A stretch of DNA of 64,000 nucleotides from an uncultured Candidatus Saccharibacteria bacterium (lineage in GTDB: Bacteria; Patescibacteriota; Minisyncoccia; Phycocordibacterales; PALSA-1337). The stretch covers positions 57,155-121,154 of the forward strand of contig CAYQFS010000002.1 in the NCBI GenBank assembly GCA_964416985.1. Direction: 5' to 3'. Positions 1-64,000 of the stretch are shown piece after piece. The translations under genes were made by a program, and so were the position numbers. Numbering within the stretch: position 1 is the first letter of the stretch; every line of letters starts with the position of its first letter. The notes beneath the pieces are model-generated. The model had not been told where the DNA came from. It saw nothing but the letters and a program-made list of their open reading frames with translations, and made no database searches.

Positions 1-1649
1 CAGCGGTGCAGAAAGATCGAACATCAGTGCCGTTTGAAATGCAGAAATCTGCGACAGGAGGCATCGAAGTAAAAATGGGTGACAAATGGTATCGCCCAGA
101 AGAAATTTCTGCCATGATTCTTCAAAAGCTAAAGGCAGACGCCGAGGCTCGACTTGGGCAGCCGGTAACCGAGGCTGTAATCACTGTTCCAGCATACTTC
201 AACGATGCACAACGACAGGCAACAAAGGATGCGGGAAAGATCGCAGGACTCGATGTAAAGAGAATCATTAACGAGCCAACAGCTGCAGCCCTCGCCTATG
301 GATTCAACAAAAAGAAAGATGAAAAAATCGTAGTCTTTGACTTCGGAGGAGGAACATTTGATATTTCTGTTCTTGAAGTAGGTGATGATGTCGTCGAAGT
401 AAAATCAACCGACGGAGATGCTCATCTCGGAGGAAAGGATATTGACCAGAAAATTATCAATTGGCTCGCAGAAGAGTTTAAAAAACAGGAGGGGATCGAT
501 GTTCGAAAAGACGCACTTGCTCTTCAGAGACTCGATGAAGCTGCAGAGAAGGCAAAGATCGAACTCTCAACAGCAGTTCAGACAGAAGTAAATATTCCGT
601 TCCTTACATCAGGAGCTGATGGGCCAAAGCACCTCCTTGTCACAATGACTCGAGCAAAGCTCGAGGAGCTGACACGTGAATTCATTGATCAAGCTATGGC
701 CATTACGAAGAGAGCAATGGATGCCTCACCGTTCAAGATTGGAGACATCAATGAAGTCATTCTCGTGGGTGGACAGACGCGAATGCCCGCTATGCAAAAG
801 GCGGTGAAGGATTTCTTCGGAAAGGAACTCCACATGGGAGTTAACCCAGACGAAGTGGTTGCGGTTGGAGCTGCTATTCAGGGAGGTATTCTTGCGGGAG
901 ACGTTAAGGACGTTCTTCTCCTCGACGTCATTCCTCTATCTCTTGGTATCGAAACAATGGGAGGTGTTGCCACAAAACTTATTGAAAAAAATACAACAAT
1001 CCCAACACAGAAATCGCAGATCTTCTCGACTGCTGCTGACAACCAGACTTCGGTGGAAATTCACATTACTCAAGGAGAGCGGGCAATGTCAGCCGACAAT
1101 AAATCTCTTGGACGATTCATTCTCGACGGTATTGCTCCGGCTCCGCGAGGTGTACCGCAGGTTGAGGTAACGTTTGACATCGATGCAAACGGAATCCTAA
1201 ACGTCACCGCAAAGGACAAGGCGACAGGCAAGGCAAATAGCATCAAGATCACTGCTTCCTCAGGTCTCTCGAAAGATGAAGTTGAGAAAATGAAAAAAGA
1301 AGCTGAAATGCATGCTGCTGATGACGCAAAGAAGAAAGAGATGGTTGAGGCAAAGAATATCGCTGAGCAGCTCATTTACACCTCTGAAAAATCTTTGAAG
1401 GATGCTGGCGAAAAAGTTCCTGCAGATCTTCGTAAGTCTATCGAGGACAAAATTGCAGATGTAAAAACTGCTAAAGAAGGAACTGATCCAGTAAATCTCA
1501 AGAAAACAACAGAGGCACTCTCAAACGAGCTTTCAAAGATAGGTGAAATACTCTCAAAAGCTCAGGCACAGACACCACCAGGAGAGACGGGAGCGCAACC
1601 AGGGGCAGAAGGGGATGTAAAAGATGCGGAGTTTAAGGAGAAGAAGTAG
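1..1649 (+). CDS. dnaK: Molecular chaperone DnaK (Hsp70), C-terminal ~547 aa; 5' end cut by window edge
   Basis: Translation of the supplied ORF 6..1649 shows canonical Hsp70 blocks ([52 protein letters not shown]). It continues upstream of position 1, so the gene is 5'-partial. Confidence 0.95.
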
Positions 1650-1725
1650 ATAAAAAAGACCCCCGTCAGCCTTCCTGAGTATTCAGCAGATGTTGCTGGT
1701 GCTCGGGAGGGTCAACGGGGGGTGA
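1650..1725. terminator. GC-rich hairpin (GACCCCCGT ... ACGGGGGGT) with an A-run on one side and, on the minus strand, a TTTTTTAT tail; bidirectional intrinsic terminator
   Basis: An inverted repeat sits directly after the dnaK stop and directly after the stop of the minus-strand 100-aa ORF. The minus-strand reading gives a stem followed by a T-run. Confidence 0.45.
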
Positions 1726-2028
1726 TTAAGTGAATGCAGCAGCACATCCAGAATAGATTGCGCGATGAATCTCTTCTTTATTCGGGTGCGTCACCTGAAT
1801 CTTAGATGGAACTGTTTCCACTCCAGAGCTGACAAGCACGACGATCGTGTTTGTCTCAGCCGCTTCGTGTGCGAACTCAACCGAGTCAGTCACTACAATG
1901 GTTGCTTCTTCAAGAAAGCGTCGCCCCGAATATTCGAGCCACGCATCAATCCCAGCACATATTGCCCGAAGTGTTCCAGGAATGAAAGAGTTGAGATGCA
2001 TCTGAATACTTACGTGTTCATGGTTCAT
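1726..2028 (-). CDS. Hypothetical protein (100 aa)
   Basis: Intact ORF between dnaK and dnaJ on the opposite strand. It is followed in the minus direction by the terminator hairpin. No family recognised. Confidence 0.4.
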   Translation of the reverse strand: MNHEHVSIQMHLNSFIPGTLRAICAGIDAWLEYSGRRFLEEATIVVTDSVEFAHEAAETNTIVVLVSSGVETVPSKIQVTHPNKEEIHRAIYSGCAAAFT

Positions 2029-2040
2029 AATAATTACCTT

Positions 2041-2256
2041 TTAAGGGACACCGGAAATTACTGCTCCGAGAAGAAATAAAACTGCTCCCAAGACTACTCC
2101 CCAAAACAAAATCAGAAACTGGCAGGTGCCACTCCTAATCTTAATGAAGAGAGGGGAACAGAAGGAGATAAGAGCTAGCACTCCTCCTGTTAATGCAAGT
2201 AATAGACCGAACGTGGGGAACATATTGAGGCTTCCTTTCAAGAGCCAGAGCAACAT
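2041..2256 (-). CDS. Small hydrophobic membrane protein (71 aa, about 2 TM helices)
   Basis: ORF is almost entirely hydrophobic (LLLALTGGVLALISF..., ILFWGVVLGAVLFLLGAVISG). It sits 12 nt upstream of the 100-aa ORF on the same strand. Confidence 0.4.
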   Translation of the reverse strand: MLLWLLKGSLNMFPTFGLLLALTGGVLALISFCSPLFIKIRSGTCQFLILFWGVVLGAVLFLLGAVISGVP

Positions 2257-2339
2257 TAGTTAATAGAGCTGTTATCAGCAAAGCACCATGCCTTGCGTTA
2301 TTACTAAAAATAGAGTAACATAATCCTCATTAAACGTCA

Positions 2340-3212
2340 ATGAAAGACTATTACAAAATCCTCGGGGTTGAAAAAGGCGCGTCAAAGGACGATATTAAAA
2401 AAGCCTTTCGAAAACTGGCCCACGAACATCACCCTGATAAGACAAAAGGAAACGAAGCATCATCAAAAATCTTCAAAGAAGCGAGTGAGGCGTATTCAGT
2501 GCTATCTGATGATGCAAAACGTCAGCAGTACGACACCTTCGGTTCAGCTGGAGCAGGAGCAGGATTTAATCCAAACCAGGGAGGCTTCGGAGGACAAGGA
2601 TTCGGAGGATTTGATTTCTCGCAGTTCACACGACAGGGAGGCAATGGGCAGGCATTCGAATTTGACCTCGGAGATATTTTTGGGGAATTCTTCGGAGGAG
2701 GGCGCCGACCACGGAGAGGAGCAAACATTACCGTTGATGTGCAGCTTTCGTTCAAAGACTCAATTTTTGGAATTGAAAAAGAAATTTCAATTCACAAGGA
2801 AAAACTTTCGGTCACCATTCCACCAGGAATTGAAAACGGGCAAGGACTTCGGGTACAGGGAAAGGGAGAAGATGGTCCAGGAGGAAAAGGGGATCTCATC
2901 GTTCGCATCTGGGTACAAGAACACAAAACCTTCCGCAAGGAGGGCTACAACCTTGTCATGGAATTACCTTTGAAACTCACAACGGCACTTCTTGGAAATA
3001 CAATTGAGATAGAGACGCTTGAAGGAAAAATTGAAATGAAAATTCCTGCAGGAACAACTCACAATGAAATACTTCGTGTTAAAGGGAAGGGAGTTCCGGC
3101 AGAACATGGAAGGAGAGGTGATCTGCTCATAGTCACAAAAGTGGAAATGCCAAAGAAACTTTCAAAGCAGGCACAAAAGTTAGTGGAGGATTTGAGGAAG
3201 GAGGGGTTATAG
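2340..3212 (+). CDS. dnaJ: J-domain co-chaperone, DnaJ/CbpA type II (J domain, G/F-rich linker, no CxxCxGxG zinc-finger domain)
   Basis: N-terminal KDYYKILGV...HPDK J domain, then a Gly/Phe-rich region and C-terminal substrate-binding repeats. No cysteine repeats are present. Confidence 0.85.
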   Translation: MKDYYKILGVEKGASKDDIKKAFRKLAHEHHPDKTKGNEASSKIFKEASEAYSVLSDDAKRQQYDTFGSAGAGAGFNPNQGGFGGQGFGGFDFSQFTRQGGNGQAFEFDLGDIFGEFFGGGRRPRRGANITVDVQLSFKDSIFGIEKEISIHKEKLSVTIPPGIENGQGLRVQGKGEDGPGGKGDLIVRIWVQEHKTFRKEGYNLVMELPLKLTTALLGNTIEIETLEGKIEMKIPAGTTHNEILRVKGKGVPAEHGRRGDLLIVTKVEMPKKLSKQAQKLVEDLRKEGL

Positions 3213-3252
3213 GAGGGTTACAACAAGCTCGAAAACAGCTCCACGACACGAC

Positions 3253-3281
3253 TTGACAATTCTGTCAATTGTGCTATGCTA
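3253..3281 (+). promoter_or_regulatory. Sigma-70-like promoter TTGACA-N16-TGcTATGCT
   Basis: TTGACA at 3253, then a 16-nt spacer and an extended -10 TGCTATGCT. It lies about 45 nt upstream of the ATG at 3329. The -10 shares the TGCTAT core with the promoters at 8494 and 17116. Confidence 0.4.
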
Positions 3282-3328
3282 TTGGAGTCAGCAGTACATT
3301 GTCGTTTAACCTTAACCAAAGGCAAATA

Positions 3329-3595
3329 ATGAAACAGCCAAGTCTGACGGTAGGCTTAGAGGAAACCCTGGAGCTCCTCGCGATCTACCTTCCTGAAGTA
3401 CATCCCATAACTGTTGTTGTCGGACGGATAAATGAAGATACTGTCACGGGCGTACTTGCTGGTATCAACGCTACCCATGTAATCGTCGAAAATGACGAAA
3501 TTGAGGCACCGATACATATCGCACGAAGTACAATCAAGACGATCAATCATTCACCAATCCCGACAGTACGACTCCACGAGATGGTGGTGGCATAA
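3329..3595 (+). CDS. Small hypothetical protein (88 aa), possibly Lsm/DUF2642-like
   Basis: Internal Met of ORF 3269..3595, preceded by AAAGG 7 nt upstream, one of the few SD-like sites in the window. The pattern VVVGRINEDTVTGVLAGINATHVIVEND resembles small Lsm-like DUF2642 proteins. This is from memory, not verified. Confidence 0.4.
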   Translation: MKQPSLTVGLEETLELLAIYLPEVHPITVVVGRINEDTVTGVLAGINATHVIVENDEIEAPIHIARSTIKTINHSPIPTVRLHEMVVA

Positions 3596-3686
3596 AGCCA
3601 ATCCACCAAGGGCAAACGCCGGCAAGCAATTCACATTAGCTTGTCGGCGCCTTTTATTTTGCCCATTTTCTGCTATCATACATATC

Positions 3687-4637
3687 ATGTCAAAAAAGAT
3701 ATCACTCTCTGGTATACAACCAAGCGGCAGACCTCATATAGGTAACTATTTTGGAGCAATGAAACAGTGGGTAGACTTTCAGAATGAGGGTTATGAATGC
3801 TACTACATGATTGTTGACTATCATGCTCTTAATACAATTCAAAACGGAAAAGAAATGAAGGAAAACATCTTGAATCTCATCATTGATTTGATGGCCATCG
3901 GTCTTGATCCAAAGAAGTGCATCCTTTTCAAACAGTCCGATATTTCAGCACACACTGAACTCGCTTGGATTCTTGAAACAATTACAACTATGCCATACCT
4001 TATGCGAGCACACGCTTTTAAAGATGCGGAGGCAAAGAACAAAGAGATTAGTGCAGGAAAGTTTCTATACCCACTCCTTATGGCAGCAGATATTCTTCTA
4101 TATGATGTCGACGTGGTTCCAGTAGGGCAAGATCAAAAGCAGCATGTAGAATACGCACGAGATACAGCTCAAAAATTTAATACTATTTTTGGAGAGACTT
4201 TTAAACTGCCCGAAGATTACATCATGAAGAGTGTCGCCATCGTCCCCGGAACTGACGGTCAAAAGATGTCAAAGAGTTACAATAACACCATTCCTCTTTT
4301 TGCCACCCGAGATGAAATTACAAAAGGCGTGATGAGCATTGTTACAGATTCAGGTTCAGATGTACCTACAAATGTTTACAATATCCACAGGCTTCTCAAA
4401 TCAGAGGCCGAGCTTAAACCTCTTTACGACGCAAACAAAGGAAAATACAAGGCACTCAAAGAAGCTTTGATTGAGGATCTTGAAGCATTCATTAAGCCAC
4501 TCCGTGAAAAAAGAGAGAAGCTCGCCCAGGATATTCCGGCAGTTTTGGAGGTCTTGAAGGGAGGTGCAGAGAAAGCCAAAATAAAGGCGGACAAAAAACT
4601 GGCTGAGGTGAAGAAAGTAATAGGGGTTGGCTTTTAA
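3687..4637 (+). CDS. trpS: Tryptophanyl-tRNA synthetase (class I; HIGH-like PHIGN and KMSKS motifs)
   Basis: MSKKISLSGIQPSGRPHIGNYFGA ... GQKMSKSYNN. The start is the internal Met of ORF 3492..4637. TATCAT lies 7 nt upstream of the ATG. Confidence 0.92.
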   Translation: MSKKISLSGIQPSGRPHIGNYFGAMKQWVDFQNEGYECYYMIVDYHALNTIQNGKEMKENILNLIIDLMAIGLDPKKCILFKQSDISAHTELAWILETITTMPYLMRAHAFKDAEAKNKEISAGKFLYPLLMAADILLYDVDVVPVGQDQKQHVEYARDTAQKFNTIFGETFKLPEDYIMKSVAIVPGTDGQKMSKSYNNTIPLFATRDEITKGVMSIVTDSGSDVPTNVYNIHRLLKSEAELKPLYDANKGKYKALKEALIEDLEAFIKPLREKREKLAQDIPAVLEVLKGGAEKAKIKADKKLAEVKKVIGVGF

Positions 4638-4647
4638 TTACAAATAT

Positions 4648-6045
4648 ATGGAACGAACATACATCAAAGATTTGAAAGGGCAGGCAGGCAAGGAAGTCTC
4701 AATTTCGGGATGGATTGATATTCGACGTGACCAAGGAAAAATGGTTTTCTTTGACTTTCGAGACATGACAGGAAAAGTGCAGGGCGTGGTGCTCCCAAGC
4801 CAGACTGCCGCTCTCGAAGTTGCAAAAACTCTCCGACCAGAGTGGGTGGTTAGCGTCAAAGGAAAGGTCAATGCTCGGCCAGAAAAAAATATTCAAAAAG
4901 ATAAATTGAACGGAGACATCGAACTTGAGGTGTTTTCGATCTCAGTTTTAAATGAAGCTACAACACCGCCACTTGATGTCACTTCAGATGGAAAAGAAAT
5001 TGGGGAAGAGGTGAGACTCAAGTACCGTTACCTCGACCTTCGACGTCCTCGACTCCAAAAGAACGTCCGAAATCGCCACAAAGTTATCAAACTCATTAGA
5101 GACAATCTCGATGAAAAGGGCTTTATCGAAGTTGAGACTCCGCTTTTGAGCAAGTCTACTCCCGAAGGTTCTCGTGACTTCGTGGTGCCTTCACGTCTTG
5201 GAAAAGGAACTTTTTACGCGCTTCCACAATCCCCTCAGCAATACAAACAGCTCCTCATGACTGCTGGAATCGAAAAATATTTCCAGATTGCCCGATGCAT
5301 GCGAGACGAAGACACCCGCGGAGACCGCCAGCCCGAATTTACCCAGCTCGATCTCGAAATGAGTTTTCCGACTCAGGAAGATGTCATTCAATTAAATGAA
5401 GAGATGCTCATCAAACTTGTCAAAACTATCTACCCTGAAAAAAGAATTCAGAGCATTCCATTTCCTCGACTTACCTATGCCGAGGCAATGACAAAGTACA
5501 ATTCTGACAAGCCTGATATCCGGGAAAACAAAGAAGATCCAAATCTTCTCGCCTTTTGCTGGGTAATTGATTTTCCAATGTTTGAAAAAACTGACACTGG
5601 TGCGTGGACATTTACCCACAACCCTTTCTCAGGAGTTCAGGCACAACATGAGGCAGATCTCATGACTGCTAAAAATATCGAAAAGATTCTTGCCGTCCAA
5701 TACGACATTACTCTGAACGGTCATGAAATCGGAGGTGGAAGTGTGCGAAATCACAAACCCGAAGCTCTAAAAAAAGTTTTCCAGATCATGGGGTACTCCG
5801 ATGAACGCATCGAGGCAAACTTTGGTCACATGTTGAAGGCTCTTGGCTCAGGAACACCTCCACACGGAGGAATTGCATGGGGACTCGATCGACTGATGAT
5901 GATACTCGAAAATGAGCCAAACATCCGGGAGGTGATAGCATTTGCAAAGACGGGAGAAGGAAGAGATTTGATGATGGAGTCACCGTCAAGCATAAGTGAG
6001 GAGCAGTTGGAGGAGTTGGGGATAGAGGTAAAAGGGGAGGAGTAA
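4648..6045 (+). CDS. aspS: Aspartyl-tRNA synthetase, bacterial type but lacking the GAD insertion domain (about 466 aa)
   Basis: OB-fold N-terminus, then class II motifs (FYALPQSPQQYKQLLM, QIARCMRDEDTRGDRQPEFTQLDLEMSF, GGGSVRNH, GLDRLMM). An alternative TTG start at 4627 would overlap the trpS stop. Confidence 0.9.
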   Translation: MERTYIKDLKGQAGKEVSISGWIDIRRDQGKMVFFDFRDMTGKVQGVVLPSQTAALEVAKTLRPEWVVSVKGKVNARPEKNIQKDKLNGDIELEVFSISVLNEATTPPLDVTSDGKEIGEEVRLKYRYLDLRRPRLQKNVRNRHKVIKLIRDNLDEKGFIEVETPLLSKSTPEGSRDFVVPSRLGKGTFYALPQSPQQYKQLLMTAGIEKYFQIARCMRDEDTRGDRQPEFTQLDLEMSFPTQEDVIQLNEEMLIKLVKTIYPEKRIQSIPFPRLTYAEAMTKYNSDKPDIRENKEDPNLLAFCWVIDFPMFEKTDTGAWTFTHNPFSGVQAQHEADLMTAKNIEKILAVQYDITLNGHEIGGGSVRNHKPEALKKVFQIMGYSDERIEANFGHMLKALGSGTPPHGGIAWGLDRLMMILENEPNIREVIAFAKTGEGRDLMMESPSSISEEQLEELGIEVKGEE

Positions 6046-6071
6046 AAGGAAAGTGGTAAAATATCCTCATT

Positions 6072-6950
6072 ATGAAAACCTCGCTTAAGCGCATTACGAC
6101 AAAAGACAACATCGAGCTTGTTGGTCTTCTTCATGAGCCAGATACTGGTTCAGATACTGTTCTCGTGCATGTACACGGAATGGCAGGTAATTTTTATGAG
6201 AATAAGTTTCTTGATAACATTGCCGAAACTCTTACAAACTCTGGAATTGCTTTTTTTGCTTTTAATAATAGGGGATGTGAAAGTATCAAGGATCTTACTG
6301 CTACAGTTGACGGAAAAAAGAAATTCGTAAAAGTTGGAAATGCGTATGAAAAGTTCGAGGACTGCCTTTTAGATATTGGCGCTGCCATAGATGCAGTTTC
6401 AACTTGGGGTTTTTCCAAGATACATTTATCAGGCCACAGCCTTGGTAGCCCAAAAGTTTCCTATTATCTAGCAACTACAGCAGATAGTCGAGTAAATTCA
6501 GTTCTCCTATTGTCACCTTCAGATATGCTCGGCTTAGTTCGTAGTGATTCAGAAAGATTTAAAAAAGATATCAAGGAAGCAACTGACAAAGTTACTTCAG
6601 GAAGGGGAAATGAACTTCTCTCAACTCAAGTCTGGGATGAGTATCCTATAAGTGGAGCAACTTATCTAAGTTTATTTGGAGATGATTCTCCTGTTGCTGT
6701 GTTTAATTTTCATAAGCCCTCAGACAGGCTTGAAACTCTAGGCAAAATACACCAGCCACTCATAGTTATCATGGGTCGAAAAGATGATTCTCTTGTGGTG
6801 TCTATAGAAGAGACAATGGAAAGAATTACTAATGCCTGCACAAAAAGTCCACACGTAGAAACAGTAATACTTGGAGATGCAAATCATGGATATTTTGGAG
6901 ATGAACAGGCATTGGCTGATGCAATTAAGATATGGATTCTAAAAATATGA
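6072..6950 (+). CDS. Alpha/beta-hydrolase fold protein (GHSLG nucleophile elbow)
   Basis: HVHGMAGNFYEN ... HLSGHSLGSPKVSYY ... GDANHGYFGDE, consistent with a Ser/Asp/His hydrolase. There is no signal peptide. Confidence 0.75.
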   Translation: MKTSLKRITTKDNIELVGLLHEPDTGSDTVLVHVHGMAGNFYENKFLDNIAETLTNSGIAFFAFNNRGCESIKDLTATVDGKKKFVKVGNAYEKFEDCLLDIGAAIDAVSTWGFSKIHLSGHSLGSPKVSYYLATTADSRVNSVLLLSPSDMLGLVRSDSERFKKDIKEATDKVTSGRGNELLSTQVWDEYPISGATYLSLFGDDSPVAVFNFHKPSDRLETLGKIHQPLIVIMGRKDDSLVVSIEETMERITNACTKSPHVETVILGDANHGYFGDEQALADAIKIWILKI

Positions 6951-7825
6951 CCTACCCAATTGCTACAGTAAAAACAAAAGACGGTATCTGGCTGCATGGA
7001 CTTTTTTTGGACGTGGAAAAAGGTAAGACCGTTCTAATTAATATACATGGTACGGCAAGTAATTTCTACGAAGAGCATTTTATAGAAGTAATATCTAAAG
7101 TTTTTCCTGAAAAAGGCATCTCTGTACTTTCCACGAATAATAGAGGAACTGGCGTATATGACGCTTATCAGAAAACAGGTGCTGCTGTAGAAAAATTTGA
7201 AGAGTGTATTCTCGATATAAATGCCTGGATTGAACTTGTTCTTTCTAGGGGATATGAGAAGATTATTCTTTCTGGGCATAGTCTCGGAACTGAAAAGGTT
7301 GTCTACTACATGAGCAAAGGCACTTATGCTGATAAAATTTCAGGCCTTATTCTTTTTGCTCCCGCAGATTCTTATGGATCACACAGAACCCTGAATGGAA
7401 AAGATAATACGAAAATTAGGGAAAAAATAGAGGAGCTTCTTACAATATCAGAGCATATGGTAGAAAGAGGGCAAGGGGACGTCTTTCTTGCTAAAGATAC
7501 TTATGGTTCTCATACTGGAATTATGCCCAAAAGTGCTGAATCTCTAGTCAATTTTCTTGGCCGAAATTCAAAGGTTCTTGAAGGATTGCCTTTCGTCACC
7601 AGAAAACTAAAATCCTACAGTGAAATCAAAATTCCAATTTTTGTTGCAATTGGAGACAAGGAAGAATACACAGGGTTGACGGTCGTTGAGGCATTGGATC
7701 TCATGAAAAAGGAAAACTCACTCACTGAGATTACTCAATTCAAAAATTGTGATCATGATTTCCAAGGTTGTGAGAAAGAATTAACACAATCTGTACTTTC
7801 TTTCATCAAAAAACATGGATTCTAA
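6932..7825 (+). CDS. Alpha/beta-hydrolase fold protein, tandem paralog of the preceding gene
   Basis: INIHGTASNFYEE ... ILSGHSLGTEKVVYY ... NCDHDFQGCE. Architecture is collinear with the upstream hydrolase. Its start overlaps the upstream stop within the 14-mer ATGGATTCTAAAAA. Confidence 0.75.
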   Translation: MDSKNMTYPIATVKTKDGIWLHGLFLDVEKGKTVLINIHGTASNFYEEHFIEVISKVFPEKGISVLSTNNRGTGVYDAYQKTGAAVEKFEECILDINAWIELVLSRGYEKIILSGHSLGTEKVVYYMSKGTYADKISGLILFAPADSYGSHRTLNGKDNTKIREKIEELLTISEHMVERGQGDVFLAKDTYGSHTGIMPKSAESLVNFLGRNSKVLEGLPFVTRKLKSYSEIKIPIFVAIGDKEEYTGLTVVEALDLMKKENSLTEITQFKNCDHDFQGCEKELTQSVLSFIKKHGF

Positions 7826-8138
7826 AAACGTAAAACTTGTCGTCACTGTTCCTGAATCTCATTGCGACATTGTTCGTGAAGCAATCGGAAAGGCGTGCGG
7901 AGGTAAAATTGGTAATTACAGCCACTGTTCTTTTTCTGTGAAGGGAATTGGACGATTCACACCCGAAAAGGGTGCAGAACCACATATTGGAAAAGTTGGA
8001 ACATTGGAAGAGGTAACAGAAGAAAGAATAGAAGTAACCTGCACTCGAGAAAAATTACAGAAGATAATTAAGGCAATAAAAAAGGTGCATCCGTATGAGG
8101 AAGTAGCTTTGGATGTTTATTCATTAGAAAAAATTTAA
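7815..8138 (+). CDS. Standalone NIF3-family PII-like insert domain protein (107 aa)
   Basis: VTVPESHCDIVREAIGKACGGKIGNYSHCSFSVKGIGRFTP ... HPYEEVALDVYSLE resembles the inserted PII-like domain of YqfO/NIF3 proteins, as recalled from memory. It starts with the same 14-mer ATGGATTCTAAAAA as the preceding gene. Confidence 0.55.
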   Translation: MDSKNVKLVVTVPESHCDIVREAIGKACGGKIGNYSHCSFSVKGIGRFTPEKGAEPHIGKVGTLEEVTEERIEVTCTREKLQKIIKAIKKVHPYEEVALDVYSLEKI

Positions 8139-8142
8139 ATTT

Positions 8143-8478
8143 ATGGCAACTATAGAAGATTTTCAGAAGTTAGATATTAGAACAGGAAAAATTATTGAAG
8201 TAAATGATTTCCCAGAAGCAAAGAAACCGGCATACAAACTGAGGATTGATTTTGGTCCTGAAATCGGAATCAAAAATTCTTCAGTCCAGATCGTTGCTCT
8301 ATATAAAAAAGAAGAACTCATTGGAAAATTAGTTCTTGGCGTGGTTAATTTTCCCCCTCGAAAAATAGGTCCATTTGAATCAGAAGTACTCACTCTTGGG
8401 GTACCTGACGGAGAAGGTAAGGTAATACTTATAACACCTAGTAAGGAAGGCGCCATGATTGGAGGAAAATTATTCTAG
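8143..8478 (+). CDS. csaA: tRNA-binding domain protein (CsaA / Trbp111 / MetRS C-terminal-like OB fold)
   Basis: MATIEDFQKLDIRTGKIIEVNDFPEAKKPAYKLRIDFG is typical of Myf-domain tRNA-binding proteins. Confidence 0.8.
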   Translation: MATIEDFQKLDIRTGKIIEVNDFPEAKKPAYKLRIDFGPEIGIKNSSVQIVALYKKEELIGKLVLGVVNFPPRKIGPFESEVLTLGVPDGEGKVILITPSKEGAMIGGKLF

Positions 8479-8493
8479 GTACAAATATAGCCC

Positions 8494-8521
8494 TTGACAC
8501 TTCCTCCCTCCATGCTATAGT
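8494..8521 (+). promoter_or_regulatory. Promoter TTGACA-N16-TGcTATAGT (extended -10)
   Basis: TTGACA at 8494-8499, a CT-rich spacer, then TGCTATAGT at 8513-8521. The -10 decamer is identical (ATGCTATAGT) to the promoter at 17135-17144. Confidence 0.5.
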
Positions 8522-8527
8522 AACCCC

Positions 8528-9022
8528 CAGAAACGAGCGGGGTTACCTCAATGGAGGTTGACTCTAATCGCTCAACAAACAAAAGCACAGACATGTACTC
8601 ATGAGCAAAAAAAGTGGAGTCCATCAAGCAGAAATCATTGAATTCGATGGCCGGTGCGGTACGGCACGCGTCACTGACCTCGATAACCGGATTGTAAAAA
8701 TCCATCGGAAATTCATGAGACATATCAGGGGTTCATGGATCTCTGACGAAGCATACCGGGGTGATACACAATTACTAATCGGCTCGAGACTTCAGATCGT
8801 TCTCATCATCGGCCACAGTGGGTGGGCGCGCGTATGGGGACTGAGTGCTGACTACCAGCCATCGGAGGCAGCAAAGCGCATAAAATCTCACTCAAATCGT
8901 GTGGCGCCATGGCACCAGACTCGGCAATCTCAATGTGTCGGAATGCGAGCCTAGGCAGAAAAATCTAATCACCAAAACCTTTTCAGGGACTGGGAGTCAC
9001 GCACTCCTGGTCCCGGTTTTTT
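8528..9022 (+). ncRNA. Candidate large structured ncRNA (about 495 nt), possibly RNase P RNA (rnpB); identity unverified
   Basis: A 580-bp interval between csaA and scpA with no convincing CDS, and local GC well above the genome background. It has its own promoter and a terminal hairpin plus U-run. Several short matches to bacterial RNase P RNA occur in the same order as in E. coli M1 RNA: TCCATCAAGCAG vs UCCAUAGGGCAG, GATGGCC, GGTGCGGTA, GGGGTTCAT, and CAGACTCGGCAATC vs CAGAACCCGGCUUAUC. The P5.1-P9 region would have to be much reduced. Confidence 0.45.
8985..9022 (+). terminator. Intrinsic terminator (GGGACTGGGAGT / ACTCCTGGTCCC stem with two G-U pairs, then a T7 run)
   Basis: The hairpin is immediately followed by GGTTTTTTT. 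It lies 40 nt upstream of the scpA promoter. Confidence 0.6.
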
Positions 9023-9060
9023 TATTACCCATTCCCTCATATTTTTGGTATACTTACCAC

Positions 9061-9825
9061 ATGTCCGCCGAGGCAGGGGTCAAAAAGCTCATCCCGAATT
9101 CTCACTTCAAAATCAAGACTGAAGTTTTTGAAGGGCCTCTCGACCTCCTCCTTACTCTCGTAGAAAAAAGAAAACTTTTTATCGGAGACATCGCACTTGC
9201 AAAGGTGACCGATGATTTTATTGAGCATATCAAAAATTTTGACAAACTTCCGATGGGGGAGTCAGCCCAATTCATCCTCGTCGCCTCGACTCTTCTTCTC
9301 ATTAAATCAAAATCACTTTTACCATCACTTACATTGACTGAAGAGGAAGAGGAGGGAATACACGATCTCGAAATTCGCCTCAAAATTTATAAAAGAATAA
9401 AGGATGCCAGTGTTCATGTAAAGGAACTTTTTGGAGATGAAATGATTTTTCTGCCAAGCCAAATGAAGCCTGTTGAGCCAGTATTTTCACCTCACGAATC
9501 AATGACACTTTTGTCCCTCGCGGAAGCTATACGAGACATTGTTAAACATCTCCCCAAAAAAGAAGCTATTCCCAAGGCGGTCATTAAAAAAGTTGTGAGT
9601 CTAGAAGAAATGATTGACAATCTTACTAAAAGGATAACTCAGGGGCTTCGTATGAGTTTCAAGGAATTTTCAAGTCAGCACAAGGCAGAGAGGGTAAATG
9701 TTATTGTGAGTTTTCTTGCCATGCTTGAACTAGTAAAGCAGGGAGTCATTCAGGCACATCAGGATGATACCTACGGAGATATACACATGGAAACACAATC
9801 AGTCGGTGTTCCAAGATATAACTAA
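9061..9825 (+). CDS. scpA: Segregation and condensation protein A (kleisin ScpA)
   Basis: EGPLDLLLTLVEKRKLFIGDIALAKVTDDF is a ScpA signature. The start is the internal Met. An extended -10 TGGTATACT lies 6 nt upstream of the ATG. Confidence 0.85.
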   Translation: MSAEAGVKKLIPNSHFKIKTEVFEGPLDLLLTLVEKRKLFIGDIALAKVTDDFIEHIKNFDKLPMGESAQFILVASTLLLIKSKSLLPSLTLTEEEEEGIHDLEIRLKIYKRIKDASVHVKELFGDEMIFLPSQMKPVEPVFSPHESMTLLSLAEAIRDIVKHLPKKEAIPKAVIKKVVSLEEMIDNLTKRITQGLRMSFKEFSSQHKAERVNVIVSFLAMLELVKQGVIQAHQDDTYGDIHMETQSVGVPRYN

Positions 9826-9868
9826 GGATTTCGTGTGATATAATTAAAAAATCACCATCCTATATCCT

Positions 9869-10447
9869 ATGGCTATTTCATTGTCCTCAAAAATCCAAGC
9901 TGTACTTTTTTACAAGGCAGAACCACTGTCGTTGAAGCGCCTTGCAAGTATTTTGAAGGTTGAAGAAAATGAAATTAAGACTGCCTTGATTGAGCTTAGA
10001 GAAGACCTAAGAGAAACTGGCCTTACACTTATTGAATGGGAAGACGAGGTGACGCTCGGGACATCAAAGGACGTTTCCGGACTCATTGAAATCCTAACAA
10101 AGGAAGAACTTACAAAGGACCTCGGAAAAGCCGGACTCGAAACGCTCTCCATCATTCTCTACCAAGGGCCTCTTACCCGGGCAGAAATTGACTATGTGAG
10201 AGGGGTCAATTCCCAGTTCATTTTGAGAAATCTTCTTGTCAGAGGTCTCATTGAAAAAGTTGAGAATCCCAAAGACCAACGAAGTTTTCTTTACAAGCCT
10301 TCACTTGAGCTCATTTCATATCTTGGAATTTCAAAAATAACAGACCTTCCAGACTATGATACTGTAAGAAAAGATATTGAATCGTTCAAATTAAACGCAC
10401 ACGATGAGTACCATGGAGCATCCCCAGAAACACAGGAAAATAGATAA
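9869..10447 (+). CDS. scpB: Segregation and condensation protein B (ScpB)
   Basis: Winged-helix repeats (IQAVLFYKAEPLSLKRLASIL ... LSIILYQGPLTRAEIDYVRGV) typical of ScpB. Gene order scpA-scpB is conserved. Confidence 0.85.
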   Translation: MAISLSSKIQAVLFYKAEPLSLKRLASILKVEENEIKTALIELREDLRETGLTLIEWEDEVTLGTSKDVSGLIEILTKEELTKDLGKAGLETLSIILYQGPLTRAEIDYVRGVNSQFILRNLLVRGLIEKVENPKDQRSFLYKPSLELISYLGISKITDLPDYDTVRKDIESFKLNAHDEYHGASPETQENR

Positions 10448-11522
10448 GGCTTACCTAGCCTCGGTCATACTCCTTACGATCGGAGGTTTTTTTGTATTTA
10501 GTTCTGCATCTCTTGGACTTCTTGCTCGAAATGGGGAAATCTTTCAGTCTGTAGCACTTACCCAGAGTATCGGACTTCTCATCGGGATTGCTGCATTTTG
10601 GGTAATGTCATTTATTCATTACAAGAATCTGCGAAAATATTCCTTCTACATTTTTATTTTTGCACTTATTCTAAATCTTCTTCTCTTCATTCCTGGACTT
10701 TCTCTCTCCCACGGAGGAGCGGCTAGATGGATCAATCTTAAATTTGTAACGTTTCAGCCCTCAGAATTTTTAAAAATCGCTTTTATTATTTACTTTGCAG
10801 CCTGGCTTGCAAGCGTTAAGGAAAAAATTACAACGTTCAAACTTGGAATGCTTCCTTACATTGTTCTCATGGGAATTCTTGGGCTCCTCCTCTTGAGCCA
10901 GAGTGACACAGATACCCTCATCGTAATTGCAGGAACTGGTATCGCAATGCTTTTTGCTGCAGGAGCTAGGATCCGCTACATCGCTGCTATGATACTTGCC
11001 CTTGTTGTGGTAGTCGCTGGAGTTGCATATACGAGGCCATATGTGCGCGACAGAATTATGACATTTATTAACCCAACAGCCGATATCCAAGGAAGCGGCT
11101 ACCAGATTAATCAGTCTTTGATTGCCATCGGTTCAGGTCAAATAGCAGGAAGAGGTTACGGGCAGAGCATTCAGAAGTTCAATTATCTTCCTGAACCAAT
11201 CGGAGACTCGATCTTTGCAGTTCAAGCAGAAGAGTTCGGATTCGTTGGTAGTTTCATCCTTGTTGGACTCTTCCTTCTCTTTGCCTTTAGATCATTCAAA
11301 ATTGCCACCCGAAGCCCTGACAGTTTTGGTGGACTTGTGGTAATGGGAATTGCTATACTTACTATCGTCGAATCATTCATGAACATTTCGTCGATGCTTG
11401 GCATCATTCCACTTTCAGGAATGCCGCTTCTTTTTGTAAGCCACGGCGGAACGGCTCTCATTATCATCCTCGGGGCTGCAGGAATCATCGCCAACATTTC
11501 CAAATACCAAAAAACTCTCTAA
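10404..11522 (+). CDS. ftsW: SEDS-family peptidoglycan polymerase FtsW/RodA
   Basis: About 10 TM segments with the conserved blocks QPSEFLKIAFIIYFAAWL and GSGQIAGRGYGQSIQKFNYLPEPIGDSIFAVQAEEFGFVG. An alternative start at 10413 is possible. Confidence 0.85.
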   Translation: MSTMEHPQKHRKIDKAYLASVILLTIGGFFVFSSASLGLLARNGEIFQSVALTQSIGLLIGIAAFWVMSFIHYKNLRKYSFYIFIFALILNLLLFIPGLSLSHGGAARWINLKFVTFQPSEFLKIAFIIYFAAWLASVKEKITTFKLGMLPYIVLMGILGLLLLSQSDTDTLIVIAGTGIAMLFAAGARIRYIAAMILALVVVVAGVAYTRPYVRDRIMTFINPTADIQGSGYQINQSLIAIGSGQIAGRGYGQSIQKFNYLPEPIGDSIFAVQAEEFGFVGSFILVGLFLLFAFRSFKIATRSPDSFGGLVVMGIAILTIVESFMNISSMLGIIPLSGMPLLFVSHGGTALIIILGAAGIIANISKYQKTL

Positions 11523-11537
11523 TATACTATTTTACTT

Positions 11538-12674
11538 ATGAAAATACTTTTTGCTGGAGGAGGAACAGGGGGACATTTTTATCCAATTATTGCCATTGCT
11601 GAAGCTATTCGCGAAAGAGCAAAGGAGAAGAAAATTCTCATGCCACAGCTCTACTTTATGTCGACAAATAGGTACAATCCTCGATCCCTTTTTGATAATG
11701 ACATAGAATTTGTAGGTATCACGACAGGGAAAATGCGCCGATATTTTTCTATTCTCAATTTTCTTGATTTCTTCAAGACTGCTTGGGGAGCTCTTTCCGC
11801 TACAATTAAGATGTATCAAATATATCCAGATGTCGTATTCGGAAAAGGAGGATACGCAAGTTTTCCAGCTATTTTTGCAGCTAAATTGTTAAAAATTCCA
11901 GTCATTATCCACGAATCCGACAGCAGTCCAGGAAGAGTAAATGCCTGGGCAGCGAAATTTGCACGTAGGATTGCCGTCTCATATCCTGAGGCGATCGAAC
12001 GATTCAATTCCAAGGTAGACAGATCAAAAATCGCCTTTACCGGAAACCCTGTGCGAAAGGATGTCCGAGATCCTCTCTCAAATGGCGCGCGCGAATTCCT
12101 CAATCTTGAGGAAACGACACCAGTCGTTGTCATCCTTGGAGGCTCGCAAGGATCTCAAAGGATCAATGATGCTGTCATTGACGCACTAACTGAACTCATT
12201 GAACGCTACCAGATTATTCACCAGGCAGGCAGAAGTAATTTTGAAAATGTAAAACAGACTATGAGTGTAGTCCTCAAAGACAAGCCGAATGCCTACCGCT
12301 ATCACCCCTTTGAGTACTTGAACGACCTCGCGCTCCGTATGTCTGCAGGAGTTGCAGATATCATTGTCTCGAGAGCTGGATCAGCAATATTTGAGATTGC
12401 TTCATGGGGAATTCCTTCAATCATTGTTCCTCTATCACGGGAGGTGAGCCACGACCAGACCGACAATGCCTTCTCCTATGCAAAATCAGGAGCCTGTGTT
12501 GTAATTGAGGAGCATAACCTGAGCTCGCATATTTTGATTTCTGAGATTGACAGAATCATAAATAGTCAGTCTATTAGGGATAAAATGAAGGCTTCGGCCA
12601 AGGAATGGAGCCATCCCGAGGCTGCTCAGAAAATTGCCGATGTAATCCTTGAGACAGCACTGGAACACGAGTGA
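11538..12674 (+). CDS. murG: Lipid II synthase MurG (UDP-GlcNAc:undecaprenyl-PP-MurNAc-pentapeptide GlcNAc transferase)
   Basis: MKILFAGGGTGGHFYPIIAIAEAI and the C-terminal GT-B fold motifs. Adjacent to ftsW as in dcw clusters. Confidence 0.9.
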   Translation: MKILFAGGGTGGHFYPIIAIAEAIRERAKEKKILMPQLYFMSTNRYNPRSLFDNDIEFVGITTGKMRRYFSILNFLDFFKTAWGALSATIKMYQIYPDVVFGKGGYASFPAIFAAKLLKIPVIIHESDSSPGRVNAWAAKFARRIAVSYPEAIERFNSKVDRSKIAFTGNPVRKDVRDPLSNGAREFLNLEETTPVVVILGGSQGSQRINDAVIDALTELIERYQIIHQAGRSNFENVKQTMSVVLKDKPNAYRYHPFEYLNDLALRMSAGVADIIVSRAGSAIFEIASWGIPSIIVPLSREVSHDQTDNAFSYAKSGACVVIEEHNLSSHILISEIDRIINSQSIRDKMKASAKEWSHPEAAQKIADVILETALEHE

Positions 12675-12737
12675 GAAATATGCTAGTATTCACTCATTAG
12701 CAATAACAATCATTATTAGTAATTTACGTATAACTAT

Positions 12738-13235
12738 ATGGAACAAAACCAAGGAATCAAAGCATGGCAGTGGATTGTAACAGTGATTATCATCATTGTT
12801 CTCGTTATCCTCGGCTACTACATGTTCAAGGGTAATTCATCTGCCCCAACTACAACAGAAACTTCTACTATGGAGGAAAATGCCTCAAACGGAGATGTTA
12901 ATCGAGTAATCGTAGCCGACCAGTATCCTGGAAATATCGTCTACGTTACCTCAGCTCAGCTTGCAGCACCAGGATGGGTTGTCATCCATGAGGATAATGG
13001 AGGAATGCCAGGAGCTATCATCGGTTCAGCTTACTTTGACAAGGGAATCAACCCAGGAAAGATCACTCTTGCAAAGAAAACAGAGGAAGGAAAGCTCTAC
13101 TACGCAATGCTTCATTCAGATGATGGAGACAAGAAGTTCGACGCTACAAAGGATATGCCTTTGAAGGATGCTCAAGAAAACATCATCATGAAACCATTCC
13201 GAGTTTCTTCTACAGTTTCAGAGATTAAGGGATAA
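12738..13235 (+). CDS. Hypothetical N-terminally TM-anchored extracytoplasmic protein (165 aa)
   Basis: N-terminal anchor AWQWIVTVIIIIVLVILGYYMF followed by a soluble domain. The anchor is paralogous to that of the ORF at 15942. Confidence 0.6.
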   Translation: MEQNQGIKAWQWIVTVIIIIVLVILGYYMFKGNSSAPTTTETSTMEENASNGDVNRVIVADQYPGNIVYVTSAQLAAPGWVVIHEDNGGMPGAIIGSAYFDKGINPGKITLAKKTEEGKLYYAMLHSDDGDKKFDATKDMPLKDAQENIIMKPFRVSSTVSEIKG

Positions 13236-13260
13236 TATAACAGACTCACAGTCAGACAAA

Positions 13261-13285
13261 AGCACTCAAAAACTGAGTGCTTTTG
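13261..13285 (+). terminator. Intrinsic terminator AGCACTCA-aaaac-TGAGTGCT then TTTT
   Basis: Perfect 8-bp stem directly after the stop of the 12738 gene, followed by a T-run. Confidence 0.6.
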
Positions 13286-13303
13286 TGTTATAATTACCCT
13301 TAC

Positions 13304-14617
13304 ATGCCCAAGAACATCATTACCCGTTTTCCTCCATCACCTACAGGTTTTCTTCATGTAGGCCGCGCCCGTACGGCCCTTTTCAACTATCTTTTCACCA
13401 AGCACAACAAAGGGAAGATGGTCTTTCGAATTGAAGACACTGATAAAGAAAGATCAAAAAAAGAATATGAAGAAAATATAATTGAATGCCTTGAATGGCT
13501 TGGGATCACTTACGATTCTGGTCCATTTCGTCAATCAGAAAGAAACGAAATTTACCAAAAATACATTAAAAAAATGCTCGACAACGGCTCGGCATACATT
13601 TCAAAAGAAACTGAAGGTGATCGGTCTGAGGTGATTCGATTTAAAAATCCAAACAAAAAAATTACGTTCACTGATCTCATTCGCGGAGATGTAACAATCG
13701 ACACCACCGACCTCAAAGATTTTGTCATCGCACGAAGTATGGAAGAACCTCTCTACCATTTAACTGTTGTTGTCGATGATCATGAAATGGGAGTAACCCA
13801 TGTCATTCGTGGAGATGATGGAATTGCCAATACTCCCCGCCAGATCCTCATCCAGGAGGGAATAGGGGCGGAAAGGCCGTTATATGCCCATATACCGCTC
13901 ATTTTGGCCGCAGACCGGTCAAAGCTCTCTGGCCGTCATGGGGCTGTTTCTGTCACTGAATTTCGAGATATGGGCTACCTGCCAGAAGCCTTTGTGAACT
14001 TCCTGGCGCTCCTCGGCTGGAACCCAGGAACCGAGCAGGAAATTTTTTCAATGGATGAACTTGCAAAAATTTTCTCTCTCGAAAAGGTCCAAAAAGCTGG
14101 GGCAATATTTAATGTAGAAAAATTAAACTGGTTCAACAAACAATACCTCGAGAAGCTCGACGATGTCTCTTTTCTCAAACATGCAGAAAAATTTTGGCCA
14201 AAAGACATTTCATCTGATCAGAAAAATAAATTAATTCCTCTCATCAAGGAAAAAATCTCACACTTTGCCCAAATTCCCGAACTTTTCAAAGGTGAGCTTT
14301 CTTTTATCTACGGAGTTGCCAAATATCCAAAAGAAAAATTGATGTGGAAACAAGAGACTGATATTTCAGCAAGTAAAAATAATCTACAACTTGTTATTGA
14401 TATCATAAAAAGCATTTCAGAAGAAACATTTAATTCAGCTTATATTAGGGCACAAATCTGGCCTCTCGCCGAGAAGACTGGAAAAGGAAATGTCCTCTGG
14501 CCTATGCGTTTTGCACTCTCAGGACAGGACAAATCACCGGATCCTTTCGTCATTTCCGCACTACTTGGCAAGGAAGAAACTCTCAAACGTCTTACCTCTG
14601 CTTATGAAGCAATTTAG
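13304..14617 (+). CDS. gltX: Glutamyl-tRNA synthetase
   Basis: RFPPSPTGFLHVGRARTALFNYLF (HIGH region) and a KLSGRHG variant of KMSKS. Start is the internal Met. TATAAT lies 9 nt upstream. Confidence 0.9.
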   Translation: MPKNIITRFPPSPTGFLHVGRARTALFNYLFTKHNKGKMVFRIEDTDKERSKKEYEENIIECLEWLGITYDSGPFRQSERNEIYQKYIKKMLDNGSAYISKETEGDRSEVIRFKNPNKKITFTDLIRGDVTIDTTDLKDFVIARSMEEPLYHLTVVVDDHEMGVTHVIRGDDGIANTPRQILIQEGIGAERPLYAHIPLILAADRSKLSGRHGAVSVTEFRDMGYLPEAFVNFLALLGWNPGTEQEIFSMDELAKIFSLEKVQKAGAIFNVEKLNWFNKQYLEKLDDVSFLKHAEKFWPKDISSDQKNKLIPLIKEKISHFAQIPELFKGELSFIYGVAKYPKEKLMWKQETDISASKNNLQLVIDIIKSISEETFNSAYIRAQIWPLAEKTGKGNVLWPMRFALSGQDKSPDPFVISALLGKEETLKRLTSAYEAI

Positions 14618-15887
14618 GCTGCACATATTCATACTATGTTTGGCTATTGTTGTTTTTGGCATTTTCTCGTACGTGAATGCTCAGAGCATTGAAGAAATTC
14701 AAGGAAAAATTACCCAAAGAAATGAGACGATCAAACAACTTGAACAAGAGATTTCAAAATATCAGACTGAGATCGATGCTCTTGGAAAAGAAGCCAGTTC
14801 ATTAAAGAACACCATTACTTCTCTCGATCTCTCAAAGAAAAAACTTGAGACGGACTTAAAAATTACCCAAAATAAAATCGACTCAACCAATCTCGAGATC
14901 AAGCAACTCTCTCTTGCAATTACCGATAAAGGAGAACGAATTACCGACAGCAAGCGAGTCATTTCTCAGTCACTTTCAAGTATCGATCGCATTACCTCAA
15001 ATACACTTCTCGAAAGTTTGATGGGGGCGGAGACTCTGACCGAAGCCTGGCATGCCACCGAAGAGCTCAATATTCTCCAATCGGGAATAGGGGAGAGAAT
15101 TCATAGCCTCGCCAGTGTCAAAGCCTCCCTTGAAGATAACAAGAAAATGACTGAGCGAAAAAAGACAGAACTTATAGCCCTGCAAAAAGATTTAAGCGGA
15201 CAACAGAGGGCGATCATTGCAACTACAAATGAAAAAAATGCTATTCTCAAAGAAACAAGAAATAATGAGGCGGCGTACAACAAACTTCTAGCAACACGTA
15301 AGCAGCAAAAAGAAGCTTTTGAGAGGGAAGTGGACTCTCTTGAAGCCGCTTTGAAAATTGCCATCGACCCCTCAAGCATTCCCCACACAGGAACAGGTGT
15401 TTTGAACTACCCTCTCGATAAAATTACGATTACCCAGTACTTTGGAAATACAAAGTTCGCTACAAAAAATCCCCAGATCTATAGTGCTGGAACCCATCCT
15501 GGAGTTGACTTTGCTGCCTCTATCGGTACTCCCGTCAAAGCTGCTCTCGGCGGTACAGTCGTTGGCGCTGGAAATATGGATCTTGGCGGAGGCGGTCGTT
15601 GTCGTGCATACGGTAAATGGGTCATGATAAAGCATCCAAATGGTCTATCCACCTTGTACGGACATCTTTCAGTCATTAGTGTAAACATGGGAGACAATCT
15701 CGTGACGGGAGAAATCCTTGGCTACAGCGGAAACACCGGAGCTACCACAGGTCCACATCTCCACTTTGGTGTGTATGCAACCCAGGGAGTACGTATAACA
15801 AACCTTGTTTCGAGTTCATATTGTTCAGGAGTCCTATATCCTCTGGCCGATCCAAAGGCCTATTTGAACCCACTTTCATTCCTCTAG
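14604..15887 (+). CDS. M23 (LytM-type) peptidoglycan endopeptidase with N-terminal TM anchor and long coiled-coil region
   Basis: C-terminal GTHPGVDFAASIGTPVKAALGGTVV ... GHLS ... GPHLHFGVY carries the HxxxD/HxH metal ligands. N-terminal heptad repeats resemble EnvC-like activators/peptidases. Start chosen at MKQFRL, overlapping the gltX stop by 14 nt. Confidence 0.85.
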   Translation: MKQFRLHIFILCLAIVVFGIFSYVNAQSIEEIQGKITQRNETIKQLEQEISKYQTEIDALGKEASSLKNTITSLDLSKKKLETDLKITQNKIDSTNLEIKQLSLAITDKGERITDSKRVISQSLSSIDRITSNTLLESLMGAETLTEAWHATEELNILQSGIGERIHSLASVKASLEDNKKMTERKKTELIALQKDLSGQQRAIIATTNEKNAILKETRNNEAAYNKLLATRKQQKEAFEREVDSLEAALKIAIDPSSIPHTGTGVLNYPLDKITITQYFGNTKFATKNPQIYSAGTHPGVDFAASIGTPVKAALGGTVVGAGNMDLGGGGRCRAYGKWVMIKHPNGLSTLYGHLSVISVNMGDNLVTGEILGYSGNTGATTGPHLHFGVYATQGVRITNLVSSSYCSGVLYPLADPKAYLNPLSFL

Positions 15888-15941
15888 TTTATAAACAACC
15901 TGTTTAAATGCGATTTGAGGCCTATGATATAATGTATTTAT

Positions 15942-16259
15942 ATGAATACTCAGCACGGTTTCGTTAAATGGATCATCATTATCATCATTGCACTCATTGT
16001 TCTCGGCTACTATGGTTTTGACATCAGAAAGGCGATAGAAGCTCCAACAACTCAAAGCAACCTCACGTACGTACAGCAAATCGTTTCAACAGTCTGGCAT
16101 AATTATCTCAAAGCTCCGGCAGTTTATTTATGGAATATTTTTAAAAAATATATTTGGCAGGTGGCACTCGATAGTCTTGATAAGATGAGTAGAGGCGAGC
16201 CAACAGTTATCGATAATGCCTCGCCAAAGGTTAATGAGGTAGGAACATCAAGCCCTTAG
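15942..16259 (+). CDS. Small N-terminally TM-anchored hypothetical protein (105 aa)
   Basis: Anchor VKWIIIIIIALIVLGYYGF parallels that of the ORF at 12738. Own terminator downstream. Confidence 0.5.
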   Translation: MNTQHGFVKWIIIIIIALIVLGYYGFDIRKAIEAPTTQSNLTYVQQIVSTVWHNYLKAPAVYLWNIFKKYIWQVALDSLDKMSRGEPTVIDNASPKVNEVGTSSP

Positions 16260-16260
16260 G

Positions 16261-16282
16261 AAGCCCTGAGGGCTTTTTCTTT
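16261..16282 (+). terminator. Intrinsic terminator AAGCCC-tga-GGGCTT then TTTTTCTTT
   Basis: Short GC stem plus T-run immediately after the stop at 16259. Confidence 0.55.
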
Positions 16283-16367
16283 GTGTACCTCTATATTCTA
16301 GTCGTAAAAGATATATTGTCCGACACGACTATACTAGGTCCCCTAGCGCATTTAGATCCAGAAAGGT

Positions 16368-16679
16368 TTATTTCACTAAATACATTTTCGTTCTTATTTT
16401 CTCCAACTTTAAAATAATTTCTTCGTCAGTTATTTTTTTAAATCTTTTTACTATTCTTCCCTTTACCTCAACATCCCCAATAAACATTTCAAATGGTCGT
16501 ACGCAATAATCGGCTTTGAGATATGTATTTTTATATAGTGGTCGATAAATGACACTTAAAGCCTGCGATTCAGTATCCATCCCTACCCCGATGACCTCGT
16601 AGGCATGGTTGTTGAAGTCTTTTTGAGGGTCGTGTTTAAAGTGATAATAAAATCCGAGGGGAATTGAGATTGGTTTCAT
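16368..16679 (-). CDS. DUF1653-family protein (103 aa)
   Basis: GFYYHFKHDP ... AYEVIGVGMDTESQALSVIYRPLY ... YCVRPFEMF matches the conserved hallmarks of DUF1653 as recalled. Confidence 0.55.
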   Translation of the reverse strand: MKPISIPLGFYYHFKHDPQKDFNNHAYEVIGVGMDTESQALSVIYRPLYKNTYLKADYCVRPFEMFIGDVEVKGRIVKRFKKITDEEIILKLEKIRTKMYLVK

Positions 16680-16735
16680 AATTGAAATTATCTCATAGCA
16701 TATGTTAGACTGCTACAAAAGAAAGGAATTCAGTT

Positions 16736-17104
16736 ATGTATCAAACAGTGATCTTCGACAGTCTATGGGTCGAACCACACCCCGCCAATGTCCCAGAACT
16801 CAGAACGATAAAGGCTTTTCATTCTGGTTCTTTGAATGAATTTCCTGAAGTGACTATCAATATCCCTCTGGAAACACTTCCCCAGGAAATCTACCCCGAT
16901 GGGATTCTGGAAGGAGTATTGTTTAATATTGCAGACCTGAAACAAAAAGTTTCTCCCGTCTTATACAGGACAGTGCTGTGTCTATATATATCGTCACAAG
17001 GTTACGCAGTAATCCTCATAAACCTCCATCAGGGAAATCGAAAAGTGGGGTGGCGAAGGCTCGACTTTGGTGAGTTCGCACCAATCATCGCTAAAGTACC
17101 CTAG
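16736..17104 (+). CDS. Hypothetical protein (122 aa)
   Basis: Intact ORF with no recognisable domain. Followed by a promoter-like element and a small structured region. Confidence 0.45.
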   Translation: MYQTVIFDSLWVEPHPANVPELRTIKAFHSGSLNEFPEVTINIPLETLPQEIYPDGILEGVLFNIADLKQKVSPVLYRTVLCLYISSQGYAVILINLHQGNRKVGWRRLDFGEFAPIIAKVP

Positions 17105-17115
17105 GGAATGACCCC

Positions 17116-17144
17116 TTGCCTCCCCTTTCCTTCTATGCTATAGT
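17116..17144 (+). promoter_or_regulatory. Promoter TTGCCT-N17-TGcTATAGT
   Basis: Near-consensus -35 and an extended -10 identical to the one at 8513-8521. There is no downstream CDS on this strand. Confidence 0.45.
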
Positions 17145-17150
17145 CGTAGA

Positions 17151-17251
17151 GCTATAGGGTCACTGAGTGGACCTGAGCTGTGGTCATCCTGTCGATGGCC
17201 AAATCTGGGAGTGGGTGCTGATCGCAAGGTTGGCACCCACTATTTTATTTT
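17151..17251 (+). ncRNA. Candidate small RNA (about 100 nt) with its own promoter and terminator; identity unknown
   Basis: The transcript would end in the hairpin AGTGGGTGC-UGAUC-GCAA-GGUUG-GCACCCACT (GNRA-type GCAA loop) followed by ATTTTATTTT. It lies between convergent genes. No ORF. Confidence 0.4.
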
Positions 17252-17257
17252 CCCCAT

Positions 17258-17295
17258 CAACAACAAAACCCCGGAGGCTTTCGCTTCGCGGGGTT
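17258..17295 (-). terminator. Intrinsic terminator for the minus-strand transglycosylase gene (AACCCCG / CGGGGTT stem, T-rich tail on the minus strand)
   Basis: Minus-strand reading gives a stem followed by TTTTGTTGTTG. It is directly downstream of the stop at 17309. Confidence 0.5.
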
Positions 17296-17308
17296 TCGTC
17301 TTGAGATA

Positions 17309-17764
17309 TTATTTATTAATTGTAAGATCCTTTGAGGCCCAACATTTAGATGAGGCTTTCCAAGGAGCCGCTCCCTGTTTCTCGTAGAGATACTTTGCGT
17401 AGTCCACGTTACCTTCAGTGGTATAGAGATCGTAGCCAAGCTTCTTTGCAGTTTCTGCGTGATACTTTTCATTGATCTGCATCACACCGACATCAAGCCT
17501 GTTGACTCGTCCACGAATAACATTACCGTCTTTATCGAACTGACTAAATGTGGATTCACATCGAGCAATTTCGACAAGGATAGGGGTATCGGCATATTCT
17601 TTTCGGACATAATTTTCAACGGTCTTGCGATCCTGTACAGTCACCTGAGCAATCTGTTCCGGGTCAGCGGCTACCATATTTGCAGCTGTCGCTTGTGCGG
17701 AAGGAGTACCTGAACCATACATCGATGACAAGAGGAATACGACACCTGTAGATATTTCAATCAT
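17309..17764 (-). CDS. Secreted lysozyme-like / lytic transglycosylase (SLT) domain protein
   Basis: Signal-peptide-like N-terminus (MIEISTGVVFLLSSMYGSGTPSAQA), then ARCESTFSQF ... LDVGVMQINEKYH, consistent with the SLT-domain ES ... GLMQI catalytic motif. Confidence 0.6.
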   Translation of the reverse strand: MIEISTGVVFLLSSMYGSGTPSAQATAANMVAADPEQIAQVTVQDRKTVENYVRKEYADTPILVEIARCESTFSQFDKDGNVIRGRVNRLDVGVMQINEKYHAETAKKLGYDLYTTEGNVDYAKYLYEKQGAAPWKASSKCWASKDLTINK

Positions 17765-17975
17765 ATAATTTTTTAGAGGTACAGTTGATTGATATGACTC
17801 AATCGACCGTACCTCTGATGAAGATAATACTAGCATTTTTGAAAAGGAATGTCAAGGGTAATAAGAGCAAAATCGGCAAAATACCCTTATTTTACAAGGG
17901 TTTCTAGACAATGCTATTTCACCTAAGTAAAGGCTATTGCATTTTTTAGCCTCTTCCTATATACTGACTCTCACT

Positions 17976-18248
17976 ATGGCAACCAAAAAAGCAGGAGGAT
18001 CAACCAAAAACGGTAGAGATTCCGGACCTCAATACCTCGGGGTCAAACTTAATCATGGACAAGATGCAAAAATAGGAGAAATCATCGTCCGACAGAGGGG
18101 AACAGATATCCTTCCCGGAAAGAATGTAGGAATGGGTAAAGATCACACCCTCTTCGCCCTCAAGGACGGAAAGATCGAATTTGGAACAAAAAGAAAAGTT
18201 CACTTCGATAACTCCCTCATGAGAAAGAAGATTGTCCACGTAAAGTAA
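17976..18248 (+). CDS. rpmA: 50S ribosomal protein L27
   Basis: [16 protein letters not shown] ... IIVRQRGT ... GKDHTLFA matches L27. No L21 gene is adjacent. Confidence 0.9.
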
Positions 18249-18261
18249 CACAAGCAAAAGA

Positions 18262-18290
18262 AAAAACCGGTTCATCCGGCTTTTTTCTTA
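18262..18290. terminator. Short bidirectional hairpin between convergent rpmA and rplI (AACCGG-ttcat-CCGGCT, T-run)
   Basis: AAAAAACCGGTTCATCCGGCTTTTTTC, flanked by an A-run and a T-run. Confidence 0.4.
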
Positions 18291-18296
18291 CTTACC

Positions 18297-18740
18297 TTAT
18301 GCTTTGGTAATATCGAGAGTAAACGATGCCTTCTTGTCCCCCACCTTTATGACTATCTCGTGCTTTCCAATTTCCTTTATAGGCTTTTCGAGGACAATGT
18401 GAGATTCGTCAACCTGAATTCGGGTCTGTTTTTGAATTTCAGGAATGAGCTCGGCTTTGTGAACTCCGGCAAAGAGGTGACCCTTATCATTTGCCTTTTC
18501 CTTCATAGTAATCGTTGCACCATCGAGTTCTTTAAGATTTTTCATGAGAAGCTCGTGATGGAGCTTCTTTTCCCCTTCATCCTTCAGGATCTCTAGTCCA
18601 ATGCGTTTTACGGCATCAGAAGTTGCGGCAATGGCTAGTCCCTTTGGAATAAGGAGGTTTAGAGCATATCCCTCAGCTACATCCTTTGTTTCATACTTTC
18701 TTCCAACCTTGGCTACATCTTTAAGCATTATTATTTTCAT
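18297..18740 (-). CDS. rplI: 50S ribosomal protein L9
   Basis: MKIIMLKDVAKVGRKYETKDVAEGYALNLLIPKGLA matches the L9 N-domain. Confidence 0.85.
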   Translation of the reverse strand: MKIIMLKDVAKVGRKYETKDVAEGYALNLLIPKGLAIAATSDAVKRIGLEILKDEGEKKLHHELLMKNLKELDGATITMKEKANDKGHLFAGVHKAELIPEIQKQTRIQVDESHIVLEKPIKEIGKHEIVIKVGDKKASFTLDITKA

Positions 18741-18750
18741 AGTAGGTATA

Positions 18751-20019
18751 TTACGGTTCTTTTCTCAAAATTTCAACTGCCTTATTCATTTGAGGGTCAA
18801 TTTTTGAATCGAGATCCTTTTGGGTAATTTTGACCTCAACATCCGGAACAAGTCCGTCATGGGAGAGGTTGTGGCCATTTGGGGTGAGCCATCGAGCTAT
18901 AGTGACCTTGAGAGATGTCTCGTCGGTAATCGGCACAAGCTCCTGAACAGATCCCTTTCCAAATGTCTTTGTTCCTATAAGTCGTGCCCTACCGTGTTCC
19001 TGAAGAGCTCCTGCAAAAATCTCTGAAGCCGAAGCCGATCCCCCATCAACAAGGATAATGAACTTGTAGCTATTGTTAAATATGTTGTAGCCCTTGCTTC
19101 GATAGACTTGATTTGTCTGTTTTCCTCCAAAATCCTCCGTCACCACCACATCCCCTACGGGAAGGAACCAGCTTGCCATATCCCAAGCTGCATCAAGGTA
19201 TCCTCCAGGATTTCCTCGAAGATCGATGATGAGCTTGTGTGATCCTGACTGGATAAAATCTCGGAGAGCCTGGCGGAAGAGATTTGAAGCCTGGGCAGTG
19301 AAGCTAAAGAGTCTTACCACAAAGATGCCATCTTCTCTGAGCCCAGACCCACCTGAGGCTGTTGTTGATGCACTACTATTTCCAGATTTAATTTCGGTCT
19401 GAATTGTTGGAATATCGATAACATCCCGGACAATATTTTTTTCAAGTTGCTCGCTTGTACCCTCGCGAACAAAAATAATTTTGACTGTAGTGCCCTTTGG
19501 TCCTCTAATAAGTTTTACGGCTTTATCGACAGGAAGATCGAGGGTGCTTTCTCCATTTATTTTTATAATTTTGTCGCCAGCTCTGACACCTGCTTTTTCT
19601 GCCGGACTTCCCTTGAGAGGAGAAACGACGGTCATGACACCATCCTTGAGACCAATTTCCATTCCAACTCCTTCAAAATTCCCTGCGATATCACTCTTGA
19701 AGAGCTGATTTTCTTCCGGAGGAAAGAAAACAGTGTATGGATCACCCTGTGAACCTGCAAGCCCCTTTATTGCCCCCCAAATTCTCTCCTGAGAATCGGT
19801 CGTCGTAGCTGCAACGTACTTTTGGCTCAAAACCTGCCAGACTCTCCAAAAAGGTTCAAATTGTTCATCAGTAAGATTTATTCCATTTGGAATAGTGACC
19901 TCACCGTGGGCTGTTAGCGCGCTCCGTTGTCCAAGATAATTCCCCACAAAAAACACCACGAGGATACCGATGATCCCGAGGGTTGTACGAACGAGATTTC
20001 TCTGTTGGTTTGTATTCAT
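18751..20019 (-). CDS. ctpA: Carboxy-terminal processing protease (S41 family, PDZ domain) with N-terminal TM anchor
   Basis: PDZ region, then the catalytic block IIDLRGNPGGYLDAA and downstream FAGALQEHGRARLIGTKTFGKGSVQ typical of S41 peptidases. Confidence 0.85.
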   Translation of the reverse strand: MNTNQQRNLVRTTLGIIGILVVFFVGNYLGQRSALTAHGEVTIPNGINLTDEQFEPFWRVWQVLSQKYVAATTTDSQERIWGAIKGLAGSQGDPYTVFFPPEENQLFKSDIAGNFEGVGMEIGLKDGVMTVVSPLKGSPAEKAGVRAGDKIIKINGESTLDLPVDKAVKLIRGPKGTTVKIIFVREGTSEQLEKNIVRDVIDIPTIQTEIKSGNSSASTTASGGSGLREDGIFVVRLFSFTAQASNLFRQALRDFIQSGSHKLIIDLRGNPGGYLDAAWDMASWFLPVGDVVVTEDFGGKQTNQVYRSKGYNIFNNSYKFIILVDGGSASASEIFAGALQEHGRARLIGTKTFGKGSVQELVPITDETSLKVTIARWLTPNGHNLSHDGLVPDVEVKITQKDLDSKIDPQMNKAVEILRKEP

Positions 20020-20049
20020 ATATGCGAAGTAGTAAAGGTATTATATACT

Positions 20050-21438
20050 ATGGGAATGCTTATATACAACACCCTTTCCGGCGCTAAAGAGGAATTTAAG
20101 CCTCAGAAAGAAGGTCAGGTAGGAATATACAATTGCGGGCCAACTGTCTACGATACAGTTCATATTGGAAACCTAAGAACATTTACAATGTATGACATTG
20201 TTCGAAGAGTTTTTGAATATGAGGGGTATCACGTCACCCAAGTCATGAATATTACAGATGTTGATGACAAAACAATCAAGAGAAGTCGTACTGAGAATGT
20301 TCCCCTTGAAAAGGTTACGAGAAAATACGAGGAGCTTTTTCTTTCTGATATTACCGCCCTAAATATACGGACACCTCACCGTCTTCTGCGTGCAAGCGAG
20401 TATGTGAAGGACATGATTGAGATGATTTCTAATCTTCTTGAAAAAGGGATTGCCTATCCCACAAAGGATGGTGTCTATTTTAGCATTGGAATGTTCAAGT
20501 CATACGGCGAACTTGCACACATCAAACTCGATGCTGATGTCCGAGAGAGAATTTCAAATGATGAATATGAGAAAGAAAATCCTCGCGATTTTGCTCTCTG
20601 GAAATTTTGGAATGAAGATGATGGAGAGGTCGTATGGGATGCTCCATTTGGAAAAGGCCGGCCGGGCTGGTCTATTGAATGTTCTGCAATGGCCACTCGG
20701 GCCCTCGGATCAACAATCGATATTCATACTGGTGGAATTGACCTTGTCTTTCCTCATCACACAAATGAAATTGCTCAGTCAGAGGCCGCTACTGGAGAGC
20801 ATTTTGTAAATTACTGGGTACACGGTGCCTTCATGAATGTGAATGACGACAAAATGGCAAAATCGAAAGGCAATTTCCTCAAACTCTCCGATCTCGTAGA
20901 AGCAGGTATTTCCCCTCTTGCTTTCAGATACTGGCTCCTTACCTCACACTATCGCTCTCCTGTAAACTTCACCCTTGAAGCGGTAAAAGCTGCTCAGACG
21001 GCCTTTGTGCGGCTTTTGGAGGCATTCATTGACCTTTCAAATGCTACTCCTTCTGTCCTCGACCATACCCATGATCATGGCGAACATACCGATATAAATT
21101 ATGCTGTTGAGTTTGAAAAAATAATTACCGATGACTTCAATATGCCGGAAGCCATTGCCCTCGTCTGGAAAATGATACGCGATCCGCACGAAAATCCCCA
21201 GGAGAAAATGGAAATGCTTCTTGATTTTGATGAAGTGCTTGGATTCGGTTTTTCAAAAGTTCTCGACATGACAAAAAGCCAGTCGATTCCTCCCGAAGTC
21301 ACAGCTCTTGCCGAAACTCGAGAGGAGGCGCGTTCAGCTCAGGAGTGGGACAAGGCCGATGCCCTCCGAAAAGAAATCGAGGCGAGAGGATATATCGTCA
21401 AGGATACTGATGAAGGGTTTGTGCTGAGGAAGAAGTAG
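20050..21438 (+). CDS. cysS: Cysteinyl-tRNA synthetase
   Basis: CGPTVYDTVHIGNLRTF (HIGH) and KMAKSKGN (KMSKS). Start is the internal Met. TATTAT/TATACT sits immediately upstream of the ATG. Confidence 0.9.
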   Translation: MGMLIYNTLSGAKEEFKPQKEGQVGIYNCGPTVYDTVHIGNLRTFTMYDIVRRVFEYEGYHVTQVMNITDVDDKTIKRSRTENVPLEKVTRKYEELFLSDITALNIRTPHRLLRASEYVKDMIEMISNLLEKGIAYPTKDGVYFSIGMFKSYGELAHIKLDADVRERISNDEYEKENPRDFALWKFWNEDDGEVVWDAPFGKGRPGWSIECSAMATRALGSTIDIHTGGIDLVFPHHTNEIAQSEAATGEHFVNYWVHGAFMNVNDDKMAKSKGNFLKLSDLVEAGISPLAFRYWLLTSHYRSPVNFTLEAVKAAQTAFVRLLEAFIDLSNATPSVLDHTHDHGEHTDINYAVEFEKIITDDFNMPEAIALVWKMIRDPHENPQEKMEMLLDFDEVLGFGFSKVLDMTKSQSIPPEVTALAETREEARSAQEWDKADALRKEIEARGYIVKDTDEGFVLRKK

Positions 21439-22164
21439 CTACTCAAGCTTGCCGAGAAAGACTTTTTCTAGAATTCCCGTCCCAATGAGGTGATTCGGCT
21501 CTCCATGAGCGACAACTTTACCCTTTGCAAGTATATACGCACGATTTGTTATCTCGAGAAGCGATTTGAGATTGTGTTCGACAACAACAATCGACATCTT
21601 TCGTCTATCATTTATTTCCTTTATTTTTGCAAATACCTCTTTGACAATTTTTGGAGCAAGGCCGAGTGATGGCTCGTCAAGAAGGAGGACTTTTGGATCC
21701 GTCATGAGGCCGCGGGCAATGGCAAGCATCTGTGCCTGCCCTCCGGAGAGTGTTCCTGATTTTGCCCTGAGCTTGGCCTTGAGTGCCGGGAAAAGTTCGA
21801 GTACATTTGCTATCCTTTCTTTTCTTTCTGAATTGCTCCGTATCATCCATCCTCCGATCTCAAGATTTTCTTGTACGGTAAGATGCCTGAAAACCCTTCT
21901 TCCTTGCGGCACAAAAGAAATTCCTCGATGGACAACTTCGTGCGATATTGGCTTTATCACCTGATTTTCCCAGAGCACCTTTCCTGATTCAATAGGCGCA
22001 AGGCCAAAAATTGCCTTGAGAATAGTCGACTTCCCTGCCCCATTTGGTCCCATGAGAGCAACCACTTCTCCCTCATCGATCGAGACAGAAGCACCATCAA
22101 GAGCCTTCACGCCGCCGTAGTGGACGTGAATGTCCTTGAGCTCAAGAAGAAGTTCCTTTTTCAT
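21439..22164 (-). CDS. livF: ABC transporter ATP-binding protein, LivF-like
   Basis: Walker A GPNGAGKST, signature LSGGQAQMLAIARGLM, and Walker B LLLDEPSLGLAP. Short LivF-type architecture. Confidence 0.85.
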   Translation of the reverse strand: MKKELLLELKDIHVHYGGVKALDGASVSIDEGEVVALMGPNGAGKSTILKAIFGLAPIESGKVLWENQVIKPISHEVVHRGISFVPQGRRVFRHLTVQENLEIGGWMIRSNSERKERIANVLELFPALKAKLRAKSGTLSGGQAQMLAIARGLMTDPKVLLLDEPSLGLAPKIVKEVFAKIKEINDRRKMSIVVVEHNLKSLLEITNRAYILAKGKVVAHGEPNHLIGTGILEKVFLGKLE

Positions 22165-22210
22165 AGTTATGGGATAATTATGGCACTAATGAGAGGTTGT
22201 TGCAAAATAT

Positions 22211-22537
22211 TTGGGTATTGATAGGATTATCAGAGCACTGGAGATCTGTACTATGAAACCAACACCCGAACAACAGATACGGGCTGGTGAAGAAATAGAA
22301 CTTGTAACCGTAAGTCCTTTCAAGGATAGAGTCGAGGGACTCATTCAAAAGTTACGAGAAATGAATCTCGGAATCGGTCAATCCGTACAGTTCCTTGGCA
22401 CATCTAAAGGCGACCAACTGATAGTCTACATTCCAGCTGGTCTACAAGCTGTGCAGAGCGAGGAATTGCTTACTGCTCTCATTGCTAGTCAGTTGGAATT
22501 TCGAGAATTCATTGGAACCCAAACCCGTCGAACATAA
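22211..22537 (+). CDS. Hypothetical protein (108 aa; alternative start at 22253)
   Basis: Intact ORF inserted between livF and livG on the opposite strand. No recognisable domain. A weak hairpin terminator follows. Confidence 0.4.
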   Translation: MGIDRIIRALEICTMKPTPEQQIRAGEEIELVTVSPFKDRVEGLIQKLREMNLGIGQSVQFLGTSKGDQLIVYIPAGLQAVQSEELLTALIASQLEFREFIGTQTRRT

Positions 22538-22582
22538 TCGCGCCCTCGAGGAAATCTCTTTTCCCAGGGCGTGGTTTTTATT

Positions 22583-22912
22583 TTACATCGCCCTCCCGCA
22601 TTCTTTGCAAAAGATGTTTTTCTTCTTACTTTCTATTGATGTAATGAGATTCTCGGCAAGTGCTTCTTTTCTTTTGATGTCTGCGAGCAAATGATGGGGG
22701 TTGGAAATAACATAGAAGTTTTTTCCATTTTTCTGACTGACAGAGATGAGATTGTGCTTGAGGAGAGTTTCGAGAGAGTTGTAAACAATCTGGCGATGTT
22801 TTTTTGTTTCCTTTACCAAGGGAGCAACAAAGCAAGGACCAACTTCAACGAGAGCTGTGTAGACGGCAGCGTCGTTTTGAGTAAGGCCGAGTTGGACTAG
22901 AGTGTCAATCAT
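22583..22912 (-). CDS. Small winged-HTH regulator resembling the TrmB/MarR N-terminal domain
   Basis: LVQLGLTQNDAAVYTALVEVGPCFVAPLVKETKKHRQIVYNSLETLLKHNLIS is a TrmB-like HTH. Inserted between livF and livG. Confidence 0.5.
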   Translation of the reverse strand: MIDTLVQLGLTQNDAAVYTALVEVGPCFVAPLVKETKKHRQIVYNSLETLLKHNLISVSQKNGKNFYVISNPHHLLADIKRKEALAENLITSIESKKKNIFCKECGRAM

Positions 22913-22936
22913 GGTGTGACACTATTATAGCAGAGA

Positions 22937-23689
22937 TTACTCCCCCAAATAAGCCTCCACCACATCCTTCCTCGCAAGTACCTCCTCTGGCCTCCCTTCC
23001 GCCAAAAGCTGCCCTGCATCGAGCACATAGAGATGATCTGAGAGTTCACGAATGAGATCCATATTGTGCTCAACAAGAATGACAGCTTTGCCACTCGTCC
23101 GAAGTTCCTTTAGGACAGAAACGACGACTTTGATCATTTCAGGAAAGAGTCCGGCAAACGGCTCATCAAAAAATACAATGCCAATGTCCCCTGCTCCGCT
23201 GTGAGTCATGGCAAGAACTCGGGCAATCTCAAGAAGTTTTCTCTGACCATAGGATAGATTCTTTGCAAGCTCATTTCTCTTTTCCCAAAGACCGACTTTT
23301 TTCAAAACTTCCTCGGCTTTTTCGAGATGAAAGGCACCGTGCCGTTCAAAGAGAGATTTCCAGATGCTTCGTTCGGTGAGTACTACGAGAATATTGTCGA
23401 GAACTGGCATCTGTTCAAAGAGCTTCACATCTTGGAAGGTACGGGTCATTCCATAGAAAGGAATTTCGTGCGACCTGATTTTTGAGAGACGAGTTGAGTC
23501 AAGGACGATCATCTCGCCAGTATCGATGCTGTGAATACCAGTCAAAGTATTGATGAGGGTTGATTTGCCGGAGCCATTCGGGCCGACGATAGAAGTGATC
23601 TTCCCTGCTTCAAAAGAAATGGAAAGTTTGTTGACAGCAGTAATTCCGTCAAAGTGTTTCGAGAGGTCTTTTGTGGAGAGGAGGGGCAT
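22937..23689 (-). CDS. livG: ABC transporter ATP-binding protein, LivG-like
   Basis: Walker A GPNGSGKST and the LivG-type insertion. TGTATACT lies 6 nt upstream of the chosen ATG. Confidence 0.85.
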   Translation of the reverse strand: MPLLSTKDLSKHFDGITAVNKLSISFEAGKITSIVGPNGSGKSTLINTLTGIHSIDTGEMIVLDSTRLSKIRSHEIPFYGMTRTFQDVKLFEQMPVLDNILVVLTERSIWKSLFERHGAFHLEKAEEVLKKVGLWEKRNELAKNLSYGQRKLLEIARVLAMTHSGAGDIGIVFFDEPFAGLFPEMIKVVVSVLKELRTSGKAVILVEHNMDLIRELSDHLYVLDAGQLLAEGRPEEVLARKDVVEAYLGE

Positions 23690-23925
23690 GAGAAAAGTAT
23701 ACACTTTTTGAGTAGTGGTTGCTACTTGAGTTTTTTGGTCTCTAGGAGTAGGTGTTTGTCGGCGACGTCGGTTTCTCTTTCTTTCCCGTCCTCAGCAGTC
23801 ATTTTCAACTGTCCGATTTTTGCGGAATAAGATAAGTCTAGCGGGGTACATAGTGATGTAAAGGGCAAAAACAGCCAAAAAGCGATGAAAATTTGATTTC
23901 GTCTTTATTTCGTGGGGATAACTAT

Positions 23926-25032
23926 CTATATTTCCACTGCCTTACTTCCCTTTATCTCCTTCATCATAATCGCAGATTTGTCTGCTACCACTCCCCCAAT
24001 TCCATCAAAGGTGACTTTTCCGTATGTAATCGTATCGAATGAAACTGACTTCATATAATCTGAGATATCTTGTGGATTATCCTGAAGATACTTGGCTATC
24101 ACATATACAGTATCATACGTGGTCCCGGCGCTAAACATCGGTTCATGTCCAAACTGAGCCATGAATTTTTCAGAAAATGCTTCATTGGGAGTCGCTGGGA
24201 CATAATACTTGATTCCTTCAAGCCAAGAGGTGTTGAAATTATTGTCGGTGAGATCTTGTTCAATAAATTCATCGCCATAAAATGCGATTTTCTTTCCAGA
24301 AATCTCCCGATATTTTTTGATAAAACCAAAACTCAATTTCGGATCATATGAACCAAAGAATATAGCGTCAGGTTTTTCTTCATTAATCTTAGCAATAACT
24401 GTTCTACCGTCGTTATCCGGATTTATAAGCTCCTGTCCAACAATCTGTATTCCCTGTCTCTCTGCTTCATTAACCAAAAACTCTTTAAGTTTTGAATAGT
24501 ACGAATCGTTCTGCAAAACAATGTAGAGTTTTTTAACCTCAGCTTTTTTCATTGCATCCACTGTAACCAGAGCTTTAGCCTCTGTGCGGTACCAAAGTGA
24601 AAAAACATTTTGATGATTCACGGGAGTATTAACTGACTCAATTGCTGCATCCTGAGAAATAAGGAGTATATTTTGAGGGATGATACTCTCTGACCCTTGA
24701 TATGAATCGAGCCAGGTAACCATGACAGCTTTTACGCTATCAACATTAATAAGCTTCGAGACTGCAGTGACAGAATCTTTTGAAGAACTTTTCATATCTT
24801 CAACAACAAGTTCAAAGTTCTTTCCCTGAATTCCTCCTTTTGAATTAATTTCATTGACAGCCATTTGAGCTGCCTTGAAAGATTCTTCACCCCAGGGAGC
24901 TGCGTCACCAGTAAGGGCAAGAGCAGCGCCAATCTTAATCGTCTCCTGCAGCTTTTCCTTAGTCTTATGAGAAACGACAATGAGTACTAGGACAATCAAC
25001 GCCACTACTCCCCATATTATTTTTTTATTCAT
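23926..25032 (-). CDS. ABC substrate-binding protein, type I periplasmic-binding fold (Leu/Ile/Val-binding family), N-terminal TM anchor
   Basis: The anchor MNKKIIWGVVALIVLVLIVV is followed by IKIGAALALTGDAAPWGEESFKAAQMAVNEINSKGGIQGKNFELVVEDMKSS, typical of LivK/LivJ-like proteins. Confidence 0.8.
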   Translation of the reverse strand: MNKKIIWGVVALIVLVLIVVSHKTKEKLQETIKIGAALALTGDAAPWGEESFKAAQMAVNEINSKGGIQGKNFELVVEDMKSSSKDSVTAVSKLINVDSVKAVMVTWLDSYQGSESIIPQNILLISQDAAIESVNTPVNHQNVFSLWYRTEAKALVTVDAMKKAEVKKLYIVLQNDSYYSKLKEFLVNEAERQGIQIVGQELINPDNDGRTVIAKINEEKPDAIFFGSYDPKLSFGFIKKYREISGKKIAFYGDEFIEQDLTDNNFNTSWLEGIKYYVPATPNEAFSEKFMAQFGHEPMFSAGTTYDTVYVIAKYLQDNPQDISDYMKSVSFDTITYGKVTFDGIGGVVADKSAIMMKEIKGSKAVEI

Positions 25033-25036
25033 AGTA

Positions 25037-26155
25037 TTATTTCAATTTTATTGGTATAGCTGTCTTTCCGTCAAATGTCATGAGAATCACTTCTGCCCCG
25101 CTTCGATCTCGGTCTTCATTTAATATGATTCTCCCTGAAACCCCGTCCCGTGAATCAAATGATTGTAAAACTTTTTCTACTTCTGTTGTTCCTGCCTTCC
25201 TTAAGGCATCTGCTACCATATATACTGCATCATATGTTGTATCAGCTGAGACTCCTGGAGCTATTCCATATTCTTTTGTAAAAGAATCTACAAATTCCTG
25301 CCGTGGAGGTGCATACGTAGCGTAGATAACGTCTTTAATGTACTCAGGCGCAAGCTGCGCTGGAAGACCAAATGTTACCACATCTGTAGGAAAGAGAAGT
25401 GGGACATTGAGGCCTAATTCTCGTGATTGCTTTACAAAACGCTCAAGAGGTCCTGGTGCCATAACAAAGAAAACCGCTTCGCTTGCTTCTTTCTTCATTT
25501 TTGCAATGTGTGTTTTAAAATCAGATGTATCATAAATTACAGTGACTGTTTCAGTTGTAATAATCCCCGCCTTTTGTGCGTATTCATTGAAAGCTGCAGT
25601 AAGAGAACTTTCATAAGGCCCTATTGTACTTATACTTGCTGCCTTTTTAATCCCCTTTCTTTGAAGATCTTGAACAAGAGCTTCTACTGCTATTCCATCT
25701 GAAGGCCATGTACGTAAAAGATACTGACTTTTCTTAGTAAAACCAGGAGCTCCTGCAGCAACAGTTATGGTAATCAGTTTGTTTTGATTGATTATCGGAA
25801 TAATGGGTTCTGTTTCTGATGTCCACCCCGTCAAAAGAAAAGAAACTTTATCAAAGGAAATGAGCTTACTCACTGCTGAAACAGAACTTTTCGGCTCAGT
25901 CTTATTATCCTCAGCAACCAGTTTAAGTTGAGTTCCAAGAACACCTCCAGCGGCATTAATTTCTTTTATCGCTAGTTGTGCACCCTTAAGCTGATTTTCA
26001 CCCCACGAAGCTCCAGAACCTGTGAGAGCAAAATTTCCTCCGATTACTATTGGTTCAGAGGAAGTGAGAGTGGTAGACTTCCTTGTCACACCCCAAATGA
26101 CAATGAATGTTATAACTAACGCCACTACTCCCCATATTATTTTTTTCATATCCAT
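25037..26155 (-). CDS. ABC substrate-binding protein, LivK-family paralog 2, TM-anchored
   Basis: IVIGGNFALTGSGASWGENQLKGAQLAIKEINAAGGVLGTQLKLVAEDNK. Its architecture parallels the neighbouring SBP. Confidence 0.8.
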   Translation of the reverse strand: MDMKKIIWGVVALVITFIVIWGVTRKSTTLTSSEPIVIGGNFALTGSGASWGENQLKGAQLAIKEINAAGGVLGTQLKLVAEDNKTEPKSSVSAVSKLISFDKVSFLLTGWTSETEPIIPIINQNKLITITVAAGAPGFTKKSQYLLRTWPSDGIAVEALVQDLQRKGIKKAASISTIGPYESSLTAAFNEYAQKAGIITTETVTVIYDTSDFKTHIAKMKKEASEAVFFVMAPGPLERFVKQSRELGLNVPLLFPTDVVTFGLPAQLAPEYIKDVIYATYAPPRQEFVDSFTKEYGIAPGVSADTTYDAVYMVADALRKAGTTEVEKVLQSFDSRDGVSGRIILNEDRDRSGAEVILMTFDGKTAIPIKLK

Positions 26156-26191
26156 ATTCTACCCTTCCATCCTGAACTTGCAACCCCTCGA

Positions 26192-27058
26192 TTACAACCT
26201 ATACTCCCCCACAAGCCCCTGCGGACGGTAAAGCATCAGCAGTATGAGAATGAGACCGTAGACCACTTGACGCATTTGGGCAGCGATATCTGATGGAAAC
26301 CCGACAAAACGAAGGATCTCAGGTAAGAGAATGAGGCACACAGCACCAAGAACTGCCCCTTTGTTGTTCGAAAGACCACCAAGAATGATGATGGCGAGGA
26401 TGAAGATTGACTCGGTCAAGGTAAAGGTCGAAGGATCGATGAAAGTGATGTAGCTTGCAAAAAGAGCACCTGCGACAGAAGCAAGAACTGCAGCAATGAC
26501 AAAGATTGCGAGCTTGTACCAGAGCGTATTGTAGCCAAAAATCTGGATGGCTTGCTCGTCTTCACGAATAGCCTTGAGCACTCTTCCAAAAGAAGACTGG
26601 GTAATGTAGGTGCATACTCCGAAGATCACGAGGCCAATAACGAGAGAAAGAATGAGGAAGGAGAGGTTGTCAGAAAAAGTAAAACCAAAAAGAGATGGGC
26701 GAGAAATACCGGGAATTCCCAAGGGGCCTCGGGTAAGAGATTGCCAGTTCAGGAAAATGCTGTAGATAATGATGTTAAATCCAAAGGAACCGAGAGCGTA
26801 GTAGTCGTCTTTAAATTTAGACAAAACATATCCAATAGCAAGACTCAAAGTAGCGGTGATGACCATCCCGATAATGACAGCGAGAAAAAAATTCATTCCA
26901 ACTGTTGTAAGAAGAATGGCAGTAACATAGGCGCCGATTCCGTAGAAGGCTGCCTGGGTGACCGAGAGAAGACCGGTGTACCCGACAACAAGATTTAATG
27001 AAAGGCCAAGGATGCCGTAGATACAGATGAGAATGGCGATGTGGATGAGGTATTCCAT
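26192..27058 (-). CDS. livM: ABC transporter permease, LivM-like
   Basis: Polytopic membrane protein with LivM-type segments (GYTGLLSVTQAAFYGIGAY). Confidence 0.8.
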   Translation of the reverse strand: MEYLIHIAILICIYGILGLSLNLVVGYTGLLSVTQAAFYGIGAYVTAILLTTVGMNFFLAVIIGMVITATLSLAIGYVLSKFKDDYYALGSFGFNIIIYSIFLNWQSLTRGPLGIPGISRPSLFGFTFSDNLSFLILSLVIGLVIFGVCTYITQSSFGRVLKAIREDEQAIQIFGYNTLWYKLAIFVIAAVLASVAGALFASYITFIDPSTFTLTESIFILAIIILGGLSNNKGAVLGAVCLILLPEILRFVGFPSDIAAQMRQVVYGLILILLMLYRPQGLVGEYRL

Positions 27059-27075
27059 GACCTCATAATTCTACA

Positions 27076-28200
27076 CTATTTTTGAGTATAAGGAATCTGC
27101 ACACTATTTTTAATTACATTTACAACGACAGGTATACTTTCTACAGCGTGGCCACTTGTATATTTAATCGTACTGTTTGGAGTAGTAAATTGATTCTTTT
27201 CGATATATGAAGCAACGTCAGCAGAGTTGGTCGAATGAACAATCGCCTGCGCGAGCACATAGACTGCATCAAATGTCTTATCAGCAGCTTTTGTCGGCTC
27301 AGTATTGTATGTGGTTTTATATAGAGAAGCAAAAGCTGGGCTCGGAATTTCCCAATTGAGAACCACTACACCTTCAAGAAGACTCTTGTCCTTTTCATTT
27401 GCAAAGGCATCAGTAATCCCGTTGTAGCTAATGATTGTTGGTTTGAAACCCAATTGTTTTGACTGGACAAGGAAATTTAATGGATCATCCCCTACCATGT
27501 CGAGAAATACCGCATCAACTTTTTGCGATTTGAGCTTGACAATCATCGTACGAAAATCATTTCCACCAATCTGAGTATACTCTTCATCAACAATGCCCGA
27601 CTGACCATTTTCCTTTACAACAGCATCGAGAGTTTTTGCAATTTCTTTTCCATATCCTGACTGGAAATGCACAACTGCAAGTTTATTTGGCTTTGCAACA
27701 GATAGATAGCTTTTAAGTTCACGAAGTACCTTACTAAATTCGGGATACATGCTGAATGTCTGCTCATTTGGCTCAAAAGCTCCAGGGATTCTGAATACTT
27801 CGGGAGTAATGAGAACAATTTTATTTGAGAGTGCGAGAGGAAGAAGTGGTTGGCTGGTAAAATCAAAAATACTTCCAATAACTCCCTGAACCTTGTCAAC
27901 ACTTACTAGTTTATTGTAGGCAGAGACAGAATCTTTGGCATCTGTATGATCATCCTCAAAAATAACCTGAACTTCCCTGCCCTCAATTCCTCCATTGCTA
28001 TTTATCGTCTTTACAGCGAGATCAATACCATTCTTTGCGTATTCTCCCCACGGCGCAGCAAAGCCTGTAAGAGAAACAACCGCCCCAATTTTAATAGGTT
28101 CTTTGTCAGAAATAGCCTGCTGATTAGTCTTTTTGCCAACGCCCCAAATACCGAGACCAATAATAATAACTACTACGACTGCAATGATTATTTTTTTCAT
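27076..28200 (-). CDS. ABC substrate-binding protein, LivK-family paralog 3, TM-anchored
   Basis: The start chosen is the internal Met MKKIIIAVVVVIIIGLGIWGV. The upstream extension of the supplied ORF lacks coding character. IKIGAVVSLTGFAAPWGEYAKNGIDLAVKTINSNGGIEGREVQVIFEDD. Confidence 0.75.
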   Translation of the reverse strand: MKKIIIAVVVVIIIGLGIWGVGKKTNQQAISDKEPIKIGAVVSLTGFAAPWGEYAKNGIDLAVKTINSNGGIEGREVQVIFEDDHTDAKDSVSAYNKLVSVDKVQGVIGSIFDFTSQPLLPLALSNKIVLITPEVFRIPGAFEPNEQTFSMYPEFSKVLRELKSYLSVAKPNKLAVVHFQSGYGKEIAKTLDAVVKENGQSGIVDEEYTQIGGNDFRTMIVKLKSQKVDAVFLDMVGDDPLNFLVQSKQLGFKPTIISYNGITDAFANEKDKSLLEGVVVLNWEIPSPAFASLYKTTYNTEPTKAADKTFDAVYVLAQAIVHSTNSADVASYIEKNQFTTPNSTIKYTSGHAVESIPVVVNVIKNSVQIPYTQK

Positions 28201-28221
28201 ATTGCACAAAGTATAGCGTAC

Positions 28222-28230
28222 TGGTATAAT
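28222..28230 (+). promoter_or_regulatory. Extended -10 element TGGTATAAT upstream of the TrmB-family regulator gene
   Basis: Consensus TATAAT with an upstream TG, about 55 nt before the ATG at 28286. It lies in an 85-bp divergent region shared with the SBP3 start. Confidence 0.4.
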
Positions 28231-28285
28231 TTGTCCATAGTTCGGCGAAAAGCGAATAATTAAGATACACAAGCTTATTTCATCT

Positions 28286-29059
28286 ATGAATAAAGAAATC
28301 CCAGATTTTTTTGAAATATTCGACCTCAAACCTGTACCAAAGAAGGTGCTTTTGGATATTGTTAAGCACGGAGATTCCTCTGTCGCAAATATTGCCGCAC
28401 GGCTCAATATGCCAAAATCGACCGTCTATGATGCCCTCTCCCCTCTTATCGCCAAAAGTCTCATAAATGAGTATAGTGGTGACCATGGTAAAACATTTGG
28501 AATATCAGATACTGAACAGCTTACCCGAGTCCATGCGGAGAAAATGGAGGAACTCAAAAAGGCTCACTCTTCCCTTCTTTCATTTATTCAAAACCACAAA
28601 GCAGAAAATAGTGTTGCTCAGCCAAAAATTAAATTTTATTCAGGAATCCTGGGAATCAAACAGGCATTTCGCGACACGCCATGGGTAAAGGAGCATAAGG
28701 AAACATACATGCTCTGGCCAACCACGGACATGATTGACATTGATGAAGCATTTTTTAAGTGGCACGGTACGCAGCGTTTCGCTTATAAGGTTTTCATTTA
28801 TGCAGTCGAGAAACATGCCGATCGAAAACTTCAGACTAAAAAACACGAATGGCTTAAAAATGATTCGAAAGAAAATCTTGTGAAAGTACGATATCTACCA
28901 AAAGGAACTGACGTAAAAATGAGCTACTGGATTTACGGAGATAAAGTTCTTTTTGCAAGTGGTGGTGCTGAAAAAATTGCCTTTACTGTTCATAGCAAAG
29001 AATTTTCACAGATGATGAAGATTATGTGGCAAAACACGTGGGACAATTCAAAAGAATAA
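28286..29059 (+). CDS. TrmB-family transcriptional regulator (N-terminal wHTH plus C-terminal TrmB-like domain)
   Basis: DLKPVPKKVLLDIVKHGDSSVANIAARLNMPKSTVYDALSPLIAKSLI is a TrmB-type HTH. 257 aa is a typical full length. It is divergently oriented and embedded in the liv cluster. Confidence 0.6.
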   Translation: MNKEIPDFFEIFDLKPVPKKVLLDIVKHGDSSVANIAARLNMPKSTVYDALSPLIAKSLINEYSGDHGKTFGISDTEQLTRVHAEKMEELKKAHSSLLSFIQNHKAENSVAQPKIKFYSGILGIKQAFRDTPWVKEHKETYMLWPTTDMIDIDEAFFKWHGTQRFAYKVFIYAVEKHADRKLQTKKHEWLKNDSKENLVKVRYLPKGTDVKMSYWIYGDKVLFASGGAEKIAFTVHSKEFSQMMKIMWQNTWDNSKE

Positions 29060-29926
29060 TCACTTCTTCAATATTCCCTGCGGTCTGAAGAGAAGGAAAA
29101 TAATGAGCACTCCGAATGCAATTGCATCTTTCCATTCTCCTGATATCTTCCAAATTCCAAAGTTTTCGATGAATCCGAGGAAAAATGCACCAAGTACTCC
29201 TCCATAAATATTTCCAATTCCCCCGATGATGGAAGCAATAACTCCCTTCAAGAGAAGTGAGAGGCCCATTGTGGGTTCGATTCCTGTATCAAATCCAACG
29301 AGAATTCCAGCGAGGCCTGCGATCGCAGAGCCGATGAAGAAAACTTTGCCAATAACTTTTTTTGTATCAATTCCAACAATCTTTGAAACTTCCTCATCAT
29401 CCCCTACTGCCTTAATTGCTTTTCCAAAAATTGTAAATTTAAGGACACACGCCATAATCGCCATGATGACCAAACCGGTAACAAGAATAACAAGCTGAAC
29501 TTCAGTGATAATTCCTCCTAAAATGTTAAAAACTCTCCCGGCTCCGGCACTCTGTGTCAATGTCTGAAACTGACTTGTAAAAAAGATGGCGATAATTGCC
29601 TGAAGTGCCGTGAAGGCTCCGAGCGCACCGACCAGAAGAACCATTCCTGAAGATTTTCTTTCGCGAAGTGGTGCGTAGACGAGACGATAGATGATGTAGC
29701 CAATGAGTCCGGCAATTATTACTCCGATCACAATAGATGCATAGAGATTGAAACCGAGAATTTTATAAAAATAGAAGACGGCATATCCTCCAACTGCCGT
29801 GAGTGCTCCATACCCAAGGTCAAAAAACCTCACTGTTCCGTAGATTAAATTAAAACCAAGGGCGACCATTGTGTAGATCGCTCCGGCAATAATGCTGTTG
29901 ACCACCAGTTGAGGAATGATGTCCAT
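29060..29926 (-). CDS. livH: ABC transporter permease, LivH-like
   Basis: Polytopic permease (IAGAIYTMVALGFNLIYGTVRFFDLGYGA). It lies tail-to-tail with the TrmB regulator, with a zero-bp gap. Confidence 0.8.
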   Translation of the reverse strand: MDIIPQLVVNSIIAGAIYTMVALGFNLIYGTVRFFDLGYGALTAVGGYAVFYFYKILGFNLYASIVIGVIIAGLIGYIIYRLVYAPLRERKSSGMVLLVGALGAFTALQAIIAIFFTSQFQTLTQSAGAGRVFNILGGIITEVQLVILVTGLVIMAIMACVLKFTIFGKAIKAVGDDEEVSKIVGIDTKKVIGKVFFIGSAIAGLAGILVGFDTGIEPTMGLSLLLKGVIASIIGGIGNIYGGVLGAFFLGFIENFGIWKISGEWKDAIAFGVLIIFLLFRPQGILKK

Positions 29927-29965
29927 ATGAAGATGTTGGGTTAAGTATAGCGTCTAAAATGTTGA

Positions 29966-29993
29966 TTGACAAAGAGGGTTGGTTTGGTAGACT
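29966..29993 (+). promoter_or_regulatory. Promoter-like element TTGACA-N16-TGgTAGACT containing the 12-mer TTGGTTTGGTAG
   Basis: Consensus -35 plus an extended -10. The same 12-mer in the same promoter context recurs at 53066-53077. Confidence 0.4.
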
Positions 29994-29999
29994 TTAGGT

Positions 30000-30135
30000 A
30001 TCAATCTCTGATGTAGTAAGTCCCCCTGGGCTACGGCCTCCGGACCCAAGTATTGGGCAATTGGTGCAAAGGCGTTGAGGGAAATGTAGGGGCCCCTCCA
30101 AGGTTGACTGAAGAAGACCTGTTATGGGTCTTTTT
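30000..30135 (+). ncRNA. Candidate small structured RNA (about 135 nt), or on the other strand the structured 5' leader of livH; identity unknown
   Basis: GC-rich (GTCCCCCTGGGCTACGGCCTCCGGACCCAAG ... GGGGCCCCTCC) in an AT-rich intergenic region. It ends in GAAGACC-tgttatg-GGTCTTT plus a T-run on the plus strand. No plausible CDS. The minus strand reads UUGGGUCCGGAGGCCGUAGCCCAGG, loosely reminiscent of SRP RNA domain IV. Confidence 0.3.
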
Positions 30136-30529
30136 CGTTGTGCTTTCTATCCTTTACAGAAAAGAAATGTTTTGGTCCATCATTAATTCTTCTGATAATA
30201 ACATAGACAAATTTTTCATCCATTTTTTTCCGAAGTTCCCAAAATTCTGCTACTGAGCCTGGCAAGCCTTTATTTTTAGTTCGAATATTTTTTATATAAC
30301 CCGAATATTGCAAGGTCTTCTGAATGATCAATGACGCATGTTCGAAAAGATGAATCTTTCTCATTTGCTCAGATCTTTTCCTTAATTTACCTTTTTTCAT
30401 CAAGAGATGATCGAATCCTTCTTGGGTAAAATAAACCCTTTCACCTCCAAAGGCCGGACACTCAACATATCCAATCTTTTTATACTCCTCATATCTTTCT
30501 TTTACAAATCTCTTCCAATCTTTCTCCAT
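30122..30529 (-). CDS. Hypothetical protein (135 aa), last gene of the pilus-locus transcription direction
   Basis: Intact ORF with basic/charged composition. No recognisable domain. Confidence 0.45.
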   Translation of the reverse strand: MEKDWKRFVKERYEEYKKIGYVECPAFGGERVYFTQEGFDHLLMKKGKLRKRSEQMRKIHLFEHASLIIQKTLQYSGYIKNIRTKNKGLPGSVAEFWELRKKMDEKFVYVIIRRINDGPKHFFSVKDRKHNEKDP

Positions 30530-30541
30530 TCATATTTTCAA

Positions 30542-30916
30542 TTAATCTATTGAAATAACCTCCACCCCTTGCACCCCAAGCCTCACTGTCGCTTTTCGAT
30601 ACACAAGTGCGTTCATATAATTTCCGACTGCAGTTATCTTCCTTAGATCACCATCTTTTTCAACAGAGAGAATTGAACAATGAAACTGCGAAATTGGAAT
30701 TGGAGAAGCTGGTTCAAAAAAATAATCGTGAGCGAGAGCAAGGATTGCCTGATCGAGACAGTCGTAGGCGTAGTAGTAATTCATGGCTCGATATTCCTTT
30801 TTCATTGCCTGGTCAAAAAAGAGTGCGGAATCGATTGATGAAACGAGAACAAGAGCGAGGAGAGTTCCCGCTACGCTTAAGACCAGTGTCAGTGCAATAA
30901 ATCCTCTGTTATTCAT
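30542..30916 (-). CDS. Prepilin-like protein (type IV pilin-like N-terminus lacking Glu+5)
   Basis: Start chosen at MNNRG, followed by FIALTLVLSVAGTLLALVLV. This is a short basic leader ending in Gly plus a hydrophobic helix, as in minor pilins/pseudopilins. Confidence 0.45.
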   Translation of the reverse strand: MNNRGFIALTLVLSVAGTLLALVLVSSIDSALFFDQAMKKEYRAMNYYYAYDCLDQAILALAHDYFFEPASPIPISQFHCSILSVEKDGDLRKITAVGNYMNALVYRKATVRLGVQGVEVISID

Positions 30917-31070
30917 ATCTAAATAAGTGTGATAAGCCAGACAATTGCCCCGACGATGGCTCCATAGAAACAAAGACTTCCAACGAGAAGAAAGCAAAGT
31001 GTTGGTACAACAAAATCCATTTCATTTTTTTCTATTTTATTTTCTTTTTTCATATATTTCTTTGTTAATG

Positions 31071-31238
31071 TTATTCATGATATTTTTCTAAAAGTAACTC
31101 CTGTTCATGCTCACTCTGGCTGGCAGCTCTCTCCTCCGAGCCAATGAGCATGTACACCGAGGAAATGACTCCAACCATGAGAAGCGAGAGAAGGGCAATG
31201 TAGACCAGTGTTTCGATGAGAGTGATTCCTTTATTCAT
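31071..31238 (-). CDS. Short type IV pilin: leader MNKG, mature about 51 aa consisting essentially of the N-terminal alpha1 helix
   Basis: Internal start of ORF 31071..31316. MNKG|ITLIETLVYIALLSLLMVGVISSVYML fits the class III signal (cleavage after Gly, Glu at +5). No globular domain follows. Confidence 0.6.
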   Translation of the reverse strand: MNKGITLIETLVYIALLSLLMVGVISSVYMLIGSEERAASQSEHEQELLLEKYHE

Positions 31239-31257
31239 ATATTCATGGTTTGAAATG

Positions 31258-32604
31258 TTAGTTTGAAAGTAATACCGCGAACCCTTTTCTATCTCCTGAG
31301 GCAAAATAGAAAGCATTTCCGTCGCAGGTCATGGCCTGGGGGAAAAATCCAAGAGGATACTCGAAAATCTTTGCGGACAAATCTCTTTTCCAGATCTGGA
31401 ATTCTTTGTTAACAAGGCGTGTAGCAACAAACAAAGTCTCCGGCTGCATGACTATTCCATAGACACCTCCGGGAATATCGTGAGAAAAAGCTGTTGCAAG
31501 GGGCGATGTGGTGGAGAAGGAAAAAAGTTCGTGATTAAGAAGAACATTAAATCCTCCTGTGGTTCTTCCAAGAGAGAGTTTTCCTTCAAAATATGAGAGG
31601 CTCTTCCCCTCCTGAGTCTCCCAGCCGGTCGGAGAAAAAGATTCAATCTGGGAAATGGCCAAAGGATTCCTCACATCAAGAATTCTCATCTGCCCTTGGT
31701 CAGAAGCTGCAACAAATGCAAGGCCATCACGGACGTATATATCGTTAATGAGGGTATCGGTCTTGAAACCTCCAAGATATTTCGGAGTAGCCGGATTTGA
31801 GACATCAATAACATTAAACTCATTTCCGTCCCATTTTTTCGTACCTATATATACGAGACCCTTGCTGTAGAAAATTGCAGTTGCTGCAGGAGCAGTCGAT
31901 GATGCAAACGGAAGGGGTAGTTTGAATTTAGACCTGAGAATTGGAGAAGACCTGTTCGAAATATCGATTATCTGAAGCTGGTTTGTACCTCCTGTATTTG
32001 AAGCAAAAATGTATGGTCCGGCAACTTCGATACGTGAAAGGCCTGGTCCAGTATCGAGAGAGGAGATGATGTGTGAAGATGTTGGATTTCGTGCATCGAC
32101 TATATATATGTCTGGGTCAGAAGCAGTTGCGGAGTCGGCCGTGAGATATACAAAACCGTTTCTTGCCTCAAGATCAGTACTCACGTTTCCAGATCCGAGA
32201 TCAACCCCCTGAGAATACAAGTGGATATTTTGCTGCTGTTCATTAAAAGCAATTCTTGGATTGCAGCTATCTCTTCCCCACCCCACCTGCGTATCAGAAG
32301 AAAGTATGGTGAGGGGCCCAATCTCAAATTGCCTCGTATCATTTCCATAGGGAGTTTCCGAAAAGCGGGTAGTGGAAGCAAAGGCATGATGAGCCAGAAA
32401 ATAATCTGCATTGTTAATTGATTTCTTGACGTCCTCGAGTGACTTCACTCCTGTTTCTCGAAGTTTCTGCATAGTTGCCGAAAGGACGAGAGCTGAAATG
32501 AGAAAAAGTGTCATGAGAGAAAAGGCAATCATTGCTTCAGGAATGAGAAAGCCCGACGTTCTCACATTTGGAAAATTATTTTGTAAGATGATTTGTAATT
32601 TCAT
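31258..32604 (-). CDS. Large pilin-like protein (about 448 aa): prepilin N-terminus (G|FLIPE) fused to an LVIVD-repeat beta-propeller domain
   Basis: RTSG|FLIPEAMIAFSLMTLFLISALVL is a prepilin peptidase motif with Glu at +5. Downstream there are at least four repeats of the LVIVD type (IYIVDARNPTSSHI, LQIIDISNRSSPIL, FNVIDVSNPATPKYL, MRILDVRNPLAISQI). Confidence 0.6.
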   Translation of the reverse strand: MKLQIILQNNFPNVRTSGFLIPEAMIAFSLMTLFLISALVLSATMQKLRETGVKSLEDVKKSINNADYFLAHHAFASTTRFSETPYGNDTRQFEIGPLTILSSDTQVGWGRDSCNPRIAFNEQQQNIHLYSQGVDLGSGNVSTDLEARNGFVYLTADSATASDPDIYIVDARNPTSSHIISSLDTGPGLSRIEVAGPYIFASNTGGTNQLQIIDISNRSSPILRSKFKLPLPFASSTAPAATAIFYSKGLVYIGTKKWDGNEFNVIDVSNPATPKYLGGFKTDTLINDIYVRDGLAFVAASDQGQMRILDVRNPLAISQIESFSPTGWETQEGKSLSYFEGKLSLGRTTGGFNVLLNHELFSFSTTSPLATAFSHDIPGGVYGIVMQPETLFVATRLVNKEFQIWKRDLSAKIFEYPLGFFPQAMTCDGNAFYFASGDRKGFAVLLSN

Positions 32605-33616
32605 AAATTGGAAGAATAATGGAGAGAGCGACCGAGCCCACAATGAGCCCCATCCCGATCATGAGCACAGGTTCGATCACTGTTGAAAGCTGCTTTATAA
32701 AATTATCGAGCTCCTGCTCGTACATTTTTGAAATATGAGTAAGCATCGAAGAAAGAGAGCCGGTTCTCTCCCCAATAAAAAGCATACTCGGGACAAGTTC
32801 AGGAAAAATCTGAGGAGAAGATTTCATTGACTGAGACAGAGAAACGCCTTTGATAACTTCTTCATGGCAACTCTGCCATCCTGCGCGGTACGGTTCATAC
32901 GAAGGAGACCCAGCCGCCTGTCCGAGGATAGATGAGAGCGACTGACCATTTTCAAGGAGCACTCCCATTGATCGAAGTGAGGTACTCACGAAGTACTTTT
33001 TAATACTTTCTCCGACAACAGGAATTCGTAAAAATAATTTTTGAAAAAACCATCGAAAAGCTGTGTTCTTCTTGTAAAGAATTTGAAAAATAATGAGAAG
33101 TAGAATTCCTGAACAGCAAACCCACAAACCATACCGAAGCGAGAAAAGATAGAGAGCCCTCACTGCTCGTGTAAGAAACGGTAACTTTATATTCATACTT
33201 GAAAAAAGAGGAATGATTTTTGGAAAAATATACATAACTAGAAAAAGGGTCATAGCAACGGTCGCAGTGGCAATGAAAGACGGATACATGAGCGCCCCAA
33301 GCATCTTTTTCTTGAGTTCCCCTCCTTTTTCCATTACGTGGTAGGCCTGACGAAGAGAGAGCGCAAGCGTCCCCGAGCTTTCTCCGTTTTTTATCATTGA
33401 AACAAGAGTCGGATCAAATCGGACTTTGGTAAGGGTCATACTTTTTGAAAATGAAACTCCTTTTTCGACGCTATCCCTCATGATTCCCAAAATTCTTTTG
33501 CCTTTCTTTGATTTTTCCATATTGAAAATAATAGAAAGAGTTTCCCCAAGAGAAATTCCCGATTCGATAAGTACCGCCGATCTGTGAATGAAGGCGAGTT
33601 GTTCTTTTTTATTCAT
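32576..33616 (-). CDS. pilC: Type IV pilus / type II secretion platform protein (PilC/GspF family)
   Basis: Two GspF-type repeats with 3 TM segments (SLRQAYHVMEKGGEL ..., EPVLMIGMGLIVGSVALSIILPIYEI). Confidence 0.85.
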   Translation of the reverse strand: MNKKEQLAFIHRSAVLIESGISLGETLSIIFNMEKSKKGKRILGIMRDSVEKGVSFSKSMTLTKVRFDPTLVSMIKNGESSGTLALSLRQAYHVMEKGGELKKKMLGALMYPSFIATATVAMTLFLVMYIFPKIIPLFSSMNIKLPFLTRAVRALYLFSLRYGLWVCCSGILLLIIFQILYKKNTAFRWFFQKLFLRIPVVGESIKKYFVSTSLRSMGVLLENGQSLSSILGQAAGSPSYEPYRAGWQSCHEEVIKGVSLSQSMKSSPQIFPELVPSMLFIGERTGSLSSMLTHISKMYEQELDNFIKQLSTVIEPVLMIGMGLIVGSVALSIILPIYEITNHLTK

Positions 33617-33628
33617 GACTTTGTTTAA

Positions 33629-34783
33629 TTATTCATGCAGGACTCTCAAAACTTCTTCTTTTGTCGTAATCCCTCTTTCGACTTTTTCCATTCCATCCTC
33701 GTACATCGTCATCATCCCGGAAACTTTTGCATACCTGCCAATTTCCGAAAGTGAAATACGAGACATAATGTACTTTCTCATTTCCTCATCGATGACAAGA
33801 GTCTCAGCAACAACCACCCTTCCTTTGTACCCAGATTTTCCACACAATGTACAACCAATTCCCTTGCACTCCTGACACACTTTTCGAACAAGCCTCTGGG
33901 CAATAACGAGCGAGATAGTCGATGCCACAAGGTAGGGATCAACCCCCATATCAATGAGGCGTGGAATAGCCCCAAGAGCCGAATTTGTATGAAGTGTCGA
34001 AAGTAAAAGGTGACCGGTGAGAGAAATATTTGTAGCGATCTGAGCAGTTTCAGTGTCTCGTATTTCTCCGACCATGATGATGTCAGGGTCCTGCCGTACG
34101 ATGGAGCGCAGACCATTTGCAAATGTAATGCCATGACGCTCCCTAATCTGGATCTGGCGAATTCCCGATATCGCGTATTCGATCGGATCCTCTAGAGTCA
34201 CGATCGACTGCTCTTCCCTTGCAAGAAGCTTTACGAGTGTATAAAGAGACGAAGTTTTTCCTGAACCAGTAGGACCGGTAACAAGAATCATTCCCTGGTG
34301 ATAACCAAGGCTCCGGAGAATTCTTTCTTCGTCATGTTCTGAAAAGCCAAGTTTTGAAAGCGTTGGCTCGTCCCGATTTCCCACAAGAAGCCTCAGAACT
34401 GCATTTTCTCCGTAATGTGTTGGGACAATTGACACTCGAACATCACATTCACAAATCTCCTGAGAAAACCTGAACCTTCCGTCTTGTGGTACAAAATGAA
34501 CATCAGTCCGTAGCCCAGCCAGTATTTTTATTCGTGCAATGAGTTCCTCATGAACATCCATATCGAGAGTATCCATATATATGAGTACCCCATCAATCCT
34601 AAATCGAATGATCACTCCCTCTGGACTTGGATCTATGTGAATATCCGAAGCTGATCGGTGATAGCCGAACATGATGAGTGAATCAGCAAGCTCCACAATC
34701 GACTGAATATCATGAAGCATCCGCTCATTATGTATGATGTCGTATATCTTTTCTTTCATAGCTCGAGGATACCAGGTGAGCAA
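33629..34783 (-). CDS. pilB: Type IV pilus assembly ATPase, PilB/GspE family (short form lacking the N1 domain; C-terminal tetracysteine motif)
   Basis: Walker A VTGPTGSGKTSS, Asp box, Walker B DPDIIMVGEIRD, His box LSTLHTNSA, and CQECKG ... CTLCGKSG zinc motif. The last distinguishes PilB/GspE from PilT. Confidence 0.85.
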   Translation of the reverse strand: MLTWYPRAMKEKIYDIIHNERMLHDIQSIVELADSLIMFGYHRSASDIHIDPSPEGVIIRFRIDGVLIYMDTLDMDVHEELIARIKILAGLRTDVHFVPQDGRFRFSQEICECDVRVSIVPTHYGENAVLRLLVGNRDEPTLSKLGFSEHDEERILRSLGYHQGMILVTGPTGSGKTSSLYTLVKLLAREEQSIVTLEDPIEYAISGIRQIQIRERHGITFANGLRSIVRQDPDIIMVGEIRDTETAQIATNISLTGHLLLSTLHTNSALGAIPRLIDMGVDPYLVASTISLVIAQRLVRKVCQECKGIGCTLCGKSGYKGRVVVAETLVIDEEMRKYIMSRISLSEIGRYAKVSGMMTMYEDGMEKVERGITTKEEVLRVLHE

Positions 34784-34968
34784 TAAAGAAATACCTAAAA
34801 ATAAATAAAATTTTGATAAAGTCGCATTTTGTCAAGGTTTTCTCTCGGGAGAAATCCCACCTGCTTGTTTTTTTGAATTAGTGTGGTATATTGTCGTCTG
34901 GCTTTGTTCTTCCAAATAATGATTTGAGAGGTATATGCAAGGCTAAAAACGGCAACCGATCGATAACT

Positions 34969-35910
34969 ATGATTGAAACCCAGAAGATGATAACGGACCT
35001 CAAAAGAGGCGCTTTACAGGGAATTACTGCTCTACAAATGCTCGCAGAGGAAGGTGTAAGATTCATCTGTGCATCGGGCACGGGCGGATCCGGAAAAGAC
35101 CTTCAGCTTGATCTTGTGGAGGCAACGCTCGTTCATAACAACAAAATTGTCGTCCACGTGAGCACGAGTGCAGCCATCAGGCATCACAAGCAAGGTGAGG
35201 ATGCTCTCGGTAAAAGTTTGACAGCTACATCAGGTAACGAAAAAAAGGGTGTTTTATTCCCTGACGAACCGACACTTGCTGCACTTGCATGCGATGTGCT
35301 TGTATTCTATTCAAAAAACTTCCGTGAAGTTCTTTTCAGCGGTTTCCCTCGAGGGAAGGAGCAGCCTAAGCTTGCTTTATCCATCAAGGGGGCGACGATT
35401 CAGCATTACAACGTCGGCCTACGCACCGCCCTCACTCGAGCAATGATGAGAACAAAACAAAGGCTTAAATTCGGTTTAGAACCAAGGGAGGATGATAGCC
35501 TTAGCACGGTGAGAGATCGCTTCCACGATCACATGAATAATACCATCCCCGAGCTCAGGAAACTCGATGCTCTACACCCCCATCGGATAAAATGGATCAA
35601 CGGTGATCAGCCGATCGCAGCCGTACTCCACGATTCACTCGAGTCCATGGGATATGAGCCAAGATTGATCGACTATTGCCTAAGCACCTTTGGACGTCGA
35701 GAGGGAGGGGTTGCCAAGATTATGGCAGAAATTGAGGGACCTGAAGCGGTACCGACAGGACGTCCGATGGAACGGACTCCCCAATCCTCCAGAATCAAGC
35801 GGCCAGAATTGACTTCCTCGACCATCAGAATCCCGACCCACTTCCTTGGACAAGGAACAAGAGAGATCTTTCTGCGTGGTGCTCAGCCTCGGTCATCGGC
35901 TTGCGCCTGA
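34969..35910 (+). CDS. Divergent adenylate-kinase-family (NMP kinase-like) protein with non-canonical P-loop and about 130-aa C-terminal extension; GC-elevated gene
   Basis: ICASGTGGSGKDLQ vs AK GAPGAGKGTQ. STSAAIRHH vs STGDMLRAA. VLFSGFPRGKEQ vs LLDGFPRTIPQ. REDDSLSTVRDRFHDH vs RKDDQEETVRKRLVEYH. The catalytic Arg positions are conserved. Alternative start at 34891. About 50% GC versus about 40% background. Confidence 0.5.
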   Translation: MIETQKMITDLKRGALQGITALQMLAEEGVRFICASGTGGSGKDLQLDLVEATLVHNNKIVVHVSTSAAIRHHKQGEDALGKSLTATSGNEKKGVLFPDEPTLAALACDVLVFYSKNFREVLFSGFPRGKEQPKLALSIKGATIQHYNVGLRTALTRAMMRTKQRLKFGLEPREDDSLSTVRDRFHDHMNNTIPELRKLDALHPHRIKWINGDQPIAAVLHDSLESMGYEPRLIDYCLSTFGRREGGVAKIMAEIEGPEAVPTGRPMERTPQSSRIKRPELTSSTIRIPTHFLGQGTREIFLRGAQPRSSACA

Positions 35911-35941
35911 CTCAAATCACCTAAGAAAATTACACAAAGCT

Positions 35942-35977
35942 GCGGCAGGTCATCACGACTGCCGCTCTTTCTTTTAT
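35942..35977 (+). terminator. Intrinsic terminator GCGGCAG-N10-CTGCCGC followed by TCTTTCTTTTAT
   Basis: 7-bp GC stem 30 nt after the stop at 35910. Confidence 0.55.
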
Positions 35978-36055
35978 ATAGATTCATCAGGAAGTTGACT
36001 TTTACCCCATTTTTATGCTTTACTATAGCCTCATAAAGGCCTCCGGCTTTTTTTA

Positions 36056-37855
36056 TTGAATACTATGGATATACGAAACATCGCCATTATTGCCCATGTG
36101 GACCATGGGAAGACGACTCTTACTGATGCCATTATGACCCAGTGTGGTCACGGTGACGACGGTACAATGGACTCAAACGCCCTCGAACAGGAGCGTGGCA
36201 TTACTATTTACGCAAAAAACACTTCGATCATTTATAAGGACACAAAGATTAACATTGTGGATACTCCCGGTCACGCCGACTTTGGTTCAGAAGTTGAGCG
36301 AGTGCTCCGATCGATCGACACTGTTCTTCTCGTGGTTGATGCTCAGGAAGGACCAATGCCTCAGACTCGTTTTGTTCTCAAAAAGTCTCTTGAGCTTGGA
36401 TTGAAGCCGATTGTCATTATCAACAAAATCGACAAGCCCGCAGCAAACCCGGCGCACTGTCATGACATGGTTCTCGAACTTTTCATGGAGCTCGGAGCAA
36501 ATGATTCTCAGCTCGACTTCCCTACTATTTATGCAATTGGCCGCGAAGGAGTTGCAATGAAGAAACTTGAGGATCCACGAAAAGATCTCACTCCACTTCT
36601 CGACATGGTTCTCGAGCATGTTCCACCAGCAAACAAGGATCACAGCGCAACGGCCCCCCTTACTCTCCAAACATTTAACCTCGGATATGACAATTTCCTC
36701 GGGCGACTTGCCATTGGGCGAATTTATGACGGAACAATCAAAACTGGCCAGACAGTCTTTGAGAAAAAGATTGATGGAACAGTAAACTCAGGACGAGTAA
36801 CAAAGCTCTTTACATTTGAAGGAAAAAAGAGGGTTGAAATTCAAGAAGCAAGCGCCGGAGACATTGTAACCATCGCTGGTTTTCCTGAAATTTATATCGG
36901 AGAAACTCTCACCGACAACGCAGAAACTCCCGCGCTTCCAGCAATTAAGATCGACGAGCCAACAATTTCCCTTAACTTCCTCGTCAACAGCTCTCCATTT
37001 GCTGGACGTGAAGGAAAATTTGTAACAGGACGACAGATTCGAGAACGACTCGAAAAGGAACTCGAGATAAATGTCGGACTCAAGGTTGATTTTTCATCAA
37101 ACGAATACTACCGCGTCTATGGACGAGGTGAACTTCACATTGCTGTTCTTCTTGAAAACATGCGACGAGAAGGTTACGAACTTCAGGTCTCTCAGCCACA
37201 GGTTATCATCAAGGACATTGATGGAGTGAAGAGCGAGCCATTTGAGGAACTGACTGTTGATATTCATGACGAATACACCGGAGCAGTTATCGAAAAACTT
37301 GGAAAAAGAAAGGCTCAGATGATTGACATGAAATCAAAAGACGGCCAGACACGAATGATATTTGAAATTCCAACACGAGGTCTTCTCGGATATCGTGGAG
37401 TTTTTGTGATTGATACGAAAGGAGAAGGAATTCTCGCGAGCCGATTTATTGATTTCAAACCGTATGCTGGTGAAATTGAGAAGCATGCAACCGGCTCAAT
37501 GACCTCAATGATGACAGGAAAGGCCCTCGCCTTTGCTCTATGGAATCTCCAGGAACGAGGACGAATCTTCATTGAACCTACAACTGAAGTGTATGAAGGA
37601 ATGGTTGTCGGTGATACATCAAAGGGAGATGATATGGATGTAAATCCATGCAAGGGTAAAGCCATGAGCAACATGCGATCATCTGGAAATGATGAGCATA
37701 TCATGCTTACACCTGCCTGGAAACTCGACATCGAGCGAGGTCTCGAAACAATGCGAGAAGATGAATATCTCGAAATCACTCCCCTCAATGTCCGCCTCCG
37801 AAAGAAGTTTCTCACAGATACTGACAGAGCAAAGGCACGAAGGAAGGATATGTAA
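36056..37855 (+). CDS. typA: Translational GTPase TypA/BipA
   Basis: IRNIAIIAHVDHGKTTLTDAI, DTPGHADFGSEVER, NKIDKP, and 599 aa length match BipA. Confidence 0.9.
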   Translation: MNTMDIRNIAIIAHVDHGKTTLTDAIMTQCGHGDDGTMDSNALEQERGITIYAKNTSIIYKDTKINIVDTPGHADFGSEVERVLRSIDTVLLVVDAQEGPMPQTRFVLKKSLELGLKPIVIINKIDKPAANPAHCHDMVLELFMELGANDSQLDFPTIYAIGREGVAMKKLEDPRKDLTPLLDMVLEHVPPANKDHSATAPLTLQTFNLGYDNFLGRLAIGRIYDGTIKTGQTVFEKKIDGTVNSGRVTKLFTFEGKKRVEIQEASAGDIVTIAGFPEIYIGETLTDNAETPALPAIKIDEPTISLNFLVNSSPFAGREGKFVTGRQIRERLEKELEINVGLKVDFSSNEYYRVYGRGELHIAVLLENMRREGYELQVSQPQVIIKDIDGVKSEPFEELTVDIHDEYTGAVIEKLGKRKAQMIDMKSKDGQTRMIFEIPTRGLLGYRGVFVIDTKGEGILASRFIDFKPYAGEIEKHATGSMTSMMTGKALAFALWNLQERGRIFIEPTTEVYEGMVVGDTSKGDDMDVNPCKGKAMSNMRSSGNDEHIMLTPAWKLDIERGLETMREDEYLEITPLNVRLRKKFLTDTDRAKARRKDM

Positions 37856-38023
37856 TTACCAATTTGAGAGTTTATATCCAGCAAAAATTCCTACAATTCC
37901 CCCAATTGCACTCAATATAATAGAAGAAAAGGAAAATGCTGAGCCTCCCCAGATGAGAGGTAGATAACCACCGACAGCAGAACCAACTACAAGTCCAAGC
38001 CAGATGAGTTTTTTGGAGTCCAT
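37856..38023 (-). CDS. Small glycine-zipper membrane protein (55 aa), GlsB/YeaQ/YmgE-like; not in the supplied ORF track (<60 aa)
   Basis: Minus-strand ORF MDSKKLIWLGLVVGSAVGGYLPLIWGGSAFSFSSIILSAIGGIVGIFAGYKLSNW. Its stop abuts the typA stop. It has two predicted TM helices with GxxxG repeats. Confidence 0.45.
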   Translation of the reverse strand: MDSKKLIWLGLVVGSAVGGYLPLIWGGSAFSFSSIILSAIGGIVGIFAGYKLSNW

Positions 38024-38039
38024 TGGAACTAGTATAACA

Positions 38040-38783
38040 CTATTTATATTCTCCCACAGAAATTCTTTTTATCAAGAGTGCGATTGCTCCTACCCCACTA
38101 TCGTTTCCCATTCTCTCTGCCAAAGACCTCATGTATGTTCCACTCGAGCACGCAACTTTTATTTTTATTACTTTAAATTGTTGGTCAGAATGGCTTTTGG
38201 CGAAATTCTCCCAACAATTTATTATTTCTTCCTGTCTAAAATCTCCTCTCACTAATTTAATGTCTTTAATTATTTGCCTGGCTATTTCTTTTCCTAAAAT
38301 TTCCTTTTCGTTGATTTTTTCAATTGAATATATTTCAACTTTTTTCGTCGGCATTTCACTTGGCAATTCTCCAGCTCGAGCGTATTCATGAAGCTGCTTT
38401 CCTTGTACTGTTTTTGATGAGTAGGCGGGATATTTCTGCTTAAACTTTCCTACGTAGTCAGAAAAAGTAACGAACTTTTCGTTATTTTTTACTAAATGGT
38501 CGTCTTTGATAAAAGTGATTACCCCAAGTCCATCAAACGTATCGGTCCTTACTCCAAAAAGAACATCAACTTCATATTCTTTATCAAGTCCAAGATATTT
38601 TTCTTTATTCTTACATTCATCTCCAATGAGGATGATGAGCACACCTTCAGCCATTGGATCGAGGCGGCCGGCATAGGTCATAGGAGTCTTGGGGTCAATT
38701 TTTTGCTCTTTTCGAACCCTTTCGAGGCATTCAAGTGGTGTTCCGCCTCTTTTTTTATATGCAATGATAGTTGTTGAATTCAT
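38040..38783 (-). CDS. truB: tRNA pseudouridine(55) synthase TruB
   Basis: YAGRLDPMAEGVLIILIGDECKNKEKY matches the TruB catalytic Asp motif (GTLDPxAxGvL). Confidence 0.85.
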   Translation of the reverse strand: MNSTTIIAYKKRGGTPLECLERVRKEQKIDPKTPMTYAGRLDPMAEGVLIILIGDECKNKEKYLGLDKEYEVDVLFGVRTDTFDGLGVITFIKDDHLVKNNEKFVTFSDYVGKFKQKYPAYSSKTVQGKQLHEYARAGELPSEMPTKKVEIYSIEKINEKEILGKEIARQIIKDIKLVRGDFRQEEIINCWENFAKSHSDQQFKVIKIKVACSSGTYMRSLAERMGNDSGVGAIALLIKRISVGEYK

Positions 38784-38995
38784 ACCTGATATGTGATTGA
38801 ATAGTGTATGGCAAGGCCTTCGTTGTCAAGCAACTAAAATAGTGACGGAAACAGCTAAGCAGGCTGTGTGCATTGTACAAGCTTGTCAATTGTACGAGAC
38901 AAGGAAATTAAGTAAGAAAACTGACAACACCCTAGCCATCCCCGGATGCCATACTGTTTATGGTAACCAAATCGTCTCCACGTTGTTCTTCTATA

Positions 38996-39033
38996 GGCAT
39001 GTTCATGAGTTGCGTGAACATGCCTTTTATTAT
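38996..39033 (+). promoter_or_regulatory. Perfect 10-bp inverted repeat GGCATGTTCA-N9-TGAACATGCC followed by TTTTATTAT, abutting the -35 of the hisS promoter
   Basis: Reads as an intrinsic terminator on the plus strand. It also reads as a dyad operator overlapping ATGACA(-35)-N17-TGaTACAAT(-10), which sits 6 nt upstream of the hisS ATG. Confidence 0.4.
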
Positions 39034-39066
39034 GACAAACTGAGGCATCTTTGATACAATATTGAC

Positions 39067-40332
39067 ATGAAACTACCAACTGATCCGTACAAGGGAGTCC
39101 GTGATTTTTATCCCGAGGATATGGCCGTGCAAAATCATATCTTTGAGATCTGGAAAAAAATCTCTCACAAGTATGGCTACCAGGAATACAGTGCTTCAGT
39201 TCTCGAACCTGCCGATCTCTATCGAGCAAAATCAGGAGAGGAAATAATTACCAATCAAACATATACTTTTACCGATCGTGGAGACCGCGAAGTTACCCTT
39301 CGTCCTGAAATGACTCCGACAGTTGCTCGCATGGTTGCAGCCCGAAAACGCGAGCTCGGCTTCCCTCTTCGCTGGTTTTCAATCCCGAATCTTTTCCGCT
39401 ACGAACAGCCACAGCGAGGACGGCTTCGCGAACACTGGCAGCTCAATGTCGATATTTTTGGAGTTGAAAGCCTTCAAGCAGAAGTCGAAGTCATGCAAAT
39501 GGCATACGATATAATGGTGCATTTTGTACCATCACCTGCAGATTTTGAAATACGAGTGAACAATCGCAAGGTCATGAACTATGTCACAAGGGATGTTTTT
39601 GGCCTTGATGAAGACAAAGCTCACAAACTTTCAAAACTGATTGATAAAAAAAGGAAAATTCCTGGAGAGATTTTTGAAAATGGCATACGGGAAATCCTCG
39701 GAGATAAAACTCGAGAGTTCATCACCCTTCTAAACTCGGAAAATTTTGAGGCATTTACAAAAAACCTTCCTCAAACAAAAAAAGAGCATGAAGGCCTTGC
39801 CGAAATTCGTGAAGTTATCGCTTCCCTCGAAAAGCTCGGCATTACAAATGCTCGCTTCGATCAGACACTCATGCGTGGCTTTGACTATTACACCGGCATC
39901 GTCTTTGAAATCTTCGACAAAAATCCCGAGAACAAAAGGTCTGTCTTTGGTGGAGGTCGATATGATGATTTGCTTTCACTTTTTGGAGGTGACAAGGTTC
40001 CAGCAGTTGGTTTTGGAGCTGGTGATGTTGTCATTCAGGATCTCATGGAAACGTACGGAAAAAAGCTCACAAAATTCTCTTTTGCCGACATCTATATATG
40101 TGTGATGAATGAAAATTCCCTCGAGTATGCCCAGGACGTCGCTCAGGCTTTGAGGAAAAAGGGTCTTCGTATTGCAGTCGATTATTCTCTTCGCAAAGTC
40201 GGCGACCAGATCAAAAATGCAAATAAAATTCACATTCCCGAGATCATTTGCATTGGCGATGAAGAAGTGAAAACAGGCAAGCTCAAAATTAAAAATCTCG
40301 AATCAGGAGAGGAAAAACCCTACACTCTTTAG
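39067..40332 (+). CDS. hisS: Histidyl-tRNA synthetase
   Basis: Class IIa motifs (REVTLRPEMTPTVARM, FRYEQPQRGRLREHWQ, GGGRYDDL) and a C-terminal anticodon-binding domain. Confidence 0.9.
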   Translation: MKLPTDPYKGVRDFYPEDMAVQNHIFEIWKKISHKYGYQEYSASVLEPADLYRAKSGEEIITNQTYTFTDRGDREVTLRPEMTPTVARMVAARKRELGFPLRWFSIPNLFRYEQPQRGRLREHWQLNVDIFGVESLQAEVEVMQMAYDIMVHFVPSPADFEIRVNNRKVMNYVTRDVFGLDEDKAHKLSKLIDKKRKIPGEIFENGIREILGDKTREFITLLNSENFEAFTKNLPQTKKEHEGLAEIREVIASLEKLGITNARFDQTLMRGFDYYTGIVFEIFDKNPENKRSVFGGGRYDDLLSLFGGDKVPAVGFGAGDVVIQDLMETYGKKLTKFSFADIYICVMNENSLEYAQDVAQALRKKGLRIAVDYSLRKVGDQIKNANKIHIPEIICIGDEEVKTGKLKIKNLESGEEKPYTL

Positions 40333-40344
40333 ACTGTCACGACC

Positions 40345-40926
40345 ATGAGGAAAATTACTTTTGATATTGAGACTAGAAATCTTTTTCAGGATGTTGGCTC
40401 AAATGACCCCGCGGCTCTCGATATTTCTGTTATCTGCATTCACGATTCTTTGACTGACGAATACACGAGCTACCTTCAGGAGGATTTCAAAAAACTTTGG
40501 CCGATCCTTGAACAAGCTGATATGCTCATTACATTTAACGGTGATCATTTTGACATTCCTCTTTTGAATAAATATTATTCAGGTGACCTTACAAAAATCA
40601 AAAGTCTCGACATCATGGCTGAAGTCAAAAATGCTCTCGGCCGTCGCATCAAACTCGACACTCTCGCAGAGGCAACACTAGGGCGCAATAAAAGCGGACA
40701 TGGCCTCGAAGCCATCACTTGGTGGCAAAATGGTGAGATCGACAAGATTATCAAATACTGTATCGAGGACGTAAAAATTACAAAAGAACTCTACGATTTT
40801 GCACTCAAAAATGGCAAGCTCAAATACAAAGATTTTACCACCGGAAAAATTCTCGATATCCCTCTCAACACATCGGGCTGGGAAAAGAAAGAAGAAGGTG
40901 CAATGACATTTACTTTGCCGTTCTGA
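40345..40926 (+). CDS. DEDD-family 3'-5' exonuclease (RNase H-like fold)
   Basis: Exo I ITFDIETRN, Exo II FNGDHFDIPLL, Exo III YCIEDVKITKELY. Confidence 0.65.
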   Translation: MRKITFDIETRNLFQDVGSNDPAALDISVICIHDSLTDEYTSYLQEDFKKLWPILEQADMLITFNGDHFDIPLLNKYYSGDLTKIKSLDIMAEVKNALGRRIKLDTLAEATLGRNKSGHGLEAITWWQNGEIDKIIKYCIEDVKITKELYDFALKNGKLKYKDFTTGKILDIPLNTSGWEKKEEGAMTFTLPF

Positions 40927-41392
40927 TTATCCTTCTCTCAAATTGCCTCAATATTTTTCTCCTTTCTGCATAATCCGGCAGGATTTCTCTTACCTCGTTC
41001 CAAAAGGATGCTTTGTGATTTTTCTCTACAACATGCGCTAGCTCATGGACAACAACGTAGTCAATAATTTCAACAGGCACCATCGCAAGTCGCAAGCTCA
41101 AATTAATTTTGTTTGAATGACTGCACGATCCCCATCTCGTCTGGGCATTATTGATAGAGAGTTTTGAATAGTTCCAGCCAGTCAGCCGTGAGTAATGTTC
41201 CATTCGCTCTGTCAAAAGCTCCTTGGCTTTCTCCTTGTACCATTTTCTCATTTCATCTTTATTTTTAAATGAAATCGGATTCGGCTCACCAAGATACAAA
41301 AGTTCAGTGCCGTGAACAGTCCGACGGACTCTTCTAATTCGACGGTATCTTTTGATAATTTTGAAGCGAAAAAAACGGGGCATAAATGCCAT
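40910..41392 (-). CDS. YgjP-like zinc metalloprotease (DUF45 / M48-family zincin, HExxH)
   Basis: TRWGSCSHSNKINLSLRLAMVPVEIIDYVVVHELAHVVEKNHKASFWNEV matches DUF45 hallmarks. Confidence 0.7.
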   Translation of the reverse strand: MAFMPRFFRFKIIKRYRRIRRVRRTVHGTELLYLGEPNPISFKNKDEMRKWYKEKAKELLTERMEHYSRLTGWNYSKLSINNAQTRWGSCSHSNKINLSLRLAMVPVEIIDYVVVHELAHVVEKNHKASFWNEVREILPDYAERRKILRQFERRIIRTAK

Positions 41393-41393
41393 T

Positions 41394-42707
41394 CTACAGG
41401 AATACTAAGTTGCGATCAAAATCATCTGCGTCAGTTCCTTTAACATCTCTCTTCAGAGCTTTGTGAGTAGAAGCAAGGTGAACCACTTTTTTCCCAAACT
41501 TATGTTCGAGCGCATCTATCTGCCTATGAATTGACTCAAACTTTCCCGCCTTTATACTTCCACCAAAAAGATCTGATTGAGCGGCAGAACTTGGCACAAG
41601 CTCAGAAAGGGTCACTCCTGCTGTGCGATACTTTACCCCCTTTCTATGCACGTCTTTGAAATGATCAAGAATAAGGGAGATGAGCATTTCGGGAGCATTT
41701 GTGGGAGATTGAAGAGAGAGTGAAAGAGAATGGTAGCCAAATTCCCTCGTCTTTAGAAAAAATGAAATCCGCCTCGGAACAAGATGGTAGTGCCGAGCTT
41801 TTGCACACACATCCTCGATATGTTTTGAGAGTTGAGAAATGAGAAAGTCGGGGTCGTTAGTGAAAGGATGAAATGTCCTCGTTCTCTGCATTGACGAATA
41901 CTCAGTCTTTGCTCGTGGATCAACTTCCATGACGGAAGTACCATTGAGCTCCTGCCACAGAATTTCGTATGGTTTTGAAAGATTTTCCTGTATCCACCAA
42001 GCTGGCTTCTGTGCAAACTCAAGAGCTGTTCTTATTCCCTTTTTATTCAAATATTCAGATGTTTTCCTCCCAATTCCCCAGACATCATGCACTGAGACGG
42101 TCTTTAGAAATTCGGGTGCAGTCTCTGCAGTTATAATAGTAAATCCATTTGGCTTTTTCCACTTTGATGCTACCTTCGCCAGTACCTTTGTGGGAGCAAG
42201 CCCAAGAGACACCGACAACCCCATTTCCTCATTTATTTCTTTTTTAATTTTTCTCCCAATTTCTTCGTACGTCATCTTGAGCGGACGATCAAGTCCTGTG
42301 AGCTCAGCAAAACATTCATCGATACTATACTCCTCAACTTCATCTGCATACCTTCTCACAATATCAAACATCATTCCTGAATATTTTACATACGAAGCAT
42401 AATCTCCCGGAAGGATAATGACCTGCGGAAATTGTTTCTTTAATTTAAAAATGGGCAACCCACGAGTGACTCCCAAGGCTTTGGCTTCATATGAGAGTGC
42501 AGAGACAATTCCCCTTTCCTCGCCAGTCACGACAGGTAGGCCCTTCAATTTGGGGTTCTTGGCAATCTCGACACCCACAAAGAAAGCGTCACCGTCGATG
42601 TGGAGGGTGCATTTACTAGACGATGGGGTTGTGGGGGAAAAGGTTGATGGAGCGGTAAGAGAGATTAATGAGTCTACTTTATTGTGATATAATTGTACCA
42701 TAATCAT
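41394..42707 (-). CDS. dinB: Y-family translesion DNA polymerase (DinB / Pol IV-like)
   Basis: LHIDGDAFFVGVEIAKNPKLKGLPVVT ... YSIDECFAELTG are Y-family catalytic motifs. The little-finger region is present. Confidence 0.85.
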   Translation of the reverse strand: MIMVQLYHNKVDSLISLTAPSTFSPTTPSSSKCTLHIDGDAFFVGVEIAKNPKLKGLPVVTGEERGIVSALSYEAKALGVTRGLPIFKLKKQFPQVIILPGDYASYVKYSGMMFDIVRRYADEVEEYSIDECFAELTGLDRPLKMTYEEIGRKIKKEINEEMGLSVSLGLAPTKVLAKVASKWKKPNGFTIITAETAPEFLKTVSVHDVWGIGRKTSEYLNKKGIRTALEFAQKPAWWIQENLSKPYEILWQELNGTSVMEVDPRAKTEYSSMQRTRTFHPFTNDPDFLISQLSKHIEDVCAKARHYHLVPRRISFFLKTREFGYHSLSLSLQSPTNAPEMLISLILDHFKDVHRKGVKYRTAGVTLSELVPSSAAQSDLFGGSIKAGKFESIHRQIDALEHKFGKKVVHLASTHKALKRDVKGTDADDFDRNLVFL

Positions 42708-42716
42708 TTAACCCCC

Positions 42717-43469
42717 ATGGAACAAAAACAAACAGCCCTTTTAAATATTCCTACAGCCATCATCATCGCTGGAGCGATCGTCGCAGCAGCAGTTATCTTT
42801 ACCCGCTATCCTTCATCTTCACGGCCAATTACAACAGAGTCAGGAACAATTAACCTCGAGGATAAAATCAAACCAGTCAATGAGTCAGATCACATTCTCG
42901 GAAATCCAAATGCAAAAGTAAAGATCATCGAATATTCTGATCCGTCATGTCCTTTCTGCAAATCATTCCACGTAACTATGAGAAAGATTATTGACCTCTA
43001 CGGAAAATCAGGAGATGTTGCCTGGGTCTACCGTAGCTTCCCTCTCGACAAACCAGGAGCAAATGGACAAATCCTCCACCCAAATGCAGGACATGAATCG
43101 CAAGCTCTCGAATGCGCGGGTTCTCTCGGAGGTAATGATAAATTCTGGGCATATACAAATCGCCTCTACGATGTAACTCCTTCAGTCACCGGAGACACCC
43201 CAAATGGCCTCGATCAAAAGGAACTTCCAAAAATCGCTCAGTATATCGGCCTCAATGTCGATGATTTCAACAGCTGCCTTTCGAGCGGAAAGTTTAAGGA
43301 GAAAGTAGAGGCTCAGTATCTCGAAGGAGTAAATATTGGTATCCAAGGAACACCATCGAGCGTTCTTGTGACACCTTCAGGAAAATATATTCCTCTCGAA
43401 GGAGCTCAACCATTTGAGAACGTGCAGCAAGTTATCGATGCTCTCCTTGCAGAAGCAAAGGCGAACTAG
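42717..43469 (+). CDS. DsbA-like thioredoxin-fold thiol:disulfide oxidoreductase, TM-anchored
   Basis: N-terminal anchor IPTAIIIAGAIVAAAVIF and the active site SCPFCK within a DsbA-like domain. Confidence 0.7.
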   Translation: MEQKQTALLNIPTAIIIAGAIVAAAVIFTRYPSSSRPITTESGTINLEDKIKPVNESDHILGNPNAKVKIIEYSDPSCPFCKSFHVTMRKIIDLYGKSGDVAWVYRSFPLDKPGANGQILHPNAGHESQALECAGSLGGNDKFWAYTNRLYDVTPSVTGDTPNGLDQKELPKIAQYIGLNVDDFNSCLSSGKFKEKVEAQYLEGVNIGIQGTPSSVLVTPSGKYIPLEGAQPFENVQQVIDALLAEAKAN

Positions 43470-43495
43470 ATAGATAAAATTAGGAATTAGTCAAA

Positions 43496-43521
43496 AAACC
43501 CTTATTTTGTTAGGGTTTTTT
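43496..43521 (+). terminator. Intrinsic terminator AACCCT-N9-AGGGTT then TTTTTGTTTG
   Basis: Directly after the DsbA-like stop. Confidence 0.55.
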
Positions 43522-43526
43522 GTTTG

Positions 43527-43556
43527 TTGACAAATAGGTACTAAACGTGCTATAAT
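43527..43556 (+). promoter_or_regulatory. Strong consensus promoter TTGACA-N18-TGcTATAAT
   Basis: Perfect -35 and -10 hexamers with an extended TG. Spacer is 18 nt. Confidence 0.6.
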
Positions 43557-43563
43557 AGTACAA

Positions 43564-43755
43564 GTTGAGAACGTTGAAATCTTACTATCTTAGGAAATGT
43601 CTGACTTTCTCCAGTTGGAGCAGCATCTTGAATATCTCCTCGCGATTGCGAACGAGGTAAACAAGAAAACTGCTCCAGCAAACAAACGGAGCGAGCCAGT
43701 CACCTGGGTAACAACATGGTGAGCTAGTCCGCGAGACTGCAGAAAATCTGCAAAC
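43564..43755 (+). promoter_or_regulatory. Long (about 192 nt) structured 5' leader; candidate cis-regulatory RNA
   Basis: Nested helices GGAGCAG ... CTGCTCC and CCTCG ... CGAGG. A hairpin CTGCAG-aaaat-CTGCA ends 5 nt before the ATG. Such a leader is unusual here, where most genes have leaders of 0-20 nt. Confidence 0.35.
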
Positions 43756-44670
43756 ATGAACGCAATCGAAAATAATACCGTTAAGCTTGCTAGTCACTTC
43801 CAACGCGGTGGTTGGGTCAGTCGGTGGGATGGACAGAAGTTTGTTAAAATCGCTCATGCCGCCGAAAACACGTGGCATGATGATGGCGACGACAGCAAGG
43901 TTGTTGTCCTGCCGGAAGGTTTCAAGGGTGCAGTTGGTGAGTTCCACGGCGTGTCGTCGTTGAGCTATCAGAGCTCGGTCACATTGATTGGATTCAATGA
44001 TGAGGAGCTCAATACTCCCTCACCGGTTCAAGGTTGGGACAATGTTGGTGTTGGATTTCGTGCCGAAAGGTGCGAACTGATCAGGAACCTTGGGGACTAC
44101 CTCAAGGCCCTTGCCAACAACTCGTTCGTCCCCATTCCTGAAGAGGGTTATGTACACCCAGTCTCCGGTAATCGCCTCGTCGAACTTCCCTTCGATTGGG
44201 GTGATCAGGCCGCGAATCACTACGCAGTGATTTCACCGAAGGGCGAGATTCTCTACGAAAGAAGCGGCTGCGCAGACAATGCCCCTGACCCTATCAAGGG
44301 CGAGGACGATTGGGAGTTTACTTCCTTTCGTTGCGATCAAGAACACGAACAGCACGAGTGCAACGAGCGCAACAACGCCGCACTCAAAGCAGGCTGGTCC
44401 GAAAGATGGCAAGAAGTTGCCAACCACATCCGTTCCTGCTACAGGGTCGGCCAAAATCCTCTGCCGACACTTCGAAAGAAGTATCCCGGGGTATGGAAAT
44501 ACCTAGCTCAAGGCAGCGACCAACCAGACAGCATCGTGGGTGAAATCCGATTCACCCAACTCCCCCAAAATGAAAACGGAACGGCCATTGCACCGAAGCT
44601 CGAATATGTCGACTTCTGGGGCAATGTTTGGAATCGGTGGCAGGTAAGTTATATCCCTGCCAAAAAGTAA
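43756..44670 (+). CDS. Hypothetical cytoplasmic Cys/His/Trp-rich protein (304 aa), GC-elevated gene
   Basis: Intact ORF with about 52% GC. No signal peptide. Motifs RCDQEHEQHECNERN, SGCADNAPDP. No family recognised. Confidence 0.5.
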   Translation: MNAIENNTVKLASHFQRGGWVSRWDGQKFVKIAHAAENTWHDDGDDSKVVVLPEGFKGAVGEFHGVSSLSYQSSVTLIGFNDEELNTPSPVQGWDNVGVGFRAERCELIRNLGDYLKALANNSFVPIPEEGYVHPVSGNRLVELPFDWGDQAANHYAVISPKGEILYERSGCADNAPDPIKGEDDWEFTSFRCDQEHEQHECNERNNAALKAGWSERWQEVANHIRSCYRVGQNPLPTLRKKYPGVWKYLAQGSDQPDSIVGEIRFTQLPQNENGTAIAPKLEYVDFWGNVWNRWQVSYIPAKK

Positions 44671-44741
44671 GATGAAACGCTGGAGAGCGTTCGATAAATA
44701 CTCAACCCCTTGCACGTTTGGTGCCTGGGGTTTTATTGTGT

Positions 44742-47687
44742 CTACTCCACAAACCCACTCATCCCACACCATTCACATTTACTGTCATCGCATTTCCCTT
44801 CTACTATCTTTCCGCTCCACACAGAATCAACAAGAGACTGTATCTCTCCTTTTACTTTTTCAATATCACTCGACTGTATAGGTAGTGTAATTGTGGGACA
44901 GCGGCCTTTGTCATCCGGAGAAACAAAAACGAGAGACGGGTGAATTGTCCTTCCTCTCCATCGCGGATCATTCCCTACTAGAATTTTGTAGAAGACAAGC
45001 TGGCGGAAATAGTTGCCAGTTGAGTCAGTCTTTGTCTCACCTTTTATGGCATTCACAGACATTGCTTGGCGAGTCTTGTAATCAAAGACATAAACATCTT
45101 TTCCGGTGTCGACAATTGCATCAAGCTTTCCATGAATTGGAATTTGTATTTCTTCCCCACTATATTTCCCCTTAAACTCCCCCTGAACCCAGCTTTCGGT
45201 AAAGACTGCAGAACCCTTTCCGTGTGCAAAATGTGACTCAAGAGCCTTTGCAATTGCTGGAACATCGGCAAGCAATTCTTTTTTTGCAGATTCCTTTTCG
45301 GCAATTGAAAGAAGAGAACTCACAAAATATTCGTTAATTTTTTCAATAAGGTTTTTCTCAAGAGACTTTGCAGATTTATTTTCCTGCTTCCAGATGAAAT
45401 CAAAAGCAAAATGCATGGCACTTCCCTTTTCCGCAGCAACAGAAGGAGCTTGAGGAAGTTTCAGAATACTTTGATACAAAAACGTATTTGGACATTCCAA
45501 AAAGTGATTGAGTGCAGTAACAGAGAGACCTTTCTCGATGAGAACTCTTTTTGCGAGATCGACAAGAGGAGAAGGCTTTGATGTTTTTTTGCTCATGCCC
45601 TGAGTGTCTTTTGAAGAATACATTTCGTCTGCACCAACTCGAGGAAGAGCAGTGTGAGAAGCATTTTTTCCTTCAAGTTCATCGATAAATCGCAAAGGTG
45701 TAAGGATTTTTCCATCAGATTCTTCGAGAGCTGTAAGAACTGTCACGTGCTTCCGTGCACGTGTGAGAGCAACATAAAAGAGCCGGCGAACATCGCGAAT
45801 ATCGCTGTCAGTCGTTTGTTTTCGTGGGAGAACAAATGAAGCTCCGCGCGGTCGCCCTACCCAGGCTTCCTCAGTGGCGTAGGGTATAAAGACATGATCG
45901 AACTCAAGACCCTTGCTTCCATGAGCAGTCATGGCCTGAAGCGGTAGGTTCGGAGCTCCAATGGAAACTTTGACAGTTCTTGATTCAGCAGAAAGCCGGT
46001 AGGAAATCATTTGTTCAATGAGTTTTTGCGGGTCATGAATGTCCCCCTCACGAACAAGCGACTCAGCAAGGGAAACAATTCCCCTCCAGACATGAACATA
46101 AGAAGGATCTTTTGAAATCACATCCACAAAACCGGAAGCTTCTGCAAGGTGTATTAAGAAACCGAGAGGGCTGTCGCTTAAAATAAGTGCTTGAGTAGTT
46201 TTGATTCGAGGAAGCTCTTTGTCAAAATCAATAGCAACCCCGCTCCTCAGATTTCGCACAAGTTCCGCTCCTTTTTGAAATGGAATGTCCCACAAACCGG
46301 AAATAAGTGTCTTTGAAAGAAGATCTGTACGGGAAGGATTTGCGATGTATTCAATGAGGTCAAAGAAAAGCCGACCAACAGGATGACTAAAAATGTCGAT
46401 ACTTCTTTCCGATGAAACAGCCACCCCTTTTGATTCAAAAAGTCGAATGATTCGATCAAGATCCCTGTTTCTCCTTACAATAATTGCAACAGTCGCCCCT
46501 GGCTCCTTTTTTCTCAAGTTCTGCACTTCTTTGACGAGATTCATTTCAATAGCTGCCACATTTTCTCCAGTCACAATATCAATCGGCTGAGGTTTGTCTT
46601 TACTTCCTGATGTAAGCTTGATACGGAGGTTTGCATACTCATCCTCTTCATAATTCTTTTCAATCATCCCAAAACTTGCGTCAAGAATTCCCTGGTGAGA
46701 GCGATAGTTCATATCAAGCTGGATTACCCTCATCGCTGGCCATTTCTTTTGCAAAAGAAGAAAGTTCTCAACAGATGCTCCTTGGAAACGATAGATCGCT
46801 TGCTTTTCGTCTCCAACAATAAAAATATTTGGTGTTTCGAAAAATTCAGCAATGAGGCCCACGATAAAATTTTGAGCGTCATTTGTATCCTGATGCTCAT
46901 CGATGTGAATATAGAGATATTTTTCCTGGAGCAATCGGAGAAGAAGCTCGTCACTCCTAATTGCCAAAAGAAGCTCAATAATGAGATCATTAAAATCCAT
47001 CTTCTTTGCTTCTCTTTTTTGCGATTCATAAAGTTTGTACACCTTTGCAAAAAGTTGTGTCCTCTCACACTTTTCAATCTGCTCCTTTGCCTCCGCTCTC
47101 AATTGCCCCTTCGTCGCCCCTCGTGTCGAAATGGATGCTTCATCGTGTTTAATTCTTTCAATTTCATTTCCCGCATACTGCTCCACCATTTCTGGTGTGA
47201 GTGCTTCCCTTTTTGCATCATCGATCGATCTTATGATTCCTGGAAGATACGCATCGGGCTTGCCTGCCGGCCTCAAGTTAGAGAACTTTGGATCGGAAAT
47301 GATTGATCGAATGAGTGACTCCTGTTCAATGTCAGTCATCTGCTTCATGTCGCTTATGTGAAGAAAATGATCGGGATATTCTGCAATGACCGAAGAAGCA
47401 AATCCATGAAATGTATGGATCCGTACGTCATGTGCTCTGTCCCCAATTATTGCCTGGAGTTTCTGTCTCATAGCCTTCACCCCTGCGTCGGTGTAAGTAA
47501 TGGCAAGAATTCCATTTGCCGGCGTATCTGTCCTTTTAAGGATGTTTGCTATTCGAAGCGTGAGTATCGTGGTCTTCCCCGTTCCAGGGCCTGCAATGAC
47601 CATTATAGGGCCTTCTATAGCGTCTACAGCCTGCTTTTGGCCCTTATTAAGCTTTTTGTAGAGGGTGTTAAAGGCGTCGGTAATCAT
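44742..47687 (-). CDS. Single-chain UvrD/PcrA-family helicase fused to a C-terminal PD-(D/E)xK nuclease with a Cys cluster (AddA/RecB-like)
   Basis: N-terminal VIAGPGTGKTTIL, helicase motifs through VALTRARKHV, C-terminal GKLDAIVDTGKDVYVFDYKT ... YFRQLVFYKIL, and a terminal KCDDSKCEWCG. Start chosen at MITDAF, where TATAAT lies 6 nt upstream. The longer supplied ORF runs across the upstream terminator. Confidence 0.8.
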   Translation of the reverse strand: MITDAFNTLYKKLNKGQKQAVDAIEGPIMVIAGPGTGKTTILTLRIANILKRTDTPANGILAITYTDAGVKAMRQKLQAIIGDRAHDVRIHTFHGFASSVIAEYPDHFLHISDMKQMTDIEQESLIRSIISDPKFSNLRPAGKPDAYLPGIIRSIDDAKREALTPEMVEQYAGNEIERIKHDEASISTRGATKGQLRAEAKEQIEKCERTQLFAKVYKLYESQKREAKKMDFNDLIIELLLAIRSDELLLRLLQEKYLYIHIDEHQDTNDAQNFIVGLIAEFFETPNIFIVGDEKQAIYRFQGASVENFLLLQKKWPAMRVIQLDMNYRSHQGILDASFGMIEKNYEEDEYANLRIKLTSGSKDKPQPIDIVTGENVAAIEMNLVKEVQNLRKKEPGATVAIIVRRNRDLDRIIRLFESKGVAVSSERSIDIFSHPVGRLFFDLIEYIANPSRTDLLSKTLISGLWDIPFQKGAELVRNLRSGVAIDFDKELPRIKTTQALILSDSPLGFLIHLAEASGFVDVISKDPSYVHVWRGIVSLAESLVREGDIHDPQKLIEQMISYRLSAESRTVKVSIGAPNLPLQAMTAHGSKGLEFDHVFIPYATEEAWVGRPRGASFVLPRKQTTDSDIRDVRRLFYVALTRARKHVTVLTALEESDGKILTPLRFIDELEGKNASHTALPRVGADEMYSSKDTQGMSKKTSKPSPLVDLAKRVLIEKGLSVTALNHFLECPNTFLYQSILKLPQAPSVAAEKGSAMHFAFDFIWKQENKSAKSLEKNLIEKINEYFVSSLLSIAEKESAKKELLADVPAIAKALESHFAHGKGSAVFTESWVQGEFKGKYSGEEIQIPIHGKLDAIVDTGKDVYVFDYKTRQAMSVNAIKGETKTDSTGNYFRQLVFYKILVGNDPRWRGRTIHPSLVFVSPDDKGRCPTITLPIQSSDIEKVKGEIQSLVDSVWSGKIVEGKCDDSKCEWCGMSGFVE

Positions 47688-47711
47688 GCCTGAATTATAC
47701 CTTTTTTGCAT

Positions 47712-47758
47712 AAAAAATACCGCCCGAGCTTCGGTTAAGAAGCCCGGGACGGGTGAAA
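47712..47758 (-). terminator. GC-rich intrinsic terminator after pyrC (minus strand), T6 tail
   Basis: The minus strand reads CCGTCCCGGGCTTC-ttaacc-GAAGCTCGGGCGG then TATTTTTT. Confidence 0.6.
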
Positions 47759-47773
47759 GATACAGGTCACAGA

Positions 47774-48865
47774 TTAAGCAACTATCTGCCAATCCATTTT
47801 TTCTCCCGCAAAAAACGGGATGATGCTGTCATTGAGTGCAGGTACGGGAACTTCGGTAGGAACGATCCATTCTGAACGGCGGAGGACCAGTTCTCCCTCG
47901 TTCAATTCATACCCATAAAAACGGGCACCAAATTCCGAAAGGAACGGTTCAGCCTTTTCAAGCTTGCCACGACTCTCAAAGAAGGAGAGTACGAGCGACA
48001 ACGCAGGAATGGTAACCCACACACCGCACGGACAATCGTTCGGCGCCTGTTTTGCACTTAAGAGATGTGCTGCGTCATCTCCGGCATACCAGAAGCGAGG
48101 ATGACCAGAAAGAATCACCTCTTGAATGGCTGCGCGATCTTCCGGATCCTTGGCTCCAGGTTTGAAGGCACCAGTGTGAACACAGATCTTGCCTTTACTC
48201 CGTCTGCTGTAACCAGAGAGATCATCTGACGTGAGATAAATGTGCTGAACAGTAACCCCTGCTCCAACATTCTCTCCCTGATCCTTGACCCATTCAACCA
48301 TGTCCCGCGAAGAAACATGTTCGACACTGATTTTCAAACTTGGAATCGCAGCAGTGATGAGCGAGAGAATTGCTCTGAAAGCAGACTCCTTGAGACGACC
48401 AATAACATCATAAGAGGGATGCTCGGAATGAAACTGAGCAACCATACCTAGCTCTGCAACAACGTGCAGTGCTGGATAGATCTTGAGGTAATCGAGAACT
48501 CCATTTTCTGAATGAGTCGTGACGTACCGCGGATAGATCTTTACGATCCTGACACCACAAGCAAATGCCTCACGCACCATTTTTGGAGTAGTCGACTCCG
48601 TAATCTGAATCGTCATCACAAGCTCGAAATACTGCCCTTGTGTAAAGGTCTTTGCAATCGCTTCGATGCTGTCCTTATAGGCGACCGCCTGTGGACCTGT
48701 CAGGATAGCGGGGAGAGTATTCGGCTCCCCCACCACCCTTCGGCGCCAGCCGTGATTGACGAAGTATGGCACAAGAAATTCGAGTAACTTTTCTTGCCTG
48801 AAATGCGCATGCCAGTTGTCTGGTAAGCGCAGAATAACTGTATTTATGTCTTCACTTATGTTCAT
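47774..48865 (-). CDS. pyrC: Dihydroorotase, class II (E. coli PyrC type); GC-elevated, SD-bearing gene
   Basis: LPDNWHAHFRQEKLLEFLVPYF vs E. coli [27 protein letters not shown] vs CGCAGC. C-terminal PFFAGEKMDWQIVA vs PFLAGETVRWSVKQ. GGAAGG lies 8 nt upstream of the ATG, a Shine-Dalgarno that native neighbours lack. Confidence 0.8.
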   Translation of the reverse strand: MNISEDINTVILRLPDNWHAHFRQEKLLEFLVPYFVNHGWRRRVVGEPNTLPAILTGPQAVAYKDSIEAIAKTFTQGQYFELVMTIQITESTTPKMVREAFACGVRIVKIYPRYVTTHSENGVLDYLKIYPALHVVAELGMVAQFHSEHPSYDVIGRLKESAFRAILSLITAAIPSLKISVEHVSSRDMVEWVKDQGENVGAGVTVQHIYLTSDDLSGYSRRSKGKICVHTGAFKPGAKDPEDRAAIQEVILSGHPRFWYAGDDAAHLLSAKQAPNDCPCGVWVTIPALSLVLSFFESRGKLEKAEPFLSEFGARFYGYELNEGELVLRRSEWIVPTEVPVPALNDSIIPFFAGEKMDWQIVA

Positions 48866-48962
48866 TTTTTACCTTCCATTTCCTTTTAACAATTGTTGTC
48901 GGTTTCTTATCTGAAGAAACATTATCTTAAAGCCTTAATAAAATCAACTTAATTTTTAACAT

Positions 48963-49003
48963 AAAAAAACAACCCCCGACCTGGCATGGCCAAGCGGGGG
49001 TTG
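48963..49003 (-). terminator. Intrinsic terminator CAACCCCCG-N16-CGGGGGTTG with T7 tail (minus strand)
   Basis: 9-bp GC stem 50 nt after the stop at 49056, followed on the minus strand by TTTTTTT. Confidence 0.65.
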
Positions 49004-49055
49004 GAACTCAACGAGGAGTGATTAATTCTCGTTTGTTGTTATTTAGGTCGCAGCA

Positions 49056-49811
49056 TCAGGCTACGACTGTTTTGCGTCGGATGACACACAGTGAGGTAAT
49101 ACCACACCCGAGCAAAGCGAGGGTCGAGCCCTTATCCGGAACAGCGGCTGAGGTAACACTGACATTATCAAACCTCGCCGAGTAGGAACGATCACCGTAA
49201 TTGTAGATCTCGAGGAACGCCGTTGTAGCTGAATTTGCATAGGCTGGATTGCCCAGAGCATTATCAGTACGAACAATTGACCCATCGATACTGTACGTAA
49301 CTGTGCCTCCGAGGTATGACATTTCGAAATCATGCCAACCAAGAGTCACCGGAGCCAGGGTAGGCAACCACAAACCATTGACATCATCAAAGGTATAGAA
49401 TCCGCCGGCCGAACCAGTAGGATTACGAAATGCGATAATGTTATAGTCGGCAGTATTTTCGTCCCCAGGAAGCCCGGTGCGAAGCCAGAAACTGGCATTC
49501 GCCAAGCCGCCCAGTAGATCGGAAGTGACTTCGAGTTGAGCTTTCGCAATCCAATTGACCACGCCACCAGCATCACGCTGAATGCCCTGATAATTGTAGA
49601 ACGAGCCCGGCCCATCATAGCCAGCAGGAGTAACACCAAGTTCAATGGCGCCACCGCTGATAGCAACGGTCGTAGGAAGCCGTCGATCGACGCCCCATGC
49701 TGGATCAACACCGGGACCGTTTGCAGGATCTGTAAATCCGACAGCCGAAGCTGACGTGATTCCCGCCAAGGCAATCGCCAGGGCGCTTGTAGTAAGGAGG
49801 ATCTTTTTCAT
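49056..49811 (-). CDS. Secreted protein with C-terminal PEP-CTERM (exosortase) sorting signal; GC-elevated gene
   Basis: Cleavable signal peptide MKKILLTTSALAIALAGITSASA. The C-terminus VPDKGSTLALLGCGITSLCVIRRK carries the VPDxGST motif, a hydrophobic span and RRK, the PEP-CTERM hallmark. About 53% GC. Confidence 0.7.
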   Translation of the reverse strand: MKKILLTTSALAIALAGITSASAVGFTDPANGPGVDPAWGVDRRLPTTVAISGGAIELGVTPAGYDGPGSFYNYQGIQRDAGGVVNWIAKAQLEVTSDLLGGLANASFWLRTGLPGDENTADYNIIAFRNPTGSAGGFYTFDDVNGLWLPTLAPVTLGWHDFEMSYLGGTVTYSIDGSIVRTDNALGNPAYANSATTAFLEIYNYGDRSYSARFDNVSVTSAAVPDKGSTLALLGCGITSLCVIRRKTVVA

Positions 49812-49957
49812 AACTAATTGTATCCGTAACTGTAGTTTGGTTTATGTTTTAGAAAATGGACTCCCAGCACAAATTTGCTGCGATTTTCCCGTATAAATAA
49901 CAACTTCAAGGTGCTGAAAGTCCAGGGAGAAATATAGCACAAGGAATGATTTTTGGC

Positions 49958-49990
49958 AAGAGAAAAGGGGCTTTTGAGCCCCTATCCCCT
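49958..49990 (-). terminator. Intrinsic terminator after rpoD (GGGGCTC / AGCCCC, T-run on the minus strand)
   Basis: The minus strand reads GGGGCTCAAAAGCCCC then TTTTCTCTT, directly after the rpoD stop. Confidence 0.55.
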
Positions 49991-51217
49991 TTAGTAATTC
50001 TTGAGCCTATTTATCTTCTCGTGCTGTCTGATTTTCTCATGGGCCTTAGCCTCGATCTGGCGGATACGCTCACGAGTAACCCCAAACTCCTTGCCTACCT
50101 CCTCAAGAGTGTGAGTAATGCCATCGAGTAGGCCGTGACGCATTTCGAGGATCTTCTTTTCTTTTTCAGATAGATCACCGAGAATTTCATTTACCTGATC
50201 ACGAAGAATGCGACGTGAAGATTCCTGATCGGGAGAGAGAATTTTGTCGTCAGAAAGAAAATCACCGAGAGTCGACTTCCCATCGTCACTATCATCACCA
50301 ACAGGACTTTCGAGAGAGACAACATCCTGGTCAATCTTTTCAATATTGTAAATCTTCTCGACATCGAGACCCATTTCGGTGGCAATCTCTTCGGGTAATG
50401 GATCGCGGCCAAGGTCCTGGGTCAATCGGCGAACAACCTGCTTGTACTTTGCTATTGTTTCAACCATATGCACTGGAACACGGATGGTTCGAGACTGGTC
50501 GGCGAGGGCACGGGTAATAGCCTGGCGAATCCACCAGGTTGCATAGGTCGAAAACTTGTATCCTTTTGTCCAGTCAAACTTGTCAACAGCCTTAAAAAGA
50601 CCGAGGTTACCCTCCTGGATGAGGTCAAGGAGCGTGAGGTCGGGAGAGCGGCCAACATATTTTTTTGCAATGGAAACGACGAGACGAAGATTGGCACGAG
50701 CGAGAAGGTTCTTTGCCTCCATATCGCCAGCCTGAATGCGTCGTGCAAGCTCCTTTTCATTACCTGCAGAAATGAGGGGATACTGCCCAATTTCTTTTAG
50801 ATACATTTGGATAGAATCGTATGAGGAATCACTTCGTGCCCCGTAAGAGTACTTTTTTGGAGCTGCAACTTCAGGTTCCACTTCCAAAAGACCACCTCCT
50901 TCAAGGACGTCGATTCCGGCTGTACCGAACTTTACATAAAGTTCATCGAGGAATGAAATGTCCTGATCAATGGTCGGAAATTCCTTGAGAATCTCATCAT
51001 AGGTAACAAAGCCTCTCTCCTTTCCCTTGAGAATAAGTTTATTTGCCTTTGATTCAAAATCCTTGGCCTTGTTTTGGACAGCACTTCCCTTTGCCCCCGC
51101 TTTCTTTTCAGGCTTTTTTAATTTTCCTTTTGATGCACTCTTTGCGACCTTACTGACCTTTCCCTTCACCGACTTCTTTGCCGGCTTTTTCTTTGCAACT
51201 TTTTTAGCTTTCTTCAT
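49991..51217 (-). CDS. rpoD: RNA polymerase sigma-70 factor RpoD with a lysine-rich N-terminal tail
   Basis: Regions 2-4 are conserved (DLIQEGNLGLFKAVDKFDWTKGYKFSTYATWWIRQAITRA, region 4.2 LEEVGKEFGVTRERIRQIE). N-terminus is KKAKKVAKKKPAKK ... Confidence 0.9.
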   Translation of the reverse strand: MKKAKKVAKKKPAKKSVKGKVSKVAKSASKGKLKKPEKKAGAKGSAVQNKAKDFESKANKLILKGKERGFVTYDEILKEFPTIDQDISFLDELYVKFGTAGIDVLEGGGLLEVEPEVAAPKKYSYGARSDSSYDSIQMYLKEIGQYPLISAGNEKELARRIQAGDMEAKNLLARANLRLVVSIAKKYVGRSPDLTLLDLIQEGNLGLFKAVDKFDWTKGYKFSTYATWWIRQAITRALADQSRTIRVPVHMVETIAKYKQVVRRLTQDLGRDPLPEEIATEMGLDVEKIYNIEKIDQDVVSLESPVGDDSDDGKSTLGDFLSDDKILSPDQESSRRILRDQVNEILGDLSEKEKKILEMRHGLLDGITHTLEEVGKEFGVTRERIRQIEAKAHEKIRQHEKINRLKNY

Positions 51218-51233
51218 CTAGTGATTAATGAAT

Positions 51234-53012
51234 TTATTTATTCCTTGATAATTGAGAAATCCGTATACTTAATACTTGGCATTTCTTCATACATTCACGC
51301 GCACCTACCTCATCTTTGTTTTTCTCCGAAAGTGCGAGAGCTGCCATCGTCTCGGCAAATTCCTGACGAAGGACATCCTCTTCAAAATTTATGAGGAGTT
51401 CGTCGAGCTCCTTTTTTAGGGACCCATTATTTTTTTGTACTGTTCCATACGTGACTTCGGCTTCAAGGAGAAGTTCCTGAGCCTGGCTTTCACTATGACG
51501 TAAAAGACTCTTAAATCTTTCATCGCCACTTATTTTCTGCAAGGTAGCCCTGGTACCCGCAATATCAAAACCCTGGATATTATTTTTCTCGATATATAAA
51601 AGAAGACCGAAAAGCTTGCGTGAAATACTATCAAGGCGTGTTGTTGCGGTCTGTACATTATGCACGGCCCTGACCTCCTGAGCCTCGCCTTTCTGCGAAG
51701 CTTCCACTTTTTTGAGATCAGAAATGATAGACTCCTCGGAAAGCCCAGTTCTCTCTTTTAATATCCTCACATAGTGTGCTTTTTCCATCGCGCCTGTAAG
51801 AGGAGCAATAAATGGAAATACATTGTCCCGCAATGCCTGTGGCAATTTGCGCGGGTCAAGCTTTTGCGAAAGCACATCGTCAAGAACAGATTCTACCACA
51901 GGCTTGGAATTGCGCAAGACGTTCTTCCACAGCTCAGGATCTTCTTTTACAAGGTCGGCCGGGTCCTTTCCACCTTCAACTCGGGCGATCTTTACGTCCA
52001 TTCCAAGGCCAAGGGCAATAGCAGCCGAGCGAAGTGCCGCCTTTTTTCCCGCTGCATCTGAGTCAAATGCTAAGATAATGTTGTTTGAGAGCCTTTTTAC
52101 GATTCCTAGGTTGTTTACAATGTTATCCCTTGAGGTAAGGGTGTCAGAAAGCGCCGTTCCTGAAACAGCAACAGTGTTTTTGATTCCAGCTTGATGGGAA
52201 AGAACAAGATCCATCTGCCCTTCCACAAAAATTGAATAGTTTTTCGTCCGAATATCTGCTTTTGCCTTATCAATTCCATAGAGGACGGTTGATTTGTTAA
52301 AAAGAATTGTATCAGGACTATTTAAATATTTTGCAGACTTTTCGTCATCAATTAAAATTCGTCCAGAGAAGGCAATAACTCGTCCACTTGAATCCGAAAT
52401 AGGAAACATGATTCGGCCACGAAAGCGATCGTAAGGCTGTTTCTGCTCTCCACCCTCTGGCCTCTTTGCAAGTCCTGCTTTTTCTATATCGACATCAGAA
52501 TACTTTTTATTTTTTAAATGAGTATAAAGAAGCCTCCATTCATTTGGAATGAATCCAATACGAAAATGTTTGGCAGTCTCTTCTTTTATTCCTCTTCCCT
52601 TCAAATATTCTCTCGCCCCCTTTGAACCCTCGAGGCCCTTTTCAAAGAATACTGTCGCCTCTTCCATAAGAGCCAGAAGTTTTTCTTTCTCCGTCTTATG
52701 AATATCTGCATTTCGATCAAACTCAAGTTTCACCCCCGCCTTTTCTGCAAGGAGTTTCAGTGCCCCCATAAAATCAAGCCCCTCGAACTGCTCTACAAAT
52801 GTAAAAATATCTCCTTTGGCATTACACCCAAAACAATAGTAGCCGCCCCTCTCTGGCGAAACAAAAAAAGACGGGGTTTTTTCATTATGAAATGGGCAGC
52901 GGCCCTTGAGATTTTTCCCCGCTTTCTCAAGCTTGATGTAGGAGCTAATGACGTCCTCGATCGTAAGCCGCTCTTTAATTTTTTCAACGCTCGATGAACC
53001 GTGAGATGGCAT
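51234..53012 (-). CDS. dnaG: DNA primase DnaG
   Basis: Zinc ribbon CPFHNEKTPSF ... CFGC, a Toprim domain (EGQMDLV ... DSDAAG). It sits directly upstream of rpoD on the same strand, the classic macromolecular-synthesis operon order. Confidence 0.9.
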   Translation of the reverse strand: MPSHGSSSVEKIKERLTIEDVISSYIKLEKAGKNLKGRCPFHNEKTPSFFVSPERGGYYCFGCNAKGDIFTFVEQFEGLDFMGALKLLAEKAGVKLEFDRNADIHKTEKEKLLALMEEATVFFEKGLEGSKGAREYLKGRGIKEETAKHFRIGFIPNEWRLLYTHLKNKKYSDVDIEKAGLAKRPEGGEQKQPYDRFRGRIMFPISDSSGRVIAFSGRILIDDEKSAKYLNSPDTILFNKSTVLYGIDKAKADIRTKNYSIFVEGQMDLVLSHQAGIKNTVAVSGTALSDTLTSRDNIVNNLGIVKRLSNNIILAFDSDAAGKKAALRSAAIALGLGMDVKIARVEGGKDPADLVKEDPELWKNVLRNSKPVVESVLDDVLSQKLDPRKLPQALRDNVFPFIAPLTGAMEKAHYVRILKERTGLSEESIISDLKKVEASQKGEAQEVRAVHNVQTATTRLDSISRKLFGLLLYIEKNNIQGFDIAGTRATLQKISGDERFKSLLRHSESQAQELLLEAEVTYGTVQKNNGSLKKELDELLINFEEDVLRQEFAETMAALALSEKNKDEVGARECMKKCQVLSIRISQLSRNK

Positions 53013-53149
53013 GGTTCATATAGTATATCAAAAATGAAGGGAGAATATTCTTGACTTTATCTATTTTGGTTTGGTAGTATATTAGAGTAAGTTTTTTACT
53101 TACACCGGATTTTGATCAAGGCCTCTTCTTTGTGAAGGGGCCTTTGAAT

Positions 53150-53767
53150 TTATCTATATCTAAATCTATCCATATTTAGCCTATATTCAAAATCATTAGC
53201 ATATAATATCTTTTTAATAAAACCCTCTTTACTTCCATCTATGACTTCTCTCCCTATATGACTTCGCGCTCCAAAAACATATATTTCCTTATCATACTTA
53301 TTAAAAAGATACTTCATTACACACGATAGATCCCCGTCACCAGAAAATATAACGAGTCTGTCATATTCATCCTTCATTCTAAGAATATCGAGTGTCATCT
53401 CTACATCAAGATCACACTTTTTATCGAATCCACTTTCAAACTTATTATCATGAATGTATTTGACTCTTTTTGTAATTACCTCGAAACCGTTTGATTGGGC
53501 TCTCGAAATAATATTATACGACCAATCCTTCATGTAAGTTGATCCTTCATTTTCTCCATAATCAGAACCATAGTAAAATCTTCTCAAGAACTTGTTCCCT
53601 AGAGTAAGGTGTTTTACTAATTTAGCTAGTTCCTGTATTCCTATTTTCCAACCAAGACTTTCCTTCCATTTTTCTACATTACCAAAATCAACGATTACCA
53701 AAGTTCTTGTCTGGTACTGTTGGAAAGAATCCAGGAATATTCGTATTTCTTCTTTATTCATCCCCAA
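53150..53767 (-). CDS. NYN-domain (LabA-like, PIN-related) predicted RNase
   Basis: LVIVDFGNV ... CDLDVEMTLDIL ... LVIFSGDGDLSCV. These are the conserved acidic residues of the NYN fold. Confidence 0.65.
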   Translation of the reverse strand: MGMNKEEIRIFLDSFQQYQTRTLVIVDFGNVEKWKESLGWKIGIQELAKLVKHLTLGNKFLRRFYYGSDYGENEGSTYMKDWSYNIISRAQSNGFEVITKRVKYIHDNKFESGFDKKCDLDVEMTLDILRMKDEYDRLVIFSGDGDLSCVMKYLFNKYDKEIYVFGARSHIGREVIDGSKEGFIKKILYANDFEYRLNMDRFRYR

Positions 53768-53812
53768 AGCCTAGCAAACCGAGATGAAGAAAAAATAAAG
53801 TTTTTGAAACCA

Positions 53813-53844
53813 CCAAAAAACCCTTATTTCAAGGGCTTTTTTGG
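53813..53844 (-). terminator. Intrinsic terminator after rpoC (AAGCCCTT-gaaat-AAGGGTTT then T-run on the minus strand)
   Basis: Plus-strand AAAAAACCCTTATTTCAAGGGCTTTTTT. It serves as a hairpin with a U-tract in both orientations. Confidence 0.55.
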
Positions 53845-53896
53845 CAATCTATTATTTTTTGATTATTTATACCTCGCTATCCCCAACTTTTCCTAC

Positions 53897-56800
53897 CTAG
53901 TACACCTCCTCTTCTCCTAGTGCTGGTTGCACTGTCTCAACCATCTTCTGCTTTGGACTTCCCATGAATCCTGATCCTGCTGGGATGAGGCGACCGATGA
54001 TGACATTTTCCATAAGTCCCACAAGATCATCCTCGCTGCCTCGAATTGCACTGTTGATGAGAACTCGAGTGGTGTGCTGGAATGACGCTGCTGAGAGGAA
54101 GCTCTTTCGCGATAGAGAAACATCTGCAATTCCCATCACCACTTGAGCCGCTTTGGCTGGTTCCTTTCCAGCTTCTTTTGCCTTTGCATTTTCTTCCATA
54201 AGCTGTGCATCATCGACAATCATTCCCTCGGTGAGATTTGTCTCTCCAGGAGTAACAACTTTTCGGCGAGAGAACATCTGTTTTACGATAATCTCAATAT
54301 GTTTCCTTGCTACTGTTTCTCCCTGAAGTTCGTAAATCTTTCCAACTTCGCTGATGACGTAGTTCTTTGCCATTTCCGGACCAGCAAATTCAAACACTTC
54401 GTCAATATCAGCAGATCCGTCAGTGAGGAAATCTCCTTTCTTGACCTTGTCCCCCACTTTAACAAGAGGAACACGCTTGTAGTTGAAGACGTATTCAATT
54501 TCATTGACCGCTTTCTTTCCTTTTGCTCGGTCTTCGAGTTCAGGAACGATCTTAATTGATTTTTCCTTTGCAAGATCTTTTATTTCTGTAATAACTCCGC
54601 TTACCGTAGCAATAACCGCAGGATTCTTTGGTCGTCTCTTTTCAAAGATTTCCTCGACTCGAGGGAGACCCTGAGTGATATCTCCTCCGACCGATGCCGT
54701 TCCTCCGGCGTGGAATGTTCGCATTGTAAGCTGTGTTCCAGGTTCTCCGATCGCCTGACCCGCAACGGTTCCCACTGCCTCTCCGATTTCTACGAGCTTG
54801 TTTCGTCCGAGGTCAATTCCATAACACTGAGCACACACTCCCCGAACGCTCTTACATGAAAGCGGTGATCGAACCTTAACGGCTGTAATTCCAGCCTCTT
54901 CAACCTCGACAGCTTCCTGTTTTGAGAGAAGATGATTCTTCTTGTAAAGTGTTTTTCCATCTGCCGTAACAATATCTTCTGCAATAACACGGCCACGGAT
55001 AGTTTTTGACATAGGAATATTGATTCCTGAAGCTGTCTGCTTGTGAATGACGATTGACTCTTTTGTTCCGCAGTCATCTTCATTAACCATGACATCCTGA
55101 GCAACAACGAAGAGTTTTCGTGTAAGGTATCCTGCCTTCGCAGTGTTCAAGGCTGTATCTGTAAGTCCCTTTCGAGATCCGTGAGTTGTAATGAAGTACT
55201 CGATTGGAGTAAGACCTTCCTTTGAACATGAGAGAATCGGGAATTCGATTGTCTCTCCTGATGTTGACGCAATGAGTCCTTTCATACCCGCCATCTGTGT
55301 AATCTGTGAGAGAGATCCTCGAGCTCCAGATGTAACCATGTCATAGACAGATCCCATCTTGTCGAGTGATCCAGGAATGAGTTTTTCGACATCGTTCTTT
55401 GCCTTGTGCCAAATCTCGATATTTTTTCGAAGACGCTCTTCGTCGGTAAGAAGACCTTCATTGAACTGGTGCATCACTTCATCTGAATGAGTTTTTGCCT
55501 TTGAAATGACATCCTTCTTTCCTTGTGGAATGACAACATCATCAATACCCCATGTTGTTCCTGAGTGTGTAGCATACTTGAATCCAAATTTCTTGACTCC
55601 GTCGAGAATTGCTGGAATTGACTCAACTCCATGAAGTGTAATGAGGTCGTCAATGATAGCTGAAAGTTTTTTTCGGTCGATTTCCTTGTTGATGAAAGGA
55701 TAATCGATCGGAAGCATGTCATTGAAGAGAATTCGTCCAACAGTTGTCTCAAATATTTTTCCTTCAAACTGAGCGAGTTTCTTGCTTTCATTTGGAAGAA
55801 TCTTTATCTTTGCTCGGTACGTTACTTCTCCAAAGTTCTGGGCAATAACTGCGGCTTCAGGAGATTCAAAAATCTTTCCTTCTCCCTTTTCTCCTTCAAC
55901 TGTCTTTGTAATCCAGAAACATCCAAGCACGATATCGAGAAGTTTTGCGACCACTGTAGGATCTCCGTTTCCTGGCTTCAAAATGTTCTTGTCAGCTGCC
56001 ATGATTTCCTTTGCTTCGAGCTGGGCTTCAACTCCAAGAGGAACGTGGACGGCCATCTGGTCTCCGTCAAAGTCAGCGTTGAAAGCAGTACAGACGAGAG
56101 GGTGAACCTGGATCGCATTTCCTTCAATCAAAACTGGTCGGAAAGCCTGAATACCAAGTCGGTGAAGTGTTGGTGCTCGGTTAAGAAGCACGTATTTTCC
56201 TTCAATCACCTCTTCGAGAATTTCCCACACCTCCTTTGCTCCGTCGTCAATGAGTCGTCCTGCTCCGCGAATGTTGTAGGCAAGTTCCCTCTTCAAAAGT
56301 CCTGAGATGACGAATGGTCGGAAAAGTTCAAGAGCCATGTGCTTTGGAAGTCCACACTGGTCGAGAGCAAGTTCAGGTCCAACGACGATTACAGATCGTC
56401 CTGAATAGTCTACTCGCTTTCCAAGGAGATTCTGTCGGAAAAGTCCTCTCTTTGATTTGAGGTTGTCTGAAAGAGACTTGAGGGCGCGCTTTTGGGCCTG
56501 AGCTGCGGCGGCACCCGTAGCTGATCCGTGTCGGATAGAGTTGTCGATAAGGGCATCAACAGCTTCCTGGAGAATTCTTTTCTCATTTCGGAGAATAACA
56601 TCCGGAGCCGCAATTTCCTTCAATTTCAAAAGTCGATTGTTTCGGTTGATGACTCGTCGGTAGAGGTCGTTAATGTCTGATGTAGCATATCGTCCTCCGT
56701 CGAGAGCAACCATTGGTCGCAATGCTGGAGGAATGACAGGGATTCGTGTGAGGAACATCCATTCAGGTCGGATTTCTGACTTAATCATTGATCTGACAAG

Positions 56801-57580
56801 TGAGAGTCGCTTTGCAAGCTTATCTTTCTCGAGTGATCCTGCCTTCTCAAGCTCCTTTTCTAGATCAGCCGCAAGTTTCCTCAAATCCGTCTTCTTTAGA
56901 ATTTCAAAAATTGCTTCTGCTCCAATTCCTGCTTCAAAGAGGGCTCCGTACTTCATCGAATACTTGTGGAATTGAACTTCATCCATCACAAATCCTGGAA
57001 CGATCGATTCAATCTCTCGTCGTGCATTCATGACAAGTTCCTTCAAAGCTTCCTTTGTCTTGTCGTCCTGAGCTGCCTTTACCTTTGTCTTGTATTCACT
57101 ATCAAGCTCCTTCATGAATTTCTGCTTCTCTTCATCGTGCACTTTTGTAACGATGTATCCGGCAAAATACACTACCTTTTCGAGATCTCCTGTCGACATT
57201 CCCATGACAAGGCCGATTCTCGATGGCATTGATCGCAAGAACCAGATGTGAGAGACCGGTGTTGCAAGCTCGATGTGTCCCATTCTCTCTCGTCGTACAA
57301 TTGATCGTGTGATTTCTACTCCGCACTTTTCACAGATGATTCCTTTGTATCGGATTCCTCTGTACTTTCCACAGTAACACTCATAGTCACGGTCAGGCCC
57401 GAATATTTTTTCATCGAAAAGTCCGCTCTTCTCAGATCTCTGAGTTCGGTAGTTGATCGTTTCCGGCTTTGTGATTTCTCCGAATGACCACTCGAGAATC
57501 TTGTCAGGTGAAGCTACACCGAGCTTTACGATATCAAAATCAAGAGGTTCAATATGCTTTTTTGGGTTTATTTGGTTCAT
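53897..57580 (-). CDS. rpoC: DNA-directed RNA polymerase subunit beta' (compact, 1227 aa)
   Basis: Zinc-binding [20 protein letters not shown], the catalytic [15 protein letters not shown], and trigger-loop/bridge-helix regions. Confidence 0.95.
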   Translation of the reverse strand: [1227 protein letters not shown]

Positions 57581-57605
57581 ATATTTTGGTTATTGATTTT
57601 GATAA

Positions 57606-60600
57606 TTATTCCGCATCAGTTTCGACATCGCCTTTTCTGATAAGTTCGACATCAAGCGCTAGTCCTCGAAGTGACTTCAAGAGCACGTTGAATGATGCAG
57701 GAAGGTTTGGCTGCTTCAAGCGTTCACCCTTAACAATAGAGTCGAATGCCTGAGAACGTCCCTGAATATCATCAGACTTGATAGTAAGAATTTCGCGGAG
57801 AGTATATGCAGCACCGTGACCGAGAAGCGCCCAGACTTCCATTTCTCCAAATCTCTGACCTCCACCTTGTGCCTTTCCTCCGAGAGGCTGCTGAGTAATG
57901 AGAGAGTAAGGACCGATAGATCGCATGTGGATCTTGTCCTCGACCATGTGGTGAAGTTTCAAAATGTACATGTAACCAACTGCAACTGGCTGGTCAAAAT
58001 ATTCTCCAGTTCGTCCATCTCGAAGTTTCATTTTTCCTGACTGGTCAAATCCCGCTTTGACGAGCTCTTCTTTAATTTCAACATCAGTAGCTCCGGTAAA
58101 TGGAGGAACAATGGCCTGGTAGTTAAGAGTGTTTGCCGCAAGTCCGAGGTGGAGCTCGAGAATCTGTCCGAGGTTCATACGAGATGGAACTCCGAGTGGT
58201 GTAAGGATGACATCAACAGGTCGTCCGTCTTCCATGTATGGCATTTCTTCTTCTGGAAGGATTTTTGAAATAACTCCCTTGTTTCCGTGTCGTCCTGCAA
58301 GCTTGTCTCCGACAGATACATTTCGAAGTTCAGCGACTTCAATATAAATTTTCTTGATGATTCCAGATTCAAGCTTGTCTCCCTTCTCTCGTGAGAAAAC
58401 TTTGACAGAAATAACTCGTCCTCTCTTTCCTCCTTCCATTCTCTTTGACGTATCTTTAACATCTCGAGCCTTTTCACCGAAAATAGATCGGAGAAGTCGC
58501 TCTTCTGGAGTGAGCTGAGTTTCTCCCTTTGGAGAAATTTTTCCGACAAGAATGTCTCCTGGTCGAACTTCTGCTCCTACTCTGACAATTCCGTCTTCTG
58601 CAAGGTTCTTAAGCTTTGCTTCTCCGACATTTGGAATATCGCATGTTGTAACTTCAGGACCGAGCTTTGTATCTCGAACGTTAATTACAAACTCTTCAAT
58701 GTGAATAGAGCTGAACTTGCTATTCTTTACAACTCGCTCTGAAAGGATGATAGCATCCTCGTAGTTGTTTCCAGACCATGACATGAAAGCCACGAGCATG
58801 TTTTGTCCGAGGGCAATTTCTCCACCGTCTGATGTTGATGTATCAACAAGAACATCTCCTTTCTTTACTTTGTCTCCAAGGTTTACGATCGGTCGCTGGT
58901 GGAATGCGGTAAATCCGTTTGTTCGGGAGAAATGGATGAGAGAATATTCATGCTTCTTTCCGCTCTTTTTTCCATGAAGAACGACTTTTCTTGAGTCGAG
59001 AGCTACGATTTCTCCATCTTCAGGAGCACAAATAATTCGTCCTGTATCAATTACAGCTTTCTTTTCAATACCTGTCGCAACAAGAGGAGCTTCGGGAATG
59101 AGACAAGGGGTTGCCTGCTTCTGCATGTTTGATCCCATGAGTGCTCGGTTTGCATCGTCGTGGTTTAGGAATGGAATGAGAGATGTTGCAATAGAGAAAG
59201 CCTGGTTTGTAGAAACGTCGATATAATCAACATCAGTTCCCTTTGCGAGACCTGGCTTTCCATTGATTCGAACTTCTACTTCTCCTTCTGTAATTTTTCC
59301 TGACTTATCATACGGAATAGCCGCGTGAGCAATTCGGTAATTTTCCTCCTCAAACGCATTCATATATACAATCTCTCCAGTAACCTTTCCATCCTTGACC
59401 TTTGCATAGGGAGTTTCGATCATTCCGAAGTCATTGATCCGCGCAAATGTTGAAAGTCGAAGTACGAGACCAATGTTTGGTCCTTCTGGTGTATGGATTG
59501 GGCAGAGTCGTCCGTAGTGAGATGGATGAACGTCTCGCACTTCAAAGCCTGCTCGCTCTCGAGTAAGTCCTCCCGGTCCGAGTGCTGTGAGCGTTCGGAG
59601 GTGTTCAAGCTCTGTGAGGACGTTTTCCTGCTGCATGAAGTTGGAGAGCTGGTTTGTGGTAAAGAATTCCTTGATTCGGGCCTGAAGAGGTCGTGGAAAT
59701 ACGAAGTTGACAGGAAGTGTGACATCCGGCTCAACAGTCGACATCTTGTCCTGAATATTTCGCTTCATCTGAGTCATACCAACTCGGAATTTCTGCTGGA
59801 GAAGTTCTCCGACGTATCGCACTCGTCGTGATCCGAGATGGTCAATGTCGTCCTCAACTGCTTCCGGAGTATTGTTCAAAAGAACAATGTGAGAAATAAT
59901 AGTTGCAATATCGTCTGCAGAAACTGTTTTTCGTGCGAGATCTTTTTCCTCCATCGATTTCTCAAATCGCTTGTTAAATCGGAATCGTCCCACTGGTGAA
60001 AGATCGTATCGATCAGGATTAAAAATGCTTCCGATGAATTCTCGTGCGTTATCTGCTGTCGCAAGGTCTCCGTCTCGAAGTCTTTTGTGGATTTCTATAT
60101 ATGCGTCATCAACAGTCTTTGCATGATCCTTTGCGAGAGTAAGTTCGATGGTCTTCAGTGCGAGTTCATTTCCCTTGAAAAATGCGAGGATTTCTTCGTT
60201 TGTCTTTGCGCCAAGGATGCGAAGAAGAGACGTAATTGGGAATTTTCTCTTTCGGTCAATTCGAGCGTAAATTGTGCCGTCGGTATCAGATTCAATTTCC
60301 ATCCAAACTCCTCGAGCAGGAATTACCTTTGCTCCAAAGAAGTTTTTGCCCTTGAGTTCGTTCAGTGTGAAGAAAATACCGAATGATCGTGCGAGTTGAG
60401 GAACAATCACTCGCTCGATACCATTGATGATGAATGTTCCGTGATCTGTCATCAAAGGAAAATCAGCGAGGAACATTTCCTGCTCTTTTACTGCATCAAG
60501 CAATTTATTCTTGAGCTTTACTTTAACCTTGATCTGGCCTTCGTATGAAAGCTTGTTGACCTTGGCATAGTGCTCGTCATACTTTGGCTTTGAAAGTTCA

Positions 60601-60785
60601 AAGCTAGTGAATGAGAGCTCGAATTTCTTTTCAGCGTAGTCCTTGATCGGAGAAAATTCCTTGAGGACTTCCGCGATGCCTTTTTCTACGAGCCAGTTGA
60701 ATGACGTCGACTGTGACTCGACAAGGTTCGGCATTGCTGTGAGGTTCTCCTTGAAACGGCTGAAATACTTTTTGGTCGTTTGCAT
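57606..60785 (-). CDS. rpoB: DNA-directed RNA polymerase subunit beta (compact, 1059 aa)
   Basis: Conserved beta blocks throughout (e.g. [41 protein letters not shown]). It is followed 25 nt later by rpoC. Confidence 0.95.
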   Translation of the reverse strand: [1059 protein letters not shown]

Positions 60786-61038
60786 CTGTATGTTTATAAA
60801 AATTAATAATTACCTACTTATTGCGTGCGGATTGACCTAAACCTTTTTCCTCCAGGAAAACACTCAAAAACACAAAATAACGCTTGTCAATAGCGTTTTC
60901 GTTCTCTAGCGGGCGGTTAGAGTTTTGAGTTGCAAGAGGAGGATTAGTTTTGAGCCTTATAATCCTTCACATTCGGGCGTAACACAATCTTGCGAAGTTG
61001 GTGCTTAGACTATCAGATTGGAGAAAGAAGTCAAGCAA

Positions 61039-61350
61039 TTAAAGCAAATTTTCTGGCCATTTAAACTTAATTTTAGTTTTAGCTTTTTTATTCATCTCCT
61101 CGAGATTGTCTTTTACCATAATCATATTTTCTCTCAGAATGACAATGTCCCCTTTCATACTACCTACGTCTGTTGTAGCCCTCCTTACATCAAGAGCTAC
61201 TTCAGCTACCTGAACTGATACATGAGCAATCTGTTCTTGGTGACTGTCGAGGGTTTCATCGATTCTGTCGAATCTCTTGTCCACATGTTTAAACCTTCCA
61301 TCCAACCCCTCTCTAAATTTTGTAAAATATTTTGGCTCTTGTTCATTCAT
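61039..61350 (-). CDS. Hypothetical coiled-coil protein (103 aa) occupying the position where rplL usually precedes rpoB
   Basis: Intact ORF with predicted helical/coiled-coil composition. It is not L7/L12. Confidence 0.4.
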   Translation of the reverse strand: MNEQEPKYFTKFREGLDGRFKHVDKRFDRIDETLDSHQEQIAHVSVQVAEVALDVRRATTDVGSMKGDIVILRENMIMVKDNLEEMNKKAKTKIKFKWPENLL

Positions 61351-61454
61351 GATAATTTTATTAGTTTTTATAATGAATAAATTTTATGCTTATGAAAAAT
61401 TATATGCAATGGCAAAATCAACAAAAATTTGATTTCTTCTTCATTTCAACTGCG

Positions 61455-62438
61455 TTAACGGTGGAAAAGTTGTGTAGAAGTCGATACTGCTGTTCCATTC
61501 TTATCAGCTCTAATAGGGATTGATACGTAAGCTATTTTTATTTGGCCACCATCATCTTTCTCGATTTGCATTTTCACCGCCATTCCATTCATAGTCGCTT
61601 CTGAAAAATATTGGTCAAATGCAAAGTTGCCGAGAGAATAGAATATTTTCTTTCCTTTGTATTCCTCTGTGTCCCCAATGACATGCGGATGAGCGCCGAT
61701 AACTGCATCTGCTCCGTGATCAATGAACTGATGCGCCCAGTTTTGCATTTTTTCTGTCGGTTCCTTTTGATATTCAACTCCCCAGTGTGGAGAAACAATG
61801 AGAACGTCTGTTTGAGTCCTGAGAGTATCTATTTCCGAAAGTATGTGATCAAAGTTTTTGTAACCAAATTCATGAAAACCAACAAAGCCAATACTGATGC
61901 TGTTCTTTGCAGTAATGATACTTGTCTCAACAGTATTGTCAGGATCACCATAATAGAACATCCCCGCATCACGAATATACTTTCGAGTCATCGCCATTCC
62001 CTCCTGCCCAAAATTCTGCGTGTGATTATTTGCCAGCCCCAATATATCAAAGCCGAGACTAGCGAGCTTCGGTGCAAGTTTCGGATCAAAGGTAAATGTT
62101 AGATCTTTATTTTCAAGACTTGCTGTAATCGATGGATAAGTAGTAAATGGTCCTTCGAGATTTCCCACTGCAATGTCTGCATTCGAGACTGCATCCTTTA
62201 CCCCTGCAAAAAACTTTTCGAATCCATCTTTATCTATTTTGTTTCTCACATTTCGATCAAGCATAATATCCCCGACAACAAGAACTGAAAGCTCTGCGTG
62301 TGGTTTTATAAATGAAAAAGGAGAAAAGAAACTTGTGTCGCTTGAAAAACGAGAGAGAAGAAAAAAGATCCCGACAAGCAAAAAGAGAATGATTGCTACG
62401 GCGATGCTTTTACTGCTGTTGTTTTCTCCACTCATCAA
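61455..62438 (-). CDS. CapA/PgsA-family metallophosphoesterase-fold protein, TM-anchored
   Basis: VGNLEGPFT ... GFDILGLANNHTQNFG ... VSPHWGVEY ... GADAVIGAHPHVI are CapA (PGA_cap) hallmarks. Confidence 0.75.
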   Translation of the reverse strand: MMSGENNSSKSIAVAIILFLLVGIFFLLSRFSSDTSFFSPFSFIKPHAELSVLVVGDIMLDRNVRNKIDKDGFEKFFAGVKDAVSNADIAVGNLEGPFTTYPSITASLENKDLTFTFDPKLAPKLASLGFDILGLANNHTQNFGQEGMAMTRKYIRDAGMFYYGDPDNTVETSIITAKNSISIGFVGFHEFGYKNFDHILSEIDTLRTQTDVLIVSPHWGVEYQKEPTEKMQNWAHQFIDHGADAVIGAHPHVIGDTEEYKGKKIFYSLGNFAFDQYFSEATMNGMAVKMQIEKDDGGQIKIAYVSIPIRADKNGTAVSTSTQLFHR

Positions 62439-63054
62439 TCAATTTGTGATTACCTGAAAGAAGGATCTTCGGCACTCGATACTTTTTTCCCTTATATTCT
62501 ACTACTTCTGGGCGTGTATAGACATCGGGTGATGCGATACGGCTTTCCTCAAGCGAAGCATGGTCCCCGAGCACCCCTTTTATTTGTCGTGAAATTGTAT
62601 CGATGAGAATCATTGCCGGAAGTTCTCCTCCAGTAAGGACAAATGGCCCGATCGAAATTTCCTCGACTTTAAAAGCCTTTTTTACTCGTGCATCTATTCC
62701 CTCGTACCTTCCGCAGATGATAATGATGTCTTTGCTTTTTTTGGCAAAGGTCTGTGCGAGTTCTGTCGTGAACTGTTTTCCAGATGGGGTAAGCCAGATA
62801 ATTCGTGCATCTTTCTTTCCTTTGGCTTTTGCAATTGCCTTAATCACTGGCAAGGCTTCGATGACCATTCCTGGTCCTCCACCATACGGCTTGTCATCAA
62901 CTCTTCGGTCAGCGTAGCTAGTTCCCTTCGAAAAATCGCGAGGGTTATAAAATTTGACCTTTATCTTCTTGTCTTCAATGGCGCGCTTCAAAATGGACTC
63001 CCCGAGATAGGAGTCAAAGGCGGTTGGGAAAAGGGTGATGATGTGGAAATTCAT
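62410..63054 (-). CDS. trmD: tRNA (guanine37-N1)-methyltransferase TrmD
   Basis: MNFHIITLFP ... GGGPGMV ... ICGRYEGIDARV ... VLTGGELPAMILIDTISR is the SPOUT/TrmD signature. Confidence 0.9.
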   Translation of the reverse strand: MNFHIITLFPTAFDSYLGESILKRAIEDKKIKVKFYNPRDFSKGTSYADRRVDDKPYGGGPGMVIEALPVIKAIAKAKGKKDARIIWLTPSGKQFTTELAQTFAKKSKDIIIICGRYEGIDARVKKAFKVEEISIGPFVLTGGELPAMILIDTISRQIKGVLGDHASLEESRIASPDVYTRPEVVEYKGKKYRVPKILLSGNHKLIDEWRKQQQ

Positions 63055-63163
63055 AATTGTGATAATAACATAAATTTAATAATATGTAAATATAAGGGTT
63101 CAGAAACTTTCACTAATTGACATTAGCTATGATATATGATACTATACGTTTATTAGTGATTCT

Positions 63164-63580
63164 TTGAAAACATCAACCGCCGTAAGGCAAGTAGAATACA
63201 GTGAGCACAAACCTATGAAGCCCTCTAATTTCGCAAACCTTTCTGTTAACACTGACTGGCTGTTTCGAGCGCTACCACCCACAGCAGTCATCACGGTTCC
63301 TTTGAAACCTGACACCACACGTCGACACGACGAACCTTGGATTCAGGAACGTATTTGGTCAGATGATCAATTCGGTGAAATCAAGGATGGCTGTGTTCGA
63401 GAACGTCCATCATCACGTACCATCCTGATTGGTGGATGCCACTTTGAGCAAAAGGATCGTGCACGTATTATCGCCACCTACGAAAAGAATGGGTGGTACG
63501 GCGAAGACATGAGTGAAACCCCTGAACGAGAAGCTTACACTCTCTTACGCCGGCGCCCAAAGACTGCACCGTCCAGTTAA
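63164..63580 (+). CDS. Hypothetical protein (138 aa; alternative start at 63215), GC-elevated gene with its own consensus promoter
   Basis: TTGACA-N17-TACTAT at 63119-63147. The ORF has about 49% GC. No recognisable domain. Confidence 0.4.
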   Translation: MKTSTAVRQVEYSEHKPMKPSNFANLSVNTDWLFRALPPTAVITVPLKPDTTRRHDEPWIQERIWSDDQFGEIKDGCVRERPSSRTILIGGCHFEQKDRARIIATYEKNGWYGEDMSETPEREAYTLLRRRPKTAPSS

Positions 63581-63706
63581 GCTCTATCGGACACAATGTT
63601 CCCTTTCAATCCCAAGGCAGAAATGCTGCGGGATTTTTTATTTCCTGGTTGATGTAGTCTTTGAGAGATTGCGGGCGGATGAGGGATGCGAGGGGTTCCA
63701 TAAGTT

Positions 63707-64000
63707 TTATTGAGGTCTACCAACACTCGAATCTATCTTGGACAATAATTTATTCGACAGCTCAATTAACTTTGGGTTTGTTTTATTTACATCCAGCTCA
63801 AGAAATCTAATAAAATCTTCTTTTGCAAGTATGTAGTCTGCCTTGCCTTTATAATTAATCAAACCCCTGAAGAACCGCAGTTGAATCAAGTCTGGCCTAC
63901 TTTCAATCTCTTCAGAAAGAAAGATGTCAATATCATTTAAGGTTCCGATTGGTAAAGTGCCATGAAATGCTTTTTTGTAGGCCTCTAAAGCACTATCAAT
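63707..64000 (-). CDS. Hypothetical protein, 3' portion only (gene continues beyond window end)
   Basis: The minus-strand frame is open from the window edge (… IDSALEAYKKAFHGTLPIGTLNDIDIFLSEEIE …) to the stop at 63707. The Met in the ORF track is an internal TTG. Confidence 0.4.
   Translation of the reverse strand: MDSALEAYKKAFHGTLPIGTLNDIDIFLSEEIESRPDLIQLRFFRGLINYKGKADYILAKEDFIRFLELDVNKTNPKLIELSNKLLSKIDSSVGRPQ

Follow-up and report, generated by a model that had tools for sequence, protein, structure and literature searches.

The window examined here, a stretch of 64,000 nucleotides, carries among others scpA and scpB, tRNA synthetase genes (trpS/tyrS-type, gltX, cysS and hisS), livG, dnaG, trmD, a helicase–nuclease gene and the gene of the housekeeping sigma factor, rpoD. 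The DNA comes from an ultra-small, groundwater-type member of the CPR (Patescibacteria) that falls within the Parcubacteria and is closest to Candidatus Taylorbacteria; sequencing runs carrying the strain include SRR13287425 and SRR13287418, and relatives of 75–80% identity occur in Hainich groundwater. A minority of the start codons are closely preceded by a −10-type hexamer of the form TANNNT, in several cases with a TG further upstream. These boxes are compiled in Table 1 together with contrasting or associated features, and the number of nucleotides between hexamer and start codon is referred to as the spacer. Genes were called naively, as open reading frames of at least 80–100 amino acids read from the first ATG (61 genes in the window), and start codons were assigned by rule, so the fractions of box-carrying genes given below are rough. 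For comparison, about 1.9 Mb of DNA from about 130 related Parcubacteria/Taylorbacteria loci were analysed and counted as two sets; the best relatives of hisS are found in Taylorbacteria/Paceibacteria MAGs. A look-up of the exact HisS protein gave two multi-gene DNA contigs of 3–4 kb, neither resembling a transcript. Orthologous genes are common to these loci, and the counts obtained from them are therefore not independent events. Each gene's own 30-nt upstream region was shuffled as a control (2000 trials for the window, 300 for the loci), and E. coli was put through the same pipeline.

Table 1 Boxes upstream of start codons and associated features in the window
Gene or feature	Position	Strand	Motif, spacer and start codon	Remarks
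trpS/tyrS-type tRNA synthetase	3671–3689	+	TGcTATCAT, 7 nt, ATG 3687	longest ORF from 3492
Intrinsic terminator	8986–9024	+		12-bp stem, 7 G–C pairs, T7 tail; ends upstream transcription unit
scpA	9046–9063	+	TGgTATACT, 6 nt, ATG	predicted transcription start A9061, C at −1
scpB	9836–9871	+	perfect TGaTATAAT, 24 nt before ATG 9869	contrast case; predicted leader ~17 nt, no SD
gltX	13286–13306	+	TGtTATAAT, 9 nt, ATG 13304	predicted leader ~2–3 nt, near-leaderless class
rplI (bL9)	18738–18753	−	TAATAT, 7 nt, ATG 18740	weaker box, no TG
cysS	20039–20058	+	TATACT, 6 nt, ATG 20056; or TATTAT, 5 nt, ATG 20050
livG (ABC ATPase)	23687–23703	−	TG abutting TATACT, 6 nt, ATG 23689
livK paralogue 2	26147–26161	−	TAGAAT, 6 nt, ATG 26149
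Type II/IV secretion ATPase (PilB-like)	34757–34774	−	TGgTATCCT, 6 nt, ATG 34759
hisS	39052–39069	+	TGaTACAAT, 6 nt, ATG
YgjP-like metallopeptidase	41381–41398	−	TG abutting TAGAAT, 7 nt, ATG 41383
UvrD/PD-(D/E)XK helicase–nuclease	47685–47699	−	TATAAT, 6 nt, ATG 47687
pyrC	48863–48877	−	GGAAGG (48877–48872), 6 nt, ATG 48865	contrast case; SD-like site, accessory gene
VPDSG-CTERM gene	49809–49822	−	TACAAT, 5 nt, ATG 49811	doubtful leaderless-type box
rpoD (housekeeping sigma-70)	49991–51217	−		regions 1.1–4; motifs YATWWIRQAITR and VPVHMVE
dnaG	53010–53030	−	TGaTATACT, 9 nt, ATG 53012; alternatively TACTAT, 7 nt
NYN-domain gene	53759–53776	−	TGcTAGGCT, 6 nt, ATG 53761	weak hexamer, 3/6 to TATAAT
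trmD	63052–63070	−	TGtTATTAT, 7 nt, ATG 63054

The scpA site reads exactly as quoted in an earlier note on this DNA, with TG at 9046–9047, g at 9048, TATACT at 9049–9054, the spacer taccac at 9055–9060 and ATG at 9061–9063. The intrinsic terminator of the preceding transcription unit (free energy −22 kcal/mol, z = −3.7) lies 22 nt before the box. As it ends at 9024 and the ATG begins at 9061, there is no room for a leader, and a terminator of this strength at this distance requires a promoter exactly at the scpA box. The −35 region matches at 3/6 positions, and a two-hexamer promoter scan misses this promoter. Most close orthologues of scpA retain TGnTAnAAT-N6/7-ATG. Ahead of the conserved region, the scpA orthologues offer a single ATG in frame, and this ATG tracks the box. 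The terminator (8986–9024), TGgTATACT (9046–9054) and A9061 would form one module, in which A9061 is predicted to be the start of both transcription and translation. The orthologues of the contrasting gene scpB mostly lack a box at spacer 6–7, with 8 of 46 having one.

For the remaining genes, the sites quoted earlier for hisS (TGaTACAAT-attgac-ATG) and the helicase–nuclease (TATAAT-tcaggc-ATG) are correct. The TATACT of livG does have a spacer of 6, but the letters are gTGTATACT and not TGtTATACT, the TG directly abutting the hexamer. In cysS there are two options, TATACT at spacer 6 to ATG 20056 and TATTAT at spacer 5 to ATG 20050. The gene described as PEP-CTERM has a box in the quoted range, at spacer 5, and encodes a VPDSG-CTERM protein; the box itself is doubtful because the lineage shows no enrichment at this spacing. 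A spacing of 5–7 had also been given for gltX, where the actual spacer is 9. Conservation of these boxes was followed gene by gene. The hisS box is conserved in most of about 75 related genomes, and a box at spacer 6–7 was found in 27 of 46 orthologues of the helicase–nuclease, 10 of 14 of trpS, 9 of 11 of pilB and 12 of 23 of dnaG; for gltX, 13 of 16 orthologues have one at spacer 6–10. The operon-internal ftsW has a box in 1 of 27 orthologues, and for typA it is the leadered state that is conserved in relatives. Across orthologues the box moves along with the ATG despite differing N-terminal peptides. In livK paralogue 2, the N-terminus MKKIIW read from ATG 26149 matches the MNKKIIW of its paralogue. 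Additional −10-like boxes occur further upstream of several window genes.

The distribution of distances between boxes and start codons was determined for the window and the related loci, and −10-like hexamers are enriched at spacer 6–7 in both. In the window, TANNNT occurs at spacer 6–7 in 12 of 61 genes as compared to 4.5 ± 1.9 after shuffling (1 of 2000 trials reached 12), and TGnTANNNT in 5 genes where 0.2 are expected (0 of 2000). The corresponding figures for the related loci are 444 genes versus 135 expected (0 of 300) and 239 versus 6.4. Here the peak is sharp, with spacer 6 highest and spacer 7 next: spacer 6 accounts for 211 genes in one set and 93 in the other, and all other spacers between 3 and 12, except 7, for 32–79 and 14–34. 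In the first set, the other in-frame spacers reach 42 (spacer 3), 74 (spacer 9) and 50 (spacer 12). The peak of the window taken by itself is blurred (7 genes at spacer 6, 7 at spacer 9 and 5 at spacer 7), and with so broad a distribution several window genes would have leaders of 1–4 nt. The earlier range of 5–7 is to be corrected to 6–7, with a tail to 8–10. Spacer 5 was rejected as a member of the class, its 37 and 16 genes in the two related sets being equal to the neighbouring background.

When every gene is simply started at its first ATG, TANNNT lies at spacer 5–7 in 26% of the window genes versus 8% at control offsets (p = 3 × 10⁻⁵), and in 28% and 30% versus 10% in the two related sets. 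The E. coli control is flat, with 5% at this spacing and 5% at control offsets. A test that is free of gene calling gave a similar picture: TGnTAnnnT-N6-ATG occurs at 272 sites in the related DNA, 201 of which (74%) open a reading frame of at least 100 amino acids, whereas the 38–101 sites at spacers 3, 5, 11 and 12 yield 3–12 long reading frames. The signal at N6 is seen with ATG (201/272) and GTG (23/47) and is missing with TTG (3/76), as is expected if the +1 nucleotide must be a purine. Altogether, about 20–30% of the genes carry a box, the excess over background amounting to about 20% of genes. The signature, described earlier as genome-wide, is therefore real in the window and in its relatives, but marks a minority and not most genes. 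By crude operon calls, a spacer-6 box is found in 23% of divergent genes versus 13% of genes located at most 20 nt from an upstream neighbour on the same strand; the latter figure requires either internal promoters or gene-calling errors.

Alignment of 456 sites reveals the anatomy of an extended −10 promoter. T at −15 (70%), G at −14 (67%), A at −9 (63%), A at −8 (61%) and T at −17 (58%) are all prominent, and none of them had been selected for. The −35 region is weak and limited to T at −35 and −34 (46–53%); at least four of the six TTGACA positions are matched in 27% of the sites versus 12–19% at control offsets. A strong −35 element was rejected on these grounds. A pyrimidine precedes the predicted start at 75% of the 311 spacer-6 sites, a feature that was discarded as discriminating evidence because genes lacking a box also show about 67%. 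The sigma factor encoded in the window agrees with this anatomy. Its YATWWIRQAITR motif belongs to region 2.3/2.4, which recognizes the −10 element, and VPVHMVE to region 3.0, which recognizes the TG of extended −10 promoters; the H and E residues of the latter are presumably those that contact TG, by analogy to E. coli sigma-70. Like known extended −10 sigma-70 promoters, the sites combine TG at −15/−14, one base upstream of TAnAAT, and a weak or absent −35 element with a housekeeping sigma factor containing both motifs. They differ in their fixed position relative to the start codon, the promoter itself being ordinary.

Shine–Dalgarno (SD) motifs are almost absent, as the earlier note had stated for GGAGG-like sites. 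SD 4-mers at −18 to −4 are not enriched in the window (4 of 61 genes) or in relatives (8%), in contrast to 58% in the E. coli control. Relative to control regions, the share of 7–8% compares to 9–16%, and in E. coli 58% compares to 7%. A small positioned peak of AAGGA/AGGAG/GGAGG (spacer 5–7) is seen in the relatives, in 3.5–4.5% of genes versus 1.7–2.6% in controls, which indicates that the clade has probably retained some SD recognition. Between −12 and −1, G falls to 0.14–0.15 and A rises to 0.39–0.40; the E. coli control shows the opposite trend for G, with an increase to 0.33. As for the ribosomal side of the interaction, the anti-SD motif (CCTCCT) was detected in only 48% of Parcubacteria 16S genes, and absence of uL1 has been reported to overlap with anti-SD loss in this group (PMC9297842). 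The 64-kb window contains no rRNA and the approximately 130 related loci no 16S motifs, and a scan of viral contigs with a universal 16S motif returned two unrelated high-GC sequences only. In the window, rpoB is preceded by genes other than the rplKAJL cluster; bL9 is encoded in the window.

The contrasting gene pyrC (TIGR00856, E = 2.5 × 10⁻⁶⁴; GC 0.49) is absent from all related loci. Its elevated GC content and its GGAAGG agree with the earlier description; the motif ends 6 nt before the ATG. The accompanying proposal that SD motifs flag foreign genes, for which pyrC is the sole example, is not supported. Two further accessory genes of high GC content, the open reading frame at 43756–44670 (GC 0.52, absent from relatives) and the VPDSG-CTERM gene (GC 0.52), lack an SD, and the latter carries a leaderless-type box.

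What is observed is the motif with its spacing and statistics, its retention in orthologues, the sigma factor and the lack of SD motifs. With a probability of roughly 0.85, we read these observations as the mark of leaderless mRNAs made from extended −10 promoters in a lineage nearly free of SD. Positional enrichment against three kinds of control, TG at −15/−14 and A at −9/−8 arising without selection, the restriction to ATG and GTG, the spacing kept in orthologues, the canonical sigma factor and the lack of SD enrichment all fit this interpretation. The term “leaderless” is derived from promoter geometry, from which we infer the position of the transcription start and the mode of translation initiation. 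In this scheme, a substantial minority of transcription units would be driven by extended −10 promoters with the consensus TGnTAnAAT, their −35 element being weak or missing. Between the last T of the hexamer and the start codon the distance would be 6 nt or, in fewer cases, 7 nt. The canonical sigma-70 holoenzyme would initiate about 7 nt downstream of the hexamer, which makes the A of the ATG the predicted +1 nucleotide. The mRNA would then begin with 5′-AUG, devoid of a leader and of a ribosome-binding site, and ribosome and initiator tRNA would bind the 5′-terminal AUG directly. This mode of initiation on leaderless mRNAs is established in other bacteria. The remaining genes would be operon-internal or leadered, with A-rich, G-poor upstream regions in place of an SD; as they lack SD motifs as well, the lineage as a whole appears to barely use SD/anti-SD pairing. 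It is conceivable, at somewhat less than even odds, that the clade has effectively abandoned this pairing in favour of two SD-independent modes, leaderless initiation (about one quarter of genes) and initiation at A-rich, G-poor upstream regions. As part of this broader proposal, the leaderless state of individual genes may be retained in genomes whose GC contents range from 30 to 58%.

Alternatively, the TAnAAT-like element might reside inside a 5′ UTR and promote translation independently of SD, being rich in A/U like the S1-binding or unstructured regions of Bacteroidota-type “group B” genomes, with transcripts starting further upstream. The lineage does not use SD, A is abundant and G scarce upstream of all genes, and the motif at spacer 6 also precedes 13% of the genes that follow a same-strand neighbour by at most 20 nt, all of which would suit such a signal. 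The motif, however, has every feature of an extended −10 element (T −15/G −14, the invariant-type T −12, A −11 and T −7, and A at −9/−8) and peaks at 6 nt, the canonical distance between −10 hexamer and +1. Moreover, it is nearly absent from conserved operon-internal genes (ftsW, 1/27), where a translation signal would still be needed, and is not paired with TTG starts; at scpA, the terminator 22 nt upstream demands a promoter at precisely this place. We regard this explanation as improbable.

Slightly less probable still, the boxes could be real promoters whose true start codons lie downstream, giving ordinary mRNAs with leaders that are open in frame by chance. The N-termini argue against this: hisS aligns from residue 1–2 in most of 80 loci, the distance from the proposed ATG to the first Pfam residue is short in murG, trpS, cysS, pilB and the helicase (domain starts at residues 3–17) and somewhat longer in ScpA (residue 33), and the scpA orthologues offer only one in-frame ATG before the conserved region, which follows the box. 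Likewise, 74% of the TGnTAnnnT-N6-ATG sites open long reading frames as compared to about 5–25% at spacers that are not enriched. What speaks for downstream starts is that start codons were called by rule and that close ATG pairs exist (20050/20056 in cysS, 26155/26149 in livK paralogue 2). A mixed architecture is given about the same low probability. Here the box would yield a genuine but minor or conditional leaderless transcript, and the main expression would come from read-through or upstream promoters. Overlapping transcription units are common in compact genomes, −10-like boxes further upstream are present at several window genes and the motif also precedes some operon-internal genes. 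Still, the strong terminator separates scpA from its upstream gene, the exact spacing is conserved across genomes, which argues for selection on a leaderless start, and it is hard to see what a lineage lacking SD would gain from a leadered isoform. Chance or base composition, with TANNNT near a first ATG arising from the AT-richness of intergenic DNA or from the in-frame TAA/TAG stops that delimit reading frames, is the least probable explanation: the window numbers are small (12 genes at spacer 6–7) and in-frame spacers 9 and 12 somewhat raised, but shuffled sequences matched the observed counts once in 2000 trials (window) or never (0/300 for the loci, 0/2000 with TG), in-frame spacers 3, 9 and 12 stay far below spacer 6 in the first related set, E. 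coli gives nothing in the same pipeline and the signal is conserved in orthologues.

With leaderless transcription from extended −10 promoters as the preferred reading, comparison to known systems is instructive. In silico, bacterial leaderless genes are recognized by a TANNNT located some 12 nt ahead of the start codon, which is the accepted criterion (PMC3160421; “group C” in PMC6028130). The TA-led or group C genomes of Actinobacteria and Deinococcus-Thermus (PMC3160421, PMC6028130) share with the present lineage the position of the first T, about 12 nt upstream with a gap of 6–8 nt, the restriction to a substantial minority of genes (about 20–40% of genes or operons in those lineages), and an inferred transcription start on the start codon, which is useful in start-codon calling. 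They differ in that their remaining genes are described as using SD-type ribosome-binding sites, whereas SD enrichment is lacking here. Furthermore, the high-GC groups have a bare TAnnnT, whereas the boxes described here are usually of the extended −10 type (TG in about two thirds of the sites) with an A/T-rich middle, and the host is an ultra-small CPR bacterium of mid-to-low GC content. Group B genomes (Bacteroidota/Cyanobacteria) likewise show no SD enrichment, with G depleted and A enriched just upstream of start codons; there, a single non-SD motif is described for all genes and leaderless transcription as negligible, in contrast to the strong leaderless class found here next to an A-rich class. 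The lack of SD enrichment is also a point of agreement with the Parcubacteria devoid of an anti-SD; the present organism is a member of this group, where CCTCCT was seen in only 48% of 16S genes (PMC9297842).

The mechanism is not new; it is a known expression architecture in a lineage for which it is apparently new. The leaderless −10 signature is textbook knowledge for Actinobacteria and Deinococcus. Our literature search returned no description of leaderless mRNAs in CPR/Patescibacteria and no text combining “leaderless” with “Parcubacteria” at all; where the word stands beside CPR/Patescibacteria, as far as checked, it refers to YchF or occurs in reference lists. The leaderless class would be a functional counterpart to the reported loss of the anti-SD motif in about half of the Parcubacteria, and points to what these organisms appear to use in its place. 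Should the 16S rRNA of this organism prove to lack the anti-SD as well, translation initiation in this bacterial lineage would resemble that of many archaea or organelles, and a connection to the reduced ribosome of the CPR is conceivable. The leaderless reading further predicts that T-boxes and other regulation acting through a leader are missing from the tRNA synthetase genes here; the window indeed contains no T-box. A clear prediction for future transcriptomes of these uncultured bacteria is that primary 5′ ends coincide with the A of each ATG listed.

A practical consequence concerns gene annotation. Start codons in CPR/Parcubacteria MAGs are easily mis-called by rules based on the longest open reading frame or on SD motifs. 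In trpS, for example, the Pfam domain begins at residue 72 of the long open reading frame. The use of the signature for start-codon calling, as proposed earlier, is borne out by the genes at hand, as the chosen starts of scpA, trpS, cysS, the helicase and livK paralogue 2 agree with Pfam boundaries or a terminator. The −10 rule shifts the start by 54 codons in scpA, 65 in trpS, 41–43 in cysS and 35 in the helicase, and each of these four shifted starts is in agreement with domain boundaries or the terminator.

The flagged site at 9046-9063 (+) is an extended -10 box directly ahead of scpA, and the sequence quoted for it in the earlier note, TGgTATACT-taccac-ATG, is identical in the window. This ATG is the start of scpA, whose 254-aa product was identified as ScpA by Pfam (PF02616) and NCBIfam (segregation/condensation protein A). 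The longest ORF starts at GTG 8899 and overlaps the upstream gene; in this extended form it would cross a strong intrinsic terminator. Within the 36 nt between terminator and ATG, TATACT (9049-9054) with TG at 9046-9047 is the sole plausibly placed -10-like element, and the -35 region matches TTGACA at 3/6 positions. A two-hexamer promoter scan did not report the scpA promoter, as expected of an extended -10 promoter. That leaderless mRNAs, which start at the start codon, represent only a minor isoform alongside dominant leadered transcripts is less likely; at scpA, this is disfavoured by the upstream terminator.

Genes were called in a deliberately naive manner (ORFs of at least 80 aa, first ATG), and each statistic was also computed for 50 kb of E. 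coli K-12 as a control. The related loci comprise 80 from a HisS search and 52 from a metagenome scan with ScpA (~1.9 Mb, roughly 130 genomes). The best relatives of the window HisS (≤84% identity) stem from MAGs labelled Candidatus Taylorbacteria, Paceibacteria, Parcubacteria or Patescibacteria, and judged by these relatives the host belongs to the Parcubacteria group of the Candidate Phyla Radiation (CPR). The window has a GC content of 38-48% (2-kb bins) and contains no rRNA or tRNA genes.

The names of the quoted genes were confirmed by Pfam and NCBIfam, the presumed PEP-CTERM gene being a VPDSG-CTERM protein. Boxes had been claimed 5-7 nt before the ATG, a distance referred to here as the spacer. 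Those of scpA, hisS, the helicase-nuclease gene and cysS are as described; at livG hexamer and spacer were correct but not the "TGt", the VPDSG-CTERM box has the claimed yet unenriched spacer of 5, and gltX falls outside the range. Further boxes precede trpS (TGcTATCAT, spacer 7), the PilB-like ATPase gene (TGgTATCCT, 6), livK paralogue 2 (TAGAAT, 6), trmD (TGtTATTAT, 7), a YgjP-like gene (7), rplI (7) and an NYN-domain gene (6), while gltX, dnaG, an alpha/beta hydrolase gene, livM, livK3 and orf 15942 form a group at spacer 8-9. As several genes of the liv cluster each have their own -10 box (spacer 6-9), the cluster is unlike one long operon. Four tRNA synthetase genes, trpS, gltX, cysS and hisS, carry a box at spacer 6-9; an Rfam search of the window gave no T-box or other Rfam leader at any of them, and they seem not to be regulated through a leader.

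Features of the window, with -10 boxes and spacers where applicable
Feature	Position	Strand	Details
trpS	3687		tRNA synthetase gene
ORF upstream of scpA	8601-8954	+	raised GC (0.51), no Pfam family
Intrinsic terminator upstream of scpA	stem 8986-9014, T7 run to 9024	+	12-bp stem, -22 kcal/mol, z = -3.7
scpA	ATG 9061	+	TGgTATACT, spacer 6
scpB upstream region	9836-9871	+	TGaTATAAT, 23-24 nt ahead of ATG
gltX	ATG 13304	+	TGtTATAAT, spacer 9
bL9 gene	18297-18740
cysS	ATG 20056 or 20050	+	TATACT, spacer 6, or TATTAT, spacer 5
liv cluster	21439-29926	-	branched-chain amino-acid ABC transporter: livF, livG, livM, livH, three LivK-type binding-protein paralogues
TrmB-like HTH regulator with liv cluster	22583-22912	-
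livG	ATG 23689	-	TG abutting TATACT, spacer 6
TrmB-like HTH regulator with liv cluster	28286-29059	+
Type IV pilus/type II secretion-like set	31258-34783	-	PilB-like ATPase, PilC/T2SSF-like protein, large LVIVD-repeat protein
typA/bipA leader	35965-36067, ATG 36065	+	hairpin AAAGGCC-TCC-GGCTTT, 36036-36052
hisS	ATG 39067	+	TGaTACAAT, spacer 6
dsbA upstream region	42685-42719	+	TGaTATAAT, 23-24 nt ahead of ATG
orf 43756-44670	43756-44670	+	GC 0.52, no Pfam family, no SD
Helicase-nuclease	ATG 47687	-	TATAAT, spacer 6
pyrC	47774-48960	-	lone homodimeric-type dihydroorotase
VPDSG-CTERM gene	ATG 49811	-	TACAAT, spacer 5
Housekeeping sigma factor	49991-51217		regions 1.1 to 4
rpoB/rpoC region	53897-63054	-

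TANNNT at spacer 5-7 precedes 16 of 61 window genes versus 8% at control offsets (p = 3e-5), and 28% and 30% of genes in two related sets versus 10%; E. coli shows no excess (5% vs. 5%). When each gene's own 30 upstream nt were shuffled, which corrects for local AT-richness, TANNNT at spacer 6-7 remained in 4.5 ± 1.9 window genes as compared to 12 observed (a count reached in 1 of 2000 shuffles), and in 135 ± 10.5 as compared to 444 in the relatives. The full TGnTANNNT was found 5 times vs. 0.2 in the window and 239 vs. 6.4 in the relatives, and E. coli again showed no enrichment. By spacer, the window distribution is broad (seven genes each at spacers 6 and 9, five at spacer 7) and that of the relatives has a sharp peak at 6, with a shoulder at 7, a small tail to 10 and background level at 5. 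Of the proposed 5-7 nt spacing, 6-7 is retained, whereas 5 is not and the tail lies outside. Irrespective of gene calls, TGnTAnnnT-N6-ATG occurs at 272 sites in related DNA, and 201 of these begin ORFs of 100 aa or longer; for spacers 3, 5, 11 and 12 there were 38-101 sites and 3-12 long ORFs. Counting any ATG or GTG within the first 40 codons and subtracting the control-spacer value, the leaderless-type excess amounts to ~20% of genes (34% vs. 13%), so that "genome-wide signature" is a fair description but "most genes" would not be. Among loci carrying 10 or more genes, nearly all show the signature, at GC contents from 0.30 to 0.58.

The promoter anatomy was derived from 456 aligned sites chosen by T-12, A-11 and T-7 alone (numbered relative to the predicted transcription start, +1). 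The unselected positions show T-15 (70%), G-14 (67%), A-9 (63%), A-8 (61%) and T-17 (58%), giving the extended -10 consensus TGnTAnAAT. The -35 element is weak, with a T frequency of 46-53% at -35/-34 and a TTGACA match of at least 4/6 in 27% versus 12-19% at control offsets. A pyrimidine before the ATG (75% of spacer-6 sites) adds little, as the share is similar in genes without a box (~67%). The N6 signal is present with ATG and with GTG (long ORFs at 23 of 47 sites), whereas TTG lacks it (3 of 76); this is what a purine +1 at the first codon position would predict. Canonical promoters have six bases between the -10 hexamer and +1, and the peak at spacer 6 would thus make the A of the ATG the +1 base. 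The housekeeping sigma factor contains the motifs YATWWIRQAITR and VPVHMVE, which we take to carry the residues reading the -10 hexamer and the upstream TG, as in E. coli sigma-70.

In most of ~75 related genomes hisS is preceded by TG-n-TA(c/g)AAT, six bases and ATG, the spacing being kept though the first residues of the protein vary in number and identity. Likewise, TGnTA(t/c)AAT-N6/7-ATG is kept at scpA in most of the closest relatives, where a single in-frame ATG lies upstream of the conserved part (N-terminal extensions of 2 to 23 residues). A box at spacer 6-7 was found in 27/46 orthologues of the helicase-nuclease gene, 10/14 of trpS, 9/11 of the PilB-like ATPase gene and 12/23 of dnaG, and at spacer 6-10 in 13/16 of gltX, as compared to only 1/27 for the operon-internal ftsW and 8/46 for scpB; typA has a conserved leadered architecture. 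This pattern identifies the signature as gene-specific and inherited rather than compositional. Three rival proposals are contradicted: that the box is an A/U-rich translation signal within a 5' UTR, that it reflects mis-called starts, and that it is a compositional or stop-codon artefact. Jointly, they conflict with the anatomy specific to a promoter, the negative results at operon-internal genes, the homology and domain boundaries, the shuffled sequences and the E. coli data.

Two other upstream arrangements were observed. The TGaTATAAT of scpB and dsbA is perfect, and the predicted leaders of ~17 nt lack a Shine-Dalgarno (SD) sequence, exemplifying a leadered, SD-less class. The typA/bipA leader is conserved in ~25 related genomes (loci L003, L012, L014, L036, L039, L040, L043, L046, L047, L052, L053, L056, L076 and others). 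It is made up of -35 TTGAC(T/A), ~18 nt and an extended -10-like TGCTTTA(A/C)T with T in place of the invariant A-11, followed by a GC-rich hairpin, variable in sequence between genomes with pairing kept, then TTTTAAT and, after 5-25 nt, the ATG. It looks like an attenuator or terminator-like regulatory element; the Rfam search of the window returned no matching family.

The reported near-absence of GGAGG-like ribosome binding sites was borne out: GGAG, GAGG or AGGA at -18 to -4 occurs in 7% of window genes and 8% of the relatives' genes, with no excess over control regions (9-16%), as compared to 58% vs. 7% in E. coli. In the last 12 nt of genes without a box, G drops to 0.14-0.15 and A rises to 0.39-0.40 (E. 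coli: G up to 0.33), and the most enriched upstream 4-mers are A-rich (AACA, ATAA, AATA, AAAA). A residual AAGGA/AGGAG/GGAGG peak at spacer 5-7 (3.5-4.5% of genes vs. 1.7-2.6% control; E. coli 20%) is concentrated in few genomes, e.g. L043 and L106. SD use in the clade is close to nil, yet probably not extinct, and may vary within it. L043 and L106 (also L023 and L076) have an SD 4-mer in 25-35% of genes, the positioned 5-mer reaching 6/20 and 6/24, and still show the leaderless signal. Near-nil SD use, read here from upstream regions only, agrees with the report that CCTCCT was detectable in just 48% of the 16S genes of Parcubacteria (PMC9297842).

The suggestion that an SD site flags foreign genes fits pyrC. 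Its product matches TIGR00856 (E = 2.5e-64, below the family cut-off) without a Pfam match; the gene is absent from all related loci though its flanks are conserved (helicase in 53 loci, rpoD in 39), and its GC is 0.49 versus 0.43 for the adjoining helicase-nuclease gene. The upstream region has GGAAGG, which ends 6 nt short of the ATG, as well as a GATAAT box and a 7-bp inverted repeat (GTTTCTT-cagat-AAGAAAC). On these features, pyrC is plausibly an acquired accessory gene retaining an SD-like site; a lone pyrimidine-synthesis gene is odd in a CPR genome. Still, the flag rests on this single case, as two other accessory high-GC genes break the rule: no SD precedes orf 43756-44670, for which no fetched locus has a relative although its neighbours (dsbA and helicase genes) are conserved, and a leaderless-type box precedes the VPDSG-CTERM gene.

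What was directly observed is the anatomy and spacing of the box, its statistics and conservation, the sigma factor and the missing SD. A mechanism consistent with these would begin with RNA polymerase and the housekeeping sigma factor opening the extended -10 promoter and initiating transcription on the first base of the ATG. Ribosomes with initiator tRNA would then bind this 5'-AUG mRNA directly, a mode of initiation well documented for the leaderless mRNAs of other bacteria. Genes with spacer 8-10 would have leaders of 1-4 nt, and the remaining genes apparently depend on upstream sequence rich in A and poor in G; ATGA-type stop-start overlaps do occur, but not predominantly (37 of 1008 same-strand pairs).

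In published work, bacterial leaderless genes are recognised in silico by a TANNNT ~12 nt ahead of the start codon (PMC3160421), and this hallmark defines the GeneMarkS-2 "group C" genomes (PMC6028130). Box, spacing and start codons here correspond to group C, in which the other genes are expected to use SD sites; here they do not, and in SD scarcity the host resembles the SD-poor "group B" lineages. The ~20% excess is similar to the leaderless share of 20-40% in Actinobacteria and Deinococcus-Thermus (PMC3160421, PMC6028130). Full-text literature searches for "leaderless" together with "Candidate Phyla Radiation" or "Patescibacteria" gave only passing mentions (e.g. YchF, reference lists), and together with "Parcubacteria" nothing. 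Given the published hallmark and this literature result, the signature is of a known kind in a new host lineage. It is useful for CPR genome annotation and, at the functional level, matches the loss of the anti-SD that has been reported.

Elsewhere in the window, the PilB-like ATPase gene of the pilus/secretion-like set keeps its leaderless arrangement in relatives. The usual rplKAJL ribosomal protein cluster is not upstream of rpoB/rpoC, where a small coiled-coil ORF, a PGA_cap (capsule synthesis) homologue and trmD are located instead.

Follow-up and report, generated by a model that had tools for sequence, protein, structure and literature searches.

A candidate orphan small RNA gene restricted to one genus-level clade of Paceibacteria

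Introduction

Small RNAs of the RyhB/Spot 42 and RsaE/RoxS types are transcribed from sigma-70-type promoters, are approximately 100 nt in length, contain no open reading frame (ORF) and fold into several hairpins. Each belongs to one lineage, and each carries a conserved single-stranded stretch immediately before a strong Rho-independent terminator. A further kind of small RNA, represented by MicL and DapZ, is derived from a 3' UTR and is transcribed from a promoter of its own, close to where the upstream gene ends. For the Patescibacteria (CPR), a literature search found no described small RNAs.

Here we describe an intergenic element from a Paceibacteria (CPR) MAG, that is, from one of the ultra-small Patescibacteria, lying in a stretch of 64,000 nucleotides that was analysed as a whole and is hereafter called the window. 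As predicted from its sequence, the element would share all of the features of the RyhB/Spot 42 and RsaE/RoxS types listed above; however, it has no sequence or covariance-model similarity to them, its unpaired stretch is G-rich (CUGGG) whereas theirs is of the C/U-rich anti-Shine-Dalgarno type, and its host, unlike theirs, is a Patescibacteria genome. In the window and in one relative (L092) it also resembles the MicL/DapZ type, since its promoter lies 12 nt past the stop codon of an upstream gene, whose mRNA would use the same terminator. It differs from that type in that the promoter is outside the coding sequence, and in that two other alleles (the L089 type and L181) have no co-oriented upstream gene at all. 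We consider it likely, from comparative sequence evidence, that the element is a stand-alone non-coding small RNA gene of approximately 95–100 nt, which arose in the ancestor of a genus-level clade and most probably acts in trans. It is a genus-restricted orphan small RNA, new and unannotated but of a well-known kind, and it is dispensable, because it has been deleted in an in-group lineage (L183/L185).

Results

The element lies between two convergent genes. Upstream, on the plus strand, is a gene for a protein of 122 aa with no known domain (16736..17104); downstream, on the minus strand, is a gene for an SLT-like protein of 151 aa (17309..17764), which served as the synteny anchor and whose homologues start at M25 of the 175-aa ORF. 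Other neighbouring genes encode L27, L9, a CtpA-type protease, CysS, GltX and an M23 peptidase. Among homologues of the SLT-like protein, some are named in their sources as Paceibacterota or Patescibacteria, the species-representative loci are from Paceibacteria, Taylorbacteria-type MAGs, and the window was matched in Logan contigs from runs SRR132874xx. The DNA derives from runs SRR13287413-26, as well as from JGI sample 3300045392 and others related to it.

The informative relatives were the contigs of the SLT-like protein's 90%-identity cluster, which has four members. Four distinct alleles of the element were recovered: that of the window, the L089 type (identical in L089, L090, L091, L093 and L094), L092 and L181. 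A covariance model built from hairpin 2, the linker and the terminator, and run over the window and approximately 110 loci, matched these four alleles only, L181 scoring 76 bits. Over the SLT-like and L27 genes, DNA identity between the window and all the others is 86–88%; it is 98.5% between L089 and L092, 93% between L181 and those two, approximately 90% between L183/L185 and the L089/L092/L181 group, and approximately 75% for the outgroups L095 and L009.

Beyond these relatives, comparison of positions 17100–17300 with 80 species-representative loci anchored on the SLT-like gene gave no blastn or nhmmer match, and a degenerate pattern scan found no match in JGI metagenome contigs; there were likewise none in viral contigs or, by BLAST, in phage records. 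The closest relative in a protein-anchored metagenome scan was 76% identical and lacked the RNA, and the 64-kb window contains no paralogues of it. A first-pass annotation, which had proposed a small RNA here, regarded conservation in related genomes as a check on that proposal; the element is indeed kept, but only within its own clade. On the sequences compared, its conservation is very narrow, extending to one genus-level clade of Paceibacteria.

The promoter that the same annotation had described, TTGCCT-N17-TGcTATAGT pointing into an ORF-free stretch, is present at 17116–17144, and the approximately 100 nt beyond it are without a conserved ORF. Its -35 box TTGCCT (17116..17121, plus strand) is identical in all four alleles and is separated by 17 nt, ending in TGC, from the -10 hexamer TATAGT (17139–17144), the whole extended -10 element TGcTATAGT occupying 17136..17144 on the plus strand. 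Taken alone, this match to nine of 12 consensus positions is not above chance (16 such sites were found in a 7-kb scan, against 13.6 expected). When the pattern is tightened to TTG-N17(TGn)-TAnnnT, the window contains six exact matches, where 2.65 are expected, and at least six were obtained in three of 100 shuffles. Four of the six are closely upstream of same-strand ORF starts, namely those of the SLT-like gene (17855–17827, minus strand) and a TrmB-like gene (28202) and the sites at 49959 and 63117; one is intergenic, and the last is the promoter of the small RNA. Since the strict pattern mostly precedes ORFs, the small RNA promoter is of the type that the genome uses for genes.

Relatives show variants of the -10 element at the same spacing, namely TGcTATTAT in L089, TGcTATCCT in L092, where the -10 box (TATCCT) is weakened, and TGaTATAGT in L181. 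The arrangement TTGCCT-N17-(TGn)TAnnnT is thus kept in register with the RNA in four alleles, of which two are without a co-oriented upstream gene. We infer that this orphan promoter starts a plus-strand transcript, with a predicted start at approximately 17150–17152.

The predicted RNA, 17150–17251, consists of three hairpins and an unpaired linker of 8 nt. Folded as the plus strand it has an energy of -46.1 kcal/mol (z = -4.56), a stability that none of 200 shuffled sequences equalled, whereas the minus-strand fold of the same interval is much weaker (z = -2.5). Hairpin 1, the 5' hairpin (17150..17179, plus strand), is drawn from the computed fold and is the least conserved part: L089 keeps a hairpin of different sequence, L092 is without it, and L181 has another sequence in this region, in which ACCAUAGAAUUGGU makes a possible hairpin by eye and which the computed fold pairs differently. 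Hairpin 2 (17181..17201, plus strand) has an 8-bp stem and a CUGUC loop in which UGU is invariant. It is followed by the conserved single-stranded linker AAUCUGGG (17202..17209, plus strand), which is unpaired in all folds and is a candidate seed or binding site; six of its eight positions are invariant among the four alleles, the variable ones being an A to G change in L181 and a U to A change in L089.

The RNA is closed by an intrinsic terminator (17210..17251, plus strand) with a 14-bp stem, a GCAA tetraloop of the GNRA class and the tail AUUUUAUUUU. Its stem (17210–17241) is made of nine Watson-Crick pairs and five inner pairs, three of which are G-U, and is followed by the tail ATTTTATTTT; it begins approximately 65 nt past the -10 box and is the best terminator of the region. 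The first-pass annotation was right to place a hairpin terminator with a GCAA loop approximately 100 nt downstream of the promoter, and understated its strength, giving the stem as 9 bp where it has 14. The separate terminator that it ascribed to the convergent minus-strand gene was also found, as a distinct hairpin at approximately 17262..17300 (minus strand) that lies outside the RNA and corresponds to the ancestral bidirectional terminator.

The heptamer CACCCAC, found in the 3' arm of the small RNA terminator (17234–17240), recurs approximately 13 nt downstream as CCCCACCCAC in L089, L092, L181 and L183; the window counterpart of this downstream tract (17253–17260) is CCCCATCAAC, and the tract belongs to the ancestral spacer. 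The repeat is therefore a hint that the terminator hairpin arose from local sequence.

In all four alleles the fold greatly exceeds shuffled sequence in stability (z between -4.5 and -6.5), and the alleles have a common consensus layout, the exception being the computed fold of L181, in which the 5' half is paired differently. What all four keep is the promoter in register, hairpin 2, the single-stranded linker and the terminator. In an alignment of hairpin 2, linker and terminator, 85 of 88 stem cells pair across the four alleles (96.6%), a proportion that falls to 28–52% when the partners are slid by 1–3 columns. Four of the eight pairs of hairpin 2 have changed on both sides and are doubly compensated, for example GGUCAUC/GAUGGCC against GACCACC/GGUGGUC. 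Every cell of the terminator pairs (100%), six of its pairs varying one-sidedly and always to standard or wobble pairs on the plus strand, and its tetraloop, GCAA, becomes GAAA in L181 and so stays within the GNRA class. The pairing is strand-specific, with only 71 of the 88 cells pairing on the minus strand, because G-U pairs work only on the plus strand. The observed covariation score was reached by four of 500 column shuffles; these statistics are modest, given that the set comprises four alleles from genomes 86–98% identical and that the shuffle control ignores relatedness. We regard covariation among four related sequences as supportive, not conclusive, of selection on the structure.

The neighbourhood of the element bears on its independence. 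A co-oriented upstream gene is present in the window and L092 and absent in the L089 type and L181, where the 122-aa gene is replaced by unrelated, divergently oriented genes on the opposite strand (183 and 282–283 aa). The sequence of L089 and L181 becomes similar to that of the window no more than 4 nt before the -35 box. With a divergent neighbour and similarity starting at this point, the unit therefore runs from promoter to terminator, and the two alleles without a co-oriented upstream gene need a promoter of their own. In the window and L092, the mRNA of the 122-aa gene probably also ends at the small RNA terminator.

Gene content between the SLT-like gene and a dif-like motif, described below, varies among genomes that are 86–98% identical, and the small RNA sits inside this variable stretch. 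It holds a DUF1653 gene and the 122-aa gene in the window (16330–17310), the 183-aa and 282-aa genes in L089 (4457–6437), and the 283-aa gene and DUF1653 in L181 (3457–5213); everything is deleted from it in L183 (1491–1720), and the region compared in L185 is 1037–1324. Except for DUF1653, the variable neighbour genes have no Pfam, PHROGs or PADLOC match. A mobile-element, phage or defence context was considered and is unsupported, PHROGs and PADLOC being empty and no second dif-like site flanking the segment.

At the syntenic sites of the outgroups L095, L009 and L096 (approximately 75% identity), the RNA is absent and the same two convergent genes are separated by a spacer of approximately 65 nt with a single bidirectional terminator. 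L183 and L185 are nested inside the clade of carriers, yet are without the RNA. L185 retains a remnant in which CCCCCCTGCCTCCCCT is fused to TATTTTCCCCAC, that is, the -35 region is joined to the terminator tail, and to judge from this junction the remnant is the signature of a clean deletion of approximately 125 nt. The simplest history that these sequences suggest is a gain in the ancestor of the genus-level clade, followed by one secondary loss.

We found no match to a known RNA family. Rfam 15 covariance models, run over the whole 64-kb window at gathering scores, gave none (SRP_bact, 6S, tmRNA and small RNA families included), so that the comparison with SRP, 6S and small RNA families suggested by the first-pass annotation returned no family. 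Relaxing the threshold to E<=10 over 16900–17500 produced noise only, the best plus-strand hit being SurA with 10.7 bits against a cut-off of 100, and ARAGORN reported no tRNA or tmRNA. As to coding potential, the alleles differ by 1-nt indels, not multiples of three, and no ORF is conserved. A mini-frame reads xKSGSGC in the window and L092 and xKTGSGC in L089, ending in all three at the same in-frame stop; in L181 there is an in-frame stop upstream and then no in-frame start codon. Coding potential on either strand was rejected on account of the frameshifting indels and the missing start codon in L181.

Given that hairpins and a conserved single-stranded stretch precede a strong terminator, we infer that the RNA most likely acts in trans, either as a base-pairing riboregulator or by binding protein. 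Duplex energies calculated for three candidate seeds against the 143 start regions of the 64-kb window yielded nothing beyond approximately 2.3 sd. The linker has one perfect 10-nt complement, TCCCAGATTT, at 28299–28308 on the plus strand, in codons 5–8 of the TrmB-like regulator gene (28286–29059); it is the only strong complement in the 64-kb window, and approximately 0.03 such complements are expected within start regions. In an L089-type genome (L179), neither this site nor a compensating change is present, and the TrmB-like gene was rejected as a target, the complement being unconserved there and probably due to chance.

Pairing of the RNA with the 5' UTR of the SLT-like gene gave loose long-range duplexes only. 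That 5' UTR itself contains a long hairpin, GAGGUACGGUCGAUUGA...CAAUCAACUGUACCUC (window approximately 17770–17815, minus strand), with compensatory differences in L089 and L092 (GAGGUGCGAUGAAUUGA...CAAUACAUCGUACCUC). The start codon of the SLT-like gene is not immediately preceded by a Shine-Dalgarno sequence, and the hairpin may be a cis-regulatory leader.

Approximately 900 bp upstream of the small RNA is a dif-like motif, CTAGTCGTAAAAGATATATTGTCCGACACGAC (window 16298–16329, plus strand), with a conserved block AAAAGATATATTGTGCGACA (TATTGTCCGACA in the window) and a variable left outer arm and flank. It is the only strong match in the 64-kb window (30.7 bits, against 2.3 for the runner-up). 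Written as TATTGTGCGACA, the core occurs once per locus in 87 of the 185 loci that were fetched, in a fixed orientation with respect to the SLT-like gene (at 3001–3012 in L014, for example, and within the motif at approximately 4462–4493 in L009), and these 87 loci span proteins only 45–75% identical. Genes converge on the motif in 84 distinct loci, coding sequence running toward it in 79% on the left and 89% on the right; in the window, the plus strand carries every gene from 6 to 16259 and the minus strand most of those from 17309 to approximately 34800, and the AT skew changes sign at approximately 15–19 kb, near the motif. When compared with the dif sequences of E. coli and B. subtilis quoted in PMC3025954, the motif fits their 28-bp 11-6-11 architecture, with one strongly conserved arm. 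Because one strong motif in the window, converging genes, the flip in AT skew and the 11-6-11 layout coincide here, the motif at 16298–16329, which Paceibacteria conserve, is probably the dif site of this chromosome, located at the replication terminus.

A perfect DnaA-box 9-mer, TTATCCACA, lies within 40 nt of the motif in six of 84 loci (L068, L071, L152, L160, L171 and L173, and not in the window), against approximately 0.14 expected; this adjacency sits oddly with the assignment of the motif to the terminus.

The first-pass annotation had linked the small RNA promoter, through an identical -10 decamer, to that of a large ncRNA at 8512–8521. The identity of the decamer, ATGCTATAGT, is exact; the link carries no weight, because a 10-mer match such as this is at the level of chance, its BLAST E-value in the window being approximately 9. 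Nor is the large ncRNA supported, since the locus has no Rfam match at E<=1, a fold with z = -0.7 and an ORF of 117 aa at 8601–8954. The interval 8496–8960 (plus strand) has a promoter, TTGACA-N16-TGcTATAGT, and its transcript is more likely to be an mRNA than a large ncRNA.

Discussion

We propose that this small RNA gene originated in, or was inserted into, the space between two convergent genes, in the common ancestor of a single genus-level clade of Paceibacteria; most descendants would since have kept it under selection for RNA structure, and one would have lost it. Transcription would start near 17150 from a promoter of the sigma-70 type whose -10 element is extended, and the RNA would form a variable hairpin 1, a conserved hairpin 2, the 8-nt linker AAUCUGGG and a long, GNRA-capped terminator, at which transcription would end near 17245–17251. 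The RNA would act through its conserved unpaired linker and the hairpin 2 loop. The terminator would probably serve a second purpose in the window genome, ending the transcript of the upstream 122-aa gene.

The main rival to this proposal is that the element is a functionless relic, being either what remains (promoter, leader and terminator) of an inserted gene that has degraded, or a young and neutral transcript arising in a rearrangement-prone region near the terminus. Such an origin would agree with the very narrow distribution, the clean loss in L183/L185 that left the -35 fused to the terminator tail in L185, the replacement or loss of hairpin 1 among alleles, the weakened -10 box of L092 and the differing gene content beside the RNA in close relatives. 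It accords poorly, however, with substitutions in hairpin 2 and the terminator that almost all preserve pairing, with the conservation of the linker and of the GNRA loop class, and with outgroups that have no gene at the site from which a relic could derive, and on balance we think it unlikely. It is quite unlikely, too, though suggested by the CACCCAC of the terminator 3' arm recurring just downstream in the ancestral spacer, that this is a regulatory RNA born de novo, its promoter and hairpins drawn from local sequence near the terminus and dif of an ultra-small CPR symbiont, structurally selected and target-specific; if true, this would be a rare, datable birth of a small RNA gene, and Patescibacteria would gain one of their first functional small RNAs.

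Were the element no more than the 3' UTR of the upstream 122-aa gene together with that gene's terminator, and the promoter-like sequence a coincidence, the hairpin would be suitably placed, 105 nt past the stop codon of that gene and on the same strand, and a promoter match of 9 of 12, no rarer than chance, would need no explanation; but in the L089-type and L181 alleles the RNA persists without any co-oriented upstream gene, and with it the -35 box, its spacing and the TG-extended -10 element, and outgroups with the same convergent genes get by with one bidirectional terminator and a 65-nt spacer. We judge this account decidedly improbable, a plain 3' UTR of the upstream gene being contradicted by the divergent neighbours in the L089 type and L181. 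A tiny peptide is hardly credible: a frame of 8–9 codons does end at a conserved UGA/UAG, with the in-frame stop at the same place in the window, L089 and L092 alleles, but the reading fails in L181 for the reasons given above, the frame has no Shine-Dalgarno sequence and lies inside stable stems, and the longer ORFs on either strand (17211–17387, plus; 17138–17236, minus) cross terminators and are broken by 1-nt indels in relatives. We give equally little credence to divergence from a housekeeping or regulatory RNA family already described (SRP/4.5S, 6S or Y RNA, for example). The size is near that of 4.5S RNA and CPR RNAs can be divergent; against this, Rfam returned only local noise below gathering scores, the apical hairpin forms a perfect helix, whereas SRP domain IV has internal loops, and relatives to which an RNA of this sort would be essential are without it.

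A stand-alone, probably trans-acting small RNA gene thus remains our preferred reading of the locus. Since the comparison includes outgroups, carriers and a deletion remnant, both the gain and the loss can be dated inside a single genus, and the locus is a small but clean case of small RNA turnover. The candidate dif site, as a prospective marker of the replication terminus in MAGs of Paceibacteria, is probably of wider practical use than the small RNA. Small RNAs of Patescibacteria appear to be essentially undescribed, and the candidate described here, which combines a clear promoter and terminator with compensatory substitutions, therefore offers a usable entry point for metatranscriptome checks.

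Follow-up and report, generated by a model that had tools for sequence, protein, structure and literature searches.

Introduction

The HAAT-type importer of E. coli, LivJ/LivK-LivHMGF (TC 3.A.1.4), combines two PF02653 permeases with two ATPases, one of which carries PF12399, and more than one PF13458 substrate-binding protein (SBP) is available to its translocator. The archaeal regulator TrmB is encoded among ABC-transporter genes, and its palindromic binding site is at the binding-protein gene promoter; TrmBL2 is a non-specific chromatin protein with no known ligand (PMC4158304). The pair Y50-D51 is listed as DNA-contacting for both TrmB and TrmBL2 (PMC4158304, Table 1), and MalR carries Y51-N52 at the recognition-pair position (PMC4158304).

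Here we describe a liv-like locus from a bacterium of the Patescibacteria/Paceibacteria, contained in a 64-kb stretch of DNA that was analysed over its whole length and is referred to below as the window. Taken as a whole, and including the regulatory switch proposed below, the locus is probably best explained as one HAAT/Liv-type ABC translocator (LivH, LivM, LivG, LivF) that serves three divergent, surface-anchored SBPs.

A Liv-type cluster of probably several transcription units

The gene content and coordinates given in a preliminary description of this DNA were confirmed. On the minus strand lie a livF-type ABC ATPase (241 aa, 21439-22164, PF00005), a livG-type ABC ATPase (255 aa from a GTG, 22937-23704, PF00005), SBP1, a type I (cluster B) binding protein (23926-25032, PF13458, 3.5e-40), its type I paralog SBP2 (25037-26155, PF13458, 1.1e-49), a livM-type permease (288 aa, 26192-27058, PF02653, 1.9e-47), the type I protein SBP3 (374 aa from the ATG at 28200, 27076-28200, PF13458, 1.3e-45) and a livH-type permease (288 aa, 29060-29926, PF02653, 3.6e-43). 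The livG product ends in a PF12399 domain (BCA_ABC_TP_C; 30.4 bits, cut-off 25.5). This composition, of two PF02653 permeases, two PF00005 ATPases with a PF12399 tail on LivG, and Peripla_BP_6-family SBPs, upholds the assignment to a Liv/HAAT-type importer with three paralogous SBPs. The top NCBIfam match is LivM for the livM product, UrtB and LivH for livH, and UrtE and LivF for livF, the last two both falling below their equivalog cut-offs. From these family matches, transport of branched-chain or other amino acids is putative. LivG probably starts at the ATG at 23689, which has a TATACT box 6 nt on its 5' side and gives the 250-aa product that gene callers report on identical contigs.

The cluster had been treated as an operon. 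Most of its genes are, however, preceded by their own -10-like box 5-20 nt from the ATG, including a CATAAT box 12 nt 5' of the livF ATG, so the liv genes probably form several short transcription units of inferred extent rather than a single operon. A promoter-like site of livH on the minus strand (TTGTCA, 17 nt, TATACT; 29944-29972) scores 10/12 matches, and motif scans found no element of the 257-aa-regulator type near it.

Two genes alone run opposite to the liv strand. The first, a small ORF of 108 aa without a family (22211-22537, plus strand; gene callers use a 94-aa start at 22253), is uncertain as a real gene. A profile search assigned it no family beyond a sub-threshold FeoA match, a search of 1.84 billion representatives gave a single real homolog, a 94-aa protein of 84% identity, and it is unrelated to the small ORFs of relatives' liv clusters. 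The second encodes a TrmBL2-like one-component regulator of 257 aa (28286-29059, plus strand), whose stop abuts that of livH tail-to-tail with a 0-bp gap, as the preliminary description had it. The same description also placed the gene of a 109-aa wHTH protein opposite to the liv genes; this was wrong, since the gene (22583-22912) lies on the minus strand and reads in their direction. Directly 5' of livH, a conserved small protein of 135 aa (30122-30529, minus strand, no Pfam match) may be a companion gene: its homologs lie directly 5' of livH in one relative (L062) and within the liv cluster of another (L004).

Binding proteins and their pocket residues

SBP1, SBP2 and SBP3 share 30-32% pairwise identity and score 139-170 bits against PF13458. 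Their N-termini consist of M(N/D)KK, 17-19 uncharged residues and a polar or basic linker, a pattern repeated in all 105 of 105 SBP paralogs of relatives. Neither a Cys nor a lipobox (searched as [LVI][ASTVI][GAS]C at the signal peptide end) is present in the N-termini of the three window SBPs, and a lipobox-like string occurs in one of the 105 paralogs. The earlier proposal of an uncleaved TM helix without a lipobox therefore holds family-wide for the lipobox, but not for non-cleavage, which is not readable from sequence. Small residues follow the hydrophobic stretch (VVS, WGV, GVG), so signal peptidase I may act there, and the N-terminus of SBP1 is best described as a putative hydrophobic anchor or signal. 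The helices may stay uncleaved, a lipoprotein pathway may be absent and the importer may scavenge from a host, as the preliminary description supposed.

By profile and structure matches the SBPs are, as had been expected, closer to LivJ/LivK than to urea binders. Over the three proteins, the solved structures that match best are LivJ, LivK and 4gnr, the best PDB matches being LivJ 1z15 and 4gnr for SBP1 and 4gnr for SBP2. In LivJ, as described in the LivJ/LivK structure papers, the ligand's alpha-amino and alpha-carboxylate groups are bound by S79, T102, Y202 and E226. In alignments of about 25% identity, where single positions are uncertain, this clamp does not occur as a set in any window SBP: SBP1 keeps Y150, Y202 and E226 but not S79 and T102, SBP2 keeps none of the clamp residues except for a T at position 79, and SBP3 has D, R or F, V and N at the four positions. 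The SBP3 pocket has a signature of its own, D / N-F-R / V / N, which is conserved among 25 orthologs, with D at LivJ S79 in 25/25 and N-F-R at 100-102 in 22/25. As SBP3 lacks the LivJ clamp residues, the label of amino-acid importer is only putative for this receptor.

Two TrmB-type regulators of different architecture

Both regulators had been attributed to the TrmB family, and both are of TrmB type by HMM, exceeding the PF01978 cut-off of 25.6 bits (the 257-aa protein scores 31.5 bits and the 109-aa protein 40.7). For the 257-aa protein the predicted structure (pLDDT 90.6) leads to the same family, with full-length TrmBL2 as the top Foldseek match (E 2e-12) and the TrmB effector domain 2f5t at 8e-5. 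In this model its architecture is TrmBL2-like, with a wHTH, a long coiled-coil helix and a PLD-like C-terminal domain within the roughly 260 aa of that subfamily. The C-terminal domain lacks the catalytic HxK(x)4D motif of PLD/Nuc nucleases. Residues Y48-D49, invariant among 38 family members, correspond to Y50-D51 of TrmB and TrmBL2. The model stops after the PLD-like subdomain and aligns to just 124-152 of the 233 residues of the TrmB sugar-binding domain structure; the sugar-binding subdomain is absent, and PF11495 gives no match at E <= 0.01. The puzzle raised in the preliminary description, of sugar-responsive TrmB regulators accompanying an amino-acid importer, is thus moot, the 257-aa protein matching TrmBL2, which likewise lacks that subdomain.

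The 109-aa protein is, judging by its sequence family, a second regulator of TrmB type, with a single domain in which three cysteines are invariant. Its four homologs (61-87% identity) are all exactly 109 aa long and share an invariant C27 and a C-terminal F-C102-x-x-C105-G, and both of the two whose surroundings were retrieved lie inside liv clusters on the liv strand. The model comprises a wHTH, a long helix (72-98) and a Cys knuckle, with Y44-N45 at the recognition-pair position, and the gene has its own TGCTATAAT box 11 nt 5' of the ATG. Its signal may be a metal or the redox state of thiols.

Divergent pairing of the regulator with SBP3

In 25 species-level loci from genomes, the divergent upstream neighbour of the 257-aa regulator is an ortholog of SBP3 (41-66% identity, against 21-32% for other paralogs), while the downstream neighbour varies. 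The same divergent pair occurs in L003, L004, L058 and 11 metagenome contigs. The proposed linkage of TrmB to liv genes is therefore conserved in relatives, but as a tie to the divergent SBP3 and not to the importer as a whole; more distant regulator orthologs have the operator-like motif described below and no liv linkage.

In relatives, a single 20-kb locus can contain as many as 11 SBP paralogs, genomes have several TrmB-like paralogs, and 20 of the 23 paralogous regulators are likewise transcribed divergently from an SBP gene. How many SBP-regulator pairs there are, and in what order, differs widely from one relative to the next. Each of the paralogs inspected has a different palindrome of its own downstream of the -10 box and before the ATG (e.g. 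ACTCTCC-N7-GGAGAGT, CTGTCA-N6-TGACAG and ATGTCGAA-N5-TTCGACAT).

These observations bear on the possibility that the 257-aa protein acts, in the manner of archaeal TrmBL2, as a nucleoid-associated protein of general function, and that its presence among the liv genes has no regulatory meaning. TrmBL2 is its best structural match, has the same length and domain order, likewise lacks a sugar-binding subdomain, and binds DNA non-specifically (PMC4158304). We nevertheless regard this as very improbable. Pairing with one particular SBP ortholog persists in 25 genomes while other neighbours change, a near-invariant and family-specific motif sits at the regulator promoter, and genomes have several such paralogs that differ in palindrome and in SBP partner, which is unlike the pattern of a single abundant chromatin protein.

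A conserved element in the shared promoter region

The promoter-like site of SBP3 (TGGACA, 16 nt, TATACT; 28210-28237, minus strand) and that of the regulator (TTGCAC/TGCACA followed by TGG-TATAAT; 28202-28230, plus strand, with a TG extension) overlap back-to-back on opposite strands within about 36 bp, and both are among the seven top-scoring (10/12) sites of the promoter scan. A distance of 9 nt separates the end of the SBP3 -10 box from the ATG, which would make the SBP3 mRNA nearly leaderless. The positions of the SBP3 TAnnnT and T(G/A)T(A/C)(C/T)A boxes are kept across 40 loci.

Two intervals had been suggested as places for palindromic TrmB operators. The first, 28201-28285, has an operator-like palindrome, whereas 29927-29965 has a promoter-like site only and no such palindrome. 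The conserved inverted repeat ATTCG-N8-CGAAT at the shared promoter, a candidate operator, forms part of the element (A/G)TTCG-N-CGAA-NNN-CGAAT-A at 28240-28258 (not assigned to a strand), in which an 18-nt core, TTCG-N-CGAA-NNN-CGAATA at 28241-28258, is near-invariant. Its tetrads TTCG, CGAA and CGAA are invariant, and positions 5 and 10-12 are variable. The arms are short (5 bp) and lie 13 bp apart centre to centre, with the third CGAA between them making the motif asymmetric. Counted from the regulator promoter, the candidate operator covers about +4 to +21; with respect to SBP3, it lies immediately upstream of the -35 box.

The window contains one copy of the motif, with 0.05 expected at <=3 mismatches. 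Nearly every regulator ortholog down to about 41% identity has exactly one copy (0-4 mismatches) at its promoter, the exceptions being L030, where the upstream DNA is too short, and L057, where the motif was found by hand. All 15 of 15 Patescibacteria-type copies in metagenomes adjoin a regulator ortholog. In about 40 loci a TGnTAnnnT box precedes the motif at a fixed distance of about 10 nt. The distance to the start codon varies from 3 to about 120 nt upstream, or the motif falls within the first codons ('MIRRKANN'); in about one third of loci it is inside the coding sequence. Motif scans found no second copy in the window, and control of livH, livG and livF by the regulator would thus be indirect or absent.

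The element might instead act as RNA, as a 5'-terminal hairpin (AUUCG / CGAAU) in the regulator mRNA that controls stability or translation. Its orientation is constant, its distance to the predicted transcription start is fixed, and the 5-bp hairpin is present in the minimum-energy fold of the leader. That fold is, however, no better than those of shuffled sequences (z = -0.33; 69 of 200 fold at least as well), and the invariant stem arms offer no covariation in support of pairing. The location within coding sequence in about a third of loci and the lack of an Rfam match in the window also speak against RNA. Paralogous regulators, moreover, have longer, perfect palindromes of other sequence equally close to the promoter, as would be expected of operators bound by wHTH dimers, and we consider the RNA explanation quite improbable.

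A stronger, though still unlikely, alternative is that the regulator controls only itself, with SBP3 transcribed constitutively from its own promoter and the adjacency reflecting inherited or transferred regulator and SBP cassettes. The motif tracks the regulator even where no SBP is adjacent: in orthologs at 41-47% identity, and in L031 at 51%, it is kept although the upstream genes are unrelated, which proves a link to the regulator's own promoter and not to that of SBP3. The wide variation in SBP-regulator pairs likewise suggests cassette gain and loss. Against this, because the two promoters overlap and the motif abuts the SBP3 -35 box, occupancy of one is very unlikely to leave the other unaffected, and the persistence of divergent pairing (25 + 20 cases) argues for functional coupling.

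Discussion

The best reading of the sequence data is an autoregulated one-component regulator that would control an SBP3-led transcription unit. A dimer of the 257-aa protein would bind ATTCG-N8-CGAAT at 28240-28258. Since this site lies just downstream of the regulator's transcription start, binding would block the regulator's own transcription (negative autoregulation), and since it abuts the SBP3 -35 box, binding would also set the output of the presumed SBP3-livM-SBP2-SBP1 unit, either through direct contact with RNA polymerase or through relief of competition between the overlapping promoters. The strongly conserved PLD-like C-terminal domain would be the likely sensor of a presumed ligand.

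More generally, we tentatively suggest, as a possibility somewhat short of probable, that in Paceibacteria one Liv-type translocator serves as a hub for variable surface-anchored receptors (three here, at least 11 in relatives), many of them switched singly by a back-to-back TrmBL2-like sensor-regulator with its own palindrome, the PLD-like domain being a ligand sensor of a type new to the TrmB family. If true, the Candidate Phyla Radiation would have its first transcription factor defined together with operator and target, and a minimal genome could broaden and tune its nutrient scavenging in modular fashion. The candidate site at the shared SBP3-regulator promoter offers a directly testable gene switch in the Patescibacteria, a poorly understood group with tiny genomes.

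Compared with E. coli Liv, the locus shares the set of permeases and ATPases and the multiple PF13458 SBPs, and LivJ and LivK are among the top solved-structure matches of all three. It differs in its low identity, with NCBIfam scores far below the equivalog cut-offs and UrtB/UrtD/UrtE scoring about equal to LivH/LivG/LivF, and in a LivM (288 aa) without a long N-terminal extension. The SBPs have an N-terminal hydrophobic anchor in place of a typical periplasmic signal peptide, the LivJ clamp residues are absent in SBP3 and partly kept in SBP1 and SBP2, the liv genes are separated by opposite-strand genes and have individual promoter-like sites, and SBP paralogs reach 11 per 20-kb locus in relatives.

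The 109-aa protein resembles thiol regulators of the TrmB family that have a single domain, such as Haloferax OxsR, as well as MreA, in consisting of the common PF01978 wHTH and one helix, with conserved cysteines. The proposed switch recalls divergent autoregulated activators of the LysR type, in which the regulator is divergent from its presumed target and a common intergenic site could repress one promoter and control the other. The protein here belongs to an unrelated family with no LysR substrate-binding domain, and there is a single short site rather than a pair of regulatory and activation sites.

The 257-aa regulator shares with archaeal TrmB of the Thermococcus/Pyrococcus trehalose-maltose system a PF01978 wHTH with a Tyr-Asp recognition pair, a long dimerisation helix and PLD-like domain, and a gene inside an ABC-importer cluster; a candidate palindromic site likewise lies at an SBP gene promoter. 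It differs in its bacterial host, and hence would act with sigma-70-type promoters, in its length (257 aa against 338 aa, without the C-terminal sugar-binding subdomain and the PF11495 match), and in a transporter of Liv rather than sugar type. The arms of the Thermococcales TGM site lie 11 bp apart centre to centre, a narrower spacing than the 13 bp here. The motif TTCG-N-CGAA-NNN-CGAA is also unlike the archaeal TrmB site TACT-N3-AGTA (PMC4158304).

TrmBL2 (TK0471/PF0496) is the best full-length structural match (264 against 257 aa), with the same domain order and no sugar-binding subdomain, although sequence identity is only about 15%. Whereas TrmBL2 is a single abundant protein that coats DNA non-specifically, the regulators of the present type occur as several paralogs per genome, paired with an SBP gene and a palindrome.

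The Liv-type importer cluster and its gene content

The cluster runs on the minus strand through livF (21439-22164), the gene for a 109-aa single-domain winged-helix protein (wHTH109, 22583-22912), livG (22937-23704, with the start probably at the ATG at 23689), SBP1 (23926-25032), SBP2 (25037-26155), livM (26192-27058), SBP3 (27076-28200) and livH (29060-29926); a 108-aa ORF (22211-22537) and the gene for the 257-aa regulator (28286-29059) lie on the plus strand. The preliminary description gave these genes and coordinates correctly, including the 0-bp tail-to-tail junction of the regulator and livH at 29059/29060, but erred in the orientation of the 109-aa gene, which is co-directional with the liv genes and thus leaves only two oppositely oriented genes in the cluster. 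Both permeases match PF02653, both ATPases PF00005 and all three binding proteins PF13458, and livG carries the PF12399 tail. On Pfam and NCBIfam evidence the transporter parts are assigned to the Liv/Urt (HAAT) type, a membership that rests on subunit composition, with substrates putative.

Housekeeping and type IV pilus genes flank the cluster, and a tRNA search of the window gave no match. Downstream of the cluster, 31258-34783 on the minus strand encodes a 461-aa LVIVD-repeat protein along with type IV pilus or type II secretion components (T2SSF, T2SSE). Directly upstream of livH, at 30122-30529 (minus strand), a 135-aa protein without a Pfam family is encoded; its homologs stand directly upstream of livH in one relative (locus L062, 41-400) and within the liv cluster of another (L004, 19028-19369), and all share the motif VECPAFGGExVYFT..GFxHL. 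Homologs come from MAGs of Patescibacteria that carry the labels Paceibacteria, Taylorbacteria or Nomurabacteria.

A TrmBL2-like regulator paired with SBP3

Both regulators in the cluster had been described as TrmB-type, and HMM searches bear this out: each has a PF01978 wHTH above the Pfam cut-off. The family of the 257-aa regulator counts at least 130 members at 45-80% identity and is restricted to Patescibacteria. In the family alignment Tyr48-Asp49 of the recognition helix is invariant, a Tyr-Asp pair that according to PMC4158304 contacts DNA in TrmB and TrmBL2, and conservation of the C-terminal half exceeds that of the wHTH. The regulator's AlphaFold model has a confident pLDDT (90.6), and TrmBL2 is its best full-length structural match (Foldseek E 2e-12); PF11495, the sugar-binding subdomain and the HKD catalytic motif are all absent from the protein. 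By its DNA-binding domain the regulator is placed in the TrmB family, and by its predicted architecture it is TrmBL2-like. The expectation of sugar sensing initially attached to it does not apply to a protein of this kind, which lacks the sugar-binding subdomain.

Scanning one genome per species recovered 50 loci with relatives of the regulator, in which all ORFs were classified against the window proteins. An SBP3 ortholog lies immediately upstream of, and divergent from, the regulator in 25 loci, and the pairing is present in 23 of the 24 loci where the regulator is at least 49% identical and upstream sequence is present; context look-ups also found it at 80%, 76% and 64% regulator identity. 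These orthologs are 41-66% identical to SBP3, against 21-32% identity of other SBP paralogs to any window SBP. The downstream neighbour of the regulator varies between livH, livM and another SBP. Upstream genes are unrelated in orthologs at 41-47% identity and in locus L031 (51%), and an ortholog at 47% identity adjoins uvrB and thyX instead. A conserved partner for the orthologs outside liv clusters was ruled out, as their upstream genes are unrelated to one another. The linkage of TrmB-type regulators to liv genes thus holds in relatives for the pairing with SBP3, but not for the other neighbours or for every ortholog. Among the paralogous regulators of relatives, 20 of 23 are likewise divergent from an adjacent SBP gene. 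The conserved unit, as judged from gene order, is the back-to-back regulator-SBP pair, of which the window has one complete example.

In relatives, clusters can have as many as 11 SBP genes in 20 kb, together with as many as five TrmB-like regulators (loci L012, L020 and L023 have 10-11 SBP genes and up to 5 such regulators in that span); one survey found an average of ~3 ABC-transporter proteins per Patescibacteria genome (PMC7137472). Toxin-type genes are interspersed in some of these clusters (PemK and Fic with RhuM; L004 8336-8776 and 12143-12562, L062 3131-4138), which hints that they are insertion hot spots.

Overlapping promoter-like sites and a conserved candidate operator

Seven promoter-like sites reach the top score of 10 of 12 in the region, and two of them fall in the 85-bp spacer between the regulator and SBP3 (28201-28285). 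That of the regulator lies at 28203-28230 on the plus strand (TGCACA, 16 nt, TGG-TATAAT) and that of SBP3 at 28237-28210 on the minus strand (TGGACA, 16 nt, TATACT), the two overlapping back-to-back. The SBP3 -10 box ends 9 nt before the ATG, so that SBP3 mRNA would be nearly leaderless. At most genes with start regions within 21439-30529 (livF, wHTH109, livG, SBP3, livH and cysS were inspected) a -10-like box stands 5-20 nt before the ATG, without a Shine-Dalgarno sequence (livG TATACT +6; cysS TATTAT +5; SBP3 TATACT +9; wHTH109 TGCTATAAT +11), suggesting that many mRNAs of this genome have a very short leader or none.

A palindromic operator had been suspected in this spacer, and the search located a conserved inverted repeat, the motif TTCGGCGAAAAGCGAATA, at 28241-28258, ten bases downstream of the regulator's -10 box. 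With up to 3 mismatches allowed it occurs as a single copy in the window against 0.05 expected, and a degenerate pattern again returned just this site; no second operator was found upstream of livH, livG, SBP1 or livF. The motif occurs once, with 0-4 mismatches and in one orientation, at the promoters of nearly every ortholog down to ~41% identity, independently of liv linkage, whereas homologs with 34% identity or less do not have it. An alignment of 41 loci shows three invariant tetrads, TTCG, CGAA and CGAA(TA), with variation at position 5 and positions 10-12; the motif is readable as an inverted repeat ATTCG-N8-CGAAT. In this alignment the motif stands at a constant distance from the -10 box, but its distance to the start codon ranges from 3 to ~120 nt. 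In about a third of loci the motif falls within the annotated coding sequence, with the translation "MIRRKANN". This N-terminus, seen in many family members (P0016, P0033, P0040, P0052, P0054 and others; loci L010, L012, L015, L017, L019 and L020), is the translated DNA motif ATG-ATTCGGCGAAAAGCGAATAA, and in genomes with the extension the start codon stands at the predicted transcription start.

An exact scan of metagenomes for the 18-mer returned 37 hits, 15 of them in a Patescibacteria-type promoter context. All 15 adjoin a regulator ortholog (thirteen confirmed by tblastn, two cut by contig ends); the other 22 are unrelated and mostly on high-GC contigs. Extra regulon sites among these 22 were discounted, their number being about that expected by chance on an assumed collection of ~10^11-10^12 bases.

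It is improbable that the motif acts instead as an RNA element in the regulator's leader. The leader fold is no better than shuffles (z = -0.33), the putative stem has no covariation, and a search of the whole window for Rfam families returned no match. For the motif as a DNA operator, the paralogous regulators offer a parallel: different, longer palindromes occupy the same place between -10 box and ATG, for example ACTCTCC-N7-GGAGAGT, CTGTCA-N6-TGACAG, TTTTGTTCGT-N-AGTGACAAAA and ATGTCGAA-N5-TTCGACAT. This pattern looks like that of autoregulatory operators of diverged wHTH dimers. In one locus that is not liv-linked (L032) the promoter and operator module is present twice, the near-identical second copy lying 1.7 kb upstream of that of the regulator itself (sites at 908-925 and 2650-2667); no ORF follows this second copy within 100 codons, and it could be a small-RNA driver or a relic.

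Diverged binding proteins without lipoprotein anchors

The three SBPs share only 30-32% pairwise identity. Among solved structures LivJ, LivK and other amino-acid binders come closest to them, with urea binders far lower-scoring, so that clustering with urea or amide binders is not borne out. The reading as a transporter for urea or amides was rejected because the SBPs score higher against LivJ-type than against UrtA models; the permeases and ATPases do not distinguish the two types. Pockets were compared in an alignment of 110 SBPs with LivJ. All 25 SBP3 orthologs have Asp at LivJ S79 and 22 of the 25 have Asn-Phe-Arg at positions 100-102, while SBP3 and its orthologs have Val or Leu at Y202 and Asn or Thr at E226, together a distinct and conserved signature; in most other paralogs position 79 is still Ser or Thr and position 226 Asp or Glu. 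By these residues SBP3 is predicted not to be a canonical Leu/Ile/Val binder. The paralogs differ at nearly every pocket position, which fits different ligands for different SBPs.

All three N-termini read M(N/D)KK, followed by 17-19 uncharged residues and a polar or basic linker, with no Cys; as sequence this would fit a retained helix as well as a cleaved one. The lack of a lipobox reported for these proteins is therefore confirmed, and the same design is kept in 105 of 105 relatives' paralogs with an intact N-terminus (median 18 uncharged residues). As only one of these 105 has a lipobox-like string, the absence of lipoprotein anchoring is a family trait.

The interval between livF and livG

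Comparison with relatives indicates that wHTH109 is a real, conserved gene. Its four homologs (61-87% identity) are each exactly 109 aa long, and C27 and a C-terminal F-C-x-x-C-G are invariant throughout; both homologs with retrieved context lie in liv clusters on the liv strand. On the equal lengths and the conserved CxxC, a truncated pseudogene of a 250-aa regulator was rejected. Beyond the stop there are weak tblastn extensions and a downstream frame with 4 stops. The model comprises a wHTH, a long helix and a Cys knuckle. Of the invariant cysteines (C27, C102 and C105), the latter two form the CxxC after the dimerisation helix and could be a metal or redox site.

The putative 108-aa ORF has no family, one close homolog among 1.84 billion representatives, and weak, uninformative matches to repeat proteins. 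It was rejected as a remnant or conserved companion gene, having no similarity to small ORFs of relatives' clusters. In L058, the closest long relative, livF and livG are instead separated by two SBP genes and the gene for a 255-aa TrmB-like regulator, so this part of the cluster appears to be evolutionarily fluid.

Discussion

We propose, as a reading somewhat better than evenly balanced, that the regulator acts through the motif on an SBP3-led unit. The regulator would bind the motif as a dimer. As the site lies just inside the region predicted to be transcribed, spanning about +4 to +21 relative to the regulator promoter, autorepression would be expected; as it directly adjoins the -35 box of SBP3, whose promoter overlaps that of the regulator, occupancy should also alter SBP3 transcription, either by polymerase contact or by relief of promoter competition. 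Expression of livM, SBP2 and SBP1 would change along with that of SBP3 (the gaps SBP3-livM, livM-SBP2 and SBP2-SBP1 are 17, 36 and 4 bp), and signals would probably enter through the conserved PLD-like domain. Because livH, livG/wHTH109 and livF have their own -10-like boxes and no such motif, control of the whole importer would run through the unit coding LivM and the receptors.

Transporters and regulators are few in the very small genomes of Patescibacteria, and to our knowledge almost nothing is known of gene control in these bacteria. A large share of this small capacity is spent here on one many-receptor importer with several dedicated regulators. Sequence comparison yields a concrete regulatory unit of a regulator, an 18-nt site and two overlapping promoters, and with it a defined candidate DNA-protein pair that can be tested in vitro without culturing the organism. 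The ligands of SBP3 and its regulator offer a route to the nutrients taken from surroundings or hosts.

Literature searches on TrmB in Patescibacteria or on this Liv importer architecture found nothing relevant. Archaeal single-domain TrmB proteins have been described as thiol-based regulators (bioRxiv 10.1101/2022.03.05.483106), and wHTH109 resembles them by analogy only. Archaeal TrmB and the 257-aa regulator are alike, by genomic evidence, in being embedded in a transporter cluster with a palindrome at a binding-protein promoter. What appears to be new is the bacterial (Patescibacteria) setting, the Liv-type partner, and the modular pairing of regulator and SBP genes, in which each pair has a palindrome of its own.
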